Positions 1 through 63,208 of a stretch of DNA of 63,208 bases are shown here, piece after piece. Every line of letters starts with the position of its first letter. Positions within the stretch are counted from its first letter, which is position 1. The notes beneath the pieces were generated by a model. That model was not told the origin of the DNA. It saw only the letters and a program-made list of their open reading frames with translations, and ran no database searches. The DNA comes from Neophaeotheca triangularis (Eukaryota): assembly GCA_054600435.1 (NCBI GenBank), contig BAAIJX010000045.1, forward strand, positions 124,001 through 187,208, in the 5' to 3' direction. A program made the translations under genes and the position numbers.

Positions 1-1567
1 TCGGGTCCGCAGGGTACTCGCTCGGCTTGTCGCTCTCGTCGTCCACAAAGTCGTCTTCCGAAACCATTTCGACGTCCGAGTCTTCGATGTTGATGGAAAC
101 TGGCCTCCCCAGTGCCACGGCCACTGATCGATCCCGCGTGAAGAGTGTCCACCAGATCCGCTTCCACAATCGCTTATCCGCCTTGCTGAGCTGTGAGCCT
201 TCGACACTGTAAGTTTTCTTAGCAGCTTTCCAATCCTCAATGCATAACCCATACAGCCGGACTAGGGCTCCAAACTCACCTCCTGTGCATGCCAGACCCT
301 TGCGCAACTATCACAGCCACCCTACTCCAGTAGAATACGTTTTTAGTCACGTCTGCCGCAATGTCAGACCGTGCTTGTGGCGCGAGGTCCAGTCTTTGTG
401 CATTCTTACCCTCAGGCCCCTCCCAGTACCATCCCATGAGAATCAGAGCCTGGACGATTGTCACCCTGTCGTCTTCGTAATTCGCGTCGTAGAGCGCTTT
501 GGCACGCTTATAAAAAGTCATGGCAGCCGGTGTCGTGGAGCCGTTGGCGTCCATGAGCTGTGGATTGCTGCAGACTCTGGAGCCGGCGAGCAGTATGGCT
601 TGCAAAAGAAGCAACGACGGAGGGTTCTTAGAGTCTCGATATCGTCGCATGAATTTGCTGCGGTTGATGACAGGGACAACTGGGGCAATCCATTGGAAAT
701 AGGCATCTACCAGCTCATCACACAACGCTCGCGGAGGTAGCAGAAACGCTCCTCTTTGGTGCAGAATGTCGATTTCAACGTTGTCGAGCTCGTTGACACG
801 CGCACGTGCCCCTCTCACATTCTCCGGCAGCGGATAATGCACCACATCAGTAGTACCATGCCTGTCCTGAACCAAGAGCGACAAATTCGAAGATTCACCC
901 AGATAAGCGACTCGTCCGGCCTCTTTTATAGGAGCACGTGCAAATTTGGGCTTCATGAACTGCGCCCACGTTCCATTTGTAACCTGTTGCTGTGAGGTGT
1001 ACTGATCCGACATGGCAGTCTTGGGCATACCAGCTGGGGAGTTGGCCCCAATCTTCTCTGGAAAGTCACGAGGCATGACGAGGTCCCGTAGAGCGCCCGC
1101 ATCCTTGGAATATGTGTCGCTGCGAACTCCGGGAGAGCGATCCGAGTCTGCATAGTCGGTGCCGCCCCTCTGGCTCTCGGTGTCCTTGTCCTTGTTCTTC
1201 GCGTGTTTCTTCCTCTTGGGCGTGGGGATTTTGCACTCAATGGAAAAGGCAACGCAGTTGGTGCAGGGCACACCAAGGCTTGCGGCATCGCAGCGTACTT
1301 TACGCGCGTGACACGTCTGTAAGGCGTGTTAGCAAGCCATGTCCATGTATTCTCTCGTCTTTCCTTGTATGCTCAAGGCTTTGGACATACCTCGCACGCT
1401 CTACTGGCTCTCTGCCTCCTAAAGCTGGGATGGCCGGGAATCTGATTGCTCGGCGCGCCGGTGCCAGGAGCAGCTGCCATGTTGCTGTTGTTGCCGTTTC
1501 CGTTGCCAGTCGTTGGCGGAGTCGGGTCGCCAGAGCTCATGGCAGCGATCGGACGTTGGTCGGCCAT
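1..1567 (-). CDS. farA: Zn(II)2Cys6 transcription factor, cutinase transcription factor 1-alpha / FarA orthologue (3' part runs off the window start)
   Basis: Spliced translation gives RRQRASRACETCHARKVRCDAASLGVPCTNCVAFSIECKIPTPKRKK, then FMKPKFARAPIKEAGRVAYLGESSNLSLL and a fungal TF middle-homology region, as in CTF1-alpha/FarA. GT-AG introns at about 1317-1390, 353-409 and 207-279. Confidence 0.93.
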
Positions 1568-4371
1568 GTCCAGCCAGCGCGACGCAGGAATCCCCCGAAC
1601 AACTAACCTACCTACCGCAGGACAACGTCAGACAGGCAGGCTGCCCGGAGCGTGAGTCGGGCTTGGAAGGCAGGTAGTAGCGACAGAGCGTGACGTGCGC
1701 TCGACTCTTTGCAGATGGCTCCAGCCAATGGCCGCCCGGCAGTTTCGTCCTGACGCTTGCTCTCACTATTCTCGCGACTGCGGGGCCCTGTCTGCAACAC
1801 CCGGGCGAAGTTGGGTGAGGTCGAGGGCAGTGACGGGTCCGCGTCGTAACTTTCGGACAGATCACGTACGTCCGAGTGCAAGTTGTGAAGGCTGCGGTGC
1901 GGGTAGCTGGCGTGGGTCTACTGGGGGCGGTAGCGGTAGAAGCCGTTGCGCAATTATGAAGAAGCCAAAATGGAAGCAATTCCAGTTGCGCGCGATGCCC
2001 CGGGAGGCCAGTCTAGAAGCGCAAGAAGCACGGGCAGTAGTGAATGGTCAGGCGCCGGCTTTGTTGTTGTCGTTGACTGCTATTGTCGCGATGTGGGGGG
2101 AGGAGTGGTGGTGGTGTATGTATGCGTGCTGTGGTAGTGGTAGTGGTAGTGGAGGCGGTGGTGGTGGTAGTGGTAATGGGCAAGACAAGATGGTAGTAGT
2201 GTCACTTGGTACTGACCATTACCTGGTACTACTGGTCGGTGCAGTGCAAGCAGTAGCCAGCTTCTCTACCGGTGCCGGTACACCTTCTTAGGTAGCTAGC
2301 TGCTCTCGTCCAAAGCGGAGTATCTCTGGCAAAGACGACGTCTGTGATTGGCGCGCTTGAGCCGTTCGGTGCCCTTTTGACACAGCTTAGGGCTGTCTGC
2401 CCCGGACACTACTAGTAGTAAGTCTACTACCTAACTGCTCCCGCTCCTTGACCAAGCATTATAATTTCTAACAATCCAACTGCCTTTGTTACTAAAACTA
2501 TCCATATATCGAGAGGTACCAGTTACCGACCTCCCGTTGGGCCACCTTTTCCCTCTGCCAAACTTCCCGCCTTATGTCCCCGCGCAGGAGTGAGCCACGG
2601 GCTAGCTGTCAACCCGGTCGCGCCCGAATGATCGACGTTCCATCTATGTCCTCCGCGGTGGGAGGGTGATCGCGTGGTATAATAAAACTAGGCGATGAGA
2701 TCTTCTAGAGGGGTTCCCAACTTCAAGCCGAGGTAACAATTTCGACTAGCATGTGAAGCTTCCAGCTTGTTGTCCGACTGCGACAGCGAGATGAAGTCGT
2801 CCACGCCAATAATAATCCCTTCCTCACCGTTTCAAGGTTATGTAGACGGAAATACACCAGCAGGGACCTTTCATCTTCGCATTCTGTACACGTCACTCCC
2901 ACCGCAGTGGTGCTCGTTGTATCACTCCCGCAGCAAAAATGGGGTCCCATCCTGATACCAGCAGACGGGGCAAGGCATCAATCGTACATACGCAGGTACA
3001 TCCGATGCAAGACGTCCCCTCAGCTGTCAGTCAAGCACTTGGCCGCAAAAGCCCTCCCATCCGTACTAGTATCCGTGTCACAAAAGCAAGTATAAGCATC
3101 TAGCATGAGGTGCCTCTCACCATTCCCATCACAAAAGCTGCAAGTACCTAAACACCTCCATACAAACCCAACACCCGACTCCACCCTCATTACCGCAAGG
3201 CCATCCCCCTCCATCCTCCTAAATCCGAAACACACACGATCACCGACTCGAACCCCAGCAAAAGCCCCTGACACATCACGCACATCCTCCCGTCTGATCT
3301 TCCGCAGCCGTTCCACCATCGCGACCTGCCGCCCGTTCGTGTCCCTTCTTAATCATCTCGGCTTTGAGTTGTGAGGTATATATTCATGTATATTTATATA
3401 CATGTGTACCCATTATGGCGATGCTCGCTGCTGGGCTGCCTCTTTAGGGGCTAAGGGGGTGTTCATCCACTCTCTTCGTTGAAAGCCGTCACGCTGCGCG
3501 AAAGACATTATGGCTGTGACAGCTTGGGGGCCCGCGCTATCGTACATGTTGATATAGCTGGAGCGCTCTTTGCCGGGTTCTATGAGGAGGCCGGGGGAGG
3601 GATTCTGCGGAAGCTTGGAAGGGAGTGACGTGCTGTGCTTTTTCCATCGACTACCTAGGTACTGTAGTAATGTGTATGTGACCCTCGGGCCAGCTATGGA
3701 GCTCGGGTGTGTTTCAGGCATGGCCTTGAGAGTTGCCTCTTATGACCTTCAGGGAGTGGAGGTGGATGCGGAGGCAGAGGAGAGGCCGAAGGGGAGGATG
3801 TCGTGATTTGGCAAATACCTCTGCCTCTTCCTCTGTCTCCACTCCATCGCTGACACAGCGGCAATCTTCGAGCCTACCAATCGGCGGAAGAGATGGGATA
3901 TGGGGTCGATGGCAAGGAAGTGCCCAAGAAGCAGTACATCCACGCCTTCCCAGAACCACAGCCAGTAACTAGCAAAGTCGAGTAGTCGATGGCAGACATT
4001 TTCACCTAAGAAGAGCCCCCACGCAGTAATCTTGTGCCTTATTAACATCCAACCAAATCTGGGGGTATACAGGAGCGTTTCTGTTCTTGTTGTGTGCTAC
4101 GTCAGTAAAATTCATGGCAGCGCAAAAGCCATAAACTCGAAGCGAAAAAGCAGCCAACTAGATCAGACAGGCCTTTGACTTATGTATTTTTCCGTCACAA
4201 GGGATAGGATTTCAACAACGTTCAAAATTTGTTCATCATCATGCAAAAGCAAGGCAAGGGGAGCGTACTCGAGGGAAATTGTGAACGTACCTTTCGACAT
4301 GTCAAATGTACGCACCACCGTACTTCGCGCTGGCATATCACACCAGCCTGTCGCAGCTTGCAAGCGAGCGC

Positions 4372-5318
4372 CTACCGAGCAGCATCCCGCTTGAGGACAG
4401 CAACATGCACCACGAAACCGCTGCCCTCACCGAGTCCCTCTGTCAACTCGCTATCGGGAACGCGCCAGACCCTGAACCTGCGCATGAACGTCTCGAGCCA
4501 TAGCTCAAAAACATCCGGCTGGCGCAGCTGCTGCACGATAACGCATACAGTCGCCTCTACAGGTCCCTCACCATCCGCAACCTCGCGCATGCCGCAGATA
4601 TCGGCGCAAGTCTGCGTAAAAGGCTCCACGAGCGCGTAGTTGTAGATGGAGTCGCAGGATAGGACGACATCGACACTGGTGGGGAAACCTTGGGCTCTGA
4701 GCACGCTGGGCGCGTCGGTGGTTTCCCAGTCCAGAGGTGCTGTCTGTACATTTGGCGCAACAGCTTGCGCGCGGGCGGTAGATGTTCTGGACGCTTTCTG
4801 CGGTTTGCTGGTGGTTTTGAGATTGGCGTCGAGGTTCTCTTGCAGCAGCTTCAGCGCATAAAGCTGATCCGTGGCTAGGTAGGCTGCGACTTTGGGCGCG
4901 AGCACGCACGGCACGAGGGCTGAGATGCCGGAGCCTAGTTCGAGGACTGTGCTGGAGGACTTTAGGATGCCTTCGCGGTAGAGAAGATTGTCGGGTTTTG
5001 CAAGCCATTCAGCTGCTCGGAGGGAGCTTTGCCAGACTGCTGAAGCTGTGGTGCCGCTGCCTCGGTTGGATTGGAGGGACCCCGGGGACTGTTTAATGGT
5101 GAAGTCGCGGTTGGAGATTGTGAGGTCTAGCGATGGGGCTTTAGGGTCGAGCATTCCGAGGTCTTGGGATATTGGTGGGTTGGAGAAGAGGTCGAATGTT
5201 TCTGAAGCAGGTCTTGTTAGCCCCGCAGTTGAGAATAGAGTGTGATGTGGTACAAACCTTCAGACGCATCTTCTATGGCGGATCCAAGATAGCTAAAGGC
5301 ATTGTCGAGGTGAAGCAT
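4372..5318 (-). CDS. RKM5: Seven-beta-strand lysine methyltransferase, Rkm5-like
   Basis: IKQSPGSLQSNRGSGTTASAVWQSS, SAM motif VLELGSGISAL, ATDQ, LDWE and SCDSIYNYALV. Exon 1 (ATG 5318, MLHLDNAF...) joins via intron 5202-5257 (GTTTGT...GCTAAC...CAG) to ETFDLFS. Confidence 0.8.
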
Positions 5319-6216
5319 TGTATTGATATCTCGTAAGCCACAGGAGGTAGGAGGTAGGTATTTGAGCTTTTAGACTGTCTTCATCCAGCCAGCAACATGT
5401 CGTTCCTCAACGGCAAATGGCGCATCTTGCTTGATGCCACTGCTCAGATATGAGATGGAGCAGCAACAGATGCGTGGCAGAAGAAGTGTTGGCTGCTTCT
5501 TCAGGGAGTATCTATACTCGTGGCTTGTGAAGGAAAGGGCTGATGAGATGTAGAAATCTTCACAGGTCTTCTCCTACCTCATCCGTGCTCATATCTACCT
5601 AAGCTTGCCGGACAGAGCCGAAGTAGCGTTGAAGATCGCGGTGGAGCGTGAGGGTGGGTGCCGTGCGTGTGTGCCGTGGCTGGTAGTGGCCATGGTGGAG
5701 CAATCATGGTCACGACTCGGGTAAGCAGATGCAACCTACACTACTATTGAAGAACCTGAGACCTCAGCGTTTCTGGTGAGCTGTAGCAAACTCAAGAGGT
5801 GACGTCGCAGAGAGTGGCCAAAGCTCCCCAGTCCCCTCCAGTCGCACCTGCCTTGCCCTGCCATGCCATGCCAGGCTGCCACGCCTGCCCTCTCTTTCTC
5901 ACCTGTTGCCTGCAGTCTGCACTACGTCAAGTTACTAGTACTGTGCAGTCTTTTGTCGCGTACAAACTCAATACCAAGGCCAACGCCGTGCCGCCGAGCT
6001 TCAGCTACACGCACGAGTAACAAGCCAACGCGAACTTATCACACAACTCTTCCGTCATCTCCCCGGCCAGCTACCTTACCTTTAGCTACCTTACCTTACC
6101 TTACCCGCCAGCGTCCACCATCACCTGCACATCGCTTCCACCTGTGCATGTCTTTCGACTCCATCCCGCATCCATCCCACTTCACCACCTCCACCACCAC
6201 TTCCTCTAACAACACC

Positions 6217-8438
6217 ATGGCCGACATCATGAAGCGCAAGGACTTGAAGTCCATGGTGCCACAGCCCAAAATGTACAAGAAGCCTCCCTTCAGCGTCGAA
6301 GCTCCCGGCTACTCCAAGGTCGAAGGCGAGACCATCCCGCGCAGAAACTACCGTTGCAAGGACGAGCTCGCGACCAGGCCCGACCCGGACGTCGGCACCG
6401 TCTACGACATTCTGCGCTACTCCAGCAAGAAGTATGGTAATGCAAAGGCCCTGGGCAAGCGCAAGCTCATCAAAATGCACGAGGAGAACAAAAAGGTCAA
6501 GAAGATGGTCGATGGGCAAGAGCAAGAGGTTGACAAGAAGTGGACCTACTTCGAGCTGACTGCCTACGAGTACATGAGCTTCGTCGAATACGAGCAAACG
6601 GCGCTCAAGATTGGCCAGGGTTTCCGCGCTCTCGGTATGGAAAAGGGCGATCGCGTCCACCTTTACGCTGCCACACACCCTTACTGGCTTGCCACGGCGC
6701 ACGGAGCCGCCAGTCAGAGCATGCCCATTGTCACCGCCTATGACACGCTCGGAGAGGAAGGTCTTAAGCACTCGCTCCAGCAGACTCACGCAAAGGCCAT
6801 CTTCCTAGACGCACACCTGATGCAGAGGCTGGTCAACCCTCTCAAGGATGCCAAAGACATCCAGCACGTCATCTACAACGACGATGATTCCGCTACCAAC
6901 AAGCAAGACCCAGAGGATGTGGCGCAATGGAGCAAGCAGCTACAGGACGCTCACCCCCACCTTACCATCACCAGCTTCAGCGATTTTCTCAAAAAGGGCG
7001 AGCAGAACCAGGTCGAGCCTGTTGCACCTTCGCCTGAAGACCTGTGCTGCATCATGTACACATCCGGCTCGACGGGCACGCCAAAGGGCGTCTTGCTCAC
7101 CCACGAGAACGTTGTGGCTGCCATTGCAGGTGTCGACGTGATTGTTGGGCCATACATCGGACCCGGCGACGGCCTCCTCACATACTTGCCTCTTGCACAC
7201 ATTCTCGAGTTCATGTTCGAGAACGCCTGTCTCTACTGGGGTGGTACCATGGGTTACGGTAACCCGAAGACTATTTCCTCGGCAAACGTCCGAAACTGCC
7301 AGGGCGACATTGCCGAGTTCAAGCCTACCATCCTAGTCGGTGTTCCCGCAGTGTGGGAGACCGTCAAGAAGGGTATCATGGGCGTTGTGAGCAAGAAGGG
7401 CGCAGTCGCACAAAACATGTTCTGGGGTGCCATGAACGCCAAATCCTTCCTCATGGACAACGCCGGCTACGTTCCCTTCGGTGGCATGGGTACTAGCGTC
7501 ATCGACAATGTTGTCTTCAAGAAGGTACAAGAGCAGACCGGTGGACGTCTGAGGATCTGCATGAACGGTGGTGGCCCAATTGCAAAGGACACACAGCGCT
7601 TCATCTCCATGGCCATCGCGCCCATGATTTCTGGCTACGGCTCCACGGAAACCGCAGCCATGGGTGCCCTCACCGACCCTCTCGCCTGGACTGACTCTGC
7701 CCTCGGCGAAATGCCCGGCTCCGTCGAGATTAAACTCGTCGACTTCCCCGACGCCGGCTACTACAGCACCAACAACCCCCCTCAAGGCGAAATCTGGATT
7801 CGCGGCGCTCCCATCACAAAGGGCTACCTCGACCTCGAATCCGAAACCAAAGAGTCCTTCACCGACGACGGCTGGTTCAAGACGGGCGACATTGGCGAAT
7901 TCGACAAGATGGGCCAGCTGCGCATCATCGATCGCAAGAAGAACCTGGTCAAGACCCTGGCGGGCGAGTACATTGCCCTGGAGAAGCTCGAGTCCATCTA
8001 CCGCTCTGTGCCCGTCGTCGGCAACATCTGTGTATACGCCGCCGAGGATCGCAACAAGCCCGTCGCCATCATCGTGCCCCAGGAGCCCGCTCTCAAGAAG
8101 TTGGCGAGCGAGAACGGTATCGAAGACCAGGGATACGAGCAACTGTGTCAGAACGACAAGCTCAACGGTGTCGTGCTGAGGGAGATGCAAAAGTCCGGCA
8201 AGCAGGGCGGATTGAACGGTATCGAGATCATCGATGGTGTCGTGTTGAGTGATGAGGAGTGGACGCCGCAGAATGTGAGTTTTCACCCCACTCCCTAATG
8301 CCAACAATCTCTATCTGAGTGCAATCATCGCTAACTCTTGTATGTCAGGGTCTTACCACATCAGCGCAAAAGCTCAACCGCAAGGGCATCTTGCAAAAGT
8401 ACCAAAAGGAGGTCGAGAAGGCTTATGGCGGCAAGTAG
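6217..8438 (+). CDS. FAA1: Long-chain fatty acyl-CoA synthetase (Faa1/Faa4 type)
   Basis: AMP-binding motif IMYTSGSTGTPKGV, YLPLAHILE, GYGSTET and DGWFKTGDIGE...IIDRKKNLVK. Likely start is ATG 6217. Intron 8275-8348 leads to the last exon GLTTSAQKLNRK...GGK*. Confidence 0.93.
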
Positions 8439-9431
8439 AGAAAGGAATGAGACCTGCAGGAAGGAGAAGGGCTTGTGGATACTTGAACAGACGCCCGGAC
8501 GCAGAATGACGGTAATGAACAGCAAGCGGGCGTTTACTTTTTTACAGCGCGCATGTGTGTCTTTCAACAATACCTTAGCTAGTTTTTTTAATCCCCTCTC
8601 ATGGCGTTTACGGCTTTTTGTAGTGGTATTGAAGAATTGAACTAAAAGAGTCTTCTCAGCTTCCTTGTGTCCCTGGTAAAGGCTATCGGAAATCGCCTGC
8701 TGTTGTCCCCTAGCCCATAGGTCTGCAGCAAACACTGGCGGGATATCCATTCCTCACGAGAATCGCACATCTACCCACCCATCCCTGCAGAGTCATGAGG
8801 CCAGTAATCCATCCCTGCGACTTGCACACAACAGAATCCCCCTCTCCTACCCAAGAACCAAGCGACCTCAACACCAACCCAGCTCAGCCAAACCACCAAA
8901 ACCCCCTAATCCCGGAAGAACCCCAAGCACTTCCATAATCGTCCAGTCGCATTGCCAGCCGCGTAGACAATCATGCACGCTCGTCTCTCATGCCCTACGA
9001 TCGTGGACTTTTCACATGGGTTTGGATGGATTCGCAATCTACTCTGTCCGCCGTGGCAAAGGGCTTGGGTTCGGCGCGGCGGGTATTACTTAGGGAGGTC
9101 GATTAGGGCTGGGGGGTTTTGGGCCGGTCTGCCGTGGCTTTGCTTGGTGGGCTGATGGGTGGGATGCATGAGTGGCGACTGAGCTCGAGGAAATGGGGTC
9201 TGGTGGGCGAGATGGGTTGAGTTCTTTGCTCGGTCAGGGGTGAAGATTGGCATGGCTTGGATGCGACTGCGGTCGGTGTTGTGGTTTTCTTTCTTCCCAG
9301 TCTGTGCAGGGGGTGGCGGGAAGACTGGCCAAGAAGTGGAGAGTCCACACAACAACTGGTTTCGACAATCGCGGCGAGCGGACATGCAGCAGCAGTCTGG
9401 CCCCCAATCGCACATGCTGAGTCTGGCGATC

Positions 9432-12400
9432 TCATTCCTCCGGTTCATCCTTGATCACAATCGGCTCTGCCACGCCATCCCCCTCACCATCTGGCTCCCT
9501 TTCCCCCTCACTCCCAACGACGACCCTCCTGCTCCCTCCGTCCTCCCTCTTAACCTCAATCACCTCGACCCTCGCCCCGCGCCTCGGCCTCACCTCTTCC
9601 GCCACAACGACAGTCTCAATCCCCGCCGGCACGGCCTCATCATCCGGGCCCCAAGGCAAATTATCCACATCAATCTCCCGATTCAGCAAACTCTTCAGAA
9701 CAACCTCCGCGCCCGCTTTACTCATAACCTGATTGGCCTCTTTACAGCGCTCGCTGCAACAGCACTCCAAGCAACCCTCGTGGCAATGACAAGCTTCCAC
9801 ACGATCGCACGCCTGATTGAGCAGCAGATCGACAAACTCAAAAGCTTTTGCCGCGATCCCCGAGCCGTGCTGGCCGCCTTTGGCGTCGTAGAAAGTCAGT
9901 CTCGCCGGACGTTTGCGGCTACTTTCCTTTTTCGCGAATTCCTTAATGGCGACTTTACATTCCGTCTTGACGTCGCCGGGCATGCTGATGACAAAGTTTG
10001 GCATCAGACTGAGGACTGCGTGTTCGGCGGCGTGAATGGCGGCCGCGAGGTTCAAGCGGCGGGAGTTGAGGATCTGGACCGCCGACTTGGGAACGTCGAG
10101 CCACATGCCTTTGCTGTAGATGATGATGGGGGGGTTGTCGACTTGGACGGCGTCGAGGATGCGGCGTTTTTTGTCGACTTTGAAGAAGCCGAAGACGTTT
10201 TGGTGCACTTTGATGGCGCCGAAGAAGGCGCGGCTCAGACTGCCTGGGATGCGCCGGATGGCTTCGGTTTCCACGGGGTCAATGTCGGTGTAGTCGCGTT
10301 GTTGGGTTGTCCAGTCGACTTTGACATGCTCGACTTTGGCGATCATACGTTCCGTGCTCATTTCTTTGACTAGGTAGGTGTGACCTTGATGCATGAAGAT
10401 GCCGCCTTCGTAGATTGTGAAGAAGGCGCGGCTGGCTTCGAGTTCTTCCAGGACCACGTTGCGATTGTGCGAGATGTCTACGATGGCGAAGTGCGAGTCT
10501 TCGGTGTCGCGGATGGCGACGGTGCGGGAAGGGGAAGGTAGAAAGCGCTCGGCGGTATGGTAGAAGCCTAGCTCGTCTAGGCGGAGTCGTTCTGAGCATA
10601 TCTCGGGCAATCCTTTGCCAAAGTAGATTTTGTCTTCGTCGGGTCGGACGGGCATTTCGTGAGCGGCGCATTGGATGTGGCCTTCGAGAACTAGCATGTT
10701 TTGCAAATCGACCTGGAGCTCGCAGTTGGGTTTTGTGAAGATCTCGTCCGGATTGGCCATGTAGTATTGGTCCGTCGGGAAGCAGTCACCGATTAGGACA
10801 CTCAAGCTGTCCTTGTTCCTCCTCCCTGCTCTACCACTCTGTTGGCGTAGGTTTGCGATGGTGTAAGGGAAGCCGACTGTGACTACGGCATCCAAAGACC
10901 CAATGTCGACTCCCAGCTCTAGGGCGCTCGTGCCTACAATCCCCACCAGTTTTCCCTCGAACATCTCCTTCTCAATCTTCCGCCGGTCTTGAGGCGTATA
11001 GCCACCGCGGTACGCCATGACTCTAGCCATGACTTCCGACCTCTCCAACGTAGCGAGCTCAGCCTTGACAGCACCAATCATAATCTCACACTGCTTCCGC
11101 ACCCGACAAAAAGCAATAACCCTCACGCCTCTAAGGATAAGCTGGCAAAACAACCTCGCAGTCTCGGCAAAAGTATCGCCACGCCCAGACGAAGGATCTC
11201 CAGGGTCTTTGAACGGCGTATTCCAGCACAAAAACTCCTTCCTCCCGCTCGGCGAGCCGTCAAAATCCACCAACTTGACGTCTTCCAGCCCGAAAATCGT
11301 CCGCATGTGCTCCTCCGGGTTGGCGACTGTGGCACTGCACGAGATGAAGCGCACTTTGCGGTTGCCGACCGCGGCGCATATTCGTCTGAGCCGACGCATG
11401 ATGAGCGCGACGTGCGCGCCGAAGAGACCATTGTAGACGTGCAGCTCATCGACTACGACGAAGCGGAGGTTCTGCAAAAAGGTGCGCCAGCTTTCCTCTT
11501 GCGGAAGGATCGTGAGGTGCAGCATGTCGGGGTTTGTGAAGATGACGCTGGCTTCGTCGCGGAGGCGGCTGCGTTCGGACATTGGCGTGTCGCCGTCGAA
11601 GGTGTCGCAGACCATGTTCTCCAGCCCGGGGAGGTAGGTCAAGAGGTCCTTGAGGCTTCGTCGCTGATCTTGCGCCAGTGCTTTTGTAGGGAAAATGTAC
11701 ATTGCTCGTGTTTGCGGCTCGGATTCCATGGCGTGCAATACTGGCAATTGGTAGATTAGGGACTTTCCCGACGAGGTAGAGGTAGAGACGATTACGTTTT
11801 GACCCTCGTGGAGCGCATTGATTGCTTCCGCTTGGTGGCTGTAGAGTTGTTGTATACCGCGAGTATTGTATAGAGCATTTACTACATCCTGGCTAAGAGC
11901 AAAGTTCAGGTCGCCATAGATGGGCTCCTGCGGGTCGAACACCCTGTGGCCATCCGGTACTATCTGACCAGTGTACCACTCCAAACCTTTGAGGTCGTTG
12001 ATGATGGTAGGTATGCTCTCCCGCTCGGTCGGTATGCTCTTGGGCAGCTTGCTCTTATCACTCTCTACCGCAGGCGTATTGCCTCTGCTTTCCGGAGCGG
12101 GTACGTACAGCCTGTACTCTGCGTCAAGCCTCTGAACAGGATCTTTACCTTGTTCCGCGCATTCGTTGAGCCAGCCGTTGATTGCGGACGTGAACTTGAC
12201 GTTGCGCTTCTCTATCAACTTCGTCATCTGTTTCTGGCTGAACACGGGCATTTTGAGATCTTCTTCCCGTAACTTCCTCGTTGCTTTGGTGGGCTCGCCA
12301 GTTTTTGAACTGGTGACTTGCCGCTTCAGATCGCCGTCTACAAACTCAAACAGCAGTACTTCAGCGTTACTGCTCTTACCCTCGGCGTCGTCGTTGTTGT

Positions 12401-12986
12401 CCTGTTCCCTTGGGTTCATAGGGAAGAATTCCTTGACCCGTCTATTCTTCATCAAGCCATCCTCCTCGCCCATGAGATTAACCTGCAGCATGGCCTCGTC
12501 GATGTATTGGAAGTTGATCGCTCTAGGCACGAGCGCCTTGATCTTTGCAACATCTTCAACGGTGAGCGCTCGCTTCGTATTGGCTTCGACGGCGCTTTTG
12601 ATCGTATCGAAGGTGGTGGCGAGGTGCTTGCGGGTGCAGCAGAAAGTGTAGACGAGGTTGAGCGCCTTGTGAGTTTGCGACAGTCTTGTCAACTCCTCGG
12701 GCCACGGTATTGACGTCTCAACGTTGGCCGAGGAGTCGCGACGCAGCGCCGGAGGCTTCTCTCCGACCTTCCCCTTGCCTTTGGGTGTACGGCGAGGTTT
12801 CGTCCCGCCATCGTGCGTCTTGGTAGGTACGCTCGTCGAAGCCGTACTTGGTGTCAGAGGGCTCTCTGCAGGTTCGGGCTCGGCCGTGGGTGCAGTCTCA
12901 GACGGCTCATCCTCAGTTTCCTGTCTCTTCCTCTTGGGCTTCCGCACGATCTGGTTCGAGACGGTGGCCGCTTGTAGTTTGACCAT
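9432..12986 (-). CDS. HRQ1: RecQ4-family DEAH-box helicase Hrq1 with C-terminal DUF1998 Zn-binding domain
   Basis: 1184-aa intronless ORF with LYSHQAEA, STSTSSGKS, FPTKALAQDQ, VVVDELH, SATVANP, TSALELGVDIG and QQSGRAGRR. C-terminal AAIHAAEHA...CHCHEGCLECC. Confidence 0.93.
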   Translation of the reverse strand: MVKLQAATVSNQIVRKPKRKRQETEDEPSETAPTAEPEPAESPLTPSTASTSVPTKTHDGGTKPRRTPKGKGKVGEKPPALRRDSSANVETSIPWPEELTRLSQTHKALNLVYTFCCTRKHLATTFDTIKSAVEANTKRALTVEDVAKIKALVPRAINFQYIDEAMLQVNLMGEEDGLMKNRRVKEFFPMNPREQDNNDDAEGKSSNAEVLLFEFVDGDLKRQVTSSKTGEPTKATRKLREEDLKMPVFSQKQMTKLIEKRNVKFTSAINGWLNECAEQGKDPVQRLDAEYRLYVPAPESRGNTPAVESDKSKLPKSIPTERESIPTIINDLKGLEWYTGQIVPDGHRVFDPQEPIYGDLNFALSQDVVNALYNTRGIQQLYSHQAEAINALHEGQNVIVSTSTSSGKSLIYQLPVLHAMESEPQTRAMYIFPTKALAQDQRRSLKDLLTYLPGLENMVCDTFDGDTPMSERSRLRDEASVIFTNPDMLHLTILPQEESWRTFLQNLRFVVVDELHVYNGLFGAHVALIMRRLRRICAAVGNRKVRFISCSATVANPEEHMRTIFGLEDVKLVDFDGSPSGRKEFLCWNTPFKDPGDPSSGRGDTFAETARLFCQLILRGVRVIAFCRVRKQCEIMIGAVKAELATLERSEVMARVMAYRGGYTPQDRRKIEKEMFEGKLVGIVGTSALELGVDIGSLDAVVTVGFPYTIANLRQQSGRAGRRNKDSLSVLIGDCFPTDQYYMANPDEIFTKPNCELQVDLQNMLVLEGHIQCAAHEMPVRPDEDKIYFGKGLPEICSERLRLDELGFYHTAERFLPSPSRTVAIRDTEDSHFAIVDISHNRNVVLEELEASRAFFTIYEGGIFMHQGHTYLVKEMSTERMIAKVEHVKVDWTTQQRDYTDIDPVETEAIRRIPGSLSRAFFGAIKVHQNVFGFFKVDKKRRILDAVQVDNPPIIIYSKGMWLDVPKSAVQILNSRRLNLAAAIHAAEHAVLSLMPNFVISMPGDVKTECKVAIKEFAKKESSRKRPARLTFYDAKGGQHGSGIAAKAFEFVDLLLNQACDRVEACHCHEGCLECCCSERCKEANQVMSKAGAEVVLKSLLNREIDVDNLPWGPDDEAVPAGIETVVVAEEVRPRRGARVEVIEVKREDGGSRRVVVGSEGEREPDGEGDGVAEPIVIKDEPEE

Positions 12987-13134
12987 TGCTAGCCAGTATT
13001 GACGTGTGTCGTGTGCTCCCTTGTCTCCTAGTCCCGACCAACCACGAGAGAAAGCTTAGCAGCCCGTTACGAGTGTGGTGTTGTCCATGGAGTAGGTAAG
13101 GTACCTGAATGTTGTAAAGGTCAAGAACAACCTC

Positions 13135-13295
13135 ACGCGACCCGTGGACCTCACGTTCAATGACGATATCGGCAAAAGTCAAAAGCGCGACCTTTCGCGA
13201 AGCACTCTACGCGCGATCACATGGCAACAGCACTTGCCGACTCAGCCGTAGGAGGTAGGGCTTCTTCAGGATGACCATAAAATCGCGCAAAACTC
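13135..13295. promoter_or_regulatory. Cluster of CGCG-core (MCB/SCB-like) elements upstream of HRQ1
   Basis: ACGCGA, GCGCGA, TCGCGAA, ACGCGCGA and TCGCGCAAAA lie 150-310 nt upstream of a DNA-repair helicase. MBF-type regulation is inferred by analogy with yeasts. Confidence 0.35.
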
Positions 13296-13678
13296 CGAAT
13301 CGGAGCAACAAAGCATCAAATGCTGGCAGCCATCTTCATTCCTAAATCTTCAACGATCCTGTAGCCCTTGAAATTGTAAGAGAATCCAAACTTGTCATCT
13401 CAAGCCTCTCCGTCGACTCGCAAACAATCTTCAAACGCTTCTCGAAGCCTCACAACAAGCCGCAACTACTCGGCAAAGAACGTCAGGAATATATTCGACA
13501 ACTCGAACGACAGTCTAAGGATCACGGGACCGGAAAAGATTAAGAACATCATTTAAACCTGAGCCGGACAACCCTCTTAGAAAGGCCCCCTAAGTGGCGA
13601 CCTTGAAATCCGTGTTTGGCCACTGGCCCACCAAACCAACCTCCACCTTCAGCCAACCCCTTCCATCCACCCCCAAAA

Positions 13679-14236
13679 ATGAAAGACCTCACCGACCGCC
13701 AAAACTACGACCCAGGCCGCATAACAATCTTCTACGACGCGCGCACCACCAGCAGCCCAAACGACCGACTAACCTACTTCCACCACTACTGGCTAGCCAC
13801 AAAATCCTACCTGCAATGGCCCTCAATCTGGAGCGAAGACCTCGAGCCCGGCCGATTGCGGCTAGTCTGGTACACGACGGCCGGCAGCGAAGGCAAACGC
13901 GACTACCCGCTTCAATCGTGGGAATCGGTCCGTCTCGCCTTTCAGAGCCTGGAGCTCGAGGGTTTCAGGCCGATGCTGTTGGGCTGGGTGAATGAGAATC
14001 CTTTTCCCGAGTTGGGGGGCAGGGTGCCCGAGGAGACGAAGAGTGTGCTCCCCAAGGTGAGGAAGGCGAAGACGTATTCGGGGTTTATGTCTGGGCATCG
14101 CGAGGGCGAGAGTCCGCATGATAGGGTTATGGCGATTATTGAGGCTGAGGAGAAGAGGGAGGCGGAGAAGAGGGCGAAGGAGGTTGTCGGGGATGATGAG
14201 AAGAGGAAGCTTATGGGGACGGAGGCGGCTGCTTAG
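13679..14236 (+). CDS. Hypothetical protein (~185 aa)
   Basis: ORF from ATG 13679 (MKDLTDRQNYDPGRITIFYD...) with protein-like composition and the same C-rich to G-rich 3' gradient as neighbouring genes. No family recognised. Confidence 0.55.
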   Translation: MKDLTDRQNYDPGRITIFYDARTTSSPNDRLTYFHHYWLATKSYLQWPSIWSEDLEPGRLRLVWYTTAGSEGKRDYPLQSWESVRLAFQSLELEGFRPMLLGWVNENPFPELGGRVPEETKSVLPKVRKAKTYSGFMSGHREGESPHDRVMAIIEAEEKREAEKRAKEVVGDDEKRKLMGTEAAA

Positions 14237-14844
14237 TGGGGCCATGGGATGGATGAGGGGGTGGATTTGCTGGTCTGTATTATATGGCGGGAAGTGGGTG
14301 GAGGCTTTAAGGCGTCCGGAGCTGCTGCTGTCTGTTTTGGAGTACCTCTGGGGTGTAGATCATGACATTACAGGGAGCCTCTACCCCTTCACAACACTCA
14401 ACGAAAACCATTTATTTACAGACTCCATGTTCTAGGTCCAGTAGCTCAGCAAAGCATCGCACTTCAGGTCCCAGCCCCCCAATGACCTCAACCCTCGTGC
14501 AGGCGACCAAAACCACCCATCAAAAACCTTCCGCCGAACGACGGCCTCCTCCCTCTACAAGGGTATTGGGCGTAGGGTGAAGTATAGGTGATGTCGGCCA
14601 CTGTGAGATTGCTGACTACGTGGGTGTTACTTAGACAAAGAAATCACCTACCATTCACTCATTGAACGTCGAAGAGTCTGACGGGGAGTTCTTGGCAGAG
14701 CACCCTACCACGACAAAGCAACCTTTTGAGAAAGTAAGGAAGGATCTTGTGTAAATGTAGATTTGGAAAAAAGGGTATCAGTAACGACAATCTCAAAACG
14801 CGAAAAACCATCCCACCTGTCTCCCCACTACTACTACTACTACA

Positions 14845-15570
14845 CTACAAGGCCAATCCAAGCCCCAAAGCAGCCACCAAAACAGCAGTCAAACCACTAG
14901 CAGGAGTGACATGCCCAGCAGCACCATCCGTCTGCTGCTCAGGAGCGGCGGGCTCAGTCTCGGAAGTTGAAGCCACAGCAGTGGTCGAGCTCATCATAGT
15001 TGTAGCAGTACTGGCGCCATCCTCTTCAGTCTCGCCAGTACCTCCTGTAGACGAAGTGGGCGTGGCAGTAGGAAAAGTGGTCCCCACGCCAGCAAACGTC
15101 GTAGTCCCATCTACGACAGTCTGCGCAGGCCCTTGAGGAAGACCCCCCGGAACCTCGGTGATGATCGGCGGCGTCGACATTGTCCCCGAAACCGCGGGGT
15201 TGGGCGCCGTGTCATCGACTCTTCCTCTTGTCACGCACTGCATGCTTCCGATGCCCACGGTGTTGGTGCTTAGCAGGCTGGGTTCGGAGAACATGAAGGA
15301 CTCGCCCGCCATGCCTGTGCCGTTGACGTCGCGGTAGGGCGTGCAGGTTATGCTTTCGACTGGCACTCCGTCTGCGCTGGTCAGGTAAAGGGTGGAGATT
15401 TCGTCGAAGGCTGAGGCGTTGGTGTAGATGGTGTTGACTGGGACTTGGACGGTGGTGTTGCGGAGGTTTCTGCCGGCGCCGCCGTGCGAGGCTTCGATGA
15501 TGACTTGGGCTGTTTGGGCAAAAGCGCCGGCGGCCAGGAGCGAGCTGGCGAGGAGGGGTTTGGTGAACAT
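14845..15570 (-). CDS. Secreted Ser/Thr-rich, probably GPI-anchored cell-surface protein
   Basis: Signal peptide MFTKPLLASSLLAAGAFA, a small two-Cys domain, a T/S-rich stalk and a hydrophobic C-terminus (GAAGHVTPASGLTAVLVAALGLGLAL). Confidence 0.8.
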   Translation of the reverse strand: MFTKPLLASSLLAAGAFAQTAQVIIEASHGGAGRNLRNTTVQVPVNTIYTNASAFDEISTLYLTSADGVPVESITCTPYRDVNGTGMAGESFMFSEPSLLSTNTVGIGSMQCVTRGRVDDTAPNPAVSGTMSTPPIITEVPGGLPQGPAQTVVDGTTTFAGVGTTFPTATPTSSTGGTGETEEDGASTATTMMSSTTAVASTSETEPAAPEQQTDGAAGHVTPASGLTAVLVAALGLGLAL

Positions 15571-15586
15571 GTTGATGGGTTGTGTT

Positions 15587-15616
15587 TGATTGATTGATTG
15601 ATTGATTTGATTGATT
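15587..15616. repeat. (GATT)n microsatellite in the 5' UTR of the GPI-protein gene
   Basis: tgattgattgattgattgatttgattgatt seen directly. Confidence 0.8.
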
Positions 15617-16902
15617 GCTTCGTGCAGCTAGCAAGAGGATTGTCGAATGGAGAAGTGTGGCAGCTCACCCCAGGCGAAGTTGAAAGGACGGGAGGCGTGA
15701 CAAAGAAAGACGACAACAAAGGAATATCCCTTTAGACAGGTCTCTCGCTGACTGACCTTGATATCCCTTTTCTTCGGGTGATGAGTGACGTACCTATAGC
15801 GCCGTGTTCCAGAGCGCATAAACGTAAGGTAAGGTAGGTATTTAAGAATTCAAGCCGCGTGACTGGGCTCGTGTTTTGAAAGTCAAAGAGCAAATGGAAG
15901 TCTCCCGAGGTCAAAGAGGCGTTCGAGGCGTTCGGGGCGTTCGTGTGGTAGAAGCCAGAAATAGGACTGCGACCGACCAATGGCACCGCAGATCGCTGTC
16001 CTTGAACAACAAGCCTAGCCGCTGCCGCTGGGAGCTACTATGTACATAGGTAGTACCTGGTTAAACCTCACCCACTACAAGTGCCTTACCTAGGTACTCT
16101 TATTACACGATCCACCCATTACACGAGGCTACTTGAGCTCGCGCACCATCACCAAAGTCCAATAATACAGAGGTGAGAGAGGGTCTTGAGACGTCAGCTG
16201 TTCCGCGCGCTTCGATGACCGGGAGCACGCGCATTCTCTTGGCACAATGCCCAGTGCAAGCATTACCTCCCGTCCCTGGCCTTTCCTGTCCTCTCAATGG
16301 AACGGGAACCACGCAAAGTGCTCGTCCATGGCTGAGTATTTACAGTAGGTAAAGCTGCGAGCTCCATTACCGGTAGATAGTGGCTCTGAAATACCGTCCA
16401 AGTATTACCTTTCATCCCCCACCGCAATTGTCTAGTCAAATACTGAGCGACGATCAAGAAAACAGCCTCCAGCTGGGAGTTGGTCGCCTACGCTGCTGAT
16501 CCAGCCTCACCGGCGCCCCTGAATTCGAAAAGATCTAGCATGATTGTCAAAAGCTTCCTAGTCTTAGCTGCTTCAATCGAAGATCCAGCTCGAGTCCAGA
16601 AGGAACTTTGGGTGGTTGAGGGTTCGCCTGGCCGTGATTGAACGGCCGGGCTAGGTAGTGTGTGTAGGCTGGCGATGGGCCGACCAAGCGCCGGGAGTGC
16701 GATTCGAGCCGTACTCAGCGACTCCAGGTTTCGTTTGATAAGATGGGAGAGTAGATCATGAGACGTGCACGGAATACAAGCCAACGTGGAAGCGCACTTT
16801 TAATGAGTACTTACGGCCTCCAAATTCCAAGCAATGACAGTCCCCCGCCTCTCACTCCCAGCAACAAAAACTTCTCCAACGATTCGACATTCCCCCTCCT
16901 AC

Positions 16903-18084
16903 TCACGCCCGGTACCTCATCATCAGCATGAGGCAGCCCGCATGCCGGTGCGGATTGCTGTTCGACGGCGTCTTCGCCGAGGGAGAGCTCAAACCCACCA
17001 GCATAGAAGCGACGTCGAAGATGTCATTCACCCCGTTCACCCCTATCCTCCTCTGGCGTCCCACGGCCGCCACAAAGATGGCCACCTCCGAGCAGATACA
17101 GTATTTTCGTGGAATGGTGAAAAGGTTGTCGTCAATGACGACGGTTTTGGTGGGCGTGACTTGGAGTTGGATGTCGATCTTGGCGCGTGGGTTTTCGACG
17201 AAGCTGCCGTCCGGAGCGGCAATGTTGATATGGAACCTCTTGAAAGCTAGGTGGATGGTTTGAACGTGCTCGGCTCTGTTGAGCGACCACTGCGATAGGG
17301 CGGGCTGAGATGTCATGTCAGGAATGAGGCCGTTGTCGAGGGCGTACTTGGAAGGCAGACTGAAAGTGAATGAGTTCTCGCTGAAGTAGACCGACCTTGC
17401 CTCGTTTCGGAGTTGACTGTTGGCTTGAGCGATACCTGGTACGGCTGGCAGTCTCTTCTTGACGATGTGAGTGAGAGTGGTAATATTAGTAGCGACGTGA
17501 GGTTGTCTGATGTTGCGTAGTTGAGCTCGTACGGGTTGGTCTTGTTTCATCGTTACAACAGCCAGAGTGTAGATGTTGTTGCGGATCTCAGCAGGCAGGT
17601 CGAAGAAAGTTGTAAGTTTTCCTTTGACAGGAAGGGGACAGACCGTTGCGGGTTTGCACACTGCTCGAAAGTTGCGTAGCTTGCGCCTTCCTTCCAGGAT
17701 GTTCTCGACAGAGATTTGTCTGCGAGGTCCAAGTAGCTCCGTTGAGGGAACCGCTCTCGAATACTTGCCATGGTTGGAGGGATCGTTGAGGCAGACATCA
17801 CTGGAGCGAATCTCCCGGCCGTACTTGAAGGGAGAGGGCCACTTGACCATGTCTTGAGAGAGGAGGGGTTTGAAGGTCATGTGTATGTTGTTACCGAACA
17901 CGCAGCGCGGACCGCAGAGATGAAGAAGGCGGTCCTCAATGGCCAGGCAATGGAACGCGTCGGCAAGCTCCCCCTTGACATTATCGGGCGTGTTTGTTGT
18001 TGTTGTCGTCGTCGTCGTTGTTGTTGTTGTTGTTATTGAAGTCATGCCTGAGGTTTGAGGAAGGTCGGCAAGCTTCTCAGCCAT
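16903..18084 (-). CDS. Hypothetical protein with F-box-like/2EXR-like motif
   Basis: 393-aa ORF with TFFDLPAEIRNNIYTLAV and PGIAQANSQLRNEARSVYFSENSFTF, a motif pair common in expanded Dothideomycete families. N-terminal poly-Thr comes from a (GTT/GTC)n tract at about 17995-18036. Confidence 0.7.
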   Translation of the reverse strand: MAEKLADLPQTSGMTSITTTTTTTTTTTTTNTPDNVKGELADAFHCLAIEDRLLHLCGPRCVFGNNIHMTFKPLLSQDMVKWPSPFKYGREIRSSDVCLNDPSNHGKYSRAVPSTELLGPRRQISVENILEGRRKLRNFRAVCKPATVCPLPVKGKLTTFFDLPAEIRNNIYTLAVVTMKQDQPVRAQLRNIRQPHVATNITTLTHIVKKRLPAVPGIAQANSQLRNEARSVYFSENSFTFSLPSKYALDNGLIPDMTSQPALSQWSLNRAEHVQTIHLAFKRFHINIAAPDGSFVENPRAKIDIQLQVTPTKTVVIDDNLFTIPRKYCICSEVAIFVAAVGRQRRIGVNGVNDIFDVASMLVGLSSPSAKTPSNSNPHRHAGCLMLMMRYRA

Positions 18085-18527
18085 GCTCGTTGTTGAAATC
18101 TGAGCGCTGAAGCAAGCGTAAGGTAGGTAGTTATCTAGCTAACTTACCGAGCTATGTTGAAGGGGTTTTGAAGTCGAGTACGAACGTCGCTGCTGGAGGT
18201 AGCACGTGAGACTTTCGTAAAGGTCGATGAGAGAGTCCCGTCCAGTTGTTGGATGTCGGGAGGTTGCGTCCGTGCTGAGTCACTCCAGTCCGTCACTGCA
18301 GCCTCACAGTGGCTGCGACTCTCTTTTCTTCCTCAGGTACGTTACCTATACTCTCGACACAAGTCTAAGGTAATCACTATTTATCCAGCCTTTCAGGTTG
18401 ATGCTCTATAGTATTGACTGTGCTCTTTTCACCATCATGATACGTACGTATTGACGCTTTTTGTACCGTTTGACGGAAGAAGCAGGCCTGGCGCTTCCTT
18501 TGCCGACCCTTTTACCTTTTACCACCC

Positions 18528-20495
18528 ATGGACTACATTCAGGTCCCAAAGCCCAGGCTGTGGAAGAGTAAAACTGACTTTTTCCGTCCGTTTCGCTCGA
18601 GATCGACTGGCAGTGTCGGTGAGAATATTGATCCTTTGTTCGATCCGAGTGCGGTCCGACGAAATCCTGATGAACCTGACCTGCGAGACCTAAACGCGGC
18701 ACTCTCGGCCTTGATCGACGTCTTTCCGCACATCGAGCCGGAAGTCTTCAGAGAGATGCTACTCAACATGGGCGAGGAGAGCAGATTGCAAGTCGTGACC
18801 GAACACCTCCTGAAGAACAAAGCCAAATGGATCAAAGGTCGGTACAGGACGCCTTTTTTCGAAAAACTGCAGGCCAAGGCACAAACGAAAAAGGCACCCA
18901 AAGCAGCCTATTCTAATCAGCCCTGCGATGGCCCTTCCACTGAGGAACGATTCCGTAGTATGGCCTATCAAAATGCAACGAAGCAAGTATTCTACCAGGA
19001 GTTCCGCAACCTTGGCCATTCGACCATCAAAGGCGTCCTTGCCGAGCACAATTATTCTTACACTCTGTCACGACCGACACTGCAACAGCTGTCAAGTCGC
19101 TCATGGCGTTTCTCTCTTTCGGGACTTTTCTCGAAACGTGACGCTCCAGCAGGCATCGACACACATCCATACGTCGCATGGCTTCCAGACGGCGAAAACG
19201 GGGCACCTCCAAAGCCCGCCGTGCGCAATACTGGTAACGACGAGCTAAATACTGAATTGTTCAAACTCTTTGTTCGGCCTATAGTGGAGACGCGTGAGCG
19301 TGAGCAGCTCGCTGCAGATTATGCAGCAGCCACCCTCCTTAGTGAAGCCGAAGCCGAGGATGCAGAAGCACTGTTTGACTGTGAGTGCTGTTTTGGCTCA
19401 GTCATCTTCGAGCAAATTGCACCTTGCGATGGAGACGGCCATTATACATGCTTCGAGTGCCTTCGAAGAGCCACGAATGAAGCCGTCTACGGACAAGGCT
19501 GGGCACGGAGTGTCAACATGGAAAGAAGCAGTTTGAGCTGTATGTCGTCAATGGCAGAATGTCACCAATGCATACCAAGCGAGCTGGTCAGAAGGGCTTG
19601 CGAAGTCAGTAACGAGAGTCACGACGCTTGGGAAGCTTTCGAGCAGAGAGTCATGGGAGAGGCACTACTCCGCAGCGGTCTCCCTCTACAGCGATGTCCA
19701 TCTTGCAACTATGCCGAAGTCGAAGAAATCCCCGCGGCCCATTTCAAAGACGTTTCAGCCATTTACAAGCACGTAGCCGCCGGGACCCCACTCTGGGCAG
19801 CCATACTCATCCTCTCCCTCCTCCCCATTTCCTTTTCCCTTCTCATCCCAGTCTTAGCCCTCACCGCATTCGTCCTCCTCGCCCTCCGTATCCTCCCCCA
19901 AGGCACCCGCATCCTCAACGACAGCCGGACCCGTGTGCACCGCAGCCGCCGCACGCTAAAATTCACCTGTCAATCCCCAACCTGCGGCACCACAACCTGC
20001 ACCCGCTGCACGCGCCCCTGGCTCGATCCACATACATGCTTCGACTCGGAGCGCACCAGCTTACGCACCGCCATCGAGTCTTCGGCAACAGCAGCCATCA
20101 AGCGAACATGCCCGCGCTGCAATCTCAGTTTCGTCAAAGACTCTGGTTGCAATAAGCTAGTGTGCAATTGCGGCTACACCATGTGTTATGTCTGCCGCAG
20201 CCAGATTCTCGAGAAAGAAGGATATTCGCACTTCTGCCAGCATTTTCGGCCGTTGGGTGGACGGTGTACTGAGTGTGCCAAGTGCGATCTGTATGCTGAT
20301 GAGAATGAGAGTGAGGTTGTTAAGCGGGCTGCTGAGGTTGCCGAGAAGGCTTGGAGGGTGCAAAGGGGAGAGAAGACGGGTGATGATGGGCGAGATGCTA
20401 CGGATGCGATTGTGGAGGCGATTTTGGGTGGGAAGGGTGGGCTTGGGAGGTGGGAAGTCTGGCTGGACGCTGTTGTGGATGCTTTGCTCACGTAA
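18528..20495 (+). CDS. RBR (RING-IBR-RING) E3 ubiquitin ligase, RNF216/TRIAD3-like, with N-terminal CUE-like domain
   Basis: CUE-like LIDVFPHIEPEVFREML, RING1 CECCF...CDGDGHYTCFEC, IBR CPSC...CQSPTC...CTRC...HTC and RING2 CPRCNLSFVKDSGCNKLVCNCGYTMCYVCR. Confidence 0.88.
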   Translation: MDYIQVPKPRLWKSKTDFFRPFRSRSTGSVGENIDPLFDPSAVRRNPDEPDLRDLNAALSALIDVFPHIEPEVFREMLLNMGEESRLQVVTEHLLKNKAKWIKGRYRTPFFEKLQAKAQTKKAPKAAYSNQPCDGPSTEERFRSMAYQNATKQVFYQEFRNLGHSTIKGVLAEHNYSYTLSRPTLQQLSSRSWRFSLSGLFSKRDAPAGIDTHPYVAWLPDGENGAPPKPAVRNTGNDELNTELFKLFVRPIVETREREQLAADYAAATLLSEAEAEDAEALFDCECCFGSVIFEQIAPCDGDGHYTCFECLRRATNEAVYGQGWARSVNMERSSLSCMSSMAECHQCIPSELVRRACEVSNESHDAWEAFEQRVMGEALLRSGLPLQRCPSCNYAEVEEIPAAHFKDVSAIYKHVAAGTPLWAAILILSLLPISFSLLIPVLALTAFVLLALRILPQGTRILNDSRTRVHRSRRTLKFTCQSPTCGTTTCTRCTRPWLDPHTCFDSERTSLRTAIESSATAAIKRTCPRCNLSFVKDSGCNKLVCNCGYTMCYVCRSQILEKEGYSHFCQHFRPLGGRCTECAKCDLYADENESEVVKRAAEVAEKAWRVQRGEKTGDDGRDATDAIVEAILGGKGGLGRWEVWLDAVVDALLT

Positions 20496-20621
20496 GATAC
20501 CCTTGCTACCATCATACCAGTTGCGCTCAGTCTGTTTCTATATCTTCCTCCCCACGCAGTCTTGGAAGACCACCTACAAAGACCACTACCAAACATTTCG
20601 CCTAAAAAAACACAAAAAACA

Positions 20622-21044
20622 CTACTTCCCCTCCCCATCTCCATCCCCCTCCTCCCCCTCCTCCCCAGCAACAACCACCTTCCCCTCCCCCTCCCATCCC
20701 CAGCCCACAAACCCCACCGCCAACCCCAGCCCAACAGCCACAGCACCAACGAGCACCCCAACCCGCGCCCGCGCCTCACACTCCGGCATAACCCAACAAA
20801 CCCCCCACTTCACCACCGGACTAACAAGCACCCTCCTCTCCTCTTCCAACTCGGGCGACAGCGAAATCAGTATCATCAAGAGCAGCAAAGCTATCAGGCT
20901 CAGCAGCAAGGCCGTGAGAATTTGCAGCGCGAGGAGCAGGATGCTGATATTTTTTGTTGTCTCGAGAGTTTTGAAACCGGTAGCCACCAGGGGTGTTACT
21001 TGGGTGAAGGCTGTGTTTATTTGGCGCGAGTAGGGGATGCCCAT
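20622..21044 (-). CDS. Small conserved fungal membrane protein of unknown function
   Basis: From ATG 21044: MGIPYSRQINTAFTQVTPLVATGFKTLETTKNISILL...SPELEEERRVLVSPVVKW, with two hydrophobic segments. It resembles a recurrent Pezizomycotina hypothetical family. Confidence 0.7.
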   Translation of the reverse strand: MGIPYSRQINTAFTQVTPLVATGFKTLETTKNISILLLALQILTALLLSLIALLLLMILISLSPELEEERRVLVSPVVKWGVCWVMPECEARARVGVLVGAVAVGLGLAVGFVGWGWEGEGKVVVAGEEGEEGDGDGEGK

Positions 21045-21776
21045 TGTGTGTTGTGGGTTTGGAGGGGGGAGGGGGTGTTGTTGATGGGCGTTGAGTGGAT
21101 CGGACGTCCGCGCTGGTTCTTTTTGATGAATAGAACGCGTCAAGCTGTCTCTGTGTCAATGGCACGGCACGGTGGGTACTGGAGTGTTGGGATGATTGTT
21201 GCGGCTGATGGTTGATGGTCTTAGATCGTGGGCTGCAAGAAACATGTTCGCCACCTGCTGCCTCTTGCGTTCTTACAATGTTTGAGATGGACAGTACAAT
21301 GTCAGCAGGACATGGCTGATTGGTGGCCTAGCGAGGTACATGTGTAGATTGGGTATGTATATGTTTTGTTCCGTGTAGCTTGACGCCAGTGACGAGTTCG
21401 CGATGCTGGAGAGAGAGGGTCATGGTGAGTGTCCGAGTTGTAAGGCGAGGATATCTTGCATGGCTCAAGTAATCATACACAGTCCACTTGATAAGGTATA
21501 TAATACTATAGAGGGTACGGTAGTAGGGAGAAGTGATGTCTGAAGACAGCCCAGCCAGCCCAAGTCGGCTTGCTGCTGCCGATGCATGACTGACTACTGA
21601 CGAACGCACATGCAGGCGCAGCTTGAAGTCGGTCGATGCACACAGCCTTGCGCCAATCTATACGAGCACTAGTCGAGTAGAATAGACAGGAATTACTACC
21701 TTCTCTTCTTCCTCTTCACGAGAACACAATCATGTCGAATGCGCGCTGACAGACGGCAACATCATCCCCTCATACC

Positions 21777-24214
21777 ATGCCGTCCCGAGACGCTTCAGCA
21801 TCACCGGAAGATGCCCGTCCGGCTTCCAGCAGCGCCAGCAGTAAAGGGGGAAAAGATGGACCTGCCCACGTCGAACTCGGCGATATGGACTCGAGTCCGC
21901 CGAGGCAAGAGCTACCGATTGAGAATGACTTGATGCAACTGGCCAGGTTGGGCGAGCTCCGATCGGTGCAGAAGCTGTTCGACAGTGGAAAATACACGGC
22001 AAAGTCTACAGACGACCAGGGCATTACACCCCTACACGTATGGCCCGGCCCAGTCTACATCGGAACAGCCGCATTCGCTAGAGGAGACTGACAGCTATCC
22101 AGTGGGCCGCTATCAACGGCCACCTCGCCCTCTGCCATTTCCTCCTGCAATCCGGCGCAGACGTCAATGCTCGCGGCGGTGAAGCTCAAGCAACTCCCGT
22201 CCTCTGGGCCAGTAAACGATGCCACCTCTCTGTAGTCTCACTACTACTCCAACACGGCGCCGACCCTCTGCTCCGCGATGATCAAGGCTACAATCTTCTC
22301 CATTCCGCCACGCTCGACGGCAACGTCTTCCAGCTGATCCTACTGCTACACCAACCCGATTTGCCTGTCGATGTTCCCGATACACAAGGTCATACCAGTC
22401 TGATGTGGGCGGCTTACAAAGGTTTCGGAGCATGTGTGGAGATACTGCTGCGTTGGGGTGCGGATGTGCACGCTACGGATGATATGGGCTTCACTGCGCT
22501 GCATTGGGCGCTGGTAAAGGGCAATTACATGTGCATCCAGAAGCTCGTCGAGTTTGGAAGTGACCGCTACGCTCGGTCGAAACCACAGCCCGGACCAGAC
22601 GGGACACTGGACCCGAATGCCGAAGGCGATACTCCTTCCATGACCGCCCAAAAGATGAAGAGTGACCGGCAGTACAAGAGAGCGTTGCTTGAGTCCGGCT
22701 TCGACAAGCACGGCCAATCCATGCATCATCCAGTGCCTTTTGTCGAGGACCGCAGAAAGTTCACAAGGCGTTTCTTCTTCCTCTGGCCCTTTTTCTTGGG
22801 AGGTCTGCAGCTGCACATGCTCGCCTATCTTCCAGTCTGGGTTTCTGTGCCGGGAGTGTTGATAGTTGGTTACGCCCTGCAATTTGCCGCCCAGCAGTTG
22901 TTGAGATATGCGCCGACTGGCATGAAACACATGCATTACACGCCTTTCCTCGCTGGCATTTTTGCGGCCACGCTATTCTGGACAGGCGTCCAATACGCAT
23001 TAAATATTCTGCCCACGACAGGGAGTACCAATATTGGATGGAACCTGCTATTCGTTGTTGCTTACCTAGCCACCGCCTACTTTTACACAGTCACGATGAC
23101 GGCCGACCCTGGATACGTGCCTAAAAGTTCTAGCAGAGCAAAGACGAAAAAGACCATTGACGAGCTCGTGGAGACCGCCATGTTCGACGAAAGACATTTC
23201 TGCTCGGCTTGCATGATCCGCAAGCCATTGAGGAGCAAGCACTGCAAGCGATGCCTTAGATGTGTAGCAAAAGAGGACCAGTAAGTCTTGAATACCCTCA
23301 CATGTCCGTCTTCAAGCTGACTCAATTTCCCCCCCAGCCACTGCCCCTGGGTCGACAACTGCGTCGCCGTCAACAACCACAAACACTTCGTCCTATATAT
23401 GATAACTCTCTGCACCGGCATCGCCACCATAATCCGACTAACCTTCATCTGTATGTCCGCATCCCGTCCCAAAACTCCCCCCCTCACCAATCCGACTAAC
23501 CCCAAAATCCCCACAGACGTTGCCCTCCTCCCCACCCCGCCCGCCGCTTCCGAGTGCGCCCTCCTCTCCCCCCCTTATTGCACAACCCTGCAAAAAGACC
23601 CCCTAACCCTCATAACCGTCGCCTGGGCCTCGCTCCAACTAATCTGGGTAACGATGCTCATCGCGGTCCAACTCCTCCAAATCGCCCGCGCAATGACAAC
23701 CTACGAATCGATGCGGGGAATCGACACGCCGCCGTCAGCTCTCGCCAACGCTCTGATGACCGGCGGCACAACCACCGACGCCACAACAGGCGGAGGCCCG
23801 GATCCCGCCGCCGTCCCCTCGCCTCACGGCCACAACCATACCCCCGGCGGCAGCGGCAGAGGCAAGCCCAAAACCGGCTTCTGCTCTCAATGGGTCAAAT
23901 TGCTAGGTCTGGACACTTTCTTCGCCATCGCTTTCCGTGGTTCCAAAGCCGGACAAGGACAAGCTCAAAGCTGTGAGCGCAGACGCCGTCGCAACGGTCC
24001 TAATCCTTTTTCAAAGGGGGTGTTGAGCAATTGTCGGGATTTTTGGGGGGATGGGCCGGTTTTGAGAGCTAAGGGGGGAGGAGGAGGGGCTGGAGGGGAT
24101 AGCGGGACGGGTAGGTTGGGGGGCGAGAGGGTGGATTGGAGGTTTGTTTATGAGGTGCCTGCTGGGGTTGGGAGGGGGAGTGGGTACCGGGCTGTTCCTG
24201 GGGGGGAGGTGTAG
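21777..24214 (+). CDS. AKR1: Palmitoyltransferase Akr1 (ankyrin repeats + DHHC domain)
   Basis: Ankyrin repeats (ITPLH|WAAING, GHTSLMWAA, GFTALHWAL), TM segments and [32 protein letters not shown]. Introns at 22038-22102, 23281-23337 (splits DHHC) and 23451-23516. Confidence 0.93.
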
Positions 24215-24407
24215 TAGGATGGCTATGTTCCTTTGAAGTGAGGATGTCGGTGGGGTTGGAGGGGAGGGGTGGGTTGTGTATGGGTAGATGGGCTGTTTAG
24301 TGTAGCATAATGGTATGAGAGGATGGAAAGACCATGGCTTTTTGGTTGTTTCATTCTTGCTCCTTTGCTTGCTTTAACGGTGTTGACTTGATTGTATTAT
24401 CAAGTCC

Positions 24408-25443
24408 TAAAAAATTTACTCCTGAGCAAAAATTTACAATTTACAATTTGCTCCTGAGTAAAAATTTACAATTTACTCTTAAGTAAAATTTACAATTTGC
24501 TCCGGAGTAAAAAAAAAATCACAATTTGCTCCTAAGTAAAAATTTACAATTTGCTCCGGAGCAAAAATTTACAATTTACAATTTGCTCTCGAGCAAAAAT
24601 TTACAATTTACTCCTAAGCAAAAATTTACAATTTACCCCTGAGCAAAAATTTACAATTTGCTCTCGAGTAAAAATTTACTCACGAGCAAAAAATTACAAT
24701 TTACTCCTGAGTAAAAATTTACTCTCGAGCAAAAATATTTTACAATTTGCTCTTGAGTAAAAAAAATTACAATTTACAATTTGCTCTAGAGCAAAAACTC
24801 TTACAATTTACAATTTGCTCCGGAGCAAAAATTTACAATTTACAATTTGCTCTAGAGTAAAAACTCTTACAATTTACAATTTGCTCTGGAGCAAAAATTT
24901 ACAATTTACTCACGAGTAAAAATTTACTCTAGAGTAAAAATTTATAATTTACTCCTAAGCAAAAATTTACTCTCGAGCAAAAATTTATAATTTGCTCTGG
25001 AGTAAAAAAAAACCAAAATTTGCTCCTGAGTAAAAATTTACAATTTGCTCTAGAGCAAAAACTCACAATTTGCAATTTACTCTCGAGCAAAAAATTTTAC
25101 AATTTACAATTTACTCCTGAGTAAAATTTCACTCCTCGAGCAAAAATTTATAATTTACAATTTACAATTTACTCCTAAGTAAAAAATTTACAATTTACAA
25201 TTTGCTTTCGAGCAAAAATTTACAATTTGCTCTTAGGTAAAAATTTACTCCTGAGTAAAAATTTACTCCTAGAGCAAAAATTTACAATTTACAATTTACT
25301 ATCGAGCAAAAATTTACAATTTGCTCTTGAGTAAAAGTTTACTCCTGAGTAAAAATTTACAATTTACAATTTACAATTTACAATTTACAATTTACAATTT
25401 ACTCTTTACTCTTAGAGCAAAAATTTACTCCTGAAATTTACTC
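24408..25443. repeat. AT-rich array of ~37 palindromic units TTTRCTC-NN-GAGYAAA separated by 0 to several ACAATTT heptamers
   Basis: Counted by eye. Unit spacing is mostly 18, 25 or 32 nt (18+7n). It lies between the convergent 3' ends of AKR1 and the DUF2415-like gene. Confidence 0.95.
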
Positions 25444-25643
25444 ATGCGAGCCGTAGTCTCGCTTCTTGGTATAGTACAACAAACGCCTTAACCCAAACGG
25501 CCCGGTGTCCTGAAAATGGTCGTCATCCTAGCGTATCACATATTCAAACCCCTTCTCTCCCAAACACCATCCACAACCAATCCCCCTCGCCCTACAGGAG
25601 GGTAATACCGTATAGTCCCTCATCCCCACAGCGACTCCACCCC

Positions 25644-28426
25644 TCAAACAACCTCCACAGCCCCCCAAACCCTCCTCCCCTTTGTCCTCAAACTCAACTC
25701 GAAAATGCCCTCCTCGGTAGCAGCCCAAAGCCTGCCTCCATCCGGACTAACAGCCAAACCCGCCGTCCTCACACCTTCCGTCCCCGCCGCTCCTCCCAGC
25801 GGTCCGTAACTTGCGGTAAAACCGTAAACTCTGCCCAAACCCCTCGCGCCGCCCATGGCAGTAACTTCGAGAGCGCGTGCTTCTTCCAAGAGGCGGCGGG
25901 TCTCGTGAGCTGAGGCGCGGGCCCCTGTGGTGGGGATAGCGGTGGTGATGCTGCTAGGGTTTGCACCGGTATTGCGGTTCGGGCTCGCCGTGTTCGAGCC
26001 ACCGTCTCCCCGCGCCGCTGCCCGTAGCCCGTCGCGCACGGCTCGCACGTCGTCGCCAAGGAGGCGTGCAGTGTCGCCCACGCTGGCGATGTTTTCGCGC
26101 AGCAGGCGGAGGTCGTCTTCGGAGATGCCGCCAGGGCCTGCGGCGGAGCGGAGCGTGCTCGTTATGGCGCGGAGTTGGGCGTCCGAGGCTGCTTCGGCCG
26201 GGGTGCGGGTGCCGCGGGTGGTGGAAGAGCGCTCGGTGGCGGCGTGATTGCGAGTGGGGCGTGAGGCGGCGTAGACTGCTCGGGCTCTTTGGCGGGCGGC
26301 TTCTCGCTCGGCTGCGATGTCTGCTGGGGTCGGGCGGGCGGAGGTGGGGACGGGGTCGGGGCTTCGAGTCGTTGTGATGCCGTGGCGGTCAGAGCTTTCG
26401 TGGTCTAAATGCCATGTTGGTTGGGTTTGCTGGCGAGACTCTGTCGCTGACTCTTCTTGATCAGTGGGCTCAGGGATAGGAGGCGCCCTTGCCGCACCTT
26501 CGAAAAGCGGCCCTCTCTCAAGATCTAGTGTAGTCTGTATCTGGCGCCATGGATTGTCTTCATCTGATGCTTGCGCTTCTCGTCGTGCGGTAGAGCCGGA
26601 GCCAGAGTTCGATTCAGGAGGGGTGAGTAAGATGCTCGCTCTTCGCCTCGGCTGGCGCTGGGGACCGTCATTATGGGCAGACTCCCAGATGTTGGCAGGT
26701 TCGGGCAGGCCACGCAACGGAGGGATAGGACTGTCCCGGCCCCTGGAAGAAGTAGGACGCTCAGAGGCAGCATAAGCTCGTGTCAATTCAGGAAACGTCT
26801 CGGCCATGGAATCGAGGACATCGCTTGCAGGCATTGTAGTCCCGCCGGCTTCGGCGCTGTTCGGCGTTGATCTTGAGGAAGAGCCGCGTGAGTTTTGGGA
26901 GAAGAGGTCTGCGGTAGTGTAATTGACGTTTCGAGGGACCTCCCCTTGACTCCTCGCTTCCTCACGCTGTCGGGTCGTCCGCAGAGTCTCGAGTATTCGC
27001 TGCTCATGTGTGGTCAAGCCATGGGGATCGTCCTCCATGGCGGATCTCGCAGCATCGGTCTGTGAACGCAAGCTCATTAGCTCTTGTCTCGCTTGACGGT
27101 GCCTCCTCCTGGCCTCGATGTATTCCGTGGCATAATTTACATCACCGTTGTCGTTTCTTCTATGCCGACGCAAGAACTCGGCTTCGAGATCTTGAAGACT
27201 GCGTTGATGCTGCTGCTCCCGTTCCTCTTCACCTCCAGGCAAATCCTGCACTTGCTGCTTGTCGAGTTTCTCGTTCTTGAGATCGAGCTCAACCACCTGT
27301 TTGCTCCTCAGCCCAACTCTTAGATCGCCGACGCAGATCCTTCCTTGGTCTTCCGCCCAAATCAGCAGATCCCAAGGATCCGGACTAAACGTGATCGAGC
27401 GCACGGCACCCGGATGCGGCGGTGGCTGGTCAGCCCTCGAGCCTGGTACTGTCGCAACGATCGCCTCCTCGGGCTCCACTTCAGGATCGTCCATCAACGC
27501 CATGTCAAACACCGTCACATAGCCGCCTTCCGAACCAACCGCTACCAACCTCCCACTCGGGTTCCATGCCGTTGTAAAGTATCCTCTCACTTCATGCCTC
27601 TCACTGATGTGCAGCCTGACCACCGCCCTTTCTACCCACTCAACAGCATCGCTTCGCAATCGATTATGGGGCTTTGGTATCTGCGGCGGCGGACTCCTCA
27701 TCTCCCGCCAGAAAAAGTGCGCCTGGTTGTCATCGCCCACAGCGACCAGCGTTTTGCCATCCGGGCTAATTGTCGCATGGTTGATAGCAAAGGGCAAGTC
27801 CAGACAGCTCGTCTCCAAACTCCGAGGTAAGCTGTACATGCGTACTGTCTTGTCGTTGTTGGTGAGAACGGCGACAATGTCATCCAGATGGGCCTCCTCA
27901 TCCTGAATGCGATGGATGGAGATTGAATTGACAATCTCCTCGCCGATGCGCTCGACCTTTGTACGGGCCGTTCGTCGGCTCTCTCGTGCGCTGGCGTTGA
28001 AAGCAGTATACCGGTCCGTCTCGAGTGGAAGGCTGTCGTCTACTTCCGCGCCTGCGCCAGTGCCATCCAGCTTCACGGCGGCAAAGTGTCCCTCATCCTC
28101 GCCTCCCACACATACCCATCCGTAACCGCTGGCTGTGCATCTTGCCTCAAAAGGGAGAGTAACAATGTGTTTGCGCTTCTTCGTAGCCGTGTTGAGAAAG
28201 TAGACATCGTGGCCGCTAGCGTAATAGATGAGGTCGGGCTCGGAGGGGGAGTTGGAGATGTAGTGGCGTAGCTGCCAGTGGGAGATTGGTATGCGCAGAG
28301 GGTAGAAGGATTGCTGGGGGTCCACGAGATCGTCGGCGTCGCGATATCTGCAACAATGTCAGTCAGGATATGTTGTGCTGCCTGAGGTGCATGTGGTAGC
28401 GCTCACGGGATTTGATCGATAGCCAT
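25644..28426 (-). CDS. DUF2415-like WD40/beta-propeller protein
   Basis: LRIPISHWQLRHYIS, VLTNNDKTVRMYSL, INHATISPDG, GAVRSITFSPDPWDLLIWAEDQGRICVGDLR and C-terminal TAGLAVSPDGGRLWAATEEGIFE. Exon 1 (ATG 28426, MAIDQIP) joins via intron 28348-28406. Confidence 0.82.
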
Positions 28427-29060
28427 AGCCGTCGCCGCCGCCTTGTCGCTGACCTCGAGGATGGGTGTCTCGAGGAAGAGATGGGTGTTGTTAGTAGATG
28501 GCCAATCGTGAAGGTGCAAGAATAGGAACGAAACGTATAGGAGTAGTGGTCGGCGATGTGAATGCAAGTTAGTGAGGGGTGAATAGCAAGCAGAGACGGC
28601 CGGGGAGCAGGCGTTGTTGATTGTGTGGAGGAAGCTTCGAGGCCTACGTCAGAAGTTACGAGCATGTGAGATTCCATGTTCTTTGTACATTCATCCGGGT
28701 ACCGTTGCTCCACCTTGGCTTTTCTACAGAGTCGTCTTACCAATGTCGTATACACACGAGGCTTCCAAAGCAGACGACAAACGACTCAAACCATAGACAC
28801 TGAACGCTCAAAGACAAAAGGTTAATTCAAGATTTGAAAACATCGCTTGGGGAAACATCTCATGGCAGACACTGCTATGAACCTGATGTTATTGCCGGAA
28901 GTCACCACTTCGGCCATCATCCCTGGGAAGCAACCTTCGAACGCATCGCTGAACGGGTGTCCGACGCCATACGCCTTCGCATGCCGGCGCTTGATTTTGT
29001 TAAACAACCCCTTCAATCATGATCTCGTGACTCGTCATTTGGTGGGATGAAGAGATGAGG

Positions 29061-30233
29061 CTACTTGGTATCCTTCTGCACCTTTTCCACCGTCTTCTGC
29101 ACGTCGGCGAAGAGAGGGTGCTTCTCCTCGAGACCCGTCAACTTCTCCGTCGCAGTCTTGGCGTCGTTGTCCTTGAGGATCTTGGCGAGCTCAGCGCTCT
29201 CGTCGTCGCCCTCGACGTTCTGGAAACGCAGAGCCATCTCGATGCCGCCGAGGAGGTGCGTGTACTTGCTTCCCTGTTCGGCGAGGAGGGCAGCGGGACC
29301 GATGAAACGCTCCTTGCGACTCAACTTGCGCATGGGGGCACGTCCGACACGCTCCACATTGTCCTTGAGCACGGGATTGGAGATGCGCTCGACAATCTTC
29401 TTGACGTAATCTTCCTGCTCTTGCTTGCTGATGTGGGTGTGCTTCGAGGTGATGATGTGAGCCGTCTCCTTGAGCGTGTCCTGGACAATGTCGTGGAGCT
29501 CCTTGTCTTGCAGCACATCGTGAATGTACTTCTTGCCCTTGTTGTGGCCGTAGTAGGCAGCGGTGGCGTGGCCGGTGTTGACGGTGTAGAGCTTGCGCTC
29601 GATGTACGGGGTGAGGTCATCGACGTAGTGGACGCCCTTGATGTCCGGCGGGCTGCTGGGCTTGAAGGGCTCGCTCTCGACGCACCACTCGAAGAACTTC
29701 TCAATCATGACGCTCATGCCCATGCCCTCTGGCTGGATGGGAACGATGCGGTCAATGGCAGAGTTGGCGAAGCGAGCCTTGTCCTTGATGTTGGACTTGG
29801 TGCTGTCGTCCAGGTGGCCCTCGATGAAGCCACGGAGGGTGTCGGTACCACCAATGGCGTTCTCGCAGGCGATGACGGCAAGGGGCTGGTCGGCCTTGCG
29901 AGCCATGATGCCCTTGGCGATGGGCTCGGCAATGAACTTGAGAATGTTGGGGCCAACAGCGCAGGTGACAATGTCGGCAGTAGCAATCTCCTCAATGACC
30001 TTGGGCATCTCGTGCTTGGAGTTGATGGCACGGAAGTTGTCGATGGTGAATTTGGTCTCGCCATCAGGGCCAATCTCGGTGACCTCGTACTTGGGGGTCT
30101 TCTGGAGGGTCGAAATCAACTCGTCCATAACGTCGACGAAGACGACCTCATAGCCAGAGTTGTGAAGGAATTCGGCAACGAAGCCACGGCCGATGTTGCC
30201 GCCGCCGAAGTGAACGCCTTTCTTGCCGGCCAT
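29061..30233 (-). CDS. mpdA: Mannitol-1-phosphate 5-dehydrogenase
   Basis: [18 protein letters not shown] (Rossmann), [43 protein letters not shown] and [22 protein letters not shown]. Strong codon bias. Probable 5'-UTR intron at about 30265-30355. Confidence 0.96.
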
Positions 30234-31509
30234 GTTGGTATGGTTTGTTGGTTTCGGTTTGAGTCTGAAGGGAAGGGTATATTTGTTTAGAGTTACTCTT
30301 GTGCAAGTGGGAATTGGGTCCAAGCTACTGGAGCTCACTGCGGAGGCCATACTTACGCTGTGAAGTGGTGGTATGCCGTCGGGTGTGGTGGAGTGTTGTT
30401 GGTGGTATGGCAGTGGAGGGGAGTATTGGAGAGGATGGAGTGGGAAGAGAGGAAGAGGAGTGGAATCAGGTAGAGAAGTGAGAAGTGGAAGGAAGGAAGG
30501 TGGTGGTAGTACAATGTTTCCAAACGTGAGGCAGCTGCAGCTGGGAAGGGAAGGGGCGGGGCGGGGCAGCAGCAACGTCAAGCACGGTCAAGCTACTACA
30601 CGGTGTGACGGTGGAACGCTCTCGGCCCCTGCCGAGCGCAGCCCCTCCCACAAACGTTCCTTTCCCCTTTCTTCACTTCACTTCACTTCACTTCATAATG
30701 GGCTTTGCAAGTACCAGGACAAAGGTCTGCGTTTACATCGCCTCCTTGAACCACCACACCTCATTTCTCCCGGCCTTGCCTAAATAAGGTAGGTAGGCAC
30801 TCGACCAGCGCTTCCAAGCCGGCGCCTCGGGCAGACGTGCGTTCAATATGTAATATGAACGTCACTCGTCGGAAGGTCTGGGAGAAGCTCGATTGTATCT
30901 GATAGAAATATGAGCCTACGCTGCGAGATATACCGGCCGAAACGCCATTACCGCAACGAGTCAACTAATATGACAGAATAGGGCGGAAAATTGTCAATCA
31001 GCAGAGTGAGGGGTAGCGGTTCTCTTGTCATTTGGAAGGTGGGAATTCAGACTAGGAAGGTTAAGTATTAACGGTATTGTTCAGGTATTCTCCTTTGCTG
31101 TTCTAGTCCAGACGAATGGTCGATAAAAGCGAACGTTGTGAAGGTGCTCTATTCCGCCACTGATCGTGGGTATAAGATATCTCACTGGCAGGCTTCATCG
31201 ACATAGGGACATACCACCTGGCATGTGCTTGGAAGAACGAGCTAGCGACACTGAGCGACCTGAAAGCTGGAAAAAGGTGCCCGTCTTAGCTTCCGCCAGG
31301 TGAAGGTAGGGTAGACCGCGTCCAGTGGCAGAACATCGACAAGCGCAACACAGCGTTGAGACACAATGCAACACTCGAGACAACGGCACTGTGTCGTATA
31401 CCTACCATGCCAGCAATGCTCCGCCATAAATTCACACCACTGCCTGCCCTAAACAAGCCTAACCAGAATGCGACATCCCCTCTGAACTTTCTTACCCACC
31501 TCCACCACC

Positions 31510-32323
31510 ATGCCGTGCGACAAGCCAGGCCACGTTCACGAATGGCCAACTGAAGAAGGCACCCTCGAAATTGCACGCTGCGAGCGCACCTGCAGCTACT
31601 GCCCGACTCGAGAGCACTTCGCCCACGCCTCAAGTCTGATCCGGCATGTGAAGAGGTTCCATGCTGGGCCCGTTGTGGAAGGGGAAGAAACGCGTGCTGA
31701 TGGGTCTAGGCCTACTCATCCCGGTATCGAGGTGAGAATGATGCTGGCGTGAGTTATGCCCGAAGACTTCACCGGTGCGAGTCTGAATTGACGATGTGCC
31801 TAGGAGCGAGAAGGTGAGAGGCGATGTCGGAGAGGTTGCAGGGAGAGATGAAGAGGATAGCGGCAGTGGTCAGCCCGAGGCTCCGCCCGTCTTGAACCTG
31901 AGGACCAAGAAGCAGCCCAAGAAGGGAGGGGAAAGACCTCACAAGAAGGCTCAACGGCAGGCGGCGATTCATCAGAAGCGTGCAACATCCCACAACAACA
32001 AAGCAGCCGACACAAACGTCCATCCCTCCTCGCGCGCTCGAACTCGCCAAGTAACTTTCGAAGACGAGAACAACGTTTCCGAGGACGATATTGTACAGAC
32101 AGTGGAGCCGACGCCGCCAACTCGCAACCTCCGAAAGCGAAAAGCCACCGAGCTCGTGGAGGAGGATGAGCAGGGGGAGATGGGAGAAGGACTGGAAAAT
32201 CGCGAGGACCGAGCAGTGCTGGTGGTGGAGATGGAATTGGTAGCGCACGCATTGGCCCATGGTATCATCGAGGGTATGAGGATCTTTCGCGATGGTGGCG
32301 CTTTCAAGAGGCGTAGGGGTTGA
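31510..32323 (+). CDS. Hypothetical protein with one C2H2-like zinc finger
   Basis: CSYCPTREHFAHASSLIRHVKRFH. A phase-2 intron at 31749-31803 (GTGAGT...TTGAC...TAG) joins the 80-aa and 175-aa ORFs in frame. Basic NLS-like segments. Confidence 0.55.
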
Positions 32324-32453
32324 GTACTCTTCCGCAGTCCGGGCGAAGGCGGCATTTGTTGCAGGCGGCTGGCGTCTGAAGGTTGTTCTTGCGGTACAAT
32401 TCCTTGCGCCCAGCGAAAGTATTGATGTAGAACCTGGCCAGTCAACAAATTTA

Positions 32454-34692
32454 CTACATCGTATAGCTCTGATACGCAAAGTCGTCATGTTCAAGCGTCC
32501 CCGGAAAGCCTCCAACATCCTGGAAGAGGTGATTAATATTGTCCGAGTTGTTGAAGAACATGTGAAAGGACGGATCTGCCGCAATACCCCAATCGCTCAG
32601 AGTCACGTTATCAAGTCCGGGCGTGACGAGTGCGCCGTTGCCCCCATTGACTTCATTCGCAAAAGCCGCACCCATGGGCTGTGCAGGCATCATAGGTACA
32701 TTGGCAGGAGGGTTGGTAGCGGCATTGTTGGCTGGAGTGTTCAAATGCGATGCTTGAGCGCTCCGAGGTCCTTCATCGCGGCTTTGAGGACTGGTGGAGG
32801 AATGCCGTACAGTCTGTCGTAGTCGCGATAAGACCCTCAGCGAGCGTGTGGCGGCTTTATTGGAAGGCGAGAGAGTCGCCAAACACTCCTCGGCGAGAGA
32901 AGACAGCTGCTCATAGGTCCTCAAGTCTTCATCTCTTTCAGCCTGGGCTAGATGGACGACGCTGGCGTAGGAGGCCTGATGGACACTCAGTGCGAGGCAG
33001 GCTTGCAGTAGAAAGTATACAGCATACCAGCTCAGGCCATTGTTCATGTTAGGTGACCGCTGGCAGAAAGCCGAGATGTGCTCGATCGTCTCACAGGCGA
33101 CAACCCTATATCTTCTACCGCTTAGCACTCTATCGTGCACATCGGTATGGTGTTTCTGGCTGGCTAAGAGAAGGAGCATGCGAAGGTTCGCTTGTTTCCA
33201 CAATACGAGCTGTCGGCCAAGATCGAACCAGTCCGGCACGTCGGCTACCCAGAAGTAGGATGGTAGGGAAGCCCGCCAATTGCTGATCATCTGTTCCATT
33301 ATGGAGGTTTGCTGGTCTACTTCGGAGCTCGGCGACGCTGACATGAATTGGGCGTGAATCTTGCTGGCGATGCGTGCTAGTCGAGCCTGTGCAATGAGCA
33401 ATGAGTAAGCGGTAGGGTAAGATACTTCAGGCGGCATGGGGCTCTTCGTATCGCACTGCGAATCGTCGATGTTGAGCGGGAACTGTATGTCGATGAAGGA
33501 ATTTGAGACCAGAATCGGGCGGCCTGTTGTGATACTGAAGCCAGTGTCGAAGCAATACAAACACCAGAAGAGTACCCTTCGACGATGTATTGCCAGACTG
33601 TTCTGATCACCACTGCCCCCAGGCTCGCGGTGTAGACCTAAACCTAGAGCCATCCTATACGCAATGCCTAGGAAATTGTAGCCGGTGTTCGGACGGTCGA
33701 CCTTTTGGAGGTAGTTACCCATGAGAAGAAATGCCTGGACGCTGTGTGCGTTGCCAGACTCGAGGTGCCGGATGTCGAATCGCGAGCGCGCAGCATCGTA
33801 ATACAACGAGTGCTCGTCACTGCAATACCCCAAGACCCATTCTCCAATGGCAAGTACCATGAAATAGACTAGATGCCAGGAATTCTCCCTTGGGATTCTT
33901 GATCGGACAGCTACCTTGTCCATGAAAGTGCGCTCGTGAAGAATAGGATAGCAAGCATTGTAGTATAAGAAGTAAGCATCGATGAGGTGCTGTTGCATCA
34001 TGGTTGCGGACAAGCCGTTTGAATCTCGAGAAACCAGAGGAGGGAGGTTGATTCGAGGTACGGGGTTGTTCGTCTCATTACCACCTCGCTCGCTAGAGTG
34101 AGCTCTCGAATGGTCTGGGAGCAGATGAGGGATGGATTGGAGCATGCTGTAGCCTGAGCTGTTTCCTTGAACGCTGTTAATTCTCGCAATATTGGTTAAA
34201 GTGACTTTATGAGGACTCACCAAGATATCCAGCAGCTTCGCCGCCCTCGCTGAACAGGGCCATGCCGTCTGGAGCCTTGCGAGCACGACTTGCAGAATGG
34301 ACGCCGTTGCCACTCAGACTTTCATTCCATTCGTACGGCGTTGCGGCTTCCTCTGTTGGCTTTGAAGAACGGTCTGCTGTCGCAGCTTCTGCCTCGACTG
34401 TCTCCTTGTAATCTCCTACAGGCTCAGATGGGCGTGAAATCTCTGGTGGAACGCTGCCGCCAGCCTGTTGGAGCGCTGCTTCTAGCTGCCTTAGACGCTC
34501 TTCGGCAGCATCGAGATTGCGGCGGGTTAATGGAGTCCGCGACTGCTTCTCAGAGAAGACGCAAGTTTTTCCTGCTTTCGTGCAGTAACTGCAAGAGTCG
34601 CCCGAGCCTGGTAGGCATTTCGTCTTGCGTCGCTGGCATTGCAAACAAGCCCGCTCCGATGGGGTGGCGCGAGATGTGCGAATCGCACTCAT
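32454..34692 (-). CDS. Gal4/Lac9/GalX-like Zn(II)2Cys6 transcription factor
   Basis: CLQCQRRKTKC...CSYCTKAGKTC followed by the Gal4-type linker/coiled coil RTPLTRRNLDAAEERLRQLE. Middle-homology region GNYLQKVDRPNTGYNFLGIAYRMALGLGLHRE. One intron at about 34166-34220. Confidence 0.85.
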
Positions 34693-34835
34693 GTCGAGCT
34701 GTGGTGATGTTCCGACGCTCTTCTGGGTTCTCGGAGTCGTGCGCCCCGGTGGCGCAAAAGCATTGGGGCGCGCAAGTGCAGTCACTTTACAGCGGAGATG
34801 AAGTTGAAGTCGGCGTGTGTTCGCCGGGGCGATAT

Positions 34836-34852
34836 CGGAGGAGAGTGTTCCG
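34836..34852. promoter_or_regulatory. Gal4-type CGG-N11-CCG site (CGGAGGAGAGTGTTCCG) 144 nt upstream of the Gal4-like TF
   Basis: Exact CGG-N11-CCG spacing, with a spacer closely resembling S. cerevisiae UASG sites. Confidence 0.55.
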
Positions 34853-35066
34853 ATTATACCTCCCAAGACAGCGACTCTCCCTCGCATCTCCTAATAAACA
34901 CCATGCTCTACTTGAACATCACGTGGATATGAAGTGATGAAGTACGAGCCGTCTTGAAATACGACAGTGGACGCGACAGATCGTTCCTCACGCAAAGTAC
35001 CCTAGGAATCATCCATCGTTGGTTCACGGCTACGCCCAAATTTGAAGGAGCGTGCTAAGCATCAAT

Positions 35067-35480
35067 TTATTCAGCAGCAGCTATTCTTCGCCACTGTTCC
35101 AATACCTTTTCCCTCTCCGCCTCACTCGACATCTCAATTTCTTGATCCTCGGCGCGTACGTCTGCTTCTTCGCACGCACGCACCTCACCACCCCGCCGCC
35201 GCCGCCAGCTTTGTTCCACGCCATCGTACACATCACCCACGAGGCCATATGTACCAGCTGTAGGTTTGCACACGAAGCCTCCAAGTCCCATGCCAAACCC
35301 CTTGGCAAACCCCAGTGCCCCCTTCTTCTTCGCCTGCGAATACGGCTGGACGAAGAGACCTGTTACTCCATCGTATAGGATAGAACGCACGTCTGTCCGG
35401 CACTAAATGGCATCGCAATGTATCCTCATTCTCGTAGAAGGGCGCACTACCCAGAGGAGGGACGACATCGTCGACAGTCT
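35067..35480 (-). pseudogene. Remnant of the C-terminus of a fungal GT1/sterol glucosyltransferase-like gene
   Basis: LYDGVTGLFVQPYSQAKKKGALGFAKGFGMGLGGFVCKPTAGTYGLVG, preceded in another frame by SAPFYENEDTLR. No catalytic domain or credible start. Confidence 0.6.
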
Positions 35481-37571
35481 GGACACTTGATGCTGAGGCG
35501 GCGCTCATCAACCTTGTAGTATCCTCTCCATTCTGGCGTTCGTGGCGCCTATAAGCTGGAACTTCCGCAATTTGGGCCCCTGAAGCTTTTGTTGTCATAC
35601 TGATGAGCCAGCTACGATTGCACAAGTGCCAGAGATAGCTGGAGCTAGGTATACCCGCCACATAGGTCAAGAAGCTCGATATAAGTCCTACTAGTACCCG
35701 GACTTCTTCTTGAAGCGCTCGTACTAGGGAAGTCGCTGCCTTGAACTAGAACTCGGATGCTGGTTGTTCCGCGACATTCGTCATCAGACGGTTAGGGGCA
35801 CAGCCACCCTACTGAACTCTCAAGTGGTGGCCAACAATGCTCGCGCGCCTGCTCTTTCCTGTGAAGTTTCATTGCCACGACCGGACAGATAGGTCAGCCT
35901 CAAGTTGGAGAAATATGCGAGCTTTCCTACGCAAGTCACCACTTTGTAAGGTAAAGAATAGTTGCTACCCATCTTCTCTCCTCTCGGCGACTCGTTCGGA
36001 GGTCCGCTCGGCCTGCATGCAATCTTGGACAGTGTAAGGCCAAACATTGCCTGTCAGGCGTCTTGACAAATGTGCTCTGCCATCATTGGCAAAACTCGAT
36101 CGCAGTTACATTCCACGGTCGGCGCTGCCTCCCAGCAGAGGCATGCGTTCACGTTGTGCCTGTAGCATGACGCGCTGTATGCACGCGACCGTGCCAGCCG
36201 CCTAGGCACCTGGGCGCGCTATATATCCATATGCTTATTGAACGCCAGCGACGTCAACAATTGTAGCAACTCGTGGCGAACACATGCTTTCGCCTTCCCG
36301 GTCAGCCATGTGCGATGTACCTATACCACTCCCCGCACTCGAGAGCGCGGAGTGCAGCGGGAACGTAGAGAACGGGCGTAGATGACGATCGCGGCGCCAA
36401 ATATGTGGCATGGGCGTAGCCAATCGAATGGATTTTGATGGTCTCGAGGTTCGATGGCTGTACATGATGTTTAGCTTGGCCTTCACATCGATCTTGACGG
36501 AGGCAGGTTTTGACTCCTACCACCATCGCATCGGCTTCCACGTCGAAGCCGTCGACACAGCAACGTCGCGCGCCGTGAACGCACGCCAAACACGGTGCGG
36601 CGGTACCGTTTGGGAGTGCCGATGACTATGACATTCCGAGGATGCAAAAGCACAAAAGGCTTGTATCTCCTTGGCGTGCGCGAGACGGATGTCCGACGCC
36701 TCGCTCCCAGCCCGACATCCGTGGAGAGATTCTCAGGAATTGGTCACGCGCCTGGTGATATATCTAAAAATGAATATAAAAGCCCGTGTGCTTACCAGCT
36801 ACAGGCCTATCAGGCGGGCTCAAGGTTGGTGCCAGCGGGGTCGAAAACAGTATTGTATTTCTTCGCCATGGGGCTCTATGTTCAGTTGTAGGTTCGCCCG
36901 TGGGGGCTAGAAGTATTCGGACCGACATGTGCATCGGTTCGGCTCAGTGAGGGTCTTGCAGTCTTTTTATTTATTACTACTGTTGCTTCTCGGGGCTGAA
37001 TGTCGGAGAAGTGAGAGGCCTGACATGAGTCGACTCGAAGCCTTGACCTCGACAGCAACGGTGCGAGCAAAGGAGTATACCCAGGTAGGTTGGTGTAACA
37101 AGTACCGACATAATTTGACCGCGATGAGACCGCGTGCCATGGGAGCCAAGATACCTTACCTTACTCTTCAAGTCGAGTAGATGGAGCTGGGTTGTTGCTC
37201 ACATAATCAACACATCGACTTCAAACCGCTCTCTTTTCTGCCATATTGCAGGACTACAGACTCGAACAAACCGACGGCCGCGGTCAAGGTGAGGTCTATC
37301 TACTCGAAACGACACGGATTTCAGCGATGATCGTGGGTAATGCAAATCGTTCCGAGGAAACCGCGTCGATAAGGCGCGGCCAAGACAATACAAGAAATTT
37401 GGCTTGCGAAGCTGGCATTGGCAAAGTGGGCATGACGTCCTGTGTCAGACCCAAGCACTCGAATCAGGTAGGACGAATGATCATCTTATAAAATCTCTGG
37501 GGCTCTCCTCTTCCATCGTTTCTGCTGCGGAGCTTTACTTTCCATCAACATCGTCGCTGAAGGTTGCAATC

Positions 37572-39455
37572 ATGCTCGGAAAGAAGTGCGCTTGACCCCG
37601 TCGTCTGGACAAGGGATGGAAAGTACTGACTTTTCGACACAGATCCATTCGTATCAATGGCGCCGACTGCGGTGTTGAGGCCATCATGTTGGGGGTCGTC
37701 ACCTCCATTGGTGGTTTTCTGTTCGGATACGACACTGGACAGATCTCGGGCATGCAAATCTTCGAGGACTTCGACTCGAGGTTTGCTGCTGGCGGCAACG
37801 AGTACTTGCAGGACACGCCGATTATTCTCAGTTTGGTCGTCTCTCTCATGTCCATCGGTTCCCTGATCGGTGCTCTCTCTGGCGCGTACACTGCCGACTG
37901 GTTCGGCCGTCGATGGAGTCTCACGTTTGGTGTCGCCGTCTTCGTTGTCGGCAACATTATTCAAATCACCGCCATGAACTCCTGGGTTCACATGATGATG
38001 GGCCGCTTCATTGCTGTGAGTATCGTTGCCTGCGAGGGCGTTGGAAGTCCATCAAGCGTTTGATCACTGACACTCAACAGGGTCTCGGTGTTGGTAACCT
38101 CTCTGTCGGCGTTCCCATGTACCAGAGTGAATGCACACCAAGGGAGATTCGTGGTGCTGTTGTGGCTTCTTACCAACTCATGATCACCATCGGTATCCTC
38201 ATCTCGAACTTGATCAACTACGGTGTCCGCGAAATTGAAGAGCAAGCAGCGTCATGGAGAATCGTCATCGGTCTTGGTATCTTCTTCTCCCTCTTCCTCG
38301 GTGCTGGTGTGCTGCTCTTGCCTGAAAGCCCACGTTGGTTGGCCAGCCGTGGCAAGTGGGAGGAGGCAAAGGTTTCCATGGCTCGTCTGCGAGGTATGAA
38401 GGAAACCCCCGACCATGAGTTGGTCACGGACGACTTCCAGGAGATGCACGACTCGATGCAAGAACAGAAGCAGGCCGGTACTGGTTCCTGGCTGGAATGC
38501 TTCACTGGCACAAAGGGCAAGCCTCGCATTCTATACCGCACCATCTTGGGAATGTTCATCCACTTCTTGCAACAGTGGACAGGAGGTAAGAAGGATAATC
38601 GCCCTTCGTTCCATCTCATGGCCATACTAACCTCTCCTTCCAGTCAACTACTTCTTCTACTACGGCGCCAACATCTTCGAGTCTGCTGGTATTGACGACC
38701 CGATTTTGATCCAATTGATTCTTGGTGCTGTCAACGTCGTCACCACCTTCCCTGGTCTTTACATTGTCGAGCGTTTCGGCCGTAGGATGCCGCTTTTCAT
38801 CGGTGGTCTCTGGCAGGCCGCCTGGCTCTGCATCTTCGCGGCTGTCGGTATCGCCAGGCCTCCGGTTGATTACGAAAGCTCCGGCATCGTCATGATTGTC
38901 GCCGCCTGCATGTTCATTGCTTGTAAGTCATGAAACATCTATCGGAGATTTCCAACAATAAAGCTGACCATTTCCACAGCCTTCGCCATGACATGGGGAC
39001 CTTTCGCTTGGGCCGTCATTGGAGAGACCTTCCCTCTGCGCACCAGGGCCAAGCAGGCTTCCATTGCCACTGCTGGCAACTGGCTCGGAAACTTTATGAT
39101 TTCCTTCTTGACTCCCCTTGCCGACGATGGCATTGGCTACGGTTTTGGTTTCGTCTTCCTCGGAACCAACTTGGCTGCCGCCATCATGGTCTACCTCTTC
39201 CTGTACGAGACCAAGTCCCTCGCCTTGGAGCAGGTCGACGTCATGTACAGTCAGAAGGATCTCAAGGCGTGGAACTCCAGCAAATGGATGCCTGCCGGTT
39301 ACCTTGACCGCAACACTCGCGACCCCAACTACTTTGCTGAGCGTAGGAGGTCTAGCGCTGTCGATGCTGGTACCAGCAAGGGAGAGAAGCACGCCGACAG
39401 CGACCAGGACGCTGACAGGAGTGAGAGCCAGGTGGAAAATGGCCGCAGCTACTAG
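37572..39455 (+). CDS. MFS sugar porter (hexose/monosaccharide transporter)
   Basis: GGFLFGYDTG, ADWFGRR, PMYQSECTPREIRG, PESPRWL, QQWTG|VNYFFYYG, VERFGRR and YETK. Introns at 37586-37642, 38016-38080, 38586-38643 and 38923-38979. Confidence 0.95.
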
Positions 39456-40170
39456 AGGAGGTATTGGAATAGGGGAAGATGTTTTTTTGATTTGGAGTAG
39501 GCAGCTGGCAGCTGTCAAATGAAAGAGTCAGTCAAAGTAATTCATAGTTAACCAACACTTTTTTTCTCCCATGAAGATTATATGCTAGCTCGTGTATTGA
39601 CTGTCTCACCAAACTTGAGAGGAAATAGTTGCATCAAGTTCCCTCAACTACAACATCCCGAGTATGAGACCTTGCCAAGAGTGAGACATGGCTGAGAACC
39701 GTCATGTTGATTGGTAGGATCGTATGGCACATCCATATCAAGTCGCGATTTCTGTATACGTCCTTGGCAAGGAATCCGGTGGCCTGAACATGGATAGTAG
39801 TAGTGTTGTCTGTCCGGAAGACAGTACAGTCTGACAGTAGTAGGTGAAGACTCTCGTTCCAGGCATCAACGGCTTTCCCTTTTGAGCGATTCCGGCCGGC
39901 TTTCATAAACACAAGGCGGAGGGCGGGGCAGACACAGCTCCCCTCCACTTCTCTCGCGCTCTCGGCCAACCCAACAACGAGCGCGAAGGCGCGACAAGAC
40001 GAGACGAGAGAGCCTCGACGTTGACTCCAAGTTTAGCTCACCGGTGGAGGTAGGTCTTCTCTTCTTAATAGTCGACGTTGCGCTGCTTCAACACTCTCCC
40101 TCACCAATCCACCACGTTCCGCTTCATCTCATCTCTCCAGCACGTTCTCTTGATCACCTCCTCCACCATC

Positions 40171-41348
40171 ATGGCAGCAGAAACACAAACCCAGCCAGCA
40201 AAGGAGACTTTCCACTTCATCAACGACACCAACACCTCAATCAACGAAGCTTGCACCGGCCTGACCTACCTCAACCCCTCCCTCTCATACAACACCGAGT
40301 ACAAAATCGTCTACCGCAACGACCTCTCCACCTTTGCCCAAGACCATGTAACCACCATTGGCTTCTCCGGCGGCGGTCACGAGCCCATGTTCGGCGGCTT
40401 CGTGGGCTCCAACTACCTTTCCGCCTACGTCTCCGGCAACGTCTTTGCTTCTCCCACGGCCGCGCAAATCTTCGAGGCGATTCGCATGTGTCAGCCCAAG
40501 AGCGGGGAGAGCAAGGGCACGCTGGTCGTTTGCGGCAACTACACTGGTGACATTTTGAACGCTGGGCTCGCCATCACTAGAGCACAGGCGGCCGGTTACA
40601 AAGTCCATTTCACTCCTGTCGGGGATGATGTTGCTGTTGGACGGAAGAAGGGTGGGAAGGTTGGAAGGAGAGGACTGAGTGGGCATTTGATTGCGTTGAA
40701 GAGTGCCTGTGCGCTCGCCCAGCGCGGTGAAAGCCTGGAGAGAGTCGCGGAGGTCATGGAGTATGTTGCCGGCAACGTTGGCACGATTGGCGTTGCTTTT
40801 GACAGGTAAGAACTACCTCCTTCTCACAAAAGTCATTCGGGTACTAACGCCCGCTCTTTAGAGTCGCACTCCCCAACGCAACACTGACGGATCTCCAAAC
40901 GCTCCCACCGGCCACTATCGAGCTCGGCATGGGCGCACATGGCGAGCCTGGTCTGCGTCAAATCTCCCCAATCCCAACCCCAGAAACGTTGACTTCGCAG
41001 ATGGTCGATCTGCTCCTGGATGTCAGCGATCCTGACCGGGCTTTCATCCCTTTCTCCAAATCCTCAAACCCTACTTCCGACAACGAAGTTGTACTCCTGC
41101 TGAATTCGCTTGGAAGTACATCCGACGAGGTACTTGCCCGCTTCGCCGAGTTGGCAAAGAAGGAGCTCGAGAACCGCGGCTTCGTTGTCAAGAGACTCAC
41201 ACTGGGTCCGTTGGTCACGAGTTTGAAAATGTCGGGCTTTGGTATCACGGTGTGGCGACTACCGCCCGTCAGCGGTGAGGCTATGGAGCGTGAGAAGGCA
41301 TTGGAGCTGTGGGACAGCCCGGTTGATGTGGTAGCTTGGCGACAGTAA
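40171..41348 (+). CDS. Stand-alone Dak1 (DhaK) domain protein, ~373 aa, with no Dak2/DhaL domain
   Basis: SGGGHEPMFGGFVG, GNVFASPT, NYTGDILN, DDVAVGRKKGGKVGRRGLSG and ELGMGAHGEPG. Intron 40806-40861. The stop at 41348 is followed within 70 nt by the convergent mutarotase gene. Confidence 0.88.
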
Positions 41349-41415
41349 TCCATAAAACATATAATGCATCTAGTCGTAATGTCGATGACCACGCTCGCTT
41401 CCACCCGTACAATCC

Positions 41416-41781
41416 TCACTGCTGGAACCTAAACACTTCCTCCAATGGTACCCACCAGCCCTTCGGATCCGTGCTGCCCGTGCTCCCGTCCACGAGCGAC
41501 TCTTGCATCCCGTCAGTCATCGCCCACCACTCCCTGATTTTGGGATTCGCTGCCATGGCTGCCATGTCCTTTTCAAAGTCATTGCCAACGTACTTCATCG
41601 AAGCGAAGAGCGTCATGGAGCGTTCGTCGAGGAAGATTGAGTAGTCGTCAATACTACAATTTTTTATTTGCTTGAGAACTTCGGGCCAGACGTTGGCGTG
41701 GCATTCTTTGTATGCTTCGAGGGAGTCTGGTTTTAGTCGGACGATTTGGGCGATGCGCTTGGGTTCTTGCGTGGAGGCCAT
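41416..41781 (-). CDS. L-rhamnose mutarotase (RhaM/DUF718 family)
   Basis: RIAQIVRLKP...YKECHANVWPEVLKQIKNCSIDDYSIF...WWAMTDGMQ...WWVPLEEVF; 121 aa, intronless. Confidence 0.88.
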   Translation of the reverse strand: MASTQEPKRIAQIVRLKPDSLEAYKECHANVWPEVLKQIKNCSIDDYSIFLDERSMTLFASMKYVGNDFEKDMAAMAANPKIREWWAMTDGMQESLVDGSTGSTDPKGWWVPLEEVFRFQQ

Positions 41782-42101
41782 GTTGTGGGTTTGAAGACGG
41801 TGGTGTGACGGCTTTTAGTTTGCGTCGTGTATTCTCGGTCGTGAATGTCTTTACCGATTCTCGTAGTCGCTTGGGAATTGGGAATGGTCGAAGTTTTAGA
41901 CGTTGAGCAGAAATGGAAGCTTTGAATGTGAGAAGGCGTCTTCACTGAGCTGTGAGCTCATGTGGAGCTCGGTGCATCTCTGCCCGAAGAAGCTTACCCT
42001 TGCTCCGACCGAACAATGGAGCATCTGGAGGACTCTTGGTGCCCAACGGCGACGGGATGCTTTGAAAGCGAGACTCTCAGTGATTTTCACAATCCTTTGG
42101 C

Positions 42102-43236
42102 TCAAGTGGCTGCGAAGTGACCGAACACGATTGCCTTTCCAGAATTGTTGTCTTGTCGCTCAGCCTCTTCGAGCATGGATAGCAGATGCAAGGTCTTGAC
42201 GAAGACCTCTGAGTTTTTCGTTAGCCACGTGTCCAACATATCAGCTTCAATCAAGACTTGCCTTCGAACTCCACCTCGTAGCTTGCGGCAATCTCTACGT
42301 CGCTGGTGTACATCAAGGGTGTGTTTGTTCGGCGCCACTTTCGCTCTCTCACTCGAAACTTGATGCCTAGGATGTTGTCTCCAGTGTTGACCCAAAGTAC
42401 AGCAGGATCCTTGGGAGAGCCGCTGACCTCAGTGTCGGCGTCCGTTTGCTTTGAAGAGCTGCCGGAGGCTCCATCTCTGACGATGGCTACTGCATCCTGA
42501 TCAGACCACGTTCTGCTCTCGCATTGCGTGGCCAGCCAGTCTCGCCACACCCGAATAGTGCCCTCGGCGATGTTTTGAAGAGTGAAAAGCAACCCTCTTG
42601 GGCCGCTCTTGGCCAGATAGGAAACGGTGGATAATTGCGTGAAGAGATCGTGCGCATCGACTGTGACCGTTTCAAGGACGGAGTCTCTGTCCTCGACGAT
42701 ATCGGACTGCACGGAGTCTGGGTGAGTCCGCGAACCGGGCACATCTCCCGCCGGATGCCTTCTTTGCGCTATATCTTCGACCCTGTGGCGGCGGGGTTTG
42801 AACCGTGAATGCATTCGGTTGAGAATGGCAATCTTCTCGACGTAGCTAGACTTGCCTAGGTTACCTTCGGTCAACTTGTCCAAGCCATCTGTGCCTAGAC
42901 TGGTACAGAAGAAGCGGTTGGCGACAAGCCTTGCGGAAGGATGGTGGCATTCGAGGTAGAAATCGTATCCCGCCAGACCTGAGGCGATTTGTAGTCGATC
43001 GTGCACCAGGCGAATGATCAACGCATGTACATGACGGCAGGTCGGAGTCAGTGGCAAGAGTGATGGAGTTGGGAGAAGATTGAGAATCGATAACAGAATC
43101 TGGCAGGGGTATTAATGAAATCGCTCCTGGTTACGACAATGTCAAGGCATACTTCATTTGGTAGGGTGAAGATTGGGGGCTGCGCTTCCGAAACGGGCTG
43201 CCTACCAGCGTCTACTTCGTTCAGAGTCGTTGCCAT
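42102..43236 (-). CDS. F-box domain protein
   Basis: IFTLPNE|ILLSILNLLPTPSLLPLTPTCRHVH F-box across intron 43100-43152. A GC-AG intron at 42209-42261 restores the C-terminus EVEFEEVFVKTLHLL...SGKAIVFGHF. Confidence 0.82.
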
Positions 43237-43518
43237 CAATACAGATGATGATCGTTTCTTTCAGTCGGATGGAGGGGGATTGATAATGACTATGTCTCAT
43301 CAAGGGCAGTAGGGAGGTACATCCCGTCGCAAGCATGAGATGACGTGTGGTTCGATCACGTGCTACGTGTGACATTGGCGTTTGATCGACAGGCTGGAGC
43401 CTGGACTGGACTTTCGACTTCACCCTTCAACCTGTTCCTCTATACCATTCTTGCGCCATGTCAACTACTGATGCGAGTCGATAGTGAGCAGAGATTCTAA
43501 TTCTTCACTAACAGCTCA

Positions 43519-45171
43519 ATGGCGGCGCAGAATCGTCTCAACAATTTCGTGAACGGGCTAGACGGACAGCCAGCACACGAGCACAACACCCGAGATGGCG
43601 CGCGCGAAGTTCTCGGTCCCAACATGGATGGCGTCAAGCTAGGATACCACAATGGCAAAGCCAGTTCAAGCCAAATGAAGGCAAACGCAGAACCTTCTCA
43701 TCATCCAAACCACAGTCAGCATTTCAGTCGTGCCCCCGACAATGACCAAGCGGTCTTCGGGACAGATTCGAGCAATATCGATGTGTCCAGTGTTCGCAGT
43801 GAAGACATGGCGCAATTGGCGCAGCGTGAGCAAAGCCAGCAACAGCGCCACCATCAAGAGTCTCAAAGACGGCGCAGCGATTATGACTTCACCGAGGGAA
43901 CGGTCCCTACTTACGACGACCAGCAAAGCAAGCAGGTTTCGAAACAGTCTGGCAGGCCAATGCCGCCTCCGCCACCCAAGAATCAAGCCCTCAACACTCA
44001 GCAAGGAATGGCGCCGAGCAACCGGAACCGTCAACCTTTTGTTTCCGGCCGCGTTCACGGCGATACCTATCCTTCGGAATCATCGGGACCACCTTCAGCC
44101 GTCGCCGATGTCCAACAATCTCACGACCTGACAGCACAGCCGGCGCAAAGCCACCCAATCTCACGTCCAAACGATGTGAAAGGCGGTCTCACTCAGCGAG
44201 GGCTGAAACCGACGAGCAAGCAAGCGTTGCATCACGAGAAGCGCAGTCAAGAAGCTCTGAACAGTAGACAAGGCGCATCCTTTCATGATCCACATGGCGC
44301 CGTTACTTCCGGCTCTGAAGTACAAGCAAACGCTGGTTTCAGCTGGGCGCCTGCTCACCAGAAACCACAGCTTCAGCAAGAACAGCGAATTGTTCCGACA
44401 AACCAGAAATCGCAGCTAGCCATGCACAATTCACACCAGGGAGGGAAAAGCGGAGGATCTGCCCAGCAAGATGCCCCCGAAGCCTCTCGTCGACGGAATG
44501 TGCCCAAGCAAGAAGTGCAGTCTCACGGCCAAAACGCGCGCATGCACAATCATCAGCAGCAGGGCTACGTTCCGCATGGCAGGCAGGTAGCGTTTTCAGA
44601 CCTGCCTCATCAACCTCAGTCCACCCGCCATGGTCAACAGCTCGATGAAACGGCCCACGTTGACTCGGACGACACGGAGTACGACGAAAAGCAAGAAGAA
44701 GCGACTGAGAACGGCGAGCGCCTAGACTATCCGCCCCAGCAGCTCTACAAGATGGATTACGATGCACTCAAGAACGAAGAATTCGACCGTGGCCCTCATG
44801 ACAACCATCCGAACTTCTCAATGGGCCAGCACGCGCAGGATCTACCCTCACAGCTGCAGCAGTACAAGTCGGCGAGCCCGGGGCAGAAACAGAGGTTCCT
44901 CAACTCGCTGGATATCGCCCAATGGGAGGAAGCTGGCGACTGGTTCCTTGACCAATTCGGTGATATTGTCAGAAAGATGAAGGAAGCGCGCAAGAAGCGT
45001 CGTGCTGCTGCTCACGAGTTCGAGGCTGAGGTTGAGAAGAGGCACAATGTAATCAGCAGTAAACGCAAGTTGACCGACGAGGCGCTTGGGGAGATGCGTA
45101 TGAATGGCGATAAGTTGTTGCTGCCAAAGAAGGCGAAGGGGAAGGCGAAGGCGAAGACGAAGGAGGGATAA
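43519..45171 (+). CDS. ECM11-domain protein
   Basis: Q/S-rich disordered N-terminus, then LDYPPQQLYKMDYDALKNEEFD...QWEEAGDWFLDQFGDIVRKMKEARKKRR...FEAEVEKR. Confidence 0.82.
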   Translation: MAAQNRLNNFVNGLDGQPAHEHNTRDGAREVLGPNMDGVKLGYHNGKASSSQMKANAEPSHHPNHSQHFSRAPDNDQAVFGTDSSNIDVSSVRSEDMAQLAQREQSQQQRHHQESQRRRSDYDFTEGTVPTYDDQQSKQVSKQSGRPMPPPPPKNQALNTQQGMAPSNRNRQPFVSGRVHGDTYPSESSGPPSAVADVQQSHDLTAQPAQSHPISRPNDVKGGLTQRGLKPTSKQALHHEKRSQEALNSRQGASFHDPHGAVTSGSEVQANAGFSWAPAHQKPQLQQEQRIVPTNQKSQLAMHNSHQGGKSGGSAQQDAPEASRRRNVPKQEVQSHGQNARMHNHQQQGYVPHGRQVAFSDLPHQPQSTRHGQQLDETAHVDSDDTEYDEKQEEATENGERLDYPPQQLYKMDYDALKNEEFDRGPHDNHPNFSMGQHAQDLPSQLQQYKSASPGQKQRFLNSLDIAQWEEAGDWFLDQFGDIVRKMKEARKKRRAAAHEFEAEVEKRHNVISSKRKLTDEALGEMRMNGDKLLLPKKAKGKAKAKTKEG

Positions 45172-47792
45172 ATGAGGACGACCAACTCTGACGCGCGGAT
45201 GCATGGTGACTTGTCTTTGTCGAGGCGGTGTAGCAGGGTGTTGGGGAGGAGACTTGCCTTGACCTTGCTTTGTTTTCATTCGCTCTATGACCGAGATGGG
45301 GGACTTCACGTGGCGCACAGGGGTGAATTTGCTAGTTTTCGATACCCATTTGCTTTGATCGGATGTTCAGAAAGATGATGAAGACGATGGCGGCCTAAAG
45401 GTAGCTCGATAACTGCCCTCAACTCAGTAACTACTAATTAACACCATGCATTCGTTCCGAATTAAACGAGCCCACGGTCTTGGTCTCCGCGGCATCTCCA
45501 GCTTGACGTCCCGGATCGAAATCAAGCGACGAGAACGAAGACGGGCCGGGCGGACGAACGTACAAGTCACAGTACGCCGAGGATGCGAGGTTCCCTTTTG
45601 CTTCTCCATTCAACCTGGTCATCTCTCCACATCCCAGCGTAACGGTCTAGATACTGCATGCACCCCACGCTTCCATCAGGTACGGTACGTATTCCTTGAC
45701 GCACGACGACAGCAGGTGTACCAGACAATGCCCGTAGCAAGTGGGCTGGCAACGAATAGACCCGCACTCCTTATCGCCAGGAGAGTGTGAAGGCGCTTCA
45801 AAACTTGAGCGACATGATAGTGAGGGCGCCCGCTTATCGCCGCCCCAAGCACACGACATCTTACCTGCCTGTAGAAGTTTGGCTTTGCTGAGAAGACGAT
45901 AGGGACGCGTGGAAGCATGTCTCTACTGTATGAAGCGGTGAACACGATGGCCGCGTGTCATTGAGCCTTAGTAACACGAGAATCTCGACAAGTGGAACCC
46001 GACGTGTGGTATCTTTCTAGTAAATACGAGCGCCGCGAATAGAGAGGAAGTTGGCGTTACTCAAGCAAAGAGCAAAAAGCAGCACACCCGACACCCCTAT
46101 GAATCCCCTACCTTGCTATTACCAGCCAAGCAACAAAACAATCCCCATCACCTGCATAGAAAGGGAAGTGGTAAACACATCATCAATAACCAAACCCAAT
46201 ATTGCAAGTTTACCTGTATCTCCTAGTAAAACAACGATTCGCGATAACCTTTCTCCAGTCTCCGCAACCTCTCCGCATTGCCCCCGCGGAACTACCCCAC
46301 CAGCGAGCCGACCAACACGAACCAAGTCGTTCATACCTCGAGAAAGAACCGGATCAGCAACAATCGTTATCACGAAACAGAAGATGGCGTACAAACCACC
46401 AAGAAGTCTGCTGCTTCGAGTTGATAGGCAGAGGCGAGCAGTCCAGCGAGAGAAACCACCAACCACCAACCACCGTGCAACCACCAACCCCCAACGCAGT
46501 CAAACCCCCCCCGAAGAGCGAACCCCCAAATACCCAATAGCAACTCCGACACGGGCACCGGGACGACAAGCAAGAACACAATCCCCACCCGGGGAACGAT
46601 TAAGCTTTCCCACCCTCCCCCAAACCTCCCCCGATCGCGTAACCCGTTCCGTTCGTTCCACGCCAACATCCAAGCCAGACGCCTTCTAAAATGCAATTTC
46701 CTCGCCCTCAAGCCGTCCATGCATGATTCATCCAAAACCTCCCGCGCGAGCTGCTATGCCATTGCATACATACATAGGCAACATAGGTAGGTACATCATC
46801 ATTCGCCGTCGCGTAACAATTTGACGTAAACATCATTCAAGCCGCAAAGCCCGGCATTTACCGATGCGAGAGCCCGTCTACCCATTCTCTCCCCTCCGTT
46901 TCAGGGATTGTAACGTAACGTAACGTGACGTGTGTGTCCCGCTTGCTGTCACAGAGTTACCTTAACCTAGAACCGAGTGGACACCGCGGGAGTTGCCAGA
47001 GTTTGGGGCATTTTTTGACTTTTTGTCATCCGTCATCGGACGAAGACGAGCGGGAGAAAAGGGAGGGATGGAAAGGGCAGGCGGCAGGAGGGAAGGTTCT
47101 ATTGCTTGTTTATCCGGCGGATGGGCGGGATTGGAGTGCTTGTTTCCTGGAGGTCGTTGTGAATATCGAGCTAGAGTCTAGAAATGGTTACTGGTCGGAC
47201 AGCTGTGGAGGAGAGGGAGTTCAAGCAAGCAGAGATGAGAAAAGGCAGTTCTGAATTATAGGATGTTAAGAGTAGCGGCAGTAATACCTGATATTTCTAC
47301 TTCCAAACACCAGAAAAGAGCTCTTACGCAGCAAGTTTACGCGCACGAGCAGCGAAATATGCAAAAGCCATCCTTCCCTCCATCCACCCCAGATTGAATC
47401 GAGTCGAGAAGGTGGAGTCTTCCCAATCTGTCTCGCGCCGGTCCCTCTATCCATTTTCCTCACCGTTAAACGCCGTTTCTCAATCAAAACCCATTGTGCC
47501 CCTTGCCGTCCATCTATAATAACAGGAATGTACCGCTGAAACGCCTCGCCGAAAGTTTGAAATCGCGTTAGTGATGAGCTGGGTCTGGTTGTTGTTCGCT
47601 CGTGTGTAAATTCTACTTCGTCGTTGCTCGTGTCGAAGGAGAGGAGCGATGCAGTCGCTTTCGTATCTACTCTCCCATCGCGTCGTGATCAAATTCTTCA
47701 GCATGTGAATGCGACGGTCCCATCTCCTGCGTCCCAGACTTGTTCTGCAGCGGTGGATCGTAAAAAGCAATGCCCTCCAACTCGCGTGCAGC

Positions 47793-49427
47793 CTAAGCAC
47801 GCTGTTCTTGGGATCCTTCGCGATCGCCACCTGCCTCGCTTTGCCTAGCGCTGCTGTTACCGCTCTCCATACCACTGTCGGGGTTGACGAGCTCGTTGAT
47901 CTTTGTGTAGTGATTCTCTTTGGGCGCGACCATCGGGACAGGCAATTTGCGTTGTGCGCCGTCGCCTGCTTCCATGATTTCGCTGATGCGAAGGCCGCTG
48001 TGTTGAGCTGGAACGTACGGTTGTTGACCGTCCGCAGAGGGCTCGACAGGCGCGAGGGCTGGCGGTGGCTGATGTTGAAGGCTGAGGTGGTGAAGAGTGG
48101 GGAGTTGGACACCGTTGTGGAAGTATTGAGGCCGCAGACGTGGGGAGTGCGATGGTGTGGCGAGAGGGGTGTGGTCGGGTGTGGGCGAGTTGGATTCGTG
48201 AGAGAAAGATGGCGATGGCGGTGCAGTTGATTGAGGGGAGCCCGGTCTCGACTTCTTGGTCATGCGGTGAGAGTACTGGTCATCCTCGTCGTGAGAATGG
48301 GATCTAGACATTGGCTGAGATGTCGGATTCGACGAGTAGTGGTACGACGAGAGAGAGGGCATGCGACCGCTTCCGTAGGGGTGGGAGTGGTAGGGGTGGT
48401 TGTTGTACTGGTGGCGGGTAGGTCGTGGAAGCTGAGTGTTTGGTGGCTGGCTGTTTTCGCGTTCGACCTGAGATGCAGCAGTCGCAAGCAAGTTGATGTC
48501 CATGGGCCTGTGTAGACCGGCGGCTGGGCGGATGTCGCCACTGACATTGCGAGTCAGGTAGGAACCGGGGTTGCTGTTGTAGTTGGAGTAGGAGTGCGGC
48601 GGTGAGACGTTTGGCGAGCTGAGCTGGGAAGATGGCGCGGATTGTGTAGACTTTGGCGGTGGCGGCATCATCGGCATTCCCTGGTTCGCTGGGCTCATGG
48701 AGGTTGGTGTGTTGGATTGCGAGTTCATTTGGTTCATCTGGTTGAGGTGGTTCAGACTGGCCAGGCCACCCATGGGCTGTCCGTTTTGCGCAATTCCACT
48801 TTGAGGGAGCCCATTCGGCTGGAGGCCGTTCATCGCATTCATCTGCTGCTGCATCTGGTTGTTGAAGTTTTGATAGTTTTGCATTTGATTCATCTGGTTG
48901 ATCTGCTGCATTTGGCTCAGTTGCGCGAGTGTGTTGTTGTCAAACATGCCAGCTTGAGCAGCGGCGGCGGCGGCGGCAGCTGCAGCGACATGTTGCTTGT
49001 TCCCACGTCTTGAATTTGGGTTGTTGTGTATTCTCGAATGACGGGTGAGCTCGTCGGACCTGCTGAACCGCTTCGTGCATCCTGGGAACTGGCAAGCGTG
49101 AGGTTTTTCGCCCGTGTGTGTCCTAATATGGCGGGTCTGATGCTCTAGACGGTGGAAAGCCTTGTCGCAGAGAGGGCACTTGTATGGACGAGGCAAGTCG
49201 GGCCTGTGTTCGTCTCCGTTCTGCATGCCCATGGCGGAGGGCATACCCATGGCAGCGGTAGCCATGGATGAAGAGGGTGAGTGTTGAGGGGTCTGGTCCT
49301 GTTGCGCCGGCGTCGCTCGTTGCGCGGCAGGCGATCCGGCCGGGGTGGTTTGCGCCGACGGTGGTTGTGATTGCTGTTGTTGCGGTTGTGAGGCGTTTTG
49401 TTCCGGATTCAGCAGATGCGAGAGCAT
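47793..49427 (-). CDS. creA: Carbon catabolite repressor CreA/Cre1
   Basis: [63 protein letters not shown], poly-Ala, [23 protein letters not shown] and [31 protein letters not shown]. Confidence 0.98.
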
Positions 49428-52400
49428 GTGGGAAGGCGGTGGAAGGGCAAGGTTACGATAGAAGTACTACCGTAAGCCTGGCCAAGAGGAGTGGTGGTGG
49501 TAAGGTCGGGGTAAGGTAGGTATATAAGATCTTGGTTGTTGGAGCGTGGGGGAGGAGGAAAGAGTCGTTGCAGGGAGTCAGTCCGGGGTTGGTGCAGTAG
49601 TAGTAGTAGTAGCGGCAGAAGGCAACAGCCAGCGCGAGAGTGTCACGGGGAGAAGGTGAATGATTCGAGAGTGTAGTGGAGGGTGGTTGTGGTGGTGGTG
49701 GTGGTGGTGTGTATGACTGACTAGATAGACGACGAGGAGATTGGAATGGTGGGATGAGAGTGAGGTAAGGCAGATGGTGGAAAAAAGGAAAGGAACCTGC
49801 CTGAAATGGAGCGCGCAGCAGCCGCAGCGCGATTGCGAAGCGGCCGGGAGTGGGTGCGTGGGGAGACTCCACTTTCCCACCTAGCGCCTCCGATAACACT
49901 CTCACGCTTAGGTAGTACTCACGTCCCTCCCTCTCGACTCTTGACTAAACGAGTCTGTTCCTGCATGACGTTCCCATTCCACACCCCCCCCCCCCTCCCC
50001 TTCTCCTCTTCTTCTCGCTATCGCTGTCGCTGTCGCTGTCTCTTTTCCACGACCGACTCCACCCCACTAATAACTTTACTGCGTCTTAATTCTGGTACCC
50101 CTTCTCCCGCGGCTTCTTTGCAGGTGGCGTGATCGATTGGGAAAGACGATGAAGACGACGACAACAAAATACTGCTCGTCTGACTACATGATTAAGTACA
50201 GCCACAAACGGCCTCGCCTTTCTTATTTTTTATTTTTTTCTCATTTCTTTTTTTGCCTCTATTCCCTGCATCGTCAATATTCATCCTTTGCGCCGAGCCT
50301 CCCACGCATTCGGTCCATCCGCTCCGCTCATCAGGGGCCCCAGAGTCAGCTTGTAACAGGTATCGGAGGTACAGCCACAGACCGAGGGCTGAGTCCGTAT
50401 CTTCCCGGGACTGCCGAATCGCATGTGAGAGACATGGCACGGGTAAAAACTATGAAAATTGCCAACTACTACAATCGAACACTTGTACTGTCGGCAGAAT
50501 TCTTCTTCTTCTTCTTACCGTCTTCTTTGGATATCGCCTTTTGGCCGAGAAAGGTCGGTCATCCCGGCCGAATCTCGTCGCAACTACTCTCAGACCATTT
50601 GAAGGATCTGTTACGTTGGTCCATGTCTCGGCGAAGTAGGGCCGGCTTCATACCGGCGGAAAGGATGGCAAGGGGGAAAAAGGTTTGGAGCAGATTTTCT
50701 AGAAGGATTTTTGACGGCGACAATGTGGAGCTGTCATCTAGTTGCCTTCTGCCGTCAGTTTTGACTACCTACACTGTACGTACCGCTTTGTATCTTCGTC
50801 ATCACGAGCAATCGAGGTCATCCACTGTCATCGCTTTTCACGTGTTAATGTGTGTAGTAATAATAGTAGATGAGGATGCAGCAGCCATGTGTATGTATAT
50901 GCAGTATCGCCGGAACCATGTGCCCGTTGTGAAAGTAATAAGACGTTATCTCCTTTTCACTTCAGTACAAACTCACCGGCTCGTCTTTTAAGCGACACGC
51001 TCTCGATCCGACAACCGCTTCTCATTATCAAACCTCTCTCTCCTCTCACAATCCCGATCCTTGTGTCCATCGAGGTTTTGACAAGAGCCACGGCATGCGT
51101 CATGCGAGGATCTGCCTTCCCGTCAGGTTCTTGGTCGCAGGCTTCCCCAACTTCTCGGCACCCAGACGCGATATTGCGCGAAGTACCAACGTACCCAAAT
51201 CACCACTGTGCGTAGGGCTGTCATGATTGTGTCTGGCGGCTAAAATAATATATCCACGCATGGCGTAGAAGAGTAAACCGTCAGGCTTCAGCGACCATGA
51301 GGTGATTGGGCATCCGCAGTGCAACAAACATCGACGACTCGCCCAGATACCGCCGCCCGCGATAGCCAACGAATATCCGGCAATCGCGCGCCGTCGCTAT
51401 ACGTCCTAGCTATCATTGCGAGCGCACGGCAAAAAGTCCAAAGAATCTAATCTCGATAACAGCAAGCACCAACCAACCCGTGCCATTTTTGGCTGCCTCT
51501 ATAGGCCAGAAACCCGTCACGAACACCCCCGTGTCATGGTGCAGGAGGAGCGCACGCCGGGGGCAGTAGTAGTAATGAATGTCTGGGGTTTGCTTCTTTC
51601 CTCCGCACGTCGCTTACTGCTTGTTGTGTGTTGGCGACTGGTGCCGTTTCTAATGTCCGCGGGATGCCCATTATCGCGAACGCTACTGTACTGTCGGGTT
51701 TCTCAGTGGCTGAGATTGATGCCGGGACGAACAGAACACCCGGCATCGACCCCATCATCATGCGTACAGTATTGTATGTGTCGATGGAATCAAATCCCTC
51801 CGCCACGTCGGGCAGAAACTACGTGTCTCAGTCTCAATTCACAAAACGTCATCACCGCCAGCACTTCTGTACAAGGCTCTCCAATCATCTCAGGCATCAC
51901 TCCCGTCCACGTCTCTGCCACCTATCAAGATCTACGCTCTCGCGTGCGCATCTGTGGGGTGAGGCTGAGGCGTCGTGGAGAAAGGCCGGGCCGTGGGTGG
52001 GATGATGGGAATTGTCGCGAGATTCCTCCGCGCCACGGTGATGATCTGTTTGCGCCATGGATACAAAGAAACTTTCACCAAGCGGACATGAAAGATGTGA
52101 TAAGGTAGGTTAACTTGCGACATGTTTACTCCAAACCCACCACGCTACCTCCAACTGTCCTCACACGTCTCTCGGAGACAACGGCTTCGCCCTCAACACC
52201 CGATCATGTTGCCGACCCGAGCTTCCGGATAGTCTTCGGGCAAGGGCCGCAAGGCGCACAGGATGACCGGCTCTTCTTGGCATTTACTACTCTTCCTACT
52301 AAAAATCGCTGCCCGTTCTATTCCGCGTCGCTCTGTGGGGCTCCAGAAAATTTGAGGCTGCTGACTGATGGCCCTGGTGAGAGTAGATGAAATAAGAATG

Positions 52401-52969
52401 ACGTGCCCGGGCGTGTTTCTTGGCGACGGGACTTGATGTCTGCCCTGCCCATGTGGCTGTGCGCGGTGGTGTTTGCTCTGCCTCGAGAGATTTTGGGCGA
52501 AATGTCTTGGAGGGTGCGAGTCTGAGCTGGACGGTTTGGGTATTGTATGTGAGTGACGGCGGCGCTTCCTTGCGTCTGGACTCCTGAAGTGCCGATCAGA
52601 CGACCGTTGCGTGGCTGGATTGCGTTATCGGTGGGGATATGGCTATCTCTCTGCTGCTCTGCTTGTCTCAGCTGTTGGATTCAGAGTTGAGGGTTGCATG
52701 TGGTACACGGTATCTTGGCTTGGGAGATAATCATGGGAGTGATTGGGTTTTCGTGGGATGGAGGACGCTGCCTCGAGACGAGAGATAAGGTAGGATCTCC
52801 AGACGATCTCGGCAGGGTACTGACTCTTCTCGGAGGAAAGGAGCTCTCAGCTGCCTCTTGGCAAGTCGTTGATGGACAGGAGTAGATGCAACGTGGTCAT
52901 TGAATTGTAGCGAGCGAACAGTGCCGCGAGAGCGGACGTTTTGACAAGACTATCCCCCAAAAACATCCC

Positions 52970-54117
52970 CTACTCCTCATGCTTTCCGCCGCAAGCCTCA
53001 GCCTCAAACTCAGCATCAGGCTGAAACTCATAATAAAGCGTCTCGGGATCACTACCAGCTTCGAATGTAAACCGCGCGCTTTCCTCCGGCACGTAGACTT
53101 TGGGAACGCCATTTGCCGCTGCTGCTTCGACTTTCAGCTGGATCTCGCAGCTCCGCTCCATGAGCGTAAAGAGGTACGCCGCTTCGTCGACTGTGCTGCC
53201 GACGGTAAGGAGACCATGGTTGCGAAGCGTCATGGCTTTGCCTTTGGGGCCGAGAGCGGAAGCTAGGCGCTCGCCTTCTTCGGGCGTGAAGACTACGCCG
53301 CCGAAGTCTTTGTACACGGCTGGTGGGTGGGAGGTGGAGATGGTTAGTGTTGTTGTCGAGGGGAGGATGTGGGTGGAGTGGTGCGTCTTACCTTGCGCAT
53401 CGCCATAGAAGTAACAGGCGTCTTGATTCAGCATCTCAAGCGGCTGGGCGAAAGTACTCCAAGCTTTGCCATTGACGCTGTGGCAATGACAGGCTGCCGT
53501 GACGTCCTCGCGGGCTTTGTGGAGGGCGCTGTGGATGAGAAAACCGGCACCTGGGAGCCGAGAGCGTTAGTCGATAAGTCGAAGAGGCTGAAATATTGAG
53601 GCCTCACCATTCGCCGGCCGTGACAAATTGCCACCCACTGCTTTGCCATCGTAATCGAGCTGTATCATGTCGCTGGCTTTGAGCAGGCCAAAGTGTTTGC
53701 CCAGTGGGTTCGTCCAGAAGCTACTTGACGGTCAGTCTCTTCTTGTCCCCGGCGATTATTAAAGTGTTCTGAAAGCCTACAGATGTGGGTACTCAGGATC
53801 CCTCACGCTGATGTGACCCGACATGCCCTCCGTGTATCCCTTCCTCGAGAATACCCGAAAAGCCAGGGCCTAGGCCATACTGTCAGCTTCTGTCAATGAC
53901 CGGGCAGTCAGTAGTCTTCCCTTACCATGTGTGATAGCATCCATCGCCTGTGCTGGTCGAAAGTAGGAAATGTGGGAATGCCGGGGAGCGTTTGGCCCTG
54001 GCAGATCAGTTCGAGCGGCGTCTTCTCCTTCTTCTCGAGCTCTTCTGCGTGCGGAATGGTGGGTTTGACATGCACGGGTACCTCCACGTCGGTCGTTGAT
54101 ACAGCCGAAGGCGCCAT
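52970..54117 (-). CDS. Class II aldolase/adducin-family protein
   Basis: Spliced over four introns: [53 protein letters not shown]...CHCHS and [20 protein letters not shown]. Confidence 0.9.
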
Positions 54118-54612
54118 GATGACGGGTTGCTTCGTCGTTTCTTGGTGGCGAATGGGGATGTAGAAAGCGCCGAGTGTGGATGTTCGAGATGGGAAGGAAA
54201 GGAGAAGTCTACTACCTTGCGAGCATTCAATGAGTGATGAGAATATATTCTTCTCTCTCGGTGCCACGCCGTGCACGCCCTGTCGATACCCGATAAGATG
54301 ACATGCAGGGTCGGGGTGAGGTGCGCTTGTCCAGGTGCCCAGGTGTGGAGAGTGGAGAGAGCTCCAGCGGGCCGTAGAAGAACGAACCTCACCTTACATT
54401 ATTAGTTGTACCTTACAGTATCAAATTCATTGCAGTCCGGGGCCTCTTATGCCAGGAAACAGTAGTACACAGTGACGTGAGAAAACATGCTTGAGATCTT
54501 TGATTCTGATTGGCAGCATATCTAGGTCAAAGTTACAACAATACCTATAAGGTACCGGAGCCACTCCTCTGATGCTGCCTCACCACCGTTCTGGACTGCC
54601 CTCTCCGCGCCG

Positions 54613-57192
54613 CTATTTCGCAGTCGCCGTGTTGCCCGCCTTCATAATGCTAGTAATGACCTCTCTGTCAGTCGACTCCCTATACCTCTCCCTATTGGCC
54701 GCATTCTCGTCGTTGCCAAAAATCGCATCCCTCTCCCCTCGCTTCCTCTGTTGCACCCCGCGTATCCTATCCTCGAAACTTTGCTGAGCATTGGCATAAT
54801 GAACCGTGACTATGTTTGGGTTACCGATCCGGGCTGCTCTGGAGATGCAGTGATCTTCCACACTCGGATTCCAACCAGGCTCGACGAAAAAGACTTCACT
54901 TGCGTGGACAAGATTCAACCCTTCGCCGGCCACCTTTGTGGTGCAGAGCATGATGCGGGGGTTGGGTTCGTCGACGGTATAGTCTTTGCCGACTTCCTCG
55001 AACAAATCCGTCACTTTCTTCCTTTCGTCAATGGATAAGAGCCCGCTGAAGCGTAGAACGGGAAGATTGATCACTTCACGAATGCCCTGATGGACAATAT
55101 CCAATGCCGCCAAATACTCGGAAAAGATGATGATTTTGTGAGTGGCAAGGTATCTTCTACGCTCGGAAGCGGTCGGGAGGGCCATGGCTGCGCTGCCGAT
55201 GGTTTGGAGGGCGACATCCAAGAAATGGATCAAGACGTCCATCTTTTCCGACCACCATTCATATTTTTTCGCTTGGAGGCTGTTGATGAAGAGTTGACGA
55301 TTCTTCGCATTCGTCGATGTACGATGGGGCGCAATCTCAATCTCCAAGTCGTCCGAATTGTCGTGTTGGGTTGCCGGCAAGCCCACGTCCTCGCCCAATC
55401 CCCGCTGGTATGCCTCTTCATCAAAGGGCAACAAATCGTTGCTCGTATCATCGGAATATTTGGCTTCGATCAGACGGAGATGGATACAATTCATCCTTGC
55501 CTCGTGCATGATTTTGAAGGCGGCCCCTTTTCCGCCTTGCCCTTCTACTTCTCCTTCTCCGCCCGATGCTTGTGGGTCTTTTTCTTTTGCTTCTTTTGCT
55601 TCTTTCGCCCTTTTAATCTTCTGCAACTTGTCCCACATGTCAATGCTCTTTACTTGCGTCTTTTGGGTTTTGCTGCCGAGATCGAAGAGCCAGATTTCGG
55701 TTGCATAATGCGGCACATTGGTTATGCGACGACCTTGGAAAATGTCGAAACGTTTCCTGCAGACGGTGACGAGCGACAAGACGGCTCCCAGGCAAAACAG
55801 TCTGAATACCGGTCCATCGCCCGATGCCGAGGGTTTGAGCTTGGTTTTGAACAATCCGTTGAACGTGTTGATGTTGCGCCAAGGCTTCAACCGCAAGAAC
55901 CTCAACAGGGAGAAGATGTCGGTGAGTCTGTTTTGATGTGGCGTGCCGGTCAACGCAAGCCTTTGATCGGCTTTGAAGTCTACCAATGCCAATGCGCGTT
56001 TGGAGTTTGGGTTTCGAATGTGGTGGGCTTCGTCCAAGATGAGCAGGCTCCATTTGATATTGAGCAGCGGCGCGTCTACCGGGTCCATCTTGGGCATCTC
56101 CGGCTTGCGCGCCCTGGCCCCCTTTTGTTCGGCAATCTTACGCTGGACGTATACGAAAGTGCTGGTGGCCCCATCGGCTTCCATTTGCCAGTAGTACTGA
56201 ACCTCCTTCGCCTCCGTCCACTGCTGGCAAACCAGATCATAGGTCGTCAGGACCACGTCAAAGTCTGCCCATTGCTTGACCCCCCACTGGAGTGTCCTTC
56301 TGGAGGCGGTGCGTTGATTGAGAACCTTCACATCGGCCTTTTCGAACGCTTGCACCCAGTTGTCGAGGAGAGACAGGGGCATGACAACCAAGACGGGCAT
56401 GTGTCGGTTTCCCTTGGCGTCCGTTGGGCCTCGTTTGTTCAGCATGCGTTGGACGAGTGCCACTGTCGTATACGTCTTGCCAGTTCCCATTTCGTCGGCC
56501 AAGAGGGCGCCACTGTGCTCTTGCAGCAAATGCTCCAACTGGCCCACCCCTTCGCGCTGATGATCAAACAGTGTGACCCTTTCGAACCCTGGCACAGATG
56601 CTGGAATCGATCGCCCGTGGTCGGTGAACCTCGTCTTGTCGGCATACATTCGCGCCAAACCCTTGCTGTAGCTCTCCCAAACCTCTTCGTAATCGTCACC
56701 CGTCCCTTCCTGGTTGAATTGCTCAATGTTCTCGCTGGGTAGGTATTTCTTCTTCTTGAGTTTTCTCAAGATTTGCGCCTTGGATGGATTGGCATTGCCA
56801 ATCAAGTGACCATCCGCCTCCAGCAGTGCCTTGGCTTCAGCCATGTCGACATCCTCTCCAGCCATTCCTTTGGCACGAATAATGTACTGCTCATTCTTTC
56901 TCAATTGCTCGAGATTGGCTTCGGACAGTGCTGCGCGTGCCTCTTCTTTCTCGGCTCCTTCCTCCATTCCCTGGATCCTCATAAACTCCGTTTCGTACCG
57001 TCGTTTTGCAGTGTTCAGCCATCCTGAACAGGGAACTTGGAATGGTTCCTCCTGCAAAAGTGATTCGAATTCCGCTTGCCATGAAGGTTCGGGCACATTC
57101 AGGGGTGGTGCCAGGACATATTCCTGTTGCATCGGCATTGGGAGTTGTCTCGCGTAGTAATCAGGGTCGAAAGGAATGTCGTTGGTAGACAT
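54613..57192 (-). CDS. Divergent intronless SNF2-family ATPase (Rad5/Rad16/Lodestar-like core, no RING)
   Basis: LFDHQREG, LLADEMGTGKT, DVVLTTYD, LILDEAHHIRN, LALTGTPHQNRLTDIFSLLRFL, KIIIFSEY, GEGLNLVHASEVFFVEPGWNP and SRAARIG. Confidence 0.9.
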   Translation of the reverse strand: MSTNDIPFDPDYYARQLPMPMQQEYVLAPPLNVPEPSWQAEFESLLQEEPFQVPCSGWLNTAKRRYETEFMRIQGMEEGAEKEEARAALSEANLEQLRKNEQYIIRAKGMAGEDVDMAEAKALLEADGHLIGNANPSKAQILRKLKKKKYLPSENIEQFNQEGTGDDYEEVWESYSKGLARMYADKTRFTDHGRSIPASVPGFERVTLFDHQREGVGQLEHLLQEHSGALLADEMGTGKTYTTVALVQRMLNKRGPTDAKGNRHMPVLVVMPLSLLDNWVQAFEKADVKVLNQRTASRRTLQWGVKQWADFDVVLTTYDLVCQQWTEAKEVQYYWQMEADGATSTFVYVQRKIAEQKGARARKPEMPKMDPVDAPLLNIKWSLLILDEAHHIRNPNSKRALALVDFKADQRLALTGTPHQNRLTDIFSLLRFLRLKPWRNINTFNGLFKTKLKPSASGDGPVFRLFCLGAVLSLVTVCRKRFDIFQGRRITNVPHYATEIWLFDLGSKTQKTQVKSIDMWDKLQKIKRAKEAKEAKEKDPQASGGEGEVEGQGGKGAAFKIMHEARMNCIHLRLIEAKYSDDTSNDLLPFDEEAYQRGLGEDVGLPATQHDNSDDLEIEIAPHRTSTNAKNRQLFINSLQAKKYEWWSEKMDVLIHFLDVALQTIGSAAMALPTASERRRYLATHKIIIFSEYLAALDIVHQGIREVINLPVLRFSGLLSIDERKKVTDLFEEVGKDYTVDEPNPRIMLCTTKVAGEGLNLVHASEVFFVEPGWNPSVEDHCISRAARIGNPNIVTVHYANAQQSFEDRIRGVQQRKRGERDAIFGNDENAANRERYRESTDREVITSIMKAGNTATAK

Positions 57193-57209
57193 TTTTGCTG
57201 GGGAAAAGG

Positions 57210-57554
57210 TGGAGGATGAGGAGAAGGAGGTGGTGATGTTGTAAGAGAGAGAAGGAGAACAGCCTTTTTATCTTCTCACCAGGCACGGACCAGTTTGGTT
57301 TGCGCGGTGGAGGAGGAGGAGGTGGAGGAGGTGGTGGTGGTGGTGGTGATGTTGTAGGAGAGAGAAAGAAAGGAAAGGGGCAAGGCCTTTTTATCTTCTC
57401 ACCAGGCACGGACCAGTTTGGTTTGCGTGGTGGGGGAGGAGGAGGAGGAGGAGGGGGAGGAGGAGGTGGTGGTGATGTTGTAAGAGAGAGAAAGAAAAGG
57501 AAAGGGGCAAGGCCTTTTTGTATTCTCACCAGGCACGGACCAATTTGGTTTGCG
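57210..57554. repeat. Three tandem copies (periods 123 and 127 nt) of a promoter-like unit upstream of the SNF2 gene
   Basis: Core TTCTCACCAGGCACGGACCA(G/A)TTTGGTTTGCG at 57273, 57396 and 57523. Each is preceded by GGA/GGT runs and GGTGGTGATGTTGTA. Confidence 0.92.
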
Positions 57555-57735
57555 TCGATATTGAAGTCAAAACGTCAATATCGAAGTAGATAGGCTCGTC
57601 AATATGGAGCTCTTTGCTTTCACTTGTCGTTCCAAGTGAGTTTATGCTCGATATTGAAACCTCGATATTGAAACCCCAATATCAAGTTCATCCAAAAGTG
57701 GAGTAGCGTGACTTCCGTGCTCGCGCTTTATATCT
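57555..57735. promoter_or_regulatory. Cluster of six TCRATATYGA-like quasi-palindromes plus TATA-like element (module A)
   Basis: Sites at 57555, 57575, 57599, 57648, 57662 and 57676, then GCTTTATATC at about 57725 followed by a CT-rich tract. Confidence 0.65.
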
Positions 57736-57825
57736 TTCCCATTTCCACCCACCTTTTCCTTTTCTTCTACAACCAAACCTCACCCGCCGCCTCCACCGCC
57801 GCCTCCCTCCCTCCTCCCACTAGCA

Positions 57826-58220
57826 ATGCCGTCATCTTCAATACCCTTCCAACCACAACTCCAGAGGCTCGAGCCGGTGCTTGTCGTGTTTTGTCCGTTG
57901 ACAAAATCAAAGTTCATGATGTCGGTGAATTTGTCGGCATCAGTGTTGCCGTTGTCGCCATCAAATATGGGGATGCCGCCCTTGTAGCCATCCGAGGTGT
58001 TGCCGCCCTTGTAGCCATCAGAGGTGTTGCCGCCGTTGTCGACATAGCCGCCATGAGAGATGAATCAACGTCCATGATGTCGAGGGGTTGCCGCCATCAG
58101 GAGTGTTGTCGTTGCCGTTGCCGTTGCCACCATTGTCGCCATCCGAGATAATCTCACCATCGAATGTGGTGATGCCGCCGTTTCACAATTTTGGCTTACA
58201 AACGACGAGGCTATGGTGAA
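57826..58220 (+). pseudogene. Decayed Pro/Ser-rich ORF with 27-bp internal repeat
   Basis: ATG 57826 after TATA and CT tract: MPSSSIPFQPQLQRLEPV...MPPL*PSEVLPPL*PSEVLPPLS, later LPPLSPSEIISPSN. It has in-frame stops and frame disruption. Strand is uncertain, since the opposite strand reads as G/N/D repeats. Confidence 0.35.
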
Positions 58221-58440
58221 AAAGATTGCCAATTTATTGGGCAAGGGTTTGTATATGCCGAGTCGGGGTGCAGAAGCCAAAGATGATGGCCGGGATGAGG
58301 GCTGGAGGTGGTAACCGGGACAAGGGCTAGGGTGAGGGCGGACATGATGACGGAGATTATGACCTAGGTAGTGGTGAAGGACTCCCAGAAACAAGCGCTT
58401 GCCATGTCTCTTCTGCTTCCGGCTACCTATTACTCATGTT

Positions 58441-59656
58441 CTACAGATCCAGGAACATGTCCACGCTGTCCCTACTGTAAGCCGTCGTACCATTGACATC
58501 GAAGAGAATCGCATCGGCGCAACTGCTTCCCACGGCAGGGTTCGTCGCCCAAGCAGCCTCCCAGTAGCTAATGCCCTGTCCTAATCTATTTGGCAAGCCC
58601 TGAAGGACGTCGATGATCCTACCAACCCACTCTAACTGCCCAGCCACCGATTGGGGGATGTTTGGCTCACTTAACTCCGGGGCGCCCTCGTTGTCGCAGA
58701 CCACAGGCCAGTCCGTCTCAACGACATGGATGGGTTTGCTATAGTTTTGTGCAATGGAGGTAAGCGAGTCGTCTAAGGCTGCAATCGTGGCACCTGTGCC
58801 GTAGTAGGGGTAGATGGTAAAGCCAAAGATATCCCAGTCATCCTCTTCAACAATTCCGGTCCCAACCAGGGCGTCAAACCATCGGTCCTGGATGGTACGG
58901 TTCCAGCCATTGTCGGTGTGAATCATGACCAAGGGCTCATTGACGCCAGCTGCCACCGCATCACGAACGCCATTCCGTGCTGCCGTGTAGACTTGAGCAA
59001 AGCCTGTGAAATTGGCGATACGTTCTTCCCTGGGCTCGATGTTGATATCGACTCGACCAAAGGGCCAGAGCATGCCGAAGCGAATCTCGTTGCCGAGGCT
59101 AACCATTGCAAGGTCAATGCCTTCGTCCGAGAATGACTGCAAAGTTGAGGCCACGTAGTCGCGAAGGGTTTCCAGCATGGGTTCGAGTGTCGTTGGCCAG
59201 CCGTTGGGGATGTTTTGCGTGCCTGGATCGGCCCAGGTAGAGCTGAAGTCTGTTGGCGAGTTAGATGTACGGTCTCTCGCGGCGATGAAAGGGTTTGGGC
59301 TTACGATAGTTGAGATAGATCTTGTAACCCTTGTCATTCAGCCTCTTGGCCAAATTCAAGGTGTAGTTAAGTCCATGGGCGCCATCGCCGCCAACAGGAT
59401 CGACCCACAAGCGAAGGCGAACAGTGTTCATGCCACCATCTCCGAGAATATCTTCTGCCGGCCTGATGGTGTCGTTACGGGCGGAGTCTCTGAAGACATA
59501 TCCGGCTTCTTCCACGGTCAGCAGAGACGAAAGGTCGTGGCCTGCGTAAAAGAACGGCTCGGTATCGTTACTGTAGCGACCGGCTGGGCCTTGGGGAAGG
59601 GCAAGGCTCGGCCAAGTCAAAAGAAAAAGACTCAAGAGGCTCGTGAGGAAGTTCAT
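58441..59656 (-). CDS. GH53 endo-beta-1,4-galactanase, secreted
   Basis: Signal peptide, GHDLSSL, GMNTVRLRLWVDP, YLNY|HFSSTWADPG (intron 59250-59304), acid/base SLGNEIR and nucleophile VVETDWP. Confidence 0.93.
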
Positions 59657-60602
59657 GGTCAACCAATATCCTCAAACGAGGAAGGAGAGCACCGAAGGTA
59701 TGTGAAGTTGCCTTTTTTGGTAGCCAAAGAGAGCAGAGTTGATCACGCTGCCTGTCATCAGCACCCGCCTCTTATAGCAGCGTGCCCAGACAACATGGGG
59801 ACAGTGGAGGACTCGAGGGCCACGAGGGTGCGTTTGGAGGAGTATTGCATGCTGCAGTCTAGCCGGGATACTACAGGTGCGTGTCAGCAGTATCAGTAAC
59901 ATCCTTCTACACATGAAGCCGTATGGGGAACTAATGCCATGCTTATATGCAGCATGACCGACGGCCAAGGTGAGAGATACTCCGGGCGGTCCTATCGTGA
60001 AGCAATGGATGCACCTCTTCTCCGCAAGCAGCGCATACGGCAAAGTGGAGGGGAAGAGGATCGTCTGGTGTCGAGGAGACAAAGCTACTTGTACCGACCA
60101 GGGAGAGGTCTTCTTCTCGGAGCTCGGGTATAAAGCGCCCGAGCGACCGTGCACCAACCGGGACAGGAAATATTCAACGACACCTGATCTTCTATATAGC
60201 GAACCACTCTGCATCGAAGCCTCGAAAATGTCATTTCTGCAGTCTCTTCTCGGCTCGTAAAGAGGGTTCTATAGAGACGGTCGTGCCTAGAATCTCGGAG
60301 CAATCACGCCGGCATCGAGCAGGTTAAATGGCTATAACAACGTGCTCGTATCTTTTTCTTCACTGTTCGCCGGAGGCTTAGAGCCCACATGCTTCTAAAT
60401 ACTTCCCGTTCTTCCTATCTAGGAGTAATTAGTATCTCTCAAGCATTGCTACGCTAAACTGCGTCGTTCTTCGCATCGCTCCGAGACAGTCATGCTTTAG
60501 TACCTAGTGACGTCTACGAACTAATTAAATAGGTTGTCGAGATACTATATAAGTAGTAGAAGCTGTAGACGGGCCCGCGGACCCAAGAGCACCGCACCTA
60601 TG

Positions 60603-60730
60603 GAAAATCAAACCATCCTGCTAGATGTTACCGTCTCTCTAGAATATCAAATCATCCCGCTAAAGATTACATTTACCGTACCTCTAGAAAATCGTCATAT
60701 CCCCGTCTAAACCCCTCCTCTAAACCCCTC
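60603..60730. repeat. Short degenerate direct repeats in a TpA-rich region
   Basis: gaaaatcaaaccatcctgcta...ttaccgtctctctagaa is repeated as gaatatcaaatcatcccgcta...ttaccgtacctctagaa, followed by tctaaacccctc twice. Confidence 0.55.
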
Positions 60731-62285
60731 TACTAACTACTACGAACTTTTGTAGTTCCTTACTATCCTTTCTATTCGCATCCTTACGCGTTAGAGCTAG
60801 AATAACTAAAAAGTAGATACTATAGTAGTCGCCTTCGTCGACGATATATTTTTATATTTCGTAATACCTCTTTTTACTAGTCTTTAGCGTCTAGACGGGG
60901 CATAGACACCTTTAGGGCCTTCTTTAGGCGTAAAGTTACATCTATAAGTACTACTAGTAATATTAGAAGTAAATTTAGAAGTAAAGGTAGAAGTAAAGAT
61001 AGAAGTAAGGGTAGAAGACTAGAAGTAAAGGTAGAAGTAAAGGTAGAAGTAAAGGTAGAGGATAAGAAGTAAATCTAGAAGTAAAGGTAGAAGTAAAGGT
61101 AGAGGATAAGAAGTAAAGTTAGAAGTAAGGGTAGAAGTAAGGGTAGAAGACTAGAAGTAAAGTTAGAAGTAAAGGTAGAAGTAAAGGTAGAGGATAAGAA
61201 GTAAAGTTAGAAGTAAGGGTAGAAGTAAGGGTAGAAGACTAGAAGTAAAGTTAGAAGTAAAGGTAGAAGTAAAGGTAGAGGATAAGAAGTAAAGTTAGAA
61301 GTAAAGTTAGAAGTAAAGGTAGAAGACTAGAAGTAAAGTTAGAAGTAAAGGTAGAGGATAAGAAGTAAAGTTAGAAGTGAAGTTAGAAGTAAAGGTAGCT
61401 AGCGTATCTTTTCCTCCTCCTAATCTCGGATCTTCAAAAGGTGTACAACGAGATGGCCGAGCTAGTCAACCTTAAATACAGTATTGCTGTCTTAACGAAT
61501 AGTAAAGTCGGGCGAGGTAGCAGCCTAATTGAATAGGGTGTAGGCATCCTTCATCGCAAAAGCCAGTTTATCGTTTGCCTTAAGGGCAAGGAGTTCGGAT
61601 TAGGCGCTACGCTCCTTGACTTGTATCAGCTTGTCGACAAGACTTCCGAGCTAGCGGATCCTGTAAGTCTTTGCGGTGACGGTGCCGAGGTTCAAGTCGA
61701 AGAAGAGTCGGATTTTGGCATGGTCGAATAGGTTGTAGGCATCGCGGACTACTACAGAGAGGTCGTCGTTAGCCGCCCGTGTTTCGTTTCTGATGACCAT
61801 TAGCTTTGCTACAAGACCTCTAAGTTAACGAATTCTGGAGCTAGGTCTGGCATTCTGGTCTAGGGCAAAGGAAGTGGTCGCTTCCGTAAAGTCGAGAGAG
61901 CTATACGCGGATGTTACAGCAAGTTCGAGCTTCTTCACGCGGGCGAGTAGAGCGTCGGCGTCCGAGAATAGGTTTTCGTCGAGAAAGTGTTCGCATATAG
62001 TCGCAAGAAAAGTACGGCTCTGTTGTGGATTGTATTGGGCATTGTTAATGGTTTCACCTAACGCCTGTCGTAGGAGATTATCGTGTGCCGGGTCACATTT
62101 GTATGGGATCAGTATTGTCTAGTCTTGTAGGGATCACGGAATACACACCACGCCAAAACGGCAGAATGTGCGGCTTCTTGACCAGCCCTTCGAGTTATCC
62201 GTCTGCTGTTGAGGGTATCATGATCCAACCCCGCCTGGTGATTGGTGGCATACGCTCTTGCTCCAGCTCCTGCCGCAAGAGGCAT
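60720..62285 (-). pseudogene. RIP-inactivated orphan gene with three ~55-60 aa helical repeats
   Basis: A long protein-like frame at about 62100-61400 (CDPAHDNLLRQALGETINNAQY...) is interrupted only by TAA/TAG at positions readable as CAA/CAG. Coding-like sequence resumes at about 60950-60720. Strong TpA excess. Confidence 0.7.
60963..61398. repeat. Minisatellite of 12-nt AGAAGTAAAGGT-type units with an 88-nt higher-order period
   Basis: GAGGATA marker recurs at 61102, 61190 and 61278; 8-nt inserts AGAGGATA and AGAAGACT. Confidence 0.95.
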
Positions 62286-62523
62286 GTCGTCGAGAAATAG
62301 GAAATAGGTCGTCGAGAAATAGCAATGAGAGCTAGCAGGTTGGGCAAGAGGCGGCGGGGCGGCGGCGGCGGCGGCGGCGGGGCGGGGCGGCGGCGGCGGC
62401 GGCGGCGGGGCGGGGCGGGCGGTGGTGGTTGTGGTTGGAGAGTGGAAGAAGGAAGAAGGTAGGTATGAAACTGTTTAAGTAAACAGGACTGAACAGCGGG
62501 AAAGCTCGGACTATAACCAGGCG

Positions 62524-62770
62524 TCGATATCTATCCACACAACTGTATAGATATCGAACTCGTCATGGATATCGGTGTCGCAATGTCAATATCGTAGCGT
62601 CGATATCAAAGGTCGGCGGGATTAAACGTCAATATCGAAGCGTCGATGCCAAAGTCGGCGGGATTATGGCGGTATGAAACGAGCTTGGCTTATATCCCAC
62701 CTTCTTTCCCACTTCTTCCTCTTCTTCATCTTCTTCCTCTTCCTCTTCCTCTTCCTCTCCCTTCTCCTTG
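62524..62770. promoter_or_regulatory. Second cluster of six TCRATATYGA-like sites plus TATA-like element and CT tract (module B)
   Basis: Sites at 62524, 62548, 62566, 62586, 62600 and 62629, GTCGGCGGGATTA twice, and GCTTATATC at about 62688 followed by CT-rich repeats. Shares the 17-mer AAACGTCAATATCGAAG with module A. Confidence 0.65.
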
Positions 62771-63208
62771 TATTGACACCAACAGATATCCCCCCCTGCA
62801 TCAGAGTAGCTCCCATCATGGCGAGATCAAAGGCGAAACCATAATGAGCGCCTGCTCCTGAACACTTCTCATCCTCAGCTGACTCACTCTATCCTCCTTC
62901 GAGCCCAATCGTTTCCTCGGGCCAGACTCAGCTCCATCGTGGAGAAATCAATCGCCAAGCCAAACACCTTCAATCTGTCAAGGGAAAGACACCAGCGCCC
63001 CGTCATCATCGTCGTCGTCAAAAAAAAAAAAAAAAGGACAGCCATGGAAGGGGGCCTGTAAGCAGTATTCATATGCTGTAATCATAGCATAATAGCATAA
63101 ATGACTGTTTCCTGATAGATGCTAGCTGCCCATGCCAATAAGATAATCATGCTCGAAAAGACCAATAAGAAAATCAAAAAAGCCCCCAAAGATCAAAGCC
63201 CCCCCCCC

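Follow-up and report, generated by a model that had tools for sequence, protein, structure and literature searches.

A palindromic tandem array between convergent genes of Neophaeotheca triangularis, probably a minisatellite formed through slippage, RIP and mutation at the palindrome apex

Minisatellites (VNTRs) with interspersed variant repeats are the general class of tandem repeats closest to the locus described here. Arrays of palindromic protein sites are also known and include the homologous regions of baculoviruses, the family of repeats of EBV oriP, and plasmid iterons. In Neurospora, according to one passage of PMC4858203, 155 bp of perfect homology between close repeats can trigger RIP. 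Fungal Helitrons are described, in the portion of PMC5148889 that concerns their ends, as possessing termini with hairpins and an ATTTT 3' end, and tandem insertions are mentioned there for other organisms. No report of a comparable fungal array was found in the open-access literature.

The array is located in Neophaeotheca triangularis, a Dothideomycete termed a black yeast in part of the literature, whose genome comprises 25.4 Mb in 136 contigs. The window, that is, the whole stretch of 63,208 nucleotides analysed here, corresponds to C45:124001-187208. Like minisatellites, the array consists of head-to-tail modules of 7-32 bp with shuffled variant units and higher-order duplications, shows an apparent length difference between strains, and has a second, dispersed copy. 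Unlike a typical minisatellite, it has as its unit a palindrome that varies at the apex, its spacer is a stutter of the unit start, and its mirror-image polymorphisms come from fungal RIP-type change. With the baculovirus, EBV and iteron arrays it shares many sites of 16-30 bp in AT-rich intergenic DNA (palindromic in the viral cases), but it has neither an adjacent or known cognate protein nor constant helical spacing, occupies only two loci, and has decaying arms at one of them. As in Helitron termini, a short hairpin lies beside a minus-strand T-run, but element body and terminal motifs are lacking and the unit is absent from the three Helitron remnants of this genome. The array is real and unusual for its genome, and slippage together with RIP acting on a palindromic unit accounts for most of it. 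It is most likely a young, unstable repeat and probably represents a small, lineage-restricted, dispersed palindromic minisatellite in which slippage, RIP and a mutable palindrome apex have all left their mark.

The array lies in a gap of 1.43 kb between the stop codons, at 24214 and 25644, of two convergent genes (Table 1), as had been proposed from the letters alone, and the second array is likewise found between convergent frames. The upstream gene contains introns, its start is inferred, and its stop lies about 190 bp before the array; we take it to be of AKR1 type from its domain layout. The stop of the DUF2415/WD40 gene lies about 200 bp beyond the array. The GC content of the array is 26%, against 54% for the window. 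Other neighbours are a gene for an IBR-domain protein (18474-20495, weak Pfam match) and a gene of the mannitol dehydrogenase family (29061-30587).

Table 1. Positions of the array, its neighbours and related features (window coordinates unless a contig or locus is named)
Feature	Position	Strand	Details
Array, probable minisatellite	24408..25443	+	37 palindromic 18-bp-module units and ~42 copies of 7-bp module
Higher-order duplication, 66 bp	24780..24904	+	Sequence read directly
Run of pure slippage	25354..25402	+	7-bp module, seven perfect copies in tandem
Ankyrin-DHHC palmitoyltransferase gene, AKR1-type	21777..24214	+	Ank_2 E=9.8e-39; DHHC E=1.7e-17
DUF2415/WD40 protein gene, main frame	25644..28358	-	DUF2415 E=9.2e-14
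Second array, same words	C37 ~100.55-100.84 kb (L020:5046-5340)		~300 bp; between convergent frames
Helitron_like_N remnants	C54:16783-17370; C57:115357-115902; C44:125255-125611		In-frame stops

In the interval 24400-25450 of the window, 34 16-mers match TTTRCTCNNGAGYAAA at up to 2 mismatches, and three further units with 3-nt centres (CTC, CTA, TTA) bring the total to 37 palindromes of the form TTTRCTC-N(2-3)-GAGYAAA, which bears out the 1-kb array reported in the preliminary description. When the whole genome was searched for the 16-mer, as that description had proposed, 25 of the 29 exact matches fell within this array and the reversed-pattern control gave 0. The units are tandem and co-oriented, with a length inside the range of minisatellites and VNTRs (~7-100 bp), and variant units are interspersed, 24 distinct 10-base cores being present among the 34. 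Besides the 18-bp unit, the vocabulary of the array contains a single further word, 7 bp long. The spacing of 18+7n given previously holds in part: 27 of the 36 inter-unit spacers measure exactly 2+7n bases, while the remainder differ in A-tract length or by a CTC insert. The co-oriented heptamers that had been taken for spacers do occur, but the 7-bp word repeats the opening 7 bases of the unit (AATTTAC) and is not an independent element. Higher-order duplications of 66, 94 and 248 bp were identified, and the right end consists of two truncated units. The two 66-bp duplicates differ by C>T at a right-arm CpA and by C>T at a CpG centre, indicating that such sites change after duplication. G at position R is found in 16 of 26 units preceded by the heptamer and in 1 of 11 preceded by an A-tract (p=0.004), a near-confinement that would follow from conversion of G to A by slippage between the heptamer and the start of the unit. 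In 565 kb scanned, no cluster of short hairpins is denser: the array reaches 25 sites per 300 bp, whereas no other place exceeds 14 and the mean is near 1.5.

The array had been thought to have largely escaped RIP because it keeps abundant CpA. The RIP spectrum of the genome was taken from two copies of one retroelement (L001 and L004, on C18 and C44), in which C/T polymorphism affects 97 of 197 CpA, 30 of 202 CpG, 4 of 154 CpC and 10 of 379 CpT sites; among trinucleotides, GCA is changed at 17 of 29 sites and ACA at 24 of 75. This retroelement also contains a chromodomain-like frame (read by eye) and one chance exact match to the 16-mer. Like RIP-mutated repeats of the Pezizomycotina, the array is marked at R, Y and GAG by C>T at CpA and G>A at TpG, in excess of other contexts: R corresponds to TpG and Y to CpA, the variable arm contexts are GCA/TGC and TGA, and the first G of GAG has become A in 6 of 16 units where it follows T and in 0 of 21 otherwise (p=0.003). 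The C and G bases that stay constant in the unit lie mostly in CpT, CpC or ApG contexts, which the retroelement spectrum spares. The remaining arm bases are A/T or belong to RIP-resistant CpT/ApG and for this reason appear conserved. Much of what had been described as conserved arms with an R/Y wobble is thus RIP acting on a palindrome. Unlike in RIP-mutated repeats, however, the mark is partial. The CpA of the heptamer is nearly untouched (3 of 42 copies carry a change, whereas 24 of the 75 ACA sites of the retroelement do), and the indices are mild, with TpA/ApT at 1.18 and substrate at 1.10, compared with 2.71 and 0.26 in the repeat near 61 kb of the window. Overall depletion of CpA/TpG was not found in the array, the substrate index of RIP-mutated elements being 0.26-0.54. 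The supposed escape from RIP therefore stands for the indices and the heptamer and fails for R, Y and GAG>AAG, which all lie at RIP dinucleotides. The absence of long perfect homology between copies within the array may account for the partial mark. The repeat near 61 kb is a RIP-eroded element (60400-62300, TpA/ApT 2.71) and includes a 12-bp tandem repeat of ~39 copies (60964-61398), which is probably a decayed coding repeat. A further array on C44 (L047:5253-6675), 1.4 kb long with a 15-bp unit and located upstream of a Helitron remnant, is heavily RIP-mutated, showing that RIP is able to saturate short-unit arrays in this genome.

Variation is concentrated at the centre of the palindrome, as had been claimed, and per-position entropy is far from uniform. 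Over the 34 two-base units it ranges from 0 to 0.38 bit along the arms, except for 0.67 at the first G of GAG; R and Y each reach 1.0, and the two centre positions 1.26 and 1.79, the peaks thus being the centre, R and Y. The centres of the 37 units are CT (12), TC (7), TT (4), TA (4), CG (3), AC (2) and TG (2), plus the three of 3 nt. They do not vary freely, since 7 of the 16 dinucleotides occur and a pyrimidine stands first in 32 of 34. The inverted forms AG, GA, AA, CA and GT were never found among the 34 two-base units, which leaves arm repair by template switching without support. Identical neighbouring centres are slightly depleted (2 vs 5.6 expected, p=0.044). Block inheritance of centre types, which had been expected, was unsupported by bigrams (p=0.82) and trigrams (p=0.58) against shuffles. 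At least 3 shared centre types cannot arise without a non-RIP transition, a transversion or an indel; the 12 non-RIP arm sites, by contrast, show 5 mismatches in 444 sites over the 37 units, all of them singletons. In a simulation of block turnover with uniform neutral mutation (1500 runs at each of 5 rates), at least 3 shared centre variants together with 0 shared arm variants occurred in at most 1 of 1500 runs at every rate, so that the concentration goes beyond a uniform neutral model; the contrast is weaker when the centre is compared with only the 4 C/G arm sites (p about 0.04). The centre excess is real and goes beyond RIP alone, and it points either to faster mutation of the apex or to constraint on the arms.

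The second array, on C37, is 75% identical to the present one over about 200 bases (E=4.7e-36). An interrupted palindrome opens it, followed by a perfect one; the centres are, in order, an 11-nt form, CTAG, CTA, CTA, CT, CT, TT, TT, TC, TC and CT, which may be read as a founding series. Its arms carry more non-RIP mismatches, 9 of 120 sites in 10 full units vs 5 of 444 in the 37 units here (p=0.0005). The flanks of the two arrays share nothing significant, the best match being a G-rich 17-mer (E=0.013). The surroundings of the C37 array are gene-dense, with a GC content of 0.46-0.59 in each kb, and its flanks gave no Pfam match above the cut-off. Beside it lie two orphan frames, both on the minus strand (L020:5514-7223 and 7650-9152, 569 and 500 aa). 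For the 446-aa product of the second, a set of 5.8 billion proteins contained no relative of similar length apart from the protein itself, nor was a Pfam match, a paralog or an Atlas hit obtained. Among the matches listed from genome-wide pattern and DNA searches of the 136 contigs there is no third array. With two arrays among those matches, the repeat is not a per-chromosome element, and a role in origin, segregation or pairing on each chromosome finds no support, both arrays lying in gene-dense DNA and neither in the long, gene-poor, AT-rich DNA, one stretch per chromosome, of a centromere. The founder palindrome occurs exactly only at C37; its 1-mismatch matches remain at control level (26 vs 30), and ten such sites that were inspected lie in coding or retroelement DNA. 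Single 16-mer matches are those in the retroelement family of C18 and C44 and isolated ones on C38, C29 and C36.

A probable history of the array as a minisatellite may be outlined as follows, and it needs no conserved function. The site, where two 3' gene ends meet, is one where insertions would be tolerated. The founder would have been a perfect palindrome with a CTAG centre, persisting at the start of the C37 array, which was duplicated by slippage while the centre shrank stepwise from CTAG to CTA and to the 2-nt forms, and the spacer would have arisen from stuttering over the opening 7 bases of the unit. We infer that a block was then copied to a second, ectopic site and expanded here to 1 kb. 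Change of C>T at CpA/TpG (and CpG), by RIP or through 5mC, would account for GAG>AAG, for the polymorphisms at R and Y that mirror each other, and for some of the centre variation (CG>TG>TA, TC>TT), and slippage between the 7-bp module and the unit start would also swap R. The rest would be owed to the palindrome apex, where 1-base indels and substitutions would be especially frequent, most likely through the unpaired loop that is left when single-stranded units fold back during replication or repair; such fold-back would also drive length instability. Against the minisatellite reading stand the centre excess, the mild RIP indices, the position of both arrays between convergent genes (n=2), and the retention of array DNA in a second strain.

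Contigs from three sequencing runs of one study (X1, X2 and X3) were compared with the locus; such data show presence, not absence. The flanking genes in X2 differ from the window by about 1-2% (98-99% alike). Contigs of X2 enter the array at the same left edge and skip 508 and 747 bases, and depth over 24542-25243 is 6-45, a figure from short contigs that map ambiguously on the repeat in one strain. This suggests a shorter or rearranged allele in X2, and length polymorphism between strains is likely. Array DNA in X2 is also joined to three loose ends, at least 58 letters each, that are foreign to this locus. One of them corresponds to C37:104231 (2 mismatches in 22, at a shared TAAAA), a point inside the intact gene for the 446-aa orphan, 3.4 kb from the C37 array, and the X2 homolog of this orphan differs at 3 of 30 bases. 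The other two have no match in the genome at up to 2 mismatches, nor near the C37 array at up to 3. Such a junction could have arisen either by insertion or by a 3.4-kb deletion that begins within the C37 array. X3, a more distant relative (~80% alike where aligned), has no contig on the array, in data that show presence and not absence, and its two flanking genes are on different contigs.

As the main alternative, which we regard as possible but doubtful, a putative homodimeric protein would read the TTTRCTC half-sites across an unread 2-bp centre. The putative docking array would then be a barrier, a terminator aid or an insulator between the convergent genes, and its copy number may drift. 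This is consistent with arms whose non-RIP mismatches are few and unshared while centre variants are shared, with R and Y varying independently as two half-sites would, with centres of 2 nt in 34 of 37 units, and with the setting at convergent 3' ends, where X2 keeps array DNA. It is opposed by the restriction to two loci in 25.4 Mb (among the matches listed), by the decay of the C37 arms with centres from 2 to 11 nt, and by the identity of the tolerated arm variants with those that RIP produces. Nothing of X3 was placed on the array, and two metagenome scans gave no fungal match. The unit spacings of 18, 25 and 32 bp correspond to 1.7, 2.4 and 3.0 turns, others occur as well, and no fixed helical face results, so that the constant helical spacing of iterons and viral origins is not seen here. 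A helically phased A-tract bend was considered and is not supported, phasing being weak (0.27 at 10.5 bp, a figure that stands without a null). No gene for a cognate initiator or binding protein was found nearby, the flanks here being the Ank-DHHC and DUF2415 genes and those of C37 being without a Pfam match.

An unlikely extension of protein binding would have the palindrome array propagate itself with no protein of its own, a putative dimeric protein binding the arms and cutting or exposing the 2-bp centre. Error-prone repair would diversify the centre, and break repair would amplify the array and seed new sites. Such a process would account for the centre excess, the insertion of single bases into centres, the tendency of neighbours to be unlike, and the X2 junction in the orphan gene. 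Less probable is a mobile or break-seeking element, copies of which would be mobilised by an enzyme whose gene lies at another place or would serve as patches at double-strand breaks, with a centre scarred by repeated cutting and repair. Palindromes can break at their centre, and the 1-base centre insertions would resemble repair scars; the contigs of X2 that join array DNA to foreign flanks, one of them within the C37 orphan gene, point in the same direction. Both array ends were read directly at each locus, and neither shows the shared terminal inverted repeats or target-site duplication of a MITE. Flanks are unshared, copy number is 2, and the X2 junction fits a deletion equally well. An origin from Helitrons was rejected, no unit or heptamer motif being present in 20 kb around each of the 3 loci (best blast E=0.88). 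The earlier proposal of a subterminal array of a mobile element is thus not supported.

Very unlikely is that selected DNA or RNA hairpins do the work, as a cruciform or as a structure in overlapping 3' UTRs. An apex of the type C-NN-G may form a loop able to close tightly, and the first 593 nt of the array fold as DNA at -100 kcal/mol (z=-10.8), but a strong z-score for the whole array is a trivial outcome of repeating any palindrome. Taken singly, the units form weak hairpins, with a median of -0.8 kcal/mol and 16 of 37 below -1. The R/Y pairs are G-C in 7 units, G-T in 10, A-C in 12 and A-T in 8, which leaves R and Y uncoupled (p=0.33) with an A.C mismatch in 12 of 37 units, and this lack of covariation argues against the selected hairpin or cruciform suggested in the preliminary description. 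A search of the array against Rfam gave 0 matches. In the part of PMC7999016 that treats hairpin loops, these are said to contain the spacer or 4-6 central bases. An assembly artefact can hardly be credited. No single contig from any run spans the whole array, and the assembly may itself derive from X1, but contigs of X1 tile the array with 0 differences, the three long pieces at single-copy depth (90-122 vs 122-126 in the flanks), another strain has the same kind of units, and a second, diverged array exists.

Unrelated palindrome arrays of a similar kind were encountered, apparently outside fungi. A 28-base pattern of unit plus heptamer gave 0 matches in a metagenome scan covering few fungal genomes. 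A two-unit pattern gave 11 metagenome loci, of which 7 represent one bacterial-looking locus and none looked fungal on inspection; pattern scans of prokaryote genomes gave 2 matches and those of viral contigs 0. Direct sequence look-ups brought up no look-alike. As fungal genomes are few in the scanned collections, the scans speak only weakly for absence. Intergenic arrays on apparently bacterial metagenome contigs (L026, L028, L029, L031, L032, L033, L035 and L036), which we take to be REP/BIME-like, resemble the present array in having 21-bp units around TTTGCTC-NN-GAGCAAAA, with centres AC, GC or GT and a G/C arm variant, and in L035 the units occur in both orientations. Unlike the present array, they are regular in period and without the heptamer, and as they were found by a pattern derived from the array they are to be regarded as analogues, not homologues. 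RIP would be impossible there, and variation at the centre and at one arm position in these arrays favours a generic structural cause. Their centre variation does not, by analogy, separate such a cause from protein binding.

If the array is indeed a minisatellite marked by RIP, it would serve as a strain marker and as a caution for genome scans, since RIP on a palindromic repeat mimics a dimeric binding motif, leaving R/Y degeneracy in mirror image and arms that seem conserved. The unexplained centre excess makes the locus a small natural system in which apex-directed mutation of short palindromes can be tested. If instead the array docks a protein or propagates itself, it would be an iteron-like or selfish array, for which fungal precedent was not found in the open-access literature. 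Elsewhere in the window, a 123-bp tandem duplication of 2.4 copies with 91% matches, containing a GGA run, is located at 57262-57555. Intergenic patches rich in TACCTAGGTA-type palindromes are found on C1 near 287.6 kb and on C44 near 117.5 kb, and these are the next densest hairpin clusters after the two arrays.

Follow-up and report, generated by a model that had tools for sequence, protein, structure and literature searches.

Two clusters of TCRATATYGA-like sites near a divergent SNF2 ATPase gene of Neophaeotheca triangularis as candidate regulatory elements

The window is the whole stretch of 63,208 nucleotides analysed here from Neophaeotheca triangularis (GCA_054600435.1, BAAIJX010000045.1:124001-187208). 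Its last part (positions 54613 to 63208, counted from the first letter of the window) contains two intact genes, a RIP-mutated repeat block and two clusters of short sites, designated module 1 and module 2, which are localized 5 kb apart and close to the end of a fungal contig. Position 63208 is probably the contig end itself, as the contig that carries the SNF2 protein of the window is 187208 nt long and the window starts after its first 124000. The features are the following:

54613..57192, minus strand: SNF2-family ATPase, intact single-exon gene, 859 amino acids, Rad5/16-like, without RING
57193..57555, no strand: purine-rich leader followed by 2.4 copies of a 123-bp tandem repeat (57262-57555)
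57555..57685, no strand: module 1, 6 TCRATATYGA-like sites (at most 2 mismatches) at 57555, 57575, 57599, 57648, 57662 and 57676
57686..57825, plus strand: TATA-like GCTTTATATC (57726-57735) and CT-rich tract to the ATG at 57826
57826..58440, no strand: repeat-rich stretch, no supported gene, no Pfam match
58441..59656, minus strand: GH53 galactanase gene, intact, two exons, Pfam Glyco_hydro_53 (7.3e-48 and 3.2e-12)
60000..62110, no strand: RIP-mutated repeat block, delimited by RIP indices
62112..62285, minus strand: start of a 58-codon ORF that faces away from module 2, no Pfam match
62340..62475, no strand: (GGC)n / GGT purine-rich tract
62524..62652, no strand: module 2, 6 sites (at most 2 mismatches) at 62524, 62548, 62566, 62586, 62600 and 62629, and one degenerate seventh copy at 62643
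62685..62815, plus strand: TATA-like GGCTTATATCC and CT-rich tract to the ATG at 62816
62816..63208, no strand: no ORF (stop after 8 codons); A16 run; terminal C-run

The SNF2 gene is the only intact gene that adjoins a module. Its product matches the Pfam models SNF2-rel_dom (4.9e-42) and Helicase_C (1.1e-12) and displays the helicase motifs GTGKT, DEAH, TGTP and SRAARIG; both the N-lobe and the C-lobe with such motifs are present, as in Rad5/Rad16-like proteins. The likeness to Rad5 from K. lactis extends to the structure: a two-lobe core with a long inter-lobe insertion, 6l8n as the best PDB match of the family profile (E 1.1e-75), and 6l8o and 6l8n as the top Foldseek matches of the protein (E 4e-23). 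Unlike Rad5 and Rad16, however, the protein has no RING between the lobes and, unlike Rad5, no HIRAN. The Pfam models of RING or HIRAN are matched by none of the 25 family members, and the inter-lobe insert holds one cysteine. The protein has a family-specific N-terminal motif, GWL(D/N)N, and its predicted structure is of low confidence at residues 1-165. Full-length relatives share 29-38% identity with the protein, none exceeding about 38% in 1.84 billion representative proteins, and the protein belongs to a small, divergent family.

The second intact gene encodes a GH53 galactanase displaying 52% identity to an Aureobasidium GH53, with an intron at 59250-59304 (GTAAGC..CTAAC..CAG). Its own upstream region contains no motif site. 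In run X2, labelled as the same organism and diverged by about 0.6-3%, this gene shows 4 differences in 687 nt. Between GH53 and module 2, the block at 60.0-62.1 kb is marked by a TpA/ApT ratio of 2.88-3.03, a (CpA+TpG)/(ApC+GpT) ratio of 0.22-0.42, a GC content of 0.37-0.43 and a composite RIP index of up to 2.66, which is negative across the rest of 52-63 kb. Within the block are a tandem array of 12/44-bp units (60964-61398) and, on the minus strand, a decayed ORF (61402-62118) that has no Pfam match and is interrupted by 7 in-frame stops (TAA/TAG); extra paralogous contigs cover 61903-62110 in sample X1. Between 62.0 and 62.5 kb the composite index declines from 2.61 to negative values. 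Both modules are devoid of RIP mutation although the block abuts module 2, which counts for binding sites. The initial annotation had described the region as partly RIP-silenced. RIP is indeed real in 60.0-62.1 kb, but the composite index is negative in SNF2, GH53 and both modules.

The flanks of the modules are rich in repeats. On the SNF2 side, the 123-bp repeat multiplies the DNA that directly precedes the SNF2 ATG and contains the TATA-like AGATAAAAAGG on the minus strand, and the X1 contigs break and loop back at 57193..57555. On the other side of module 1, the stretch 57826..58440 contains only a 53-codon ORF on the plus strand and, on the minus strand, Gly/Asn/Asp-rich 27-bp repeats that are broken across frames; the X2 sequence jumps over 213 bp (58220-58434) and has 66 gap letters in 57714-58489. 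Beside module 2, the 58-codon ORF is in a frame different from that of the RIP-mutated ORF and is probably a truncated relic, and tracts similar to the purine-rich tract 62340..62475 occur elsewhere in the window (e.g. at 2150 and 49690). The two modules had been taken for bidirectional promoters. This claim was not upheld, as two real divergent genes are found at neither module: SNF2, at module 1, is the only real gene on a minus side, and what had passed for genes on the plus strand are ORFs with 53 and 8 codons and without any Pfam or Rfam match, which leaves bidirectionality unproven. Non-coding transcripts may start from the plus sides.

The motif TCRATATYGA is strongly over-represented. 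Exact matches number 5 in the 63-kb window against 0.17 expected, a count reached by none of 100 shuffles; four are in module 1 (57555, 57575, 57648 and 57662) and one in module 2 (62629). When one mismatch is allowed, 22 matches are obtained against 4.69 +/- 1.81 expected (shuffle maximum 10), and 10 of the 22 fall inside the two modules, i.e. about 0.4% of the window. With up to two mismatches, each module comprises six sites within 150 bp. A weaker cluster at 17132 has five sites at this threshold, none with 0 or 1 mismatch, and is within an ORF. A scan for non-simple 7-mers present in at least 4 copies per 150 bp detected six loci in the window, four of them tandem or microsatellite arrays and the other two the modules, which bears out the earlier observation that no such cluster exists elsewhere in the window. 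The over-representation of the motif counts for binding sites, and so does the lack of any other repeated-7-mer cluster outside tandem arrays, given the 17 Pfam-supported genes that the window contains.

None of the module sites matches the perfect palindrome TCGATATCGA. CGATAT is present on one strand in 10 of the 12 sites, and 10 of the 31 CGATAT hexamers of the window are inside the modules. Within the sites the central ATAT is conserved whereas the CG positions are variable, and the flanks share the same asymmetry (C at -2 in 10/13, G at -1 in 8/13, A at +10 in 9/13). In module 1 the first two sites form an inverted pair 20 bp apart and the last three an array with a 14-bp period; this module folds as single-stranded DNA with z = -4.62. 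At the start of module 2 is an inverted pair of 14 nt (62524-62557); further on, a 43-bp unit with two sites 14 bp apart is duplicated. Spacings of 14 bp and 20-24 bp are thus common to both modules, as is the inverted pair at the start; together with the flank asymmetry, this common arrangement counts for binding sites. Tandem units (14 bp x2.1 at 57647-57675; 43 bp x1.9 at 62585-62666) account for part of the counts, so that about four independent site origins per module are to be reckoned with.

Each module lies in intergenic DNA, with a minus-strand ATG on one side and a TATA-like box and CT tract on the other, and the two are in direct relative orientation. The sub-elements follow each other in the same way in both, i.e. 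purine tract, sites, GCTTTATATC / GCTTATATC box, CT tract and ATG (57826 and 62816). This layout had been reported twice, 5 kb apart, and every element was recovered at its place. The 17-mer AAACGTCAATATCGAAG is exact in both modules (local alignment score 34 against 15.6 +/- 2.2, maximum 27, in 200 shuffles). The DNA between and beside the sites aligns from one module to the other no better than with unrelated parts of the window, and the similarity of 57686..57825 to module 2 is not above that of shuffles (25 against 19.1 +/- 3.1, maximum 33). The alignments confirm that the modules share this exact 17-mer and are otherwise not alignable, a combination indicating sites that are kept while their spacers change freely. 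A recent duplication would explain such a pattern less well than binding sites that have been retained.

The same data can be read as an ancient duplicated intergenic region that diverged past alignment, in which the motif was re-amplified by replication slippage and has no present function. The identical order and orientation of the sub-elements, the flank asymmetry expected from common descent, and the 14- and 43-bp local tandem units in very repeat-prone DNA are all in line with this origin. The block directly beside module 2 must also once have been duplicated, since it is RIP-mutated, and it has a paralogue elsewhere in X1. However, the survival of the 17-mer and of about eight independent 10-mers is improbable if all flank similarity was erased, the modules themselves have no RIP signature, and the X1 paralogue of 62008-62110 stops short of module 2 at a likeness of at least 80%. 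We therefore regard a functionless relic as unlikely.

The reading that we prefer, tentatively and with slightly less than even confidence, is that the modules are predicted binding-site clusters for one sequence-specific DNA-binding protein. They have the properties of a cis-regulatory cluster, namely a motif repeated in a short non-coding stretch beyond chance. The putative factor would recognize the core CGATAT inside cgTCRATATYGAa and may bind as a dimer or cooperatively, as suggested by the paired and 14-bp-spaced sites, and the position of both clusters in promoter-like intergenic DNA suggests shared regulation. Module 1, located 360-490 bp upstream of the SNF2 ATG (possibly about 110-250 bp prior to the expansion of the 123-bp repeat), would most likely be an upstream activating or repressing element of SNF2. 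Module 2 would be a second element of the same kind whose neighbours have decayed (RIP-mutated repeat; no ORF). The initial annotation had proposed a dimeric-factor site and a co-regulated gene set; the site clusters agree with shared regulation, but the gene set comes down to one intact gene (SNF2) and relics. Here we infer protein binding, promoter function, SNF2 regulation and any plus-side transcription. The clusters exist, far beyond chance and unique in the window, with common spacing and orientation, and are present in two further samples.

Known fungal systems offer both likenesses and differences. Several copies of a short, roughly palindromic site between divergent gene starts are a feature of fungal divergent promoters, and in such clusters of one transcription factor site the same site can be met again at another promoter within a few kb. 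Among such systems are the GAL1-GAL10 UAS with its Gal4 sites and the aflatoxin cluster with the AflR site TCG-N5-CGA. Unlike in these clusters, no cluster-specific regulator gene is evident beside the modules and there is one intact target gene only. The module sites, which conserve the central ATAT and vary at CG, are in this respect the opposite of Zn2Cys6 sites, and this counts against binding sites. The same holds for the partial origin of the clusters by local tandem duplication in slippage-prone DNA and for the fact that just one intact gene adjoins a module. No known fungal factor matched the motif in a literature search with the motif string; the titles listed point to apparent primers or cloning sites and to one paper on Drosophila DREF.

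The CGATAT arrays could alternatively be a boundary or insulator-type element on which a putative architectural protein would shield the SNF2 and GH53 euchromatin from the RIP-mutated heterochromatin close to the contig end, instead of being a usual activator site. Module 2 is exactly at the edge of the sole strongly RIP-like block; module 1, on the contrary, is not beside RIP-mutated DNA. BEAF-32 and DREF, the proteins of the Drosophila CGATA clusters, are BED-finger proteins of insects, and we know of no fungal counterpart. As far as the consulted parts of PMC2605929 and PMC3483549 describe them, the Drosophila clusters of CGATA and TATCGATA resemble the modules in having CGATA in both orientations, with at least 3 per 200 bp, close to promoters and in the DNA separating head-to-head genes, where BEAF-32 sits (PMC3483549). 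With 4 (module 1) and 6 (module 2) CGATA words, both reach the count of a Drosophila "single element" (at least 3 CGATA in 200 bp; PMC2605929), whereas neither contains the AT-rich spacer of about 200 bp that goes with the dual-core layout. Taken together, a boundary function seems improbable to us.

Dense words of the TCGATATCGA type in both orientations over about 150 bp are also a feature of subterminal transposase-binding repeats of DNA transposons and MITEs, here represented by the metagenome family A2 (compare PMC1636448 and PMC4890040). The arrays would then have been bound by the transposase of an element resembling hAT transposons or MITEs, later decayed or co-opted. A metagenome scan for the two-site pattern gave this family of at least nine loci, in which about 165 bp are conserved, densely filled with repeats of TATCGATA / TCGATATCGA and ending in TAACAACCCTG. 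The flanks past TAACAACCCTG differ in every locus, and a conserved block followed by different flanks is the signature of a mobile-element end. These loci nevertheless come from unrelated organisms (GC 0.37-0.50), and the window lacks what such an element should display. No terminal inverted repeat or target-site duplication was found beside either module and no transposase domain in 49-63 kb, the conserved terminus is absent (AACAACCCTG has 4 one-mismatch matches against 3.89 expected, none near the modules), and the modules are direct, not inverted. We give little credence to such an origin. An LTR retrotransposon with the modules as LTRs was also rejected: only the 17-mer is common, and the interior is GH53, with no gag/pol domain.

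On a larger scale, the initial annotation had seen in 54.6-63.2 kb an accessory island, part of a large mobile element, an endogenised virus-like element or a selfish module with its own regulator sites; the mobile element would be Starship-like. Some features point this way: identity of the SNF2 protein to its relatives does not exceed about 38%, the region is at a contig end beside RIP-mutated DNA, and a language-model look-up gave giant-virus SNF2 clusters among generic SNF2 matches, which is only a lead. As in Starships, in the sources as far as consulted, the host is a member of the Pezizomycotina and non-housekeeping genes are found beside RIP-mutated DNA. However, the comparison of presence and absence, based on the two further informative samples X2 and X3, revealed no polymorphism with an empty site. 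X2 covers 30 of the 30 bins of 43209-63208 at a depth of 90-176, like the flanks. One junction spanned by X2 contigs is 53130-54757, from aldolase II into the 3' end of SNF2; another is 57714-58489, from module 1 into the 3' end of GH53. The depth of X1 is flat at 111-137 across 54.5-60.5 kb, which is therefore single copy there. X3, from another study and with another organism label, contains SNF2 pieces and both modules. The region is thus largely syntenic, single-copy and conserved in close relatives, the situation named at the outset as contrary to an island. In a small sample, X3 shows 2 differences in 206 nt over 57513-57718 and 12 differences and one gap over 57058-57300; the lower number at module 1 than in the neighbouring piece speaks weakly in favour of site clusters.

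The SNF2 gene has also diverged like its surroundings, with 44/1402 and 18/584 differences between X1 and X2 (3.1%) against 27/969 (2.8%) in the neighbouring ECM11 region, and the GC content of the region is that of the rest of the window. DUF3435, Rep/Hel, DDE, integrase and capsid domains are absent from the ORFs scanned in 49-63 kb, consistent with the earlier remark that no transposase or recombinase is visible. Unlike in Starships, as described in the sources consulted, neither a DUF3435 captain (among the scanned ORFs of 49-63 kb, in a sequence ending at 63208) nor a known auxiliary gene was found, and the region is syntenic in a second isolate. No close relative of the SNF2 protein was found in IMG/VR, and the literature search found no paper combining Starship, DUF3435 and SNF2. 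A mobile or viral element is accordingly very unlikely.

The elements of several readings might be combined, in a conjecture to which we attach the slightest probability. The CGATAT arrays of a lineage of Pezizomycotina would be combined promoter and boundary elements with a dedicated putative factor, keeping an orphan RING-less SNF2 gene expressed at a RIP edge near a chromosome end. They would be the counterpart, in a fungus, of the CGATA insulators known from insects and would have arisen from the subterminal repeats of a DNA transposon, and the factor would possibly be a transposase-derived BED-finger protein, as DREF and BEAF are in insects.

The module pair provides no evidence for a new mobile element. 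The main value of the analysis lies in telling a well-founded observation on the sequence apart from an island reading that goes too far, and in showing where RIP has really acted. If a real factor binds these sites, the two modules would represent a clean cis-element whose core measures 10 bp, whose spacing is defined and which has one intact target gene, and would give an entry to how a fungus regulates a fast-evolving, RING-less SNF2 family.

The sequence features on which the analysis relies are the following (window positions).

54613-57192, minus strand: SNF2 ATPase gene, intact ORF of 859 aa with the domains SNF2-rel_dom and Helicase_C
57555-57685: module 1, cluster of TCRATATYGA-like sites
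58441-59656, minus strand: GH53 galactanase gene, intact, with one intron carrying the signals GTAAGC..CTAAC..CAG
62285-62112, minus strand: start of the ORF left of module 2, 58 codons
62524-62652: module 2, second cluster of TCRATATYGA-like sites

The motif clusters described in the initial annotation are real and specific. The exact motif TCRATATYGA was found five times in the 63-kb window, where 0.17 occurrences are expected and where none of 100 shuffles gave five; four of these sites lie in 57555-57671 and the fifth at 62629. With one mismatch, 22 sites were counted (4.69 +/- 1.81 expected), 10 of them inside the two modules, and with up to two mismatches six sites are present within 150 bp in module 1 and six in module 2. 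Of the 31 CGATAT hexamers in the window, 10 lie within the modules. A scan of the 63 kb for any non-simple 7-mer with at least four non-overlapping copies in 150 bp detected six loci. Two are the modules, which use the same words, and no other non-array cluster was detected in the window, the remaining four being these tandem or microsatellite arrays:

2132
24413-25437
57945-58111
60908-61392

The array at 24413-25437 is an AT-rich minisatellite (GC about 0.28-0.38) with units of 18, 25 and 43 bp, each composed of AATTTAC and the small palindrome TTTGCTCnnGAGCAAA. It is flanked by the DHHC palmitoyltransferase gene and a WD40/DUF2415 gene and is not RIP-like.

None of the sites is a perfect palindrome: each pairs a CGAT half with a degenerate one. 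The central ATAT represents the most constant positions (12-13 of 13 sites), and the flanks are asymmetric (cg on the left, a on the right), in the same direction in both modules. Local tandem units (14 bp x2.1 and 43 bp x1.9) contribute to the clusters, and because local tandem duplication makes part of each cluster, the number of independent site origins is about four per module. It is unlikely that the modules are a neutral relic of an old duplication and slippage. The sequence GTCGGCGGGATTA is found twice in module 2 (62609-62624 and 62651-62666), within the duplicated 43-bp unit. It contains TCGGCGG, which resembles the core of the yeast URS1/Ume6 site; this likeness is probably a coincidence.

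The two modules have an exact 17-mer in common and no alignment was obtained outside the sites, as the initial annotation had stated. Between their TATA-to-ATG parts the score is 25, versus 19.1 +/- 3.1 for shuffles (maximum 33). The purine tracts, TATA-like boxes, CT tracts and ATGs reported for both modules are present at their positions. Part of the layout that the two modules have in common is generic for the genome, since GGN and CT tracts of this type recur elsewhere, for example near 2150 and 49690; each flanking sub-element also finds short matches of the same quality in other parts of the window. The module-specific part is the motif with its grammar of spacing and orientation. In both modules sites recur at a spacing of 14 bp (the 10 bp of the site and 4 bp more), and the left edge carries two inverted sites. 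The starts of this pair are 20 bp apart in module 1; in module 2 the pair has 14-nt arms separated by 6 nt.

In Drosophila, the protein BEAF-32 binds the word CGATA and the DREF site is TATCGATA. The core of the window motif, CGATA, is the BEAF-32 word, an analogy of mechanism only. Among the papers listed for the motif strings none concerns a fungal element; apart from one Drosophila DREF paper, the matches seem to be primers or cloning sites. A BEAF "single element" is defined by at least three CGATA in 200 bp (PMC2605929), and BEAF-32 is positioned between head-to-head genes (PMC3483549). A search of metagenomes with the pattern of two sites 4 bp apart recovered at least 120 metagenome loci and 2 viral loci; among the matches listed, 28 of 122 loci carry at least four sites per 200 bp. 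At least nine metagenome loci (L021, L065, L117, L104, L032, L054, L023, L086 and L100) contain a common block of TATCGATA/TCGATATCGA repeats, about 165 bp long and ending in TAACAACCCTG, beyond which the flanks differ in every aligned locus. These loci display few long ORFs and come from unrelated, lower-GC organisms, in which the block is, judged by its sequence, the end of a MITE- or DNA-transposon-like family. A terminus of the TAACAACCCTG type is absent from the window and no terminal inverted repeats were found in it beside the modules. The modules were rejected as transposon ends, and it is quite improbable that they are relics of such ends.

The window is nuclear DNA of an ascomycete of the Pezizomycotina type. 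It encodes Zn2Cys6/Fungal_trans regulators, an Hrq1 helicase, an acyl-CoA-type AMP-binding enzyme, an Akr1-like DHHC palmitoyltransferase, a mannitol dehydrogenase, a sugar transporter, Dak1, ECM11, a C2H2 factor and a class II aldolase. The window yielded no tRNA genes, and its two Rfam matches (E values up to 1) are sub-threshold and lie outside both modules. The sequence terminates at 63208 in a C-run without telomere repeats. This position is taken to be a contig end, since the record of the window's SNF2 protein gives a contig of 187,208 nt and 187,208 - 63,208 = 124,000.

The initial annotation had interpreted 54.6-63.2 kb as a mobile or virus-like island. Contigs of four sequencing runs (X1 to X4) were placed on 43209-63208 at a likeness of at least 80%. 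X2 is another sample with the same organism label, and X3, of low depth, belongs to a different study and bears a different organism label. X4, of the same organism label as X2 and less than 90% alike, gave alignments around 44.9 and 47.9-49.2 kb alone and carries no information on 50-63 kb. The depth of X2 is 90-176 in all 30 bins of 43209-63208, as in the flanks. One X2 contig (53130-54757) bridges the aldolase gene to the 3' end of SNF2 and another (57714-58489) bridges module 1 to the 3' end of GH53.

Differences in X2
SNF2: 44/1402 and 18/584 (3.1%)
ECM11: 27/969 (2.8%)
C2H2 region: 23/1954 (1.2%)
GH53: 4/687 (0.6%)

X3 is represented by pieces at 54552-54783, 57058-57300, 57513-57718 (2 differences) and 62558-62864. 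In X1, the depth is flat (111-137) over 54.5-60.5 kb, rises at 60.5-61.9 kb (tandem array and repeat) and drops at the contig end. No mobile-element or viral domains were found by Pfam in the window genes and in ORFs scanned in 49-63 kb, and the GC content of the region is like that of the rest of the window. Because the region is linked and covered in X2, the kind of observation that the annotation had itself set against its proposal, the island is largely refuted for close relatives, and we consider a large mobile or virus-like element very improbable. The two modules were also rejected as LTRs: they share only the 17-mer, and their interior is GH53, without gag/pol domain.

The proposed co-regulated gene set is reduced to one intact gene, SNF2, because the other ORFs flanking the modules are short or decayed and without Pfam match. 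The interval between module 1 and GH53 contains no supported gene: its plus strand has a 53-codon ORF and its minus strand reads as a 27-bp repeat, rich in Gly/Asn/Asp, that is split between two frames. X2 is devoid of 213 bp of this interval (58220-58434). With 66 gap letters over 776 nt, 57714-58489 in X2 is the most indel-rich stretch seen; such indel richness between module 1 and GH53 is what one expects of DNA that is non-coding or in decay. After the 58-codon ORF left of module 2, a different frame gives a reading of 239 codons that contains seven TAA/TAG stops; no ORF was found right of module 2. Pfam detected nothing above threshold in the read-through decayed ORF, the 58-codon and 53-codon ORFs and another 15 ORFs of 49-63 kb. 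Comparison of 57.7-58.5 kb and 59.65-63.2 kb with the window by tblastx gave low-complexity matches only and no paralogue.

The SNF2 protein carries motifs I, II, III and VI. The best match of a word-index search was 31% identical over 32% of the query. An exhaustive HMMER search recovered about 25 representatives of 736-990 aa that match along almost the entire length, with 29-38% identity and E values from 1e-80 to 1e-44. This family (P0125-P0150) is small and was wholly missed by the word-index search; a profile search through the word index recovered generic Rad5/Rad16 proteins only and none of the HMMER members. RING or HIRAN is absent from all 25 aligned members, which have SNF2 and helicase domains only. 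The motif GWL(D/N)N is common to the N-termini of the family, of which three members (P0133, P0137 and P0138) have a degenerate Walker A or motif III. The best solved relative of the family profile is Rad5, which also ranks first, ahead of every SNF2 remodeller, in a search with the predicted structure (mean pLDDT 74.8; residues 1-165 of low confidence). In two Atlas look-ups the matches were generic SNF2 clusters, some of them from giant viruses, and these were treated as a lead only; a search of IMG/VR with the protein found no close relative. A 123-bp tandem repeat (57262-57555, x2.4) multiplies the DNA just upstream of the SNF2 ATG together with its minus-strand TATA-like box. Its copy number may be uncertain or variable, since X1 contigs break and loop back there.

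Partial silencing by RIP had also been suggested. RIP-like DNA was found only at 60.0-62.1 kb (TpA/ApT 1.5-3.0, (CpA+TpG)/(ApC+GpT) 0.22-0.61, GC 0.37-0.45), and the composite RIP index is negative in SNF2, GH53 and both modules; that the modules are a boundary element at the edge of this block is distinctly doubtful. The block belongs to a repeat, because X1 holds extra, diverged contigs over 61903-62110, one of which has a match ending at 62110, where the RIP signal and the decayed frame also end. At 60812-60945, seven of nine listed differences are A or T in X1 versus G or C in X2, the direction of RIP. Differences at 61896-62058 are likewise mostly G/C in X2 and A/T in X1. RIP may have acted after the split of X1 and X2, on a repeat present in two or more copies.

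On sequence grounds, sites retained amid unalignable spacers look like binding sites under constraint, a resemblance that is not a proof of constraint. The most likely reading, which we hold tentatively and at slightly less than even confidence, is that the modules are a pair of site clusters for one putative sequence-specific factor, which would act at both clusters; module 1 would then serve the SNF2 gene. Such a feature is of an ordinary kind.
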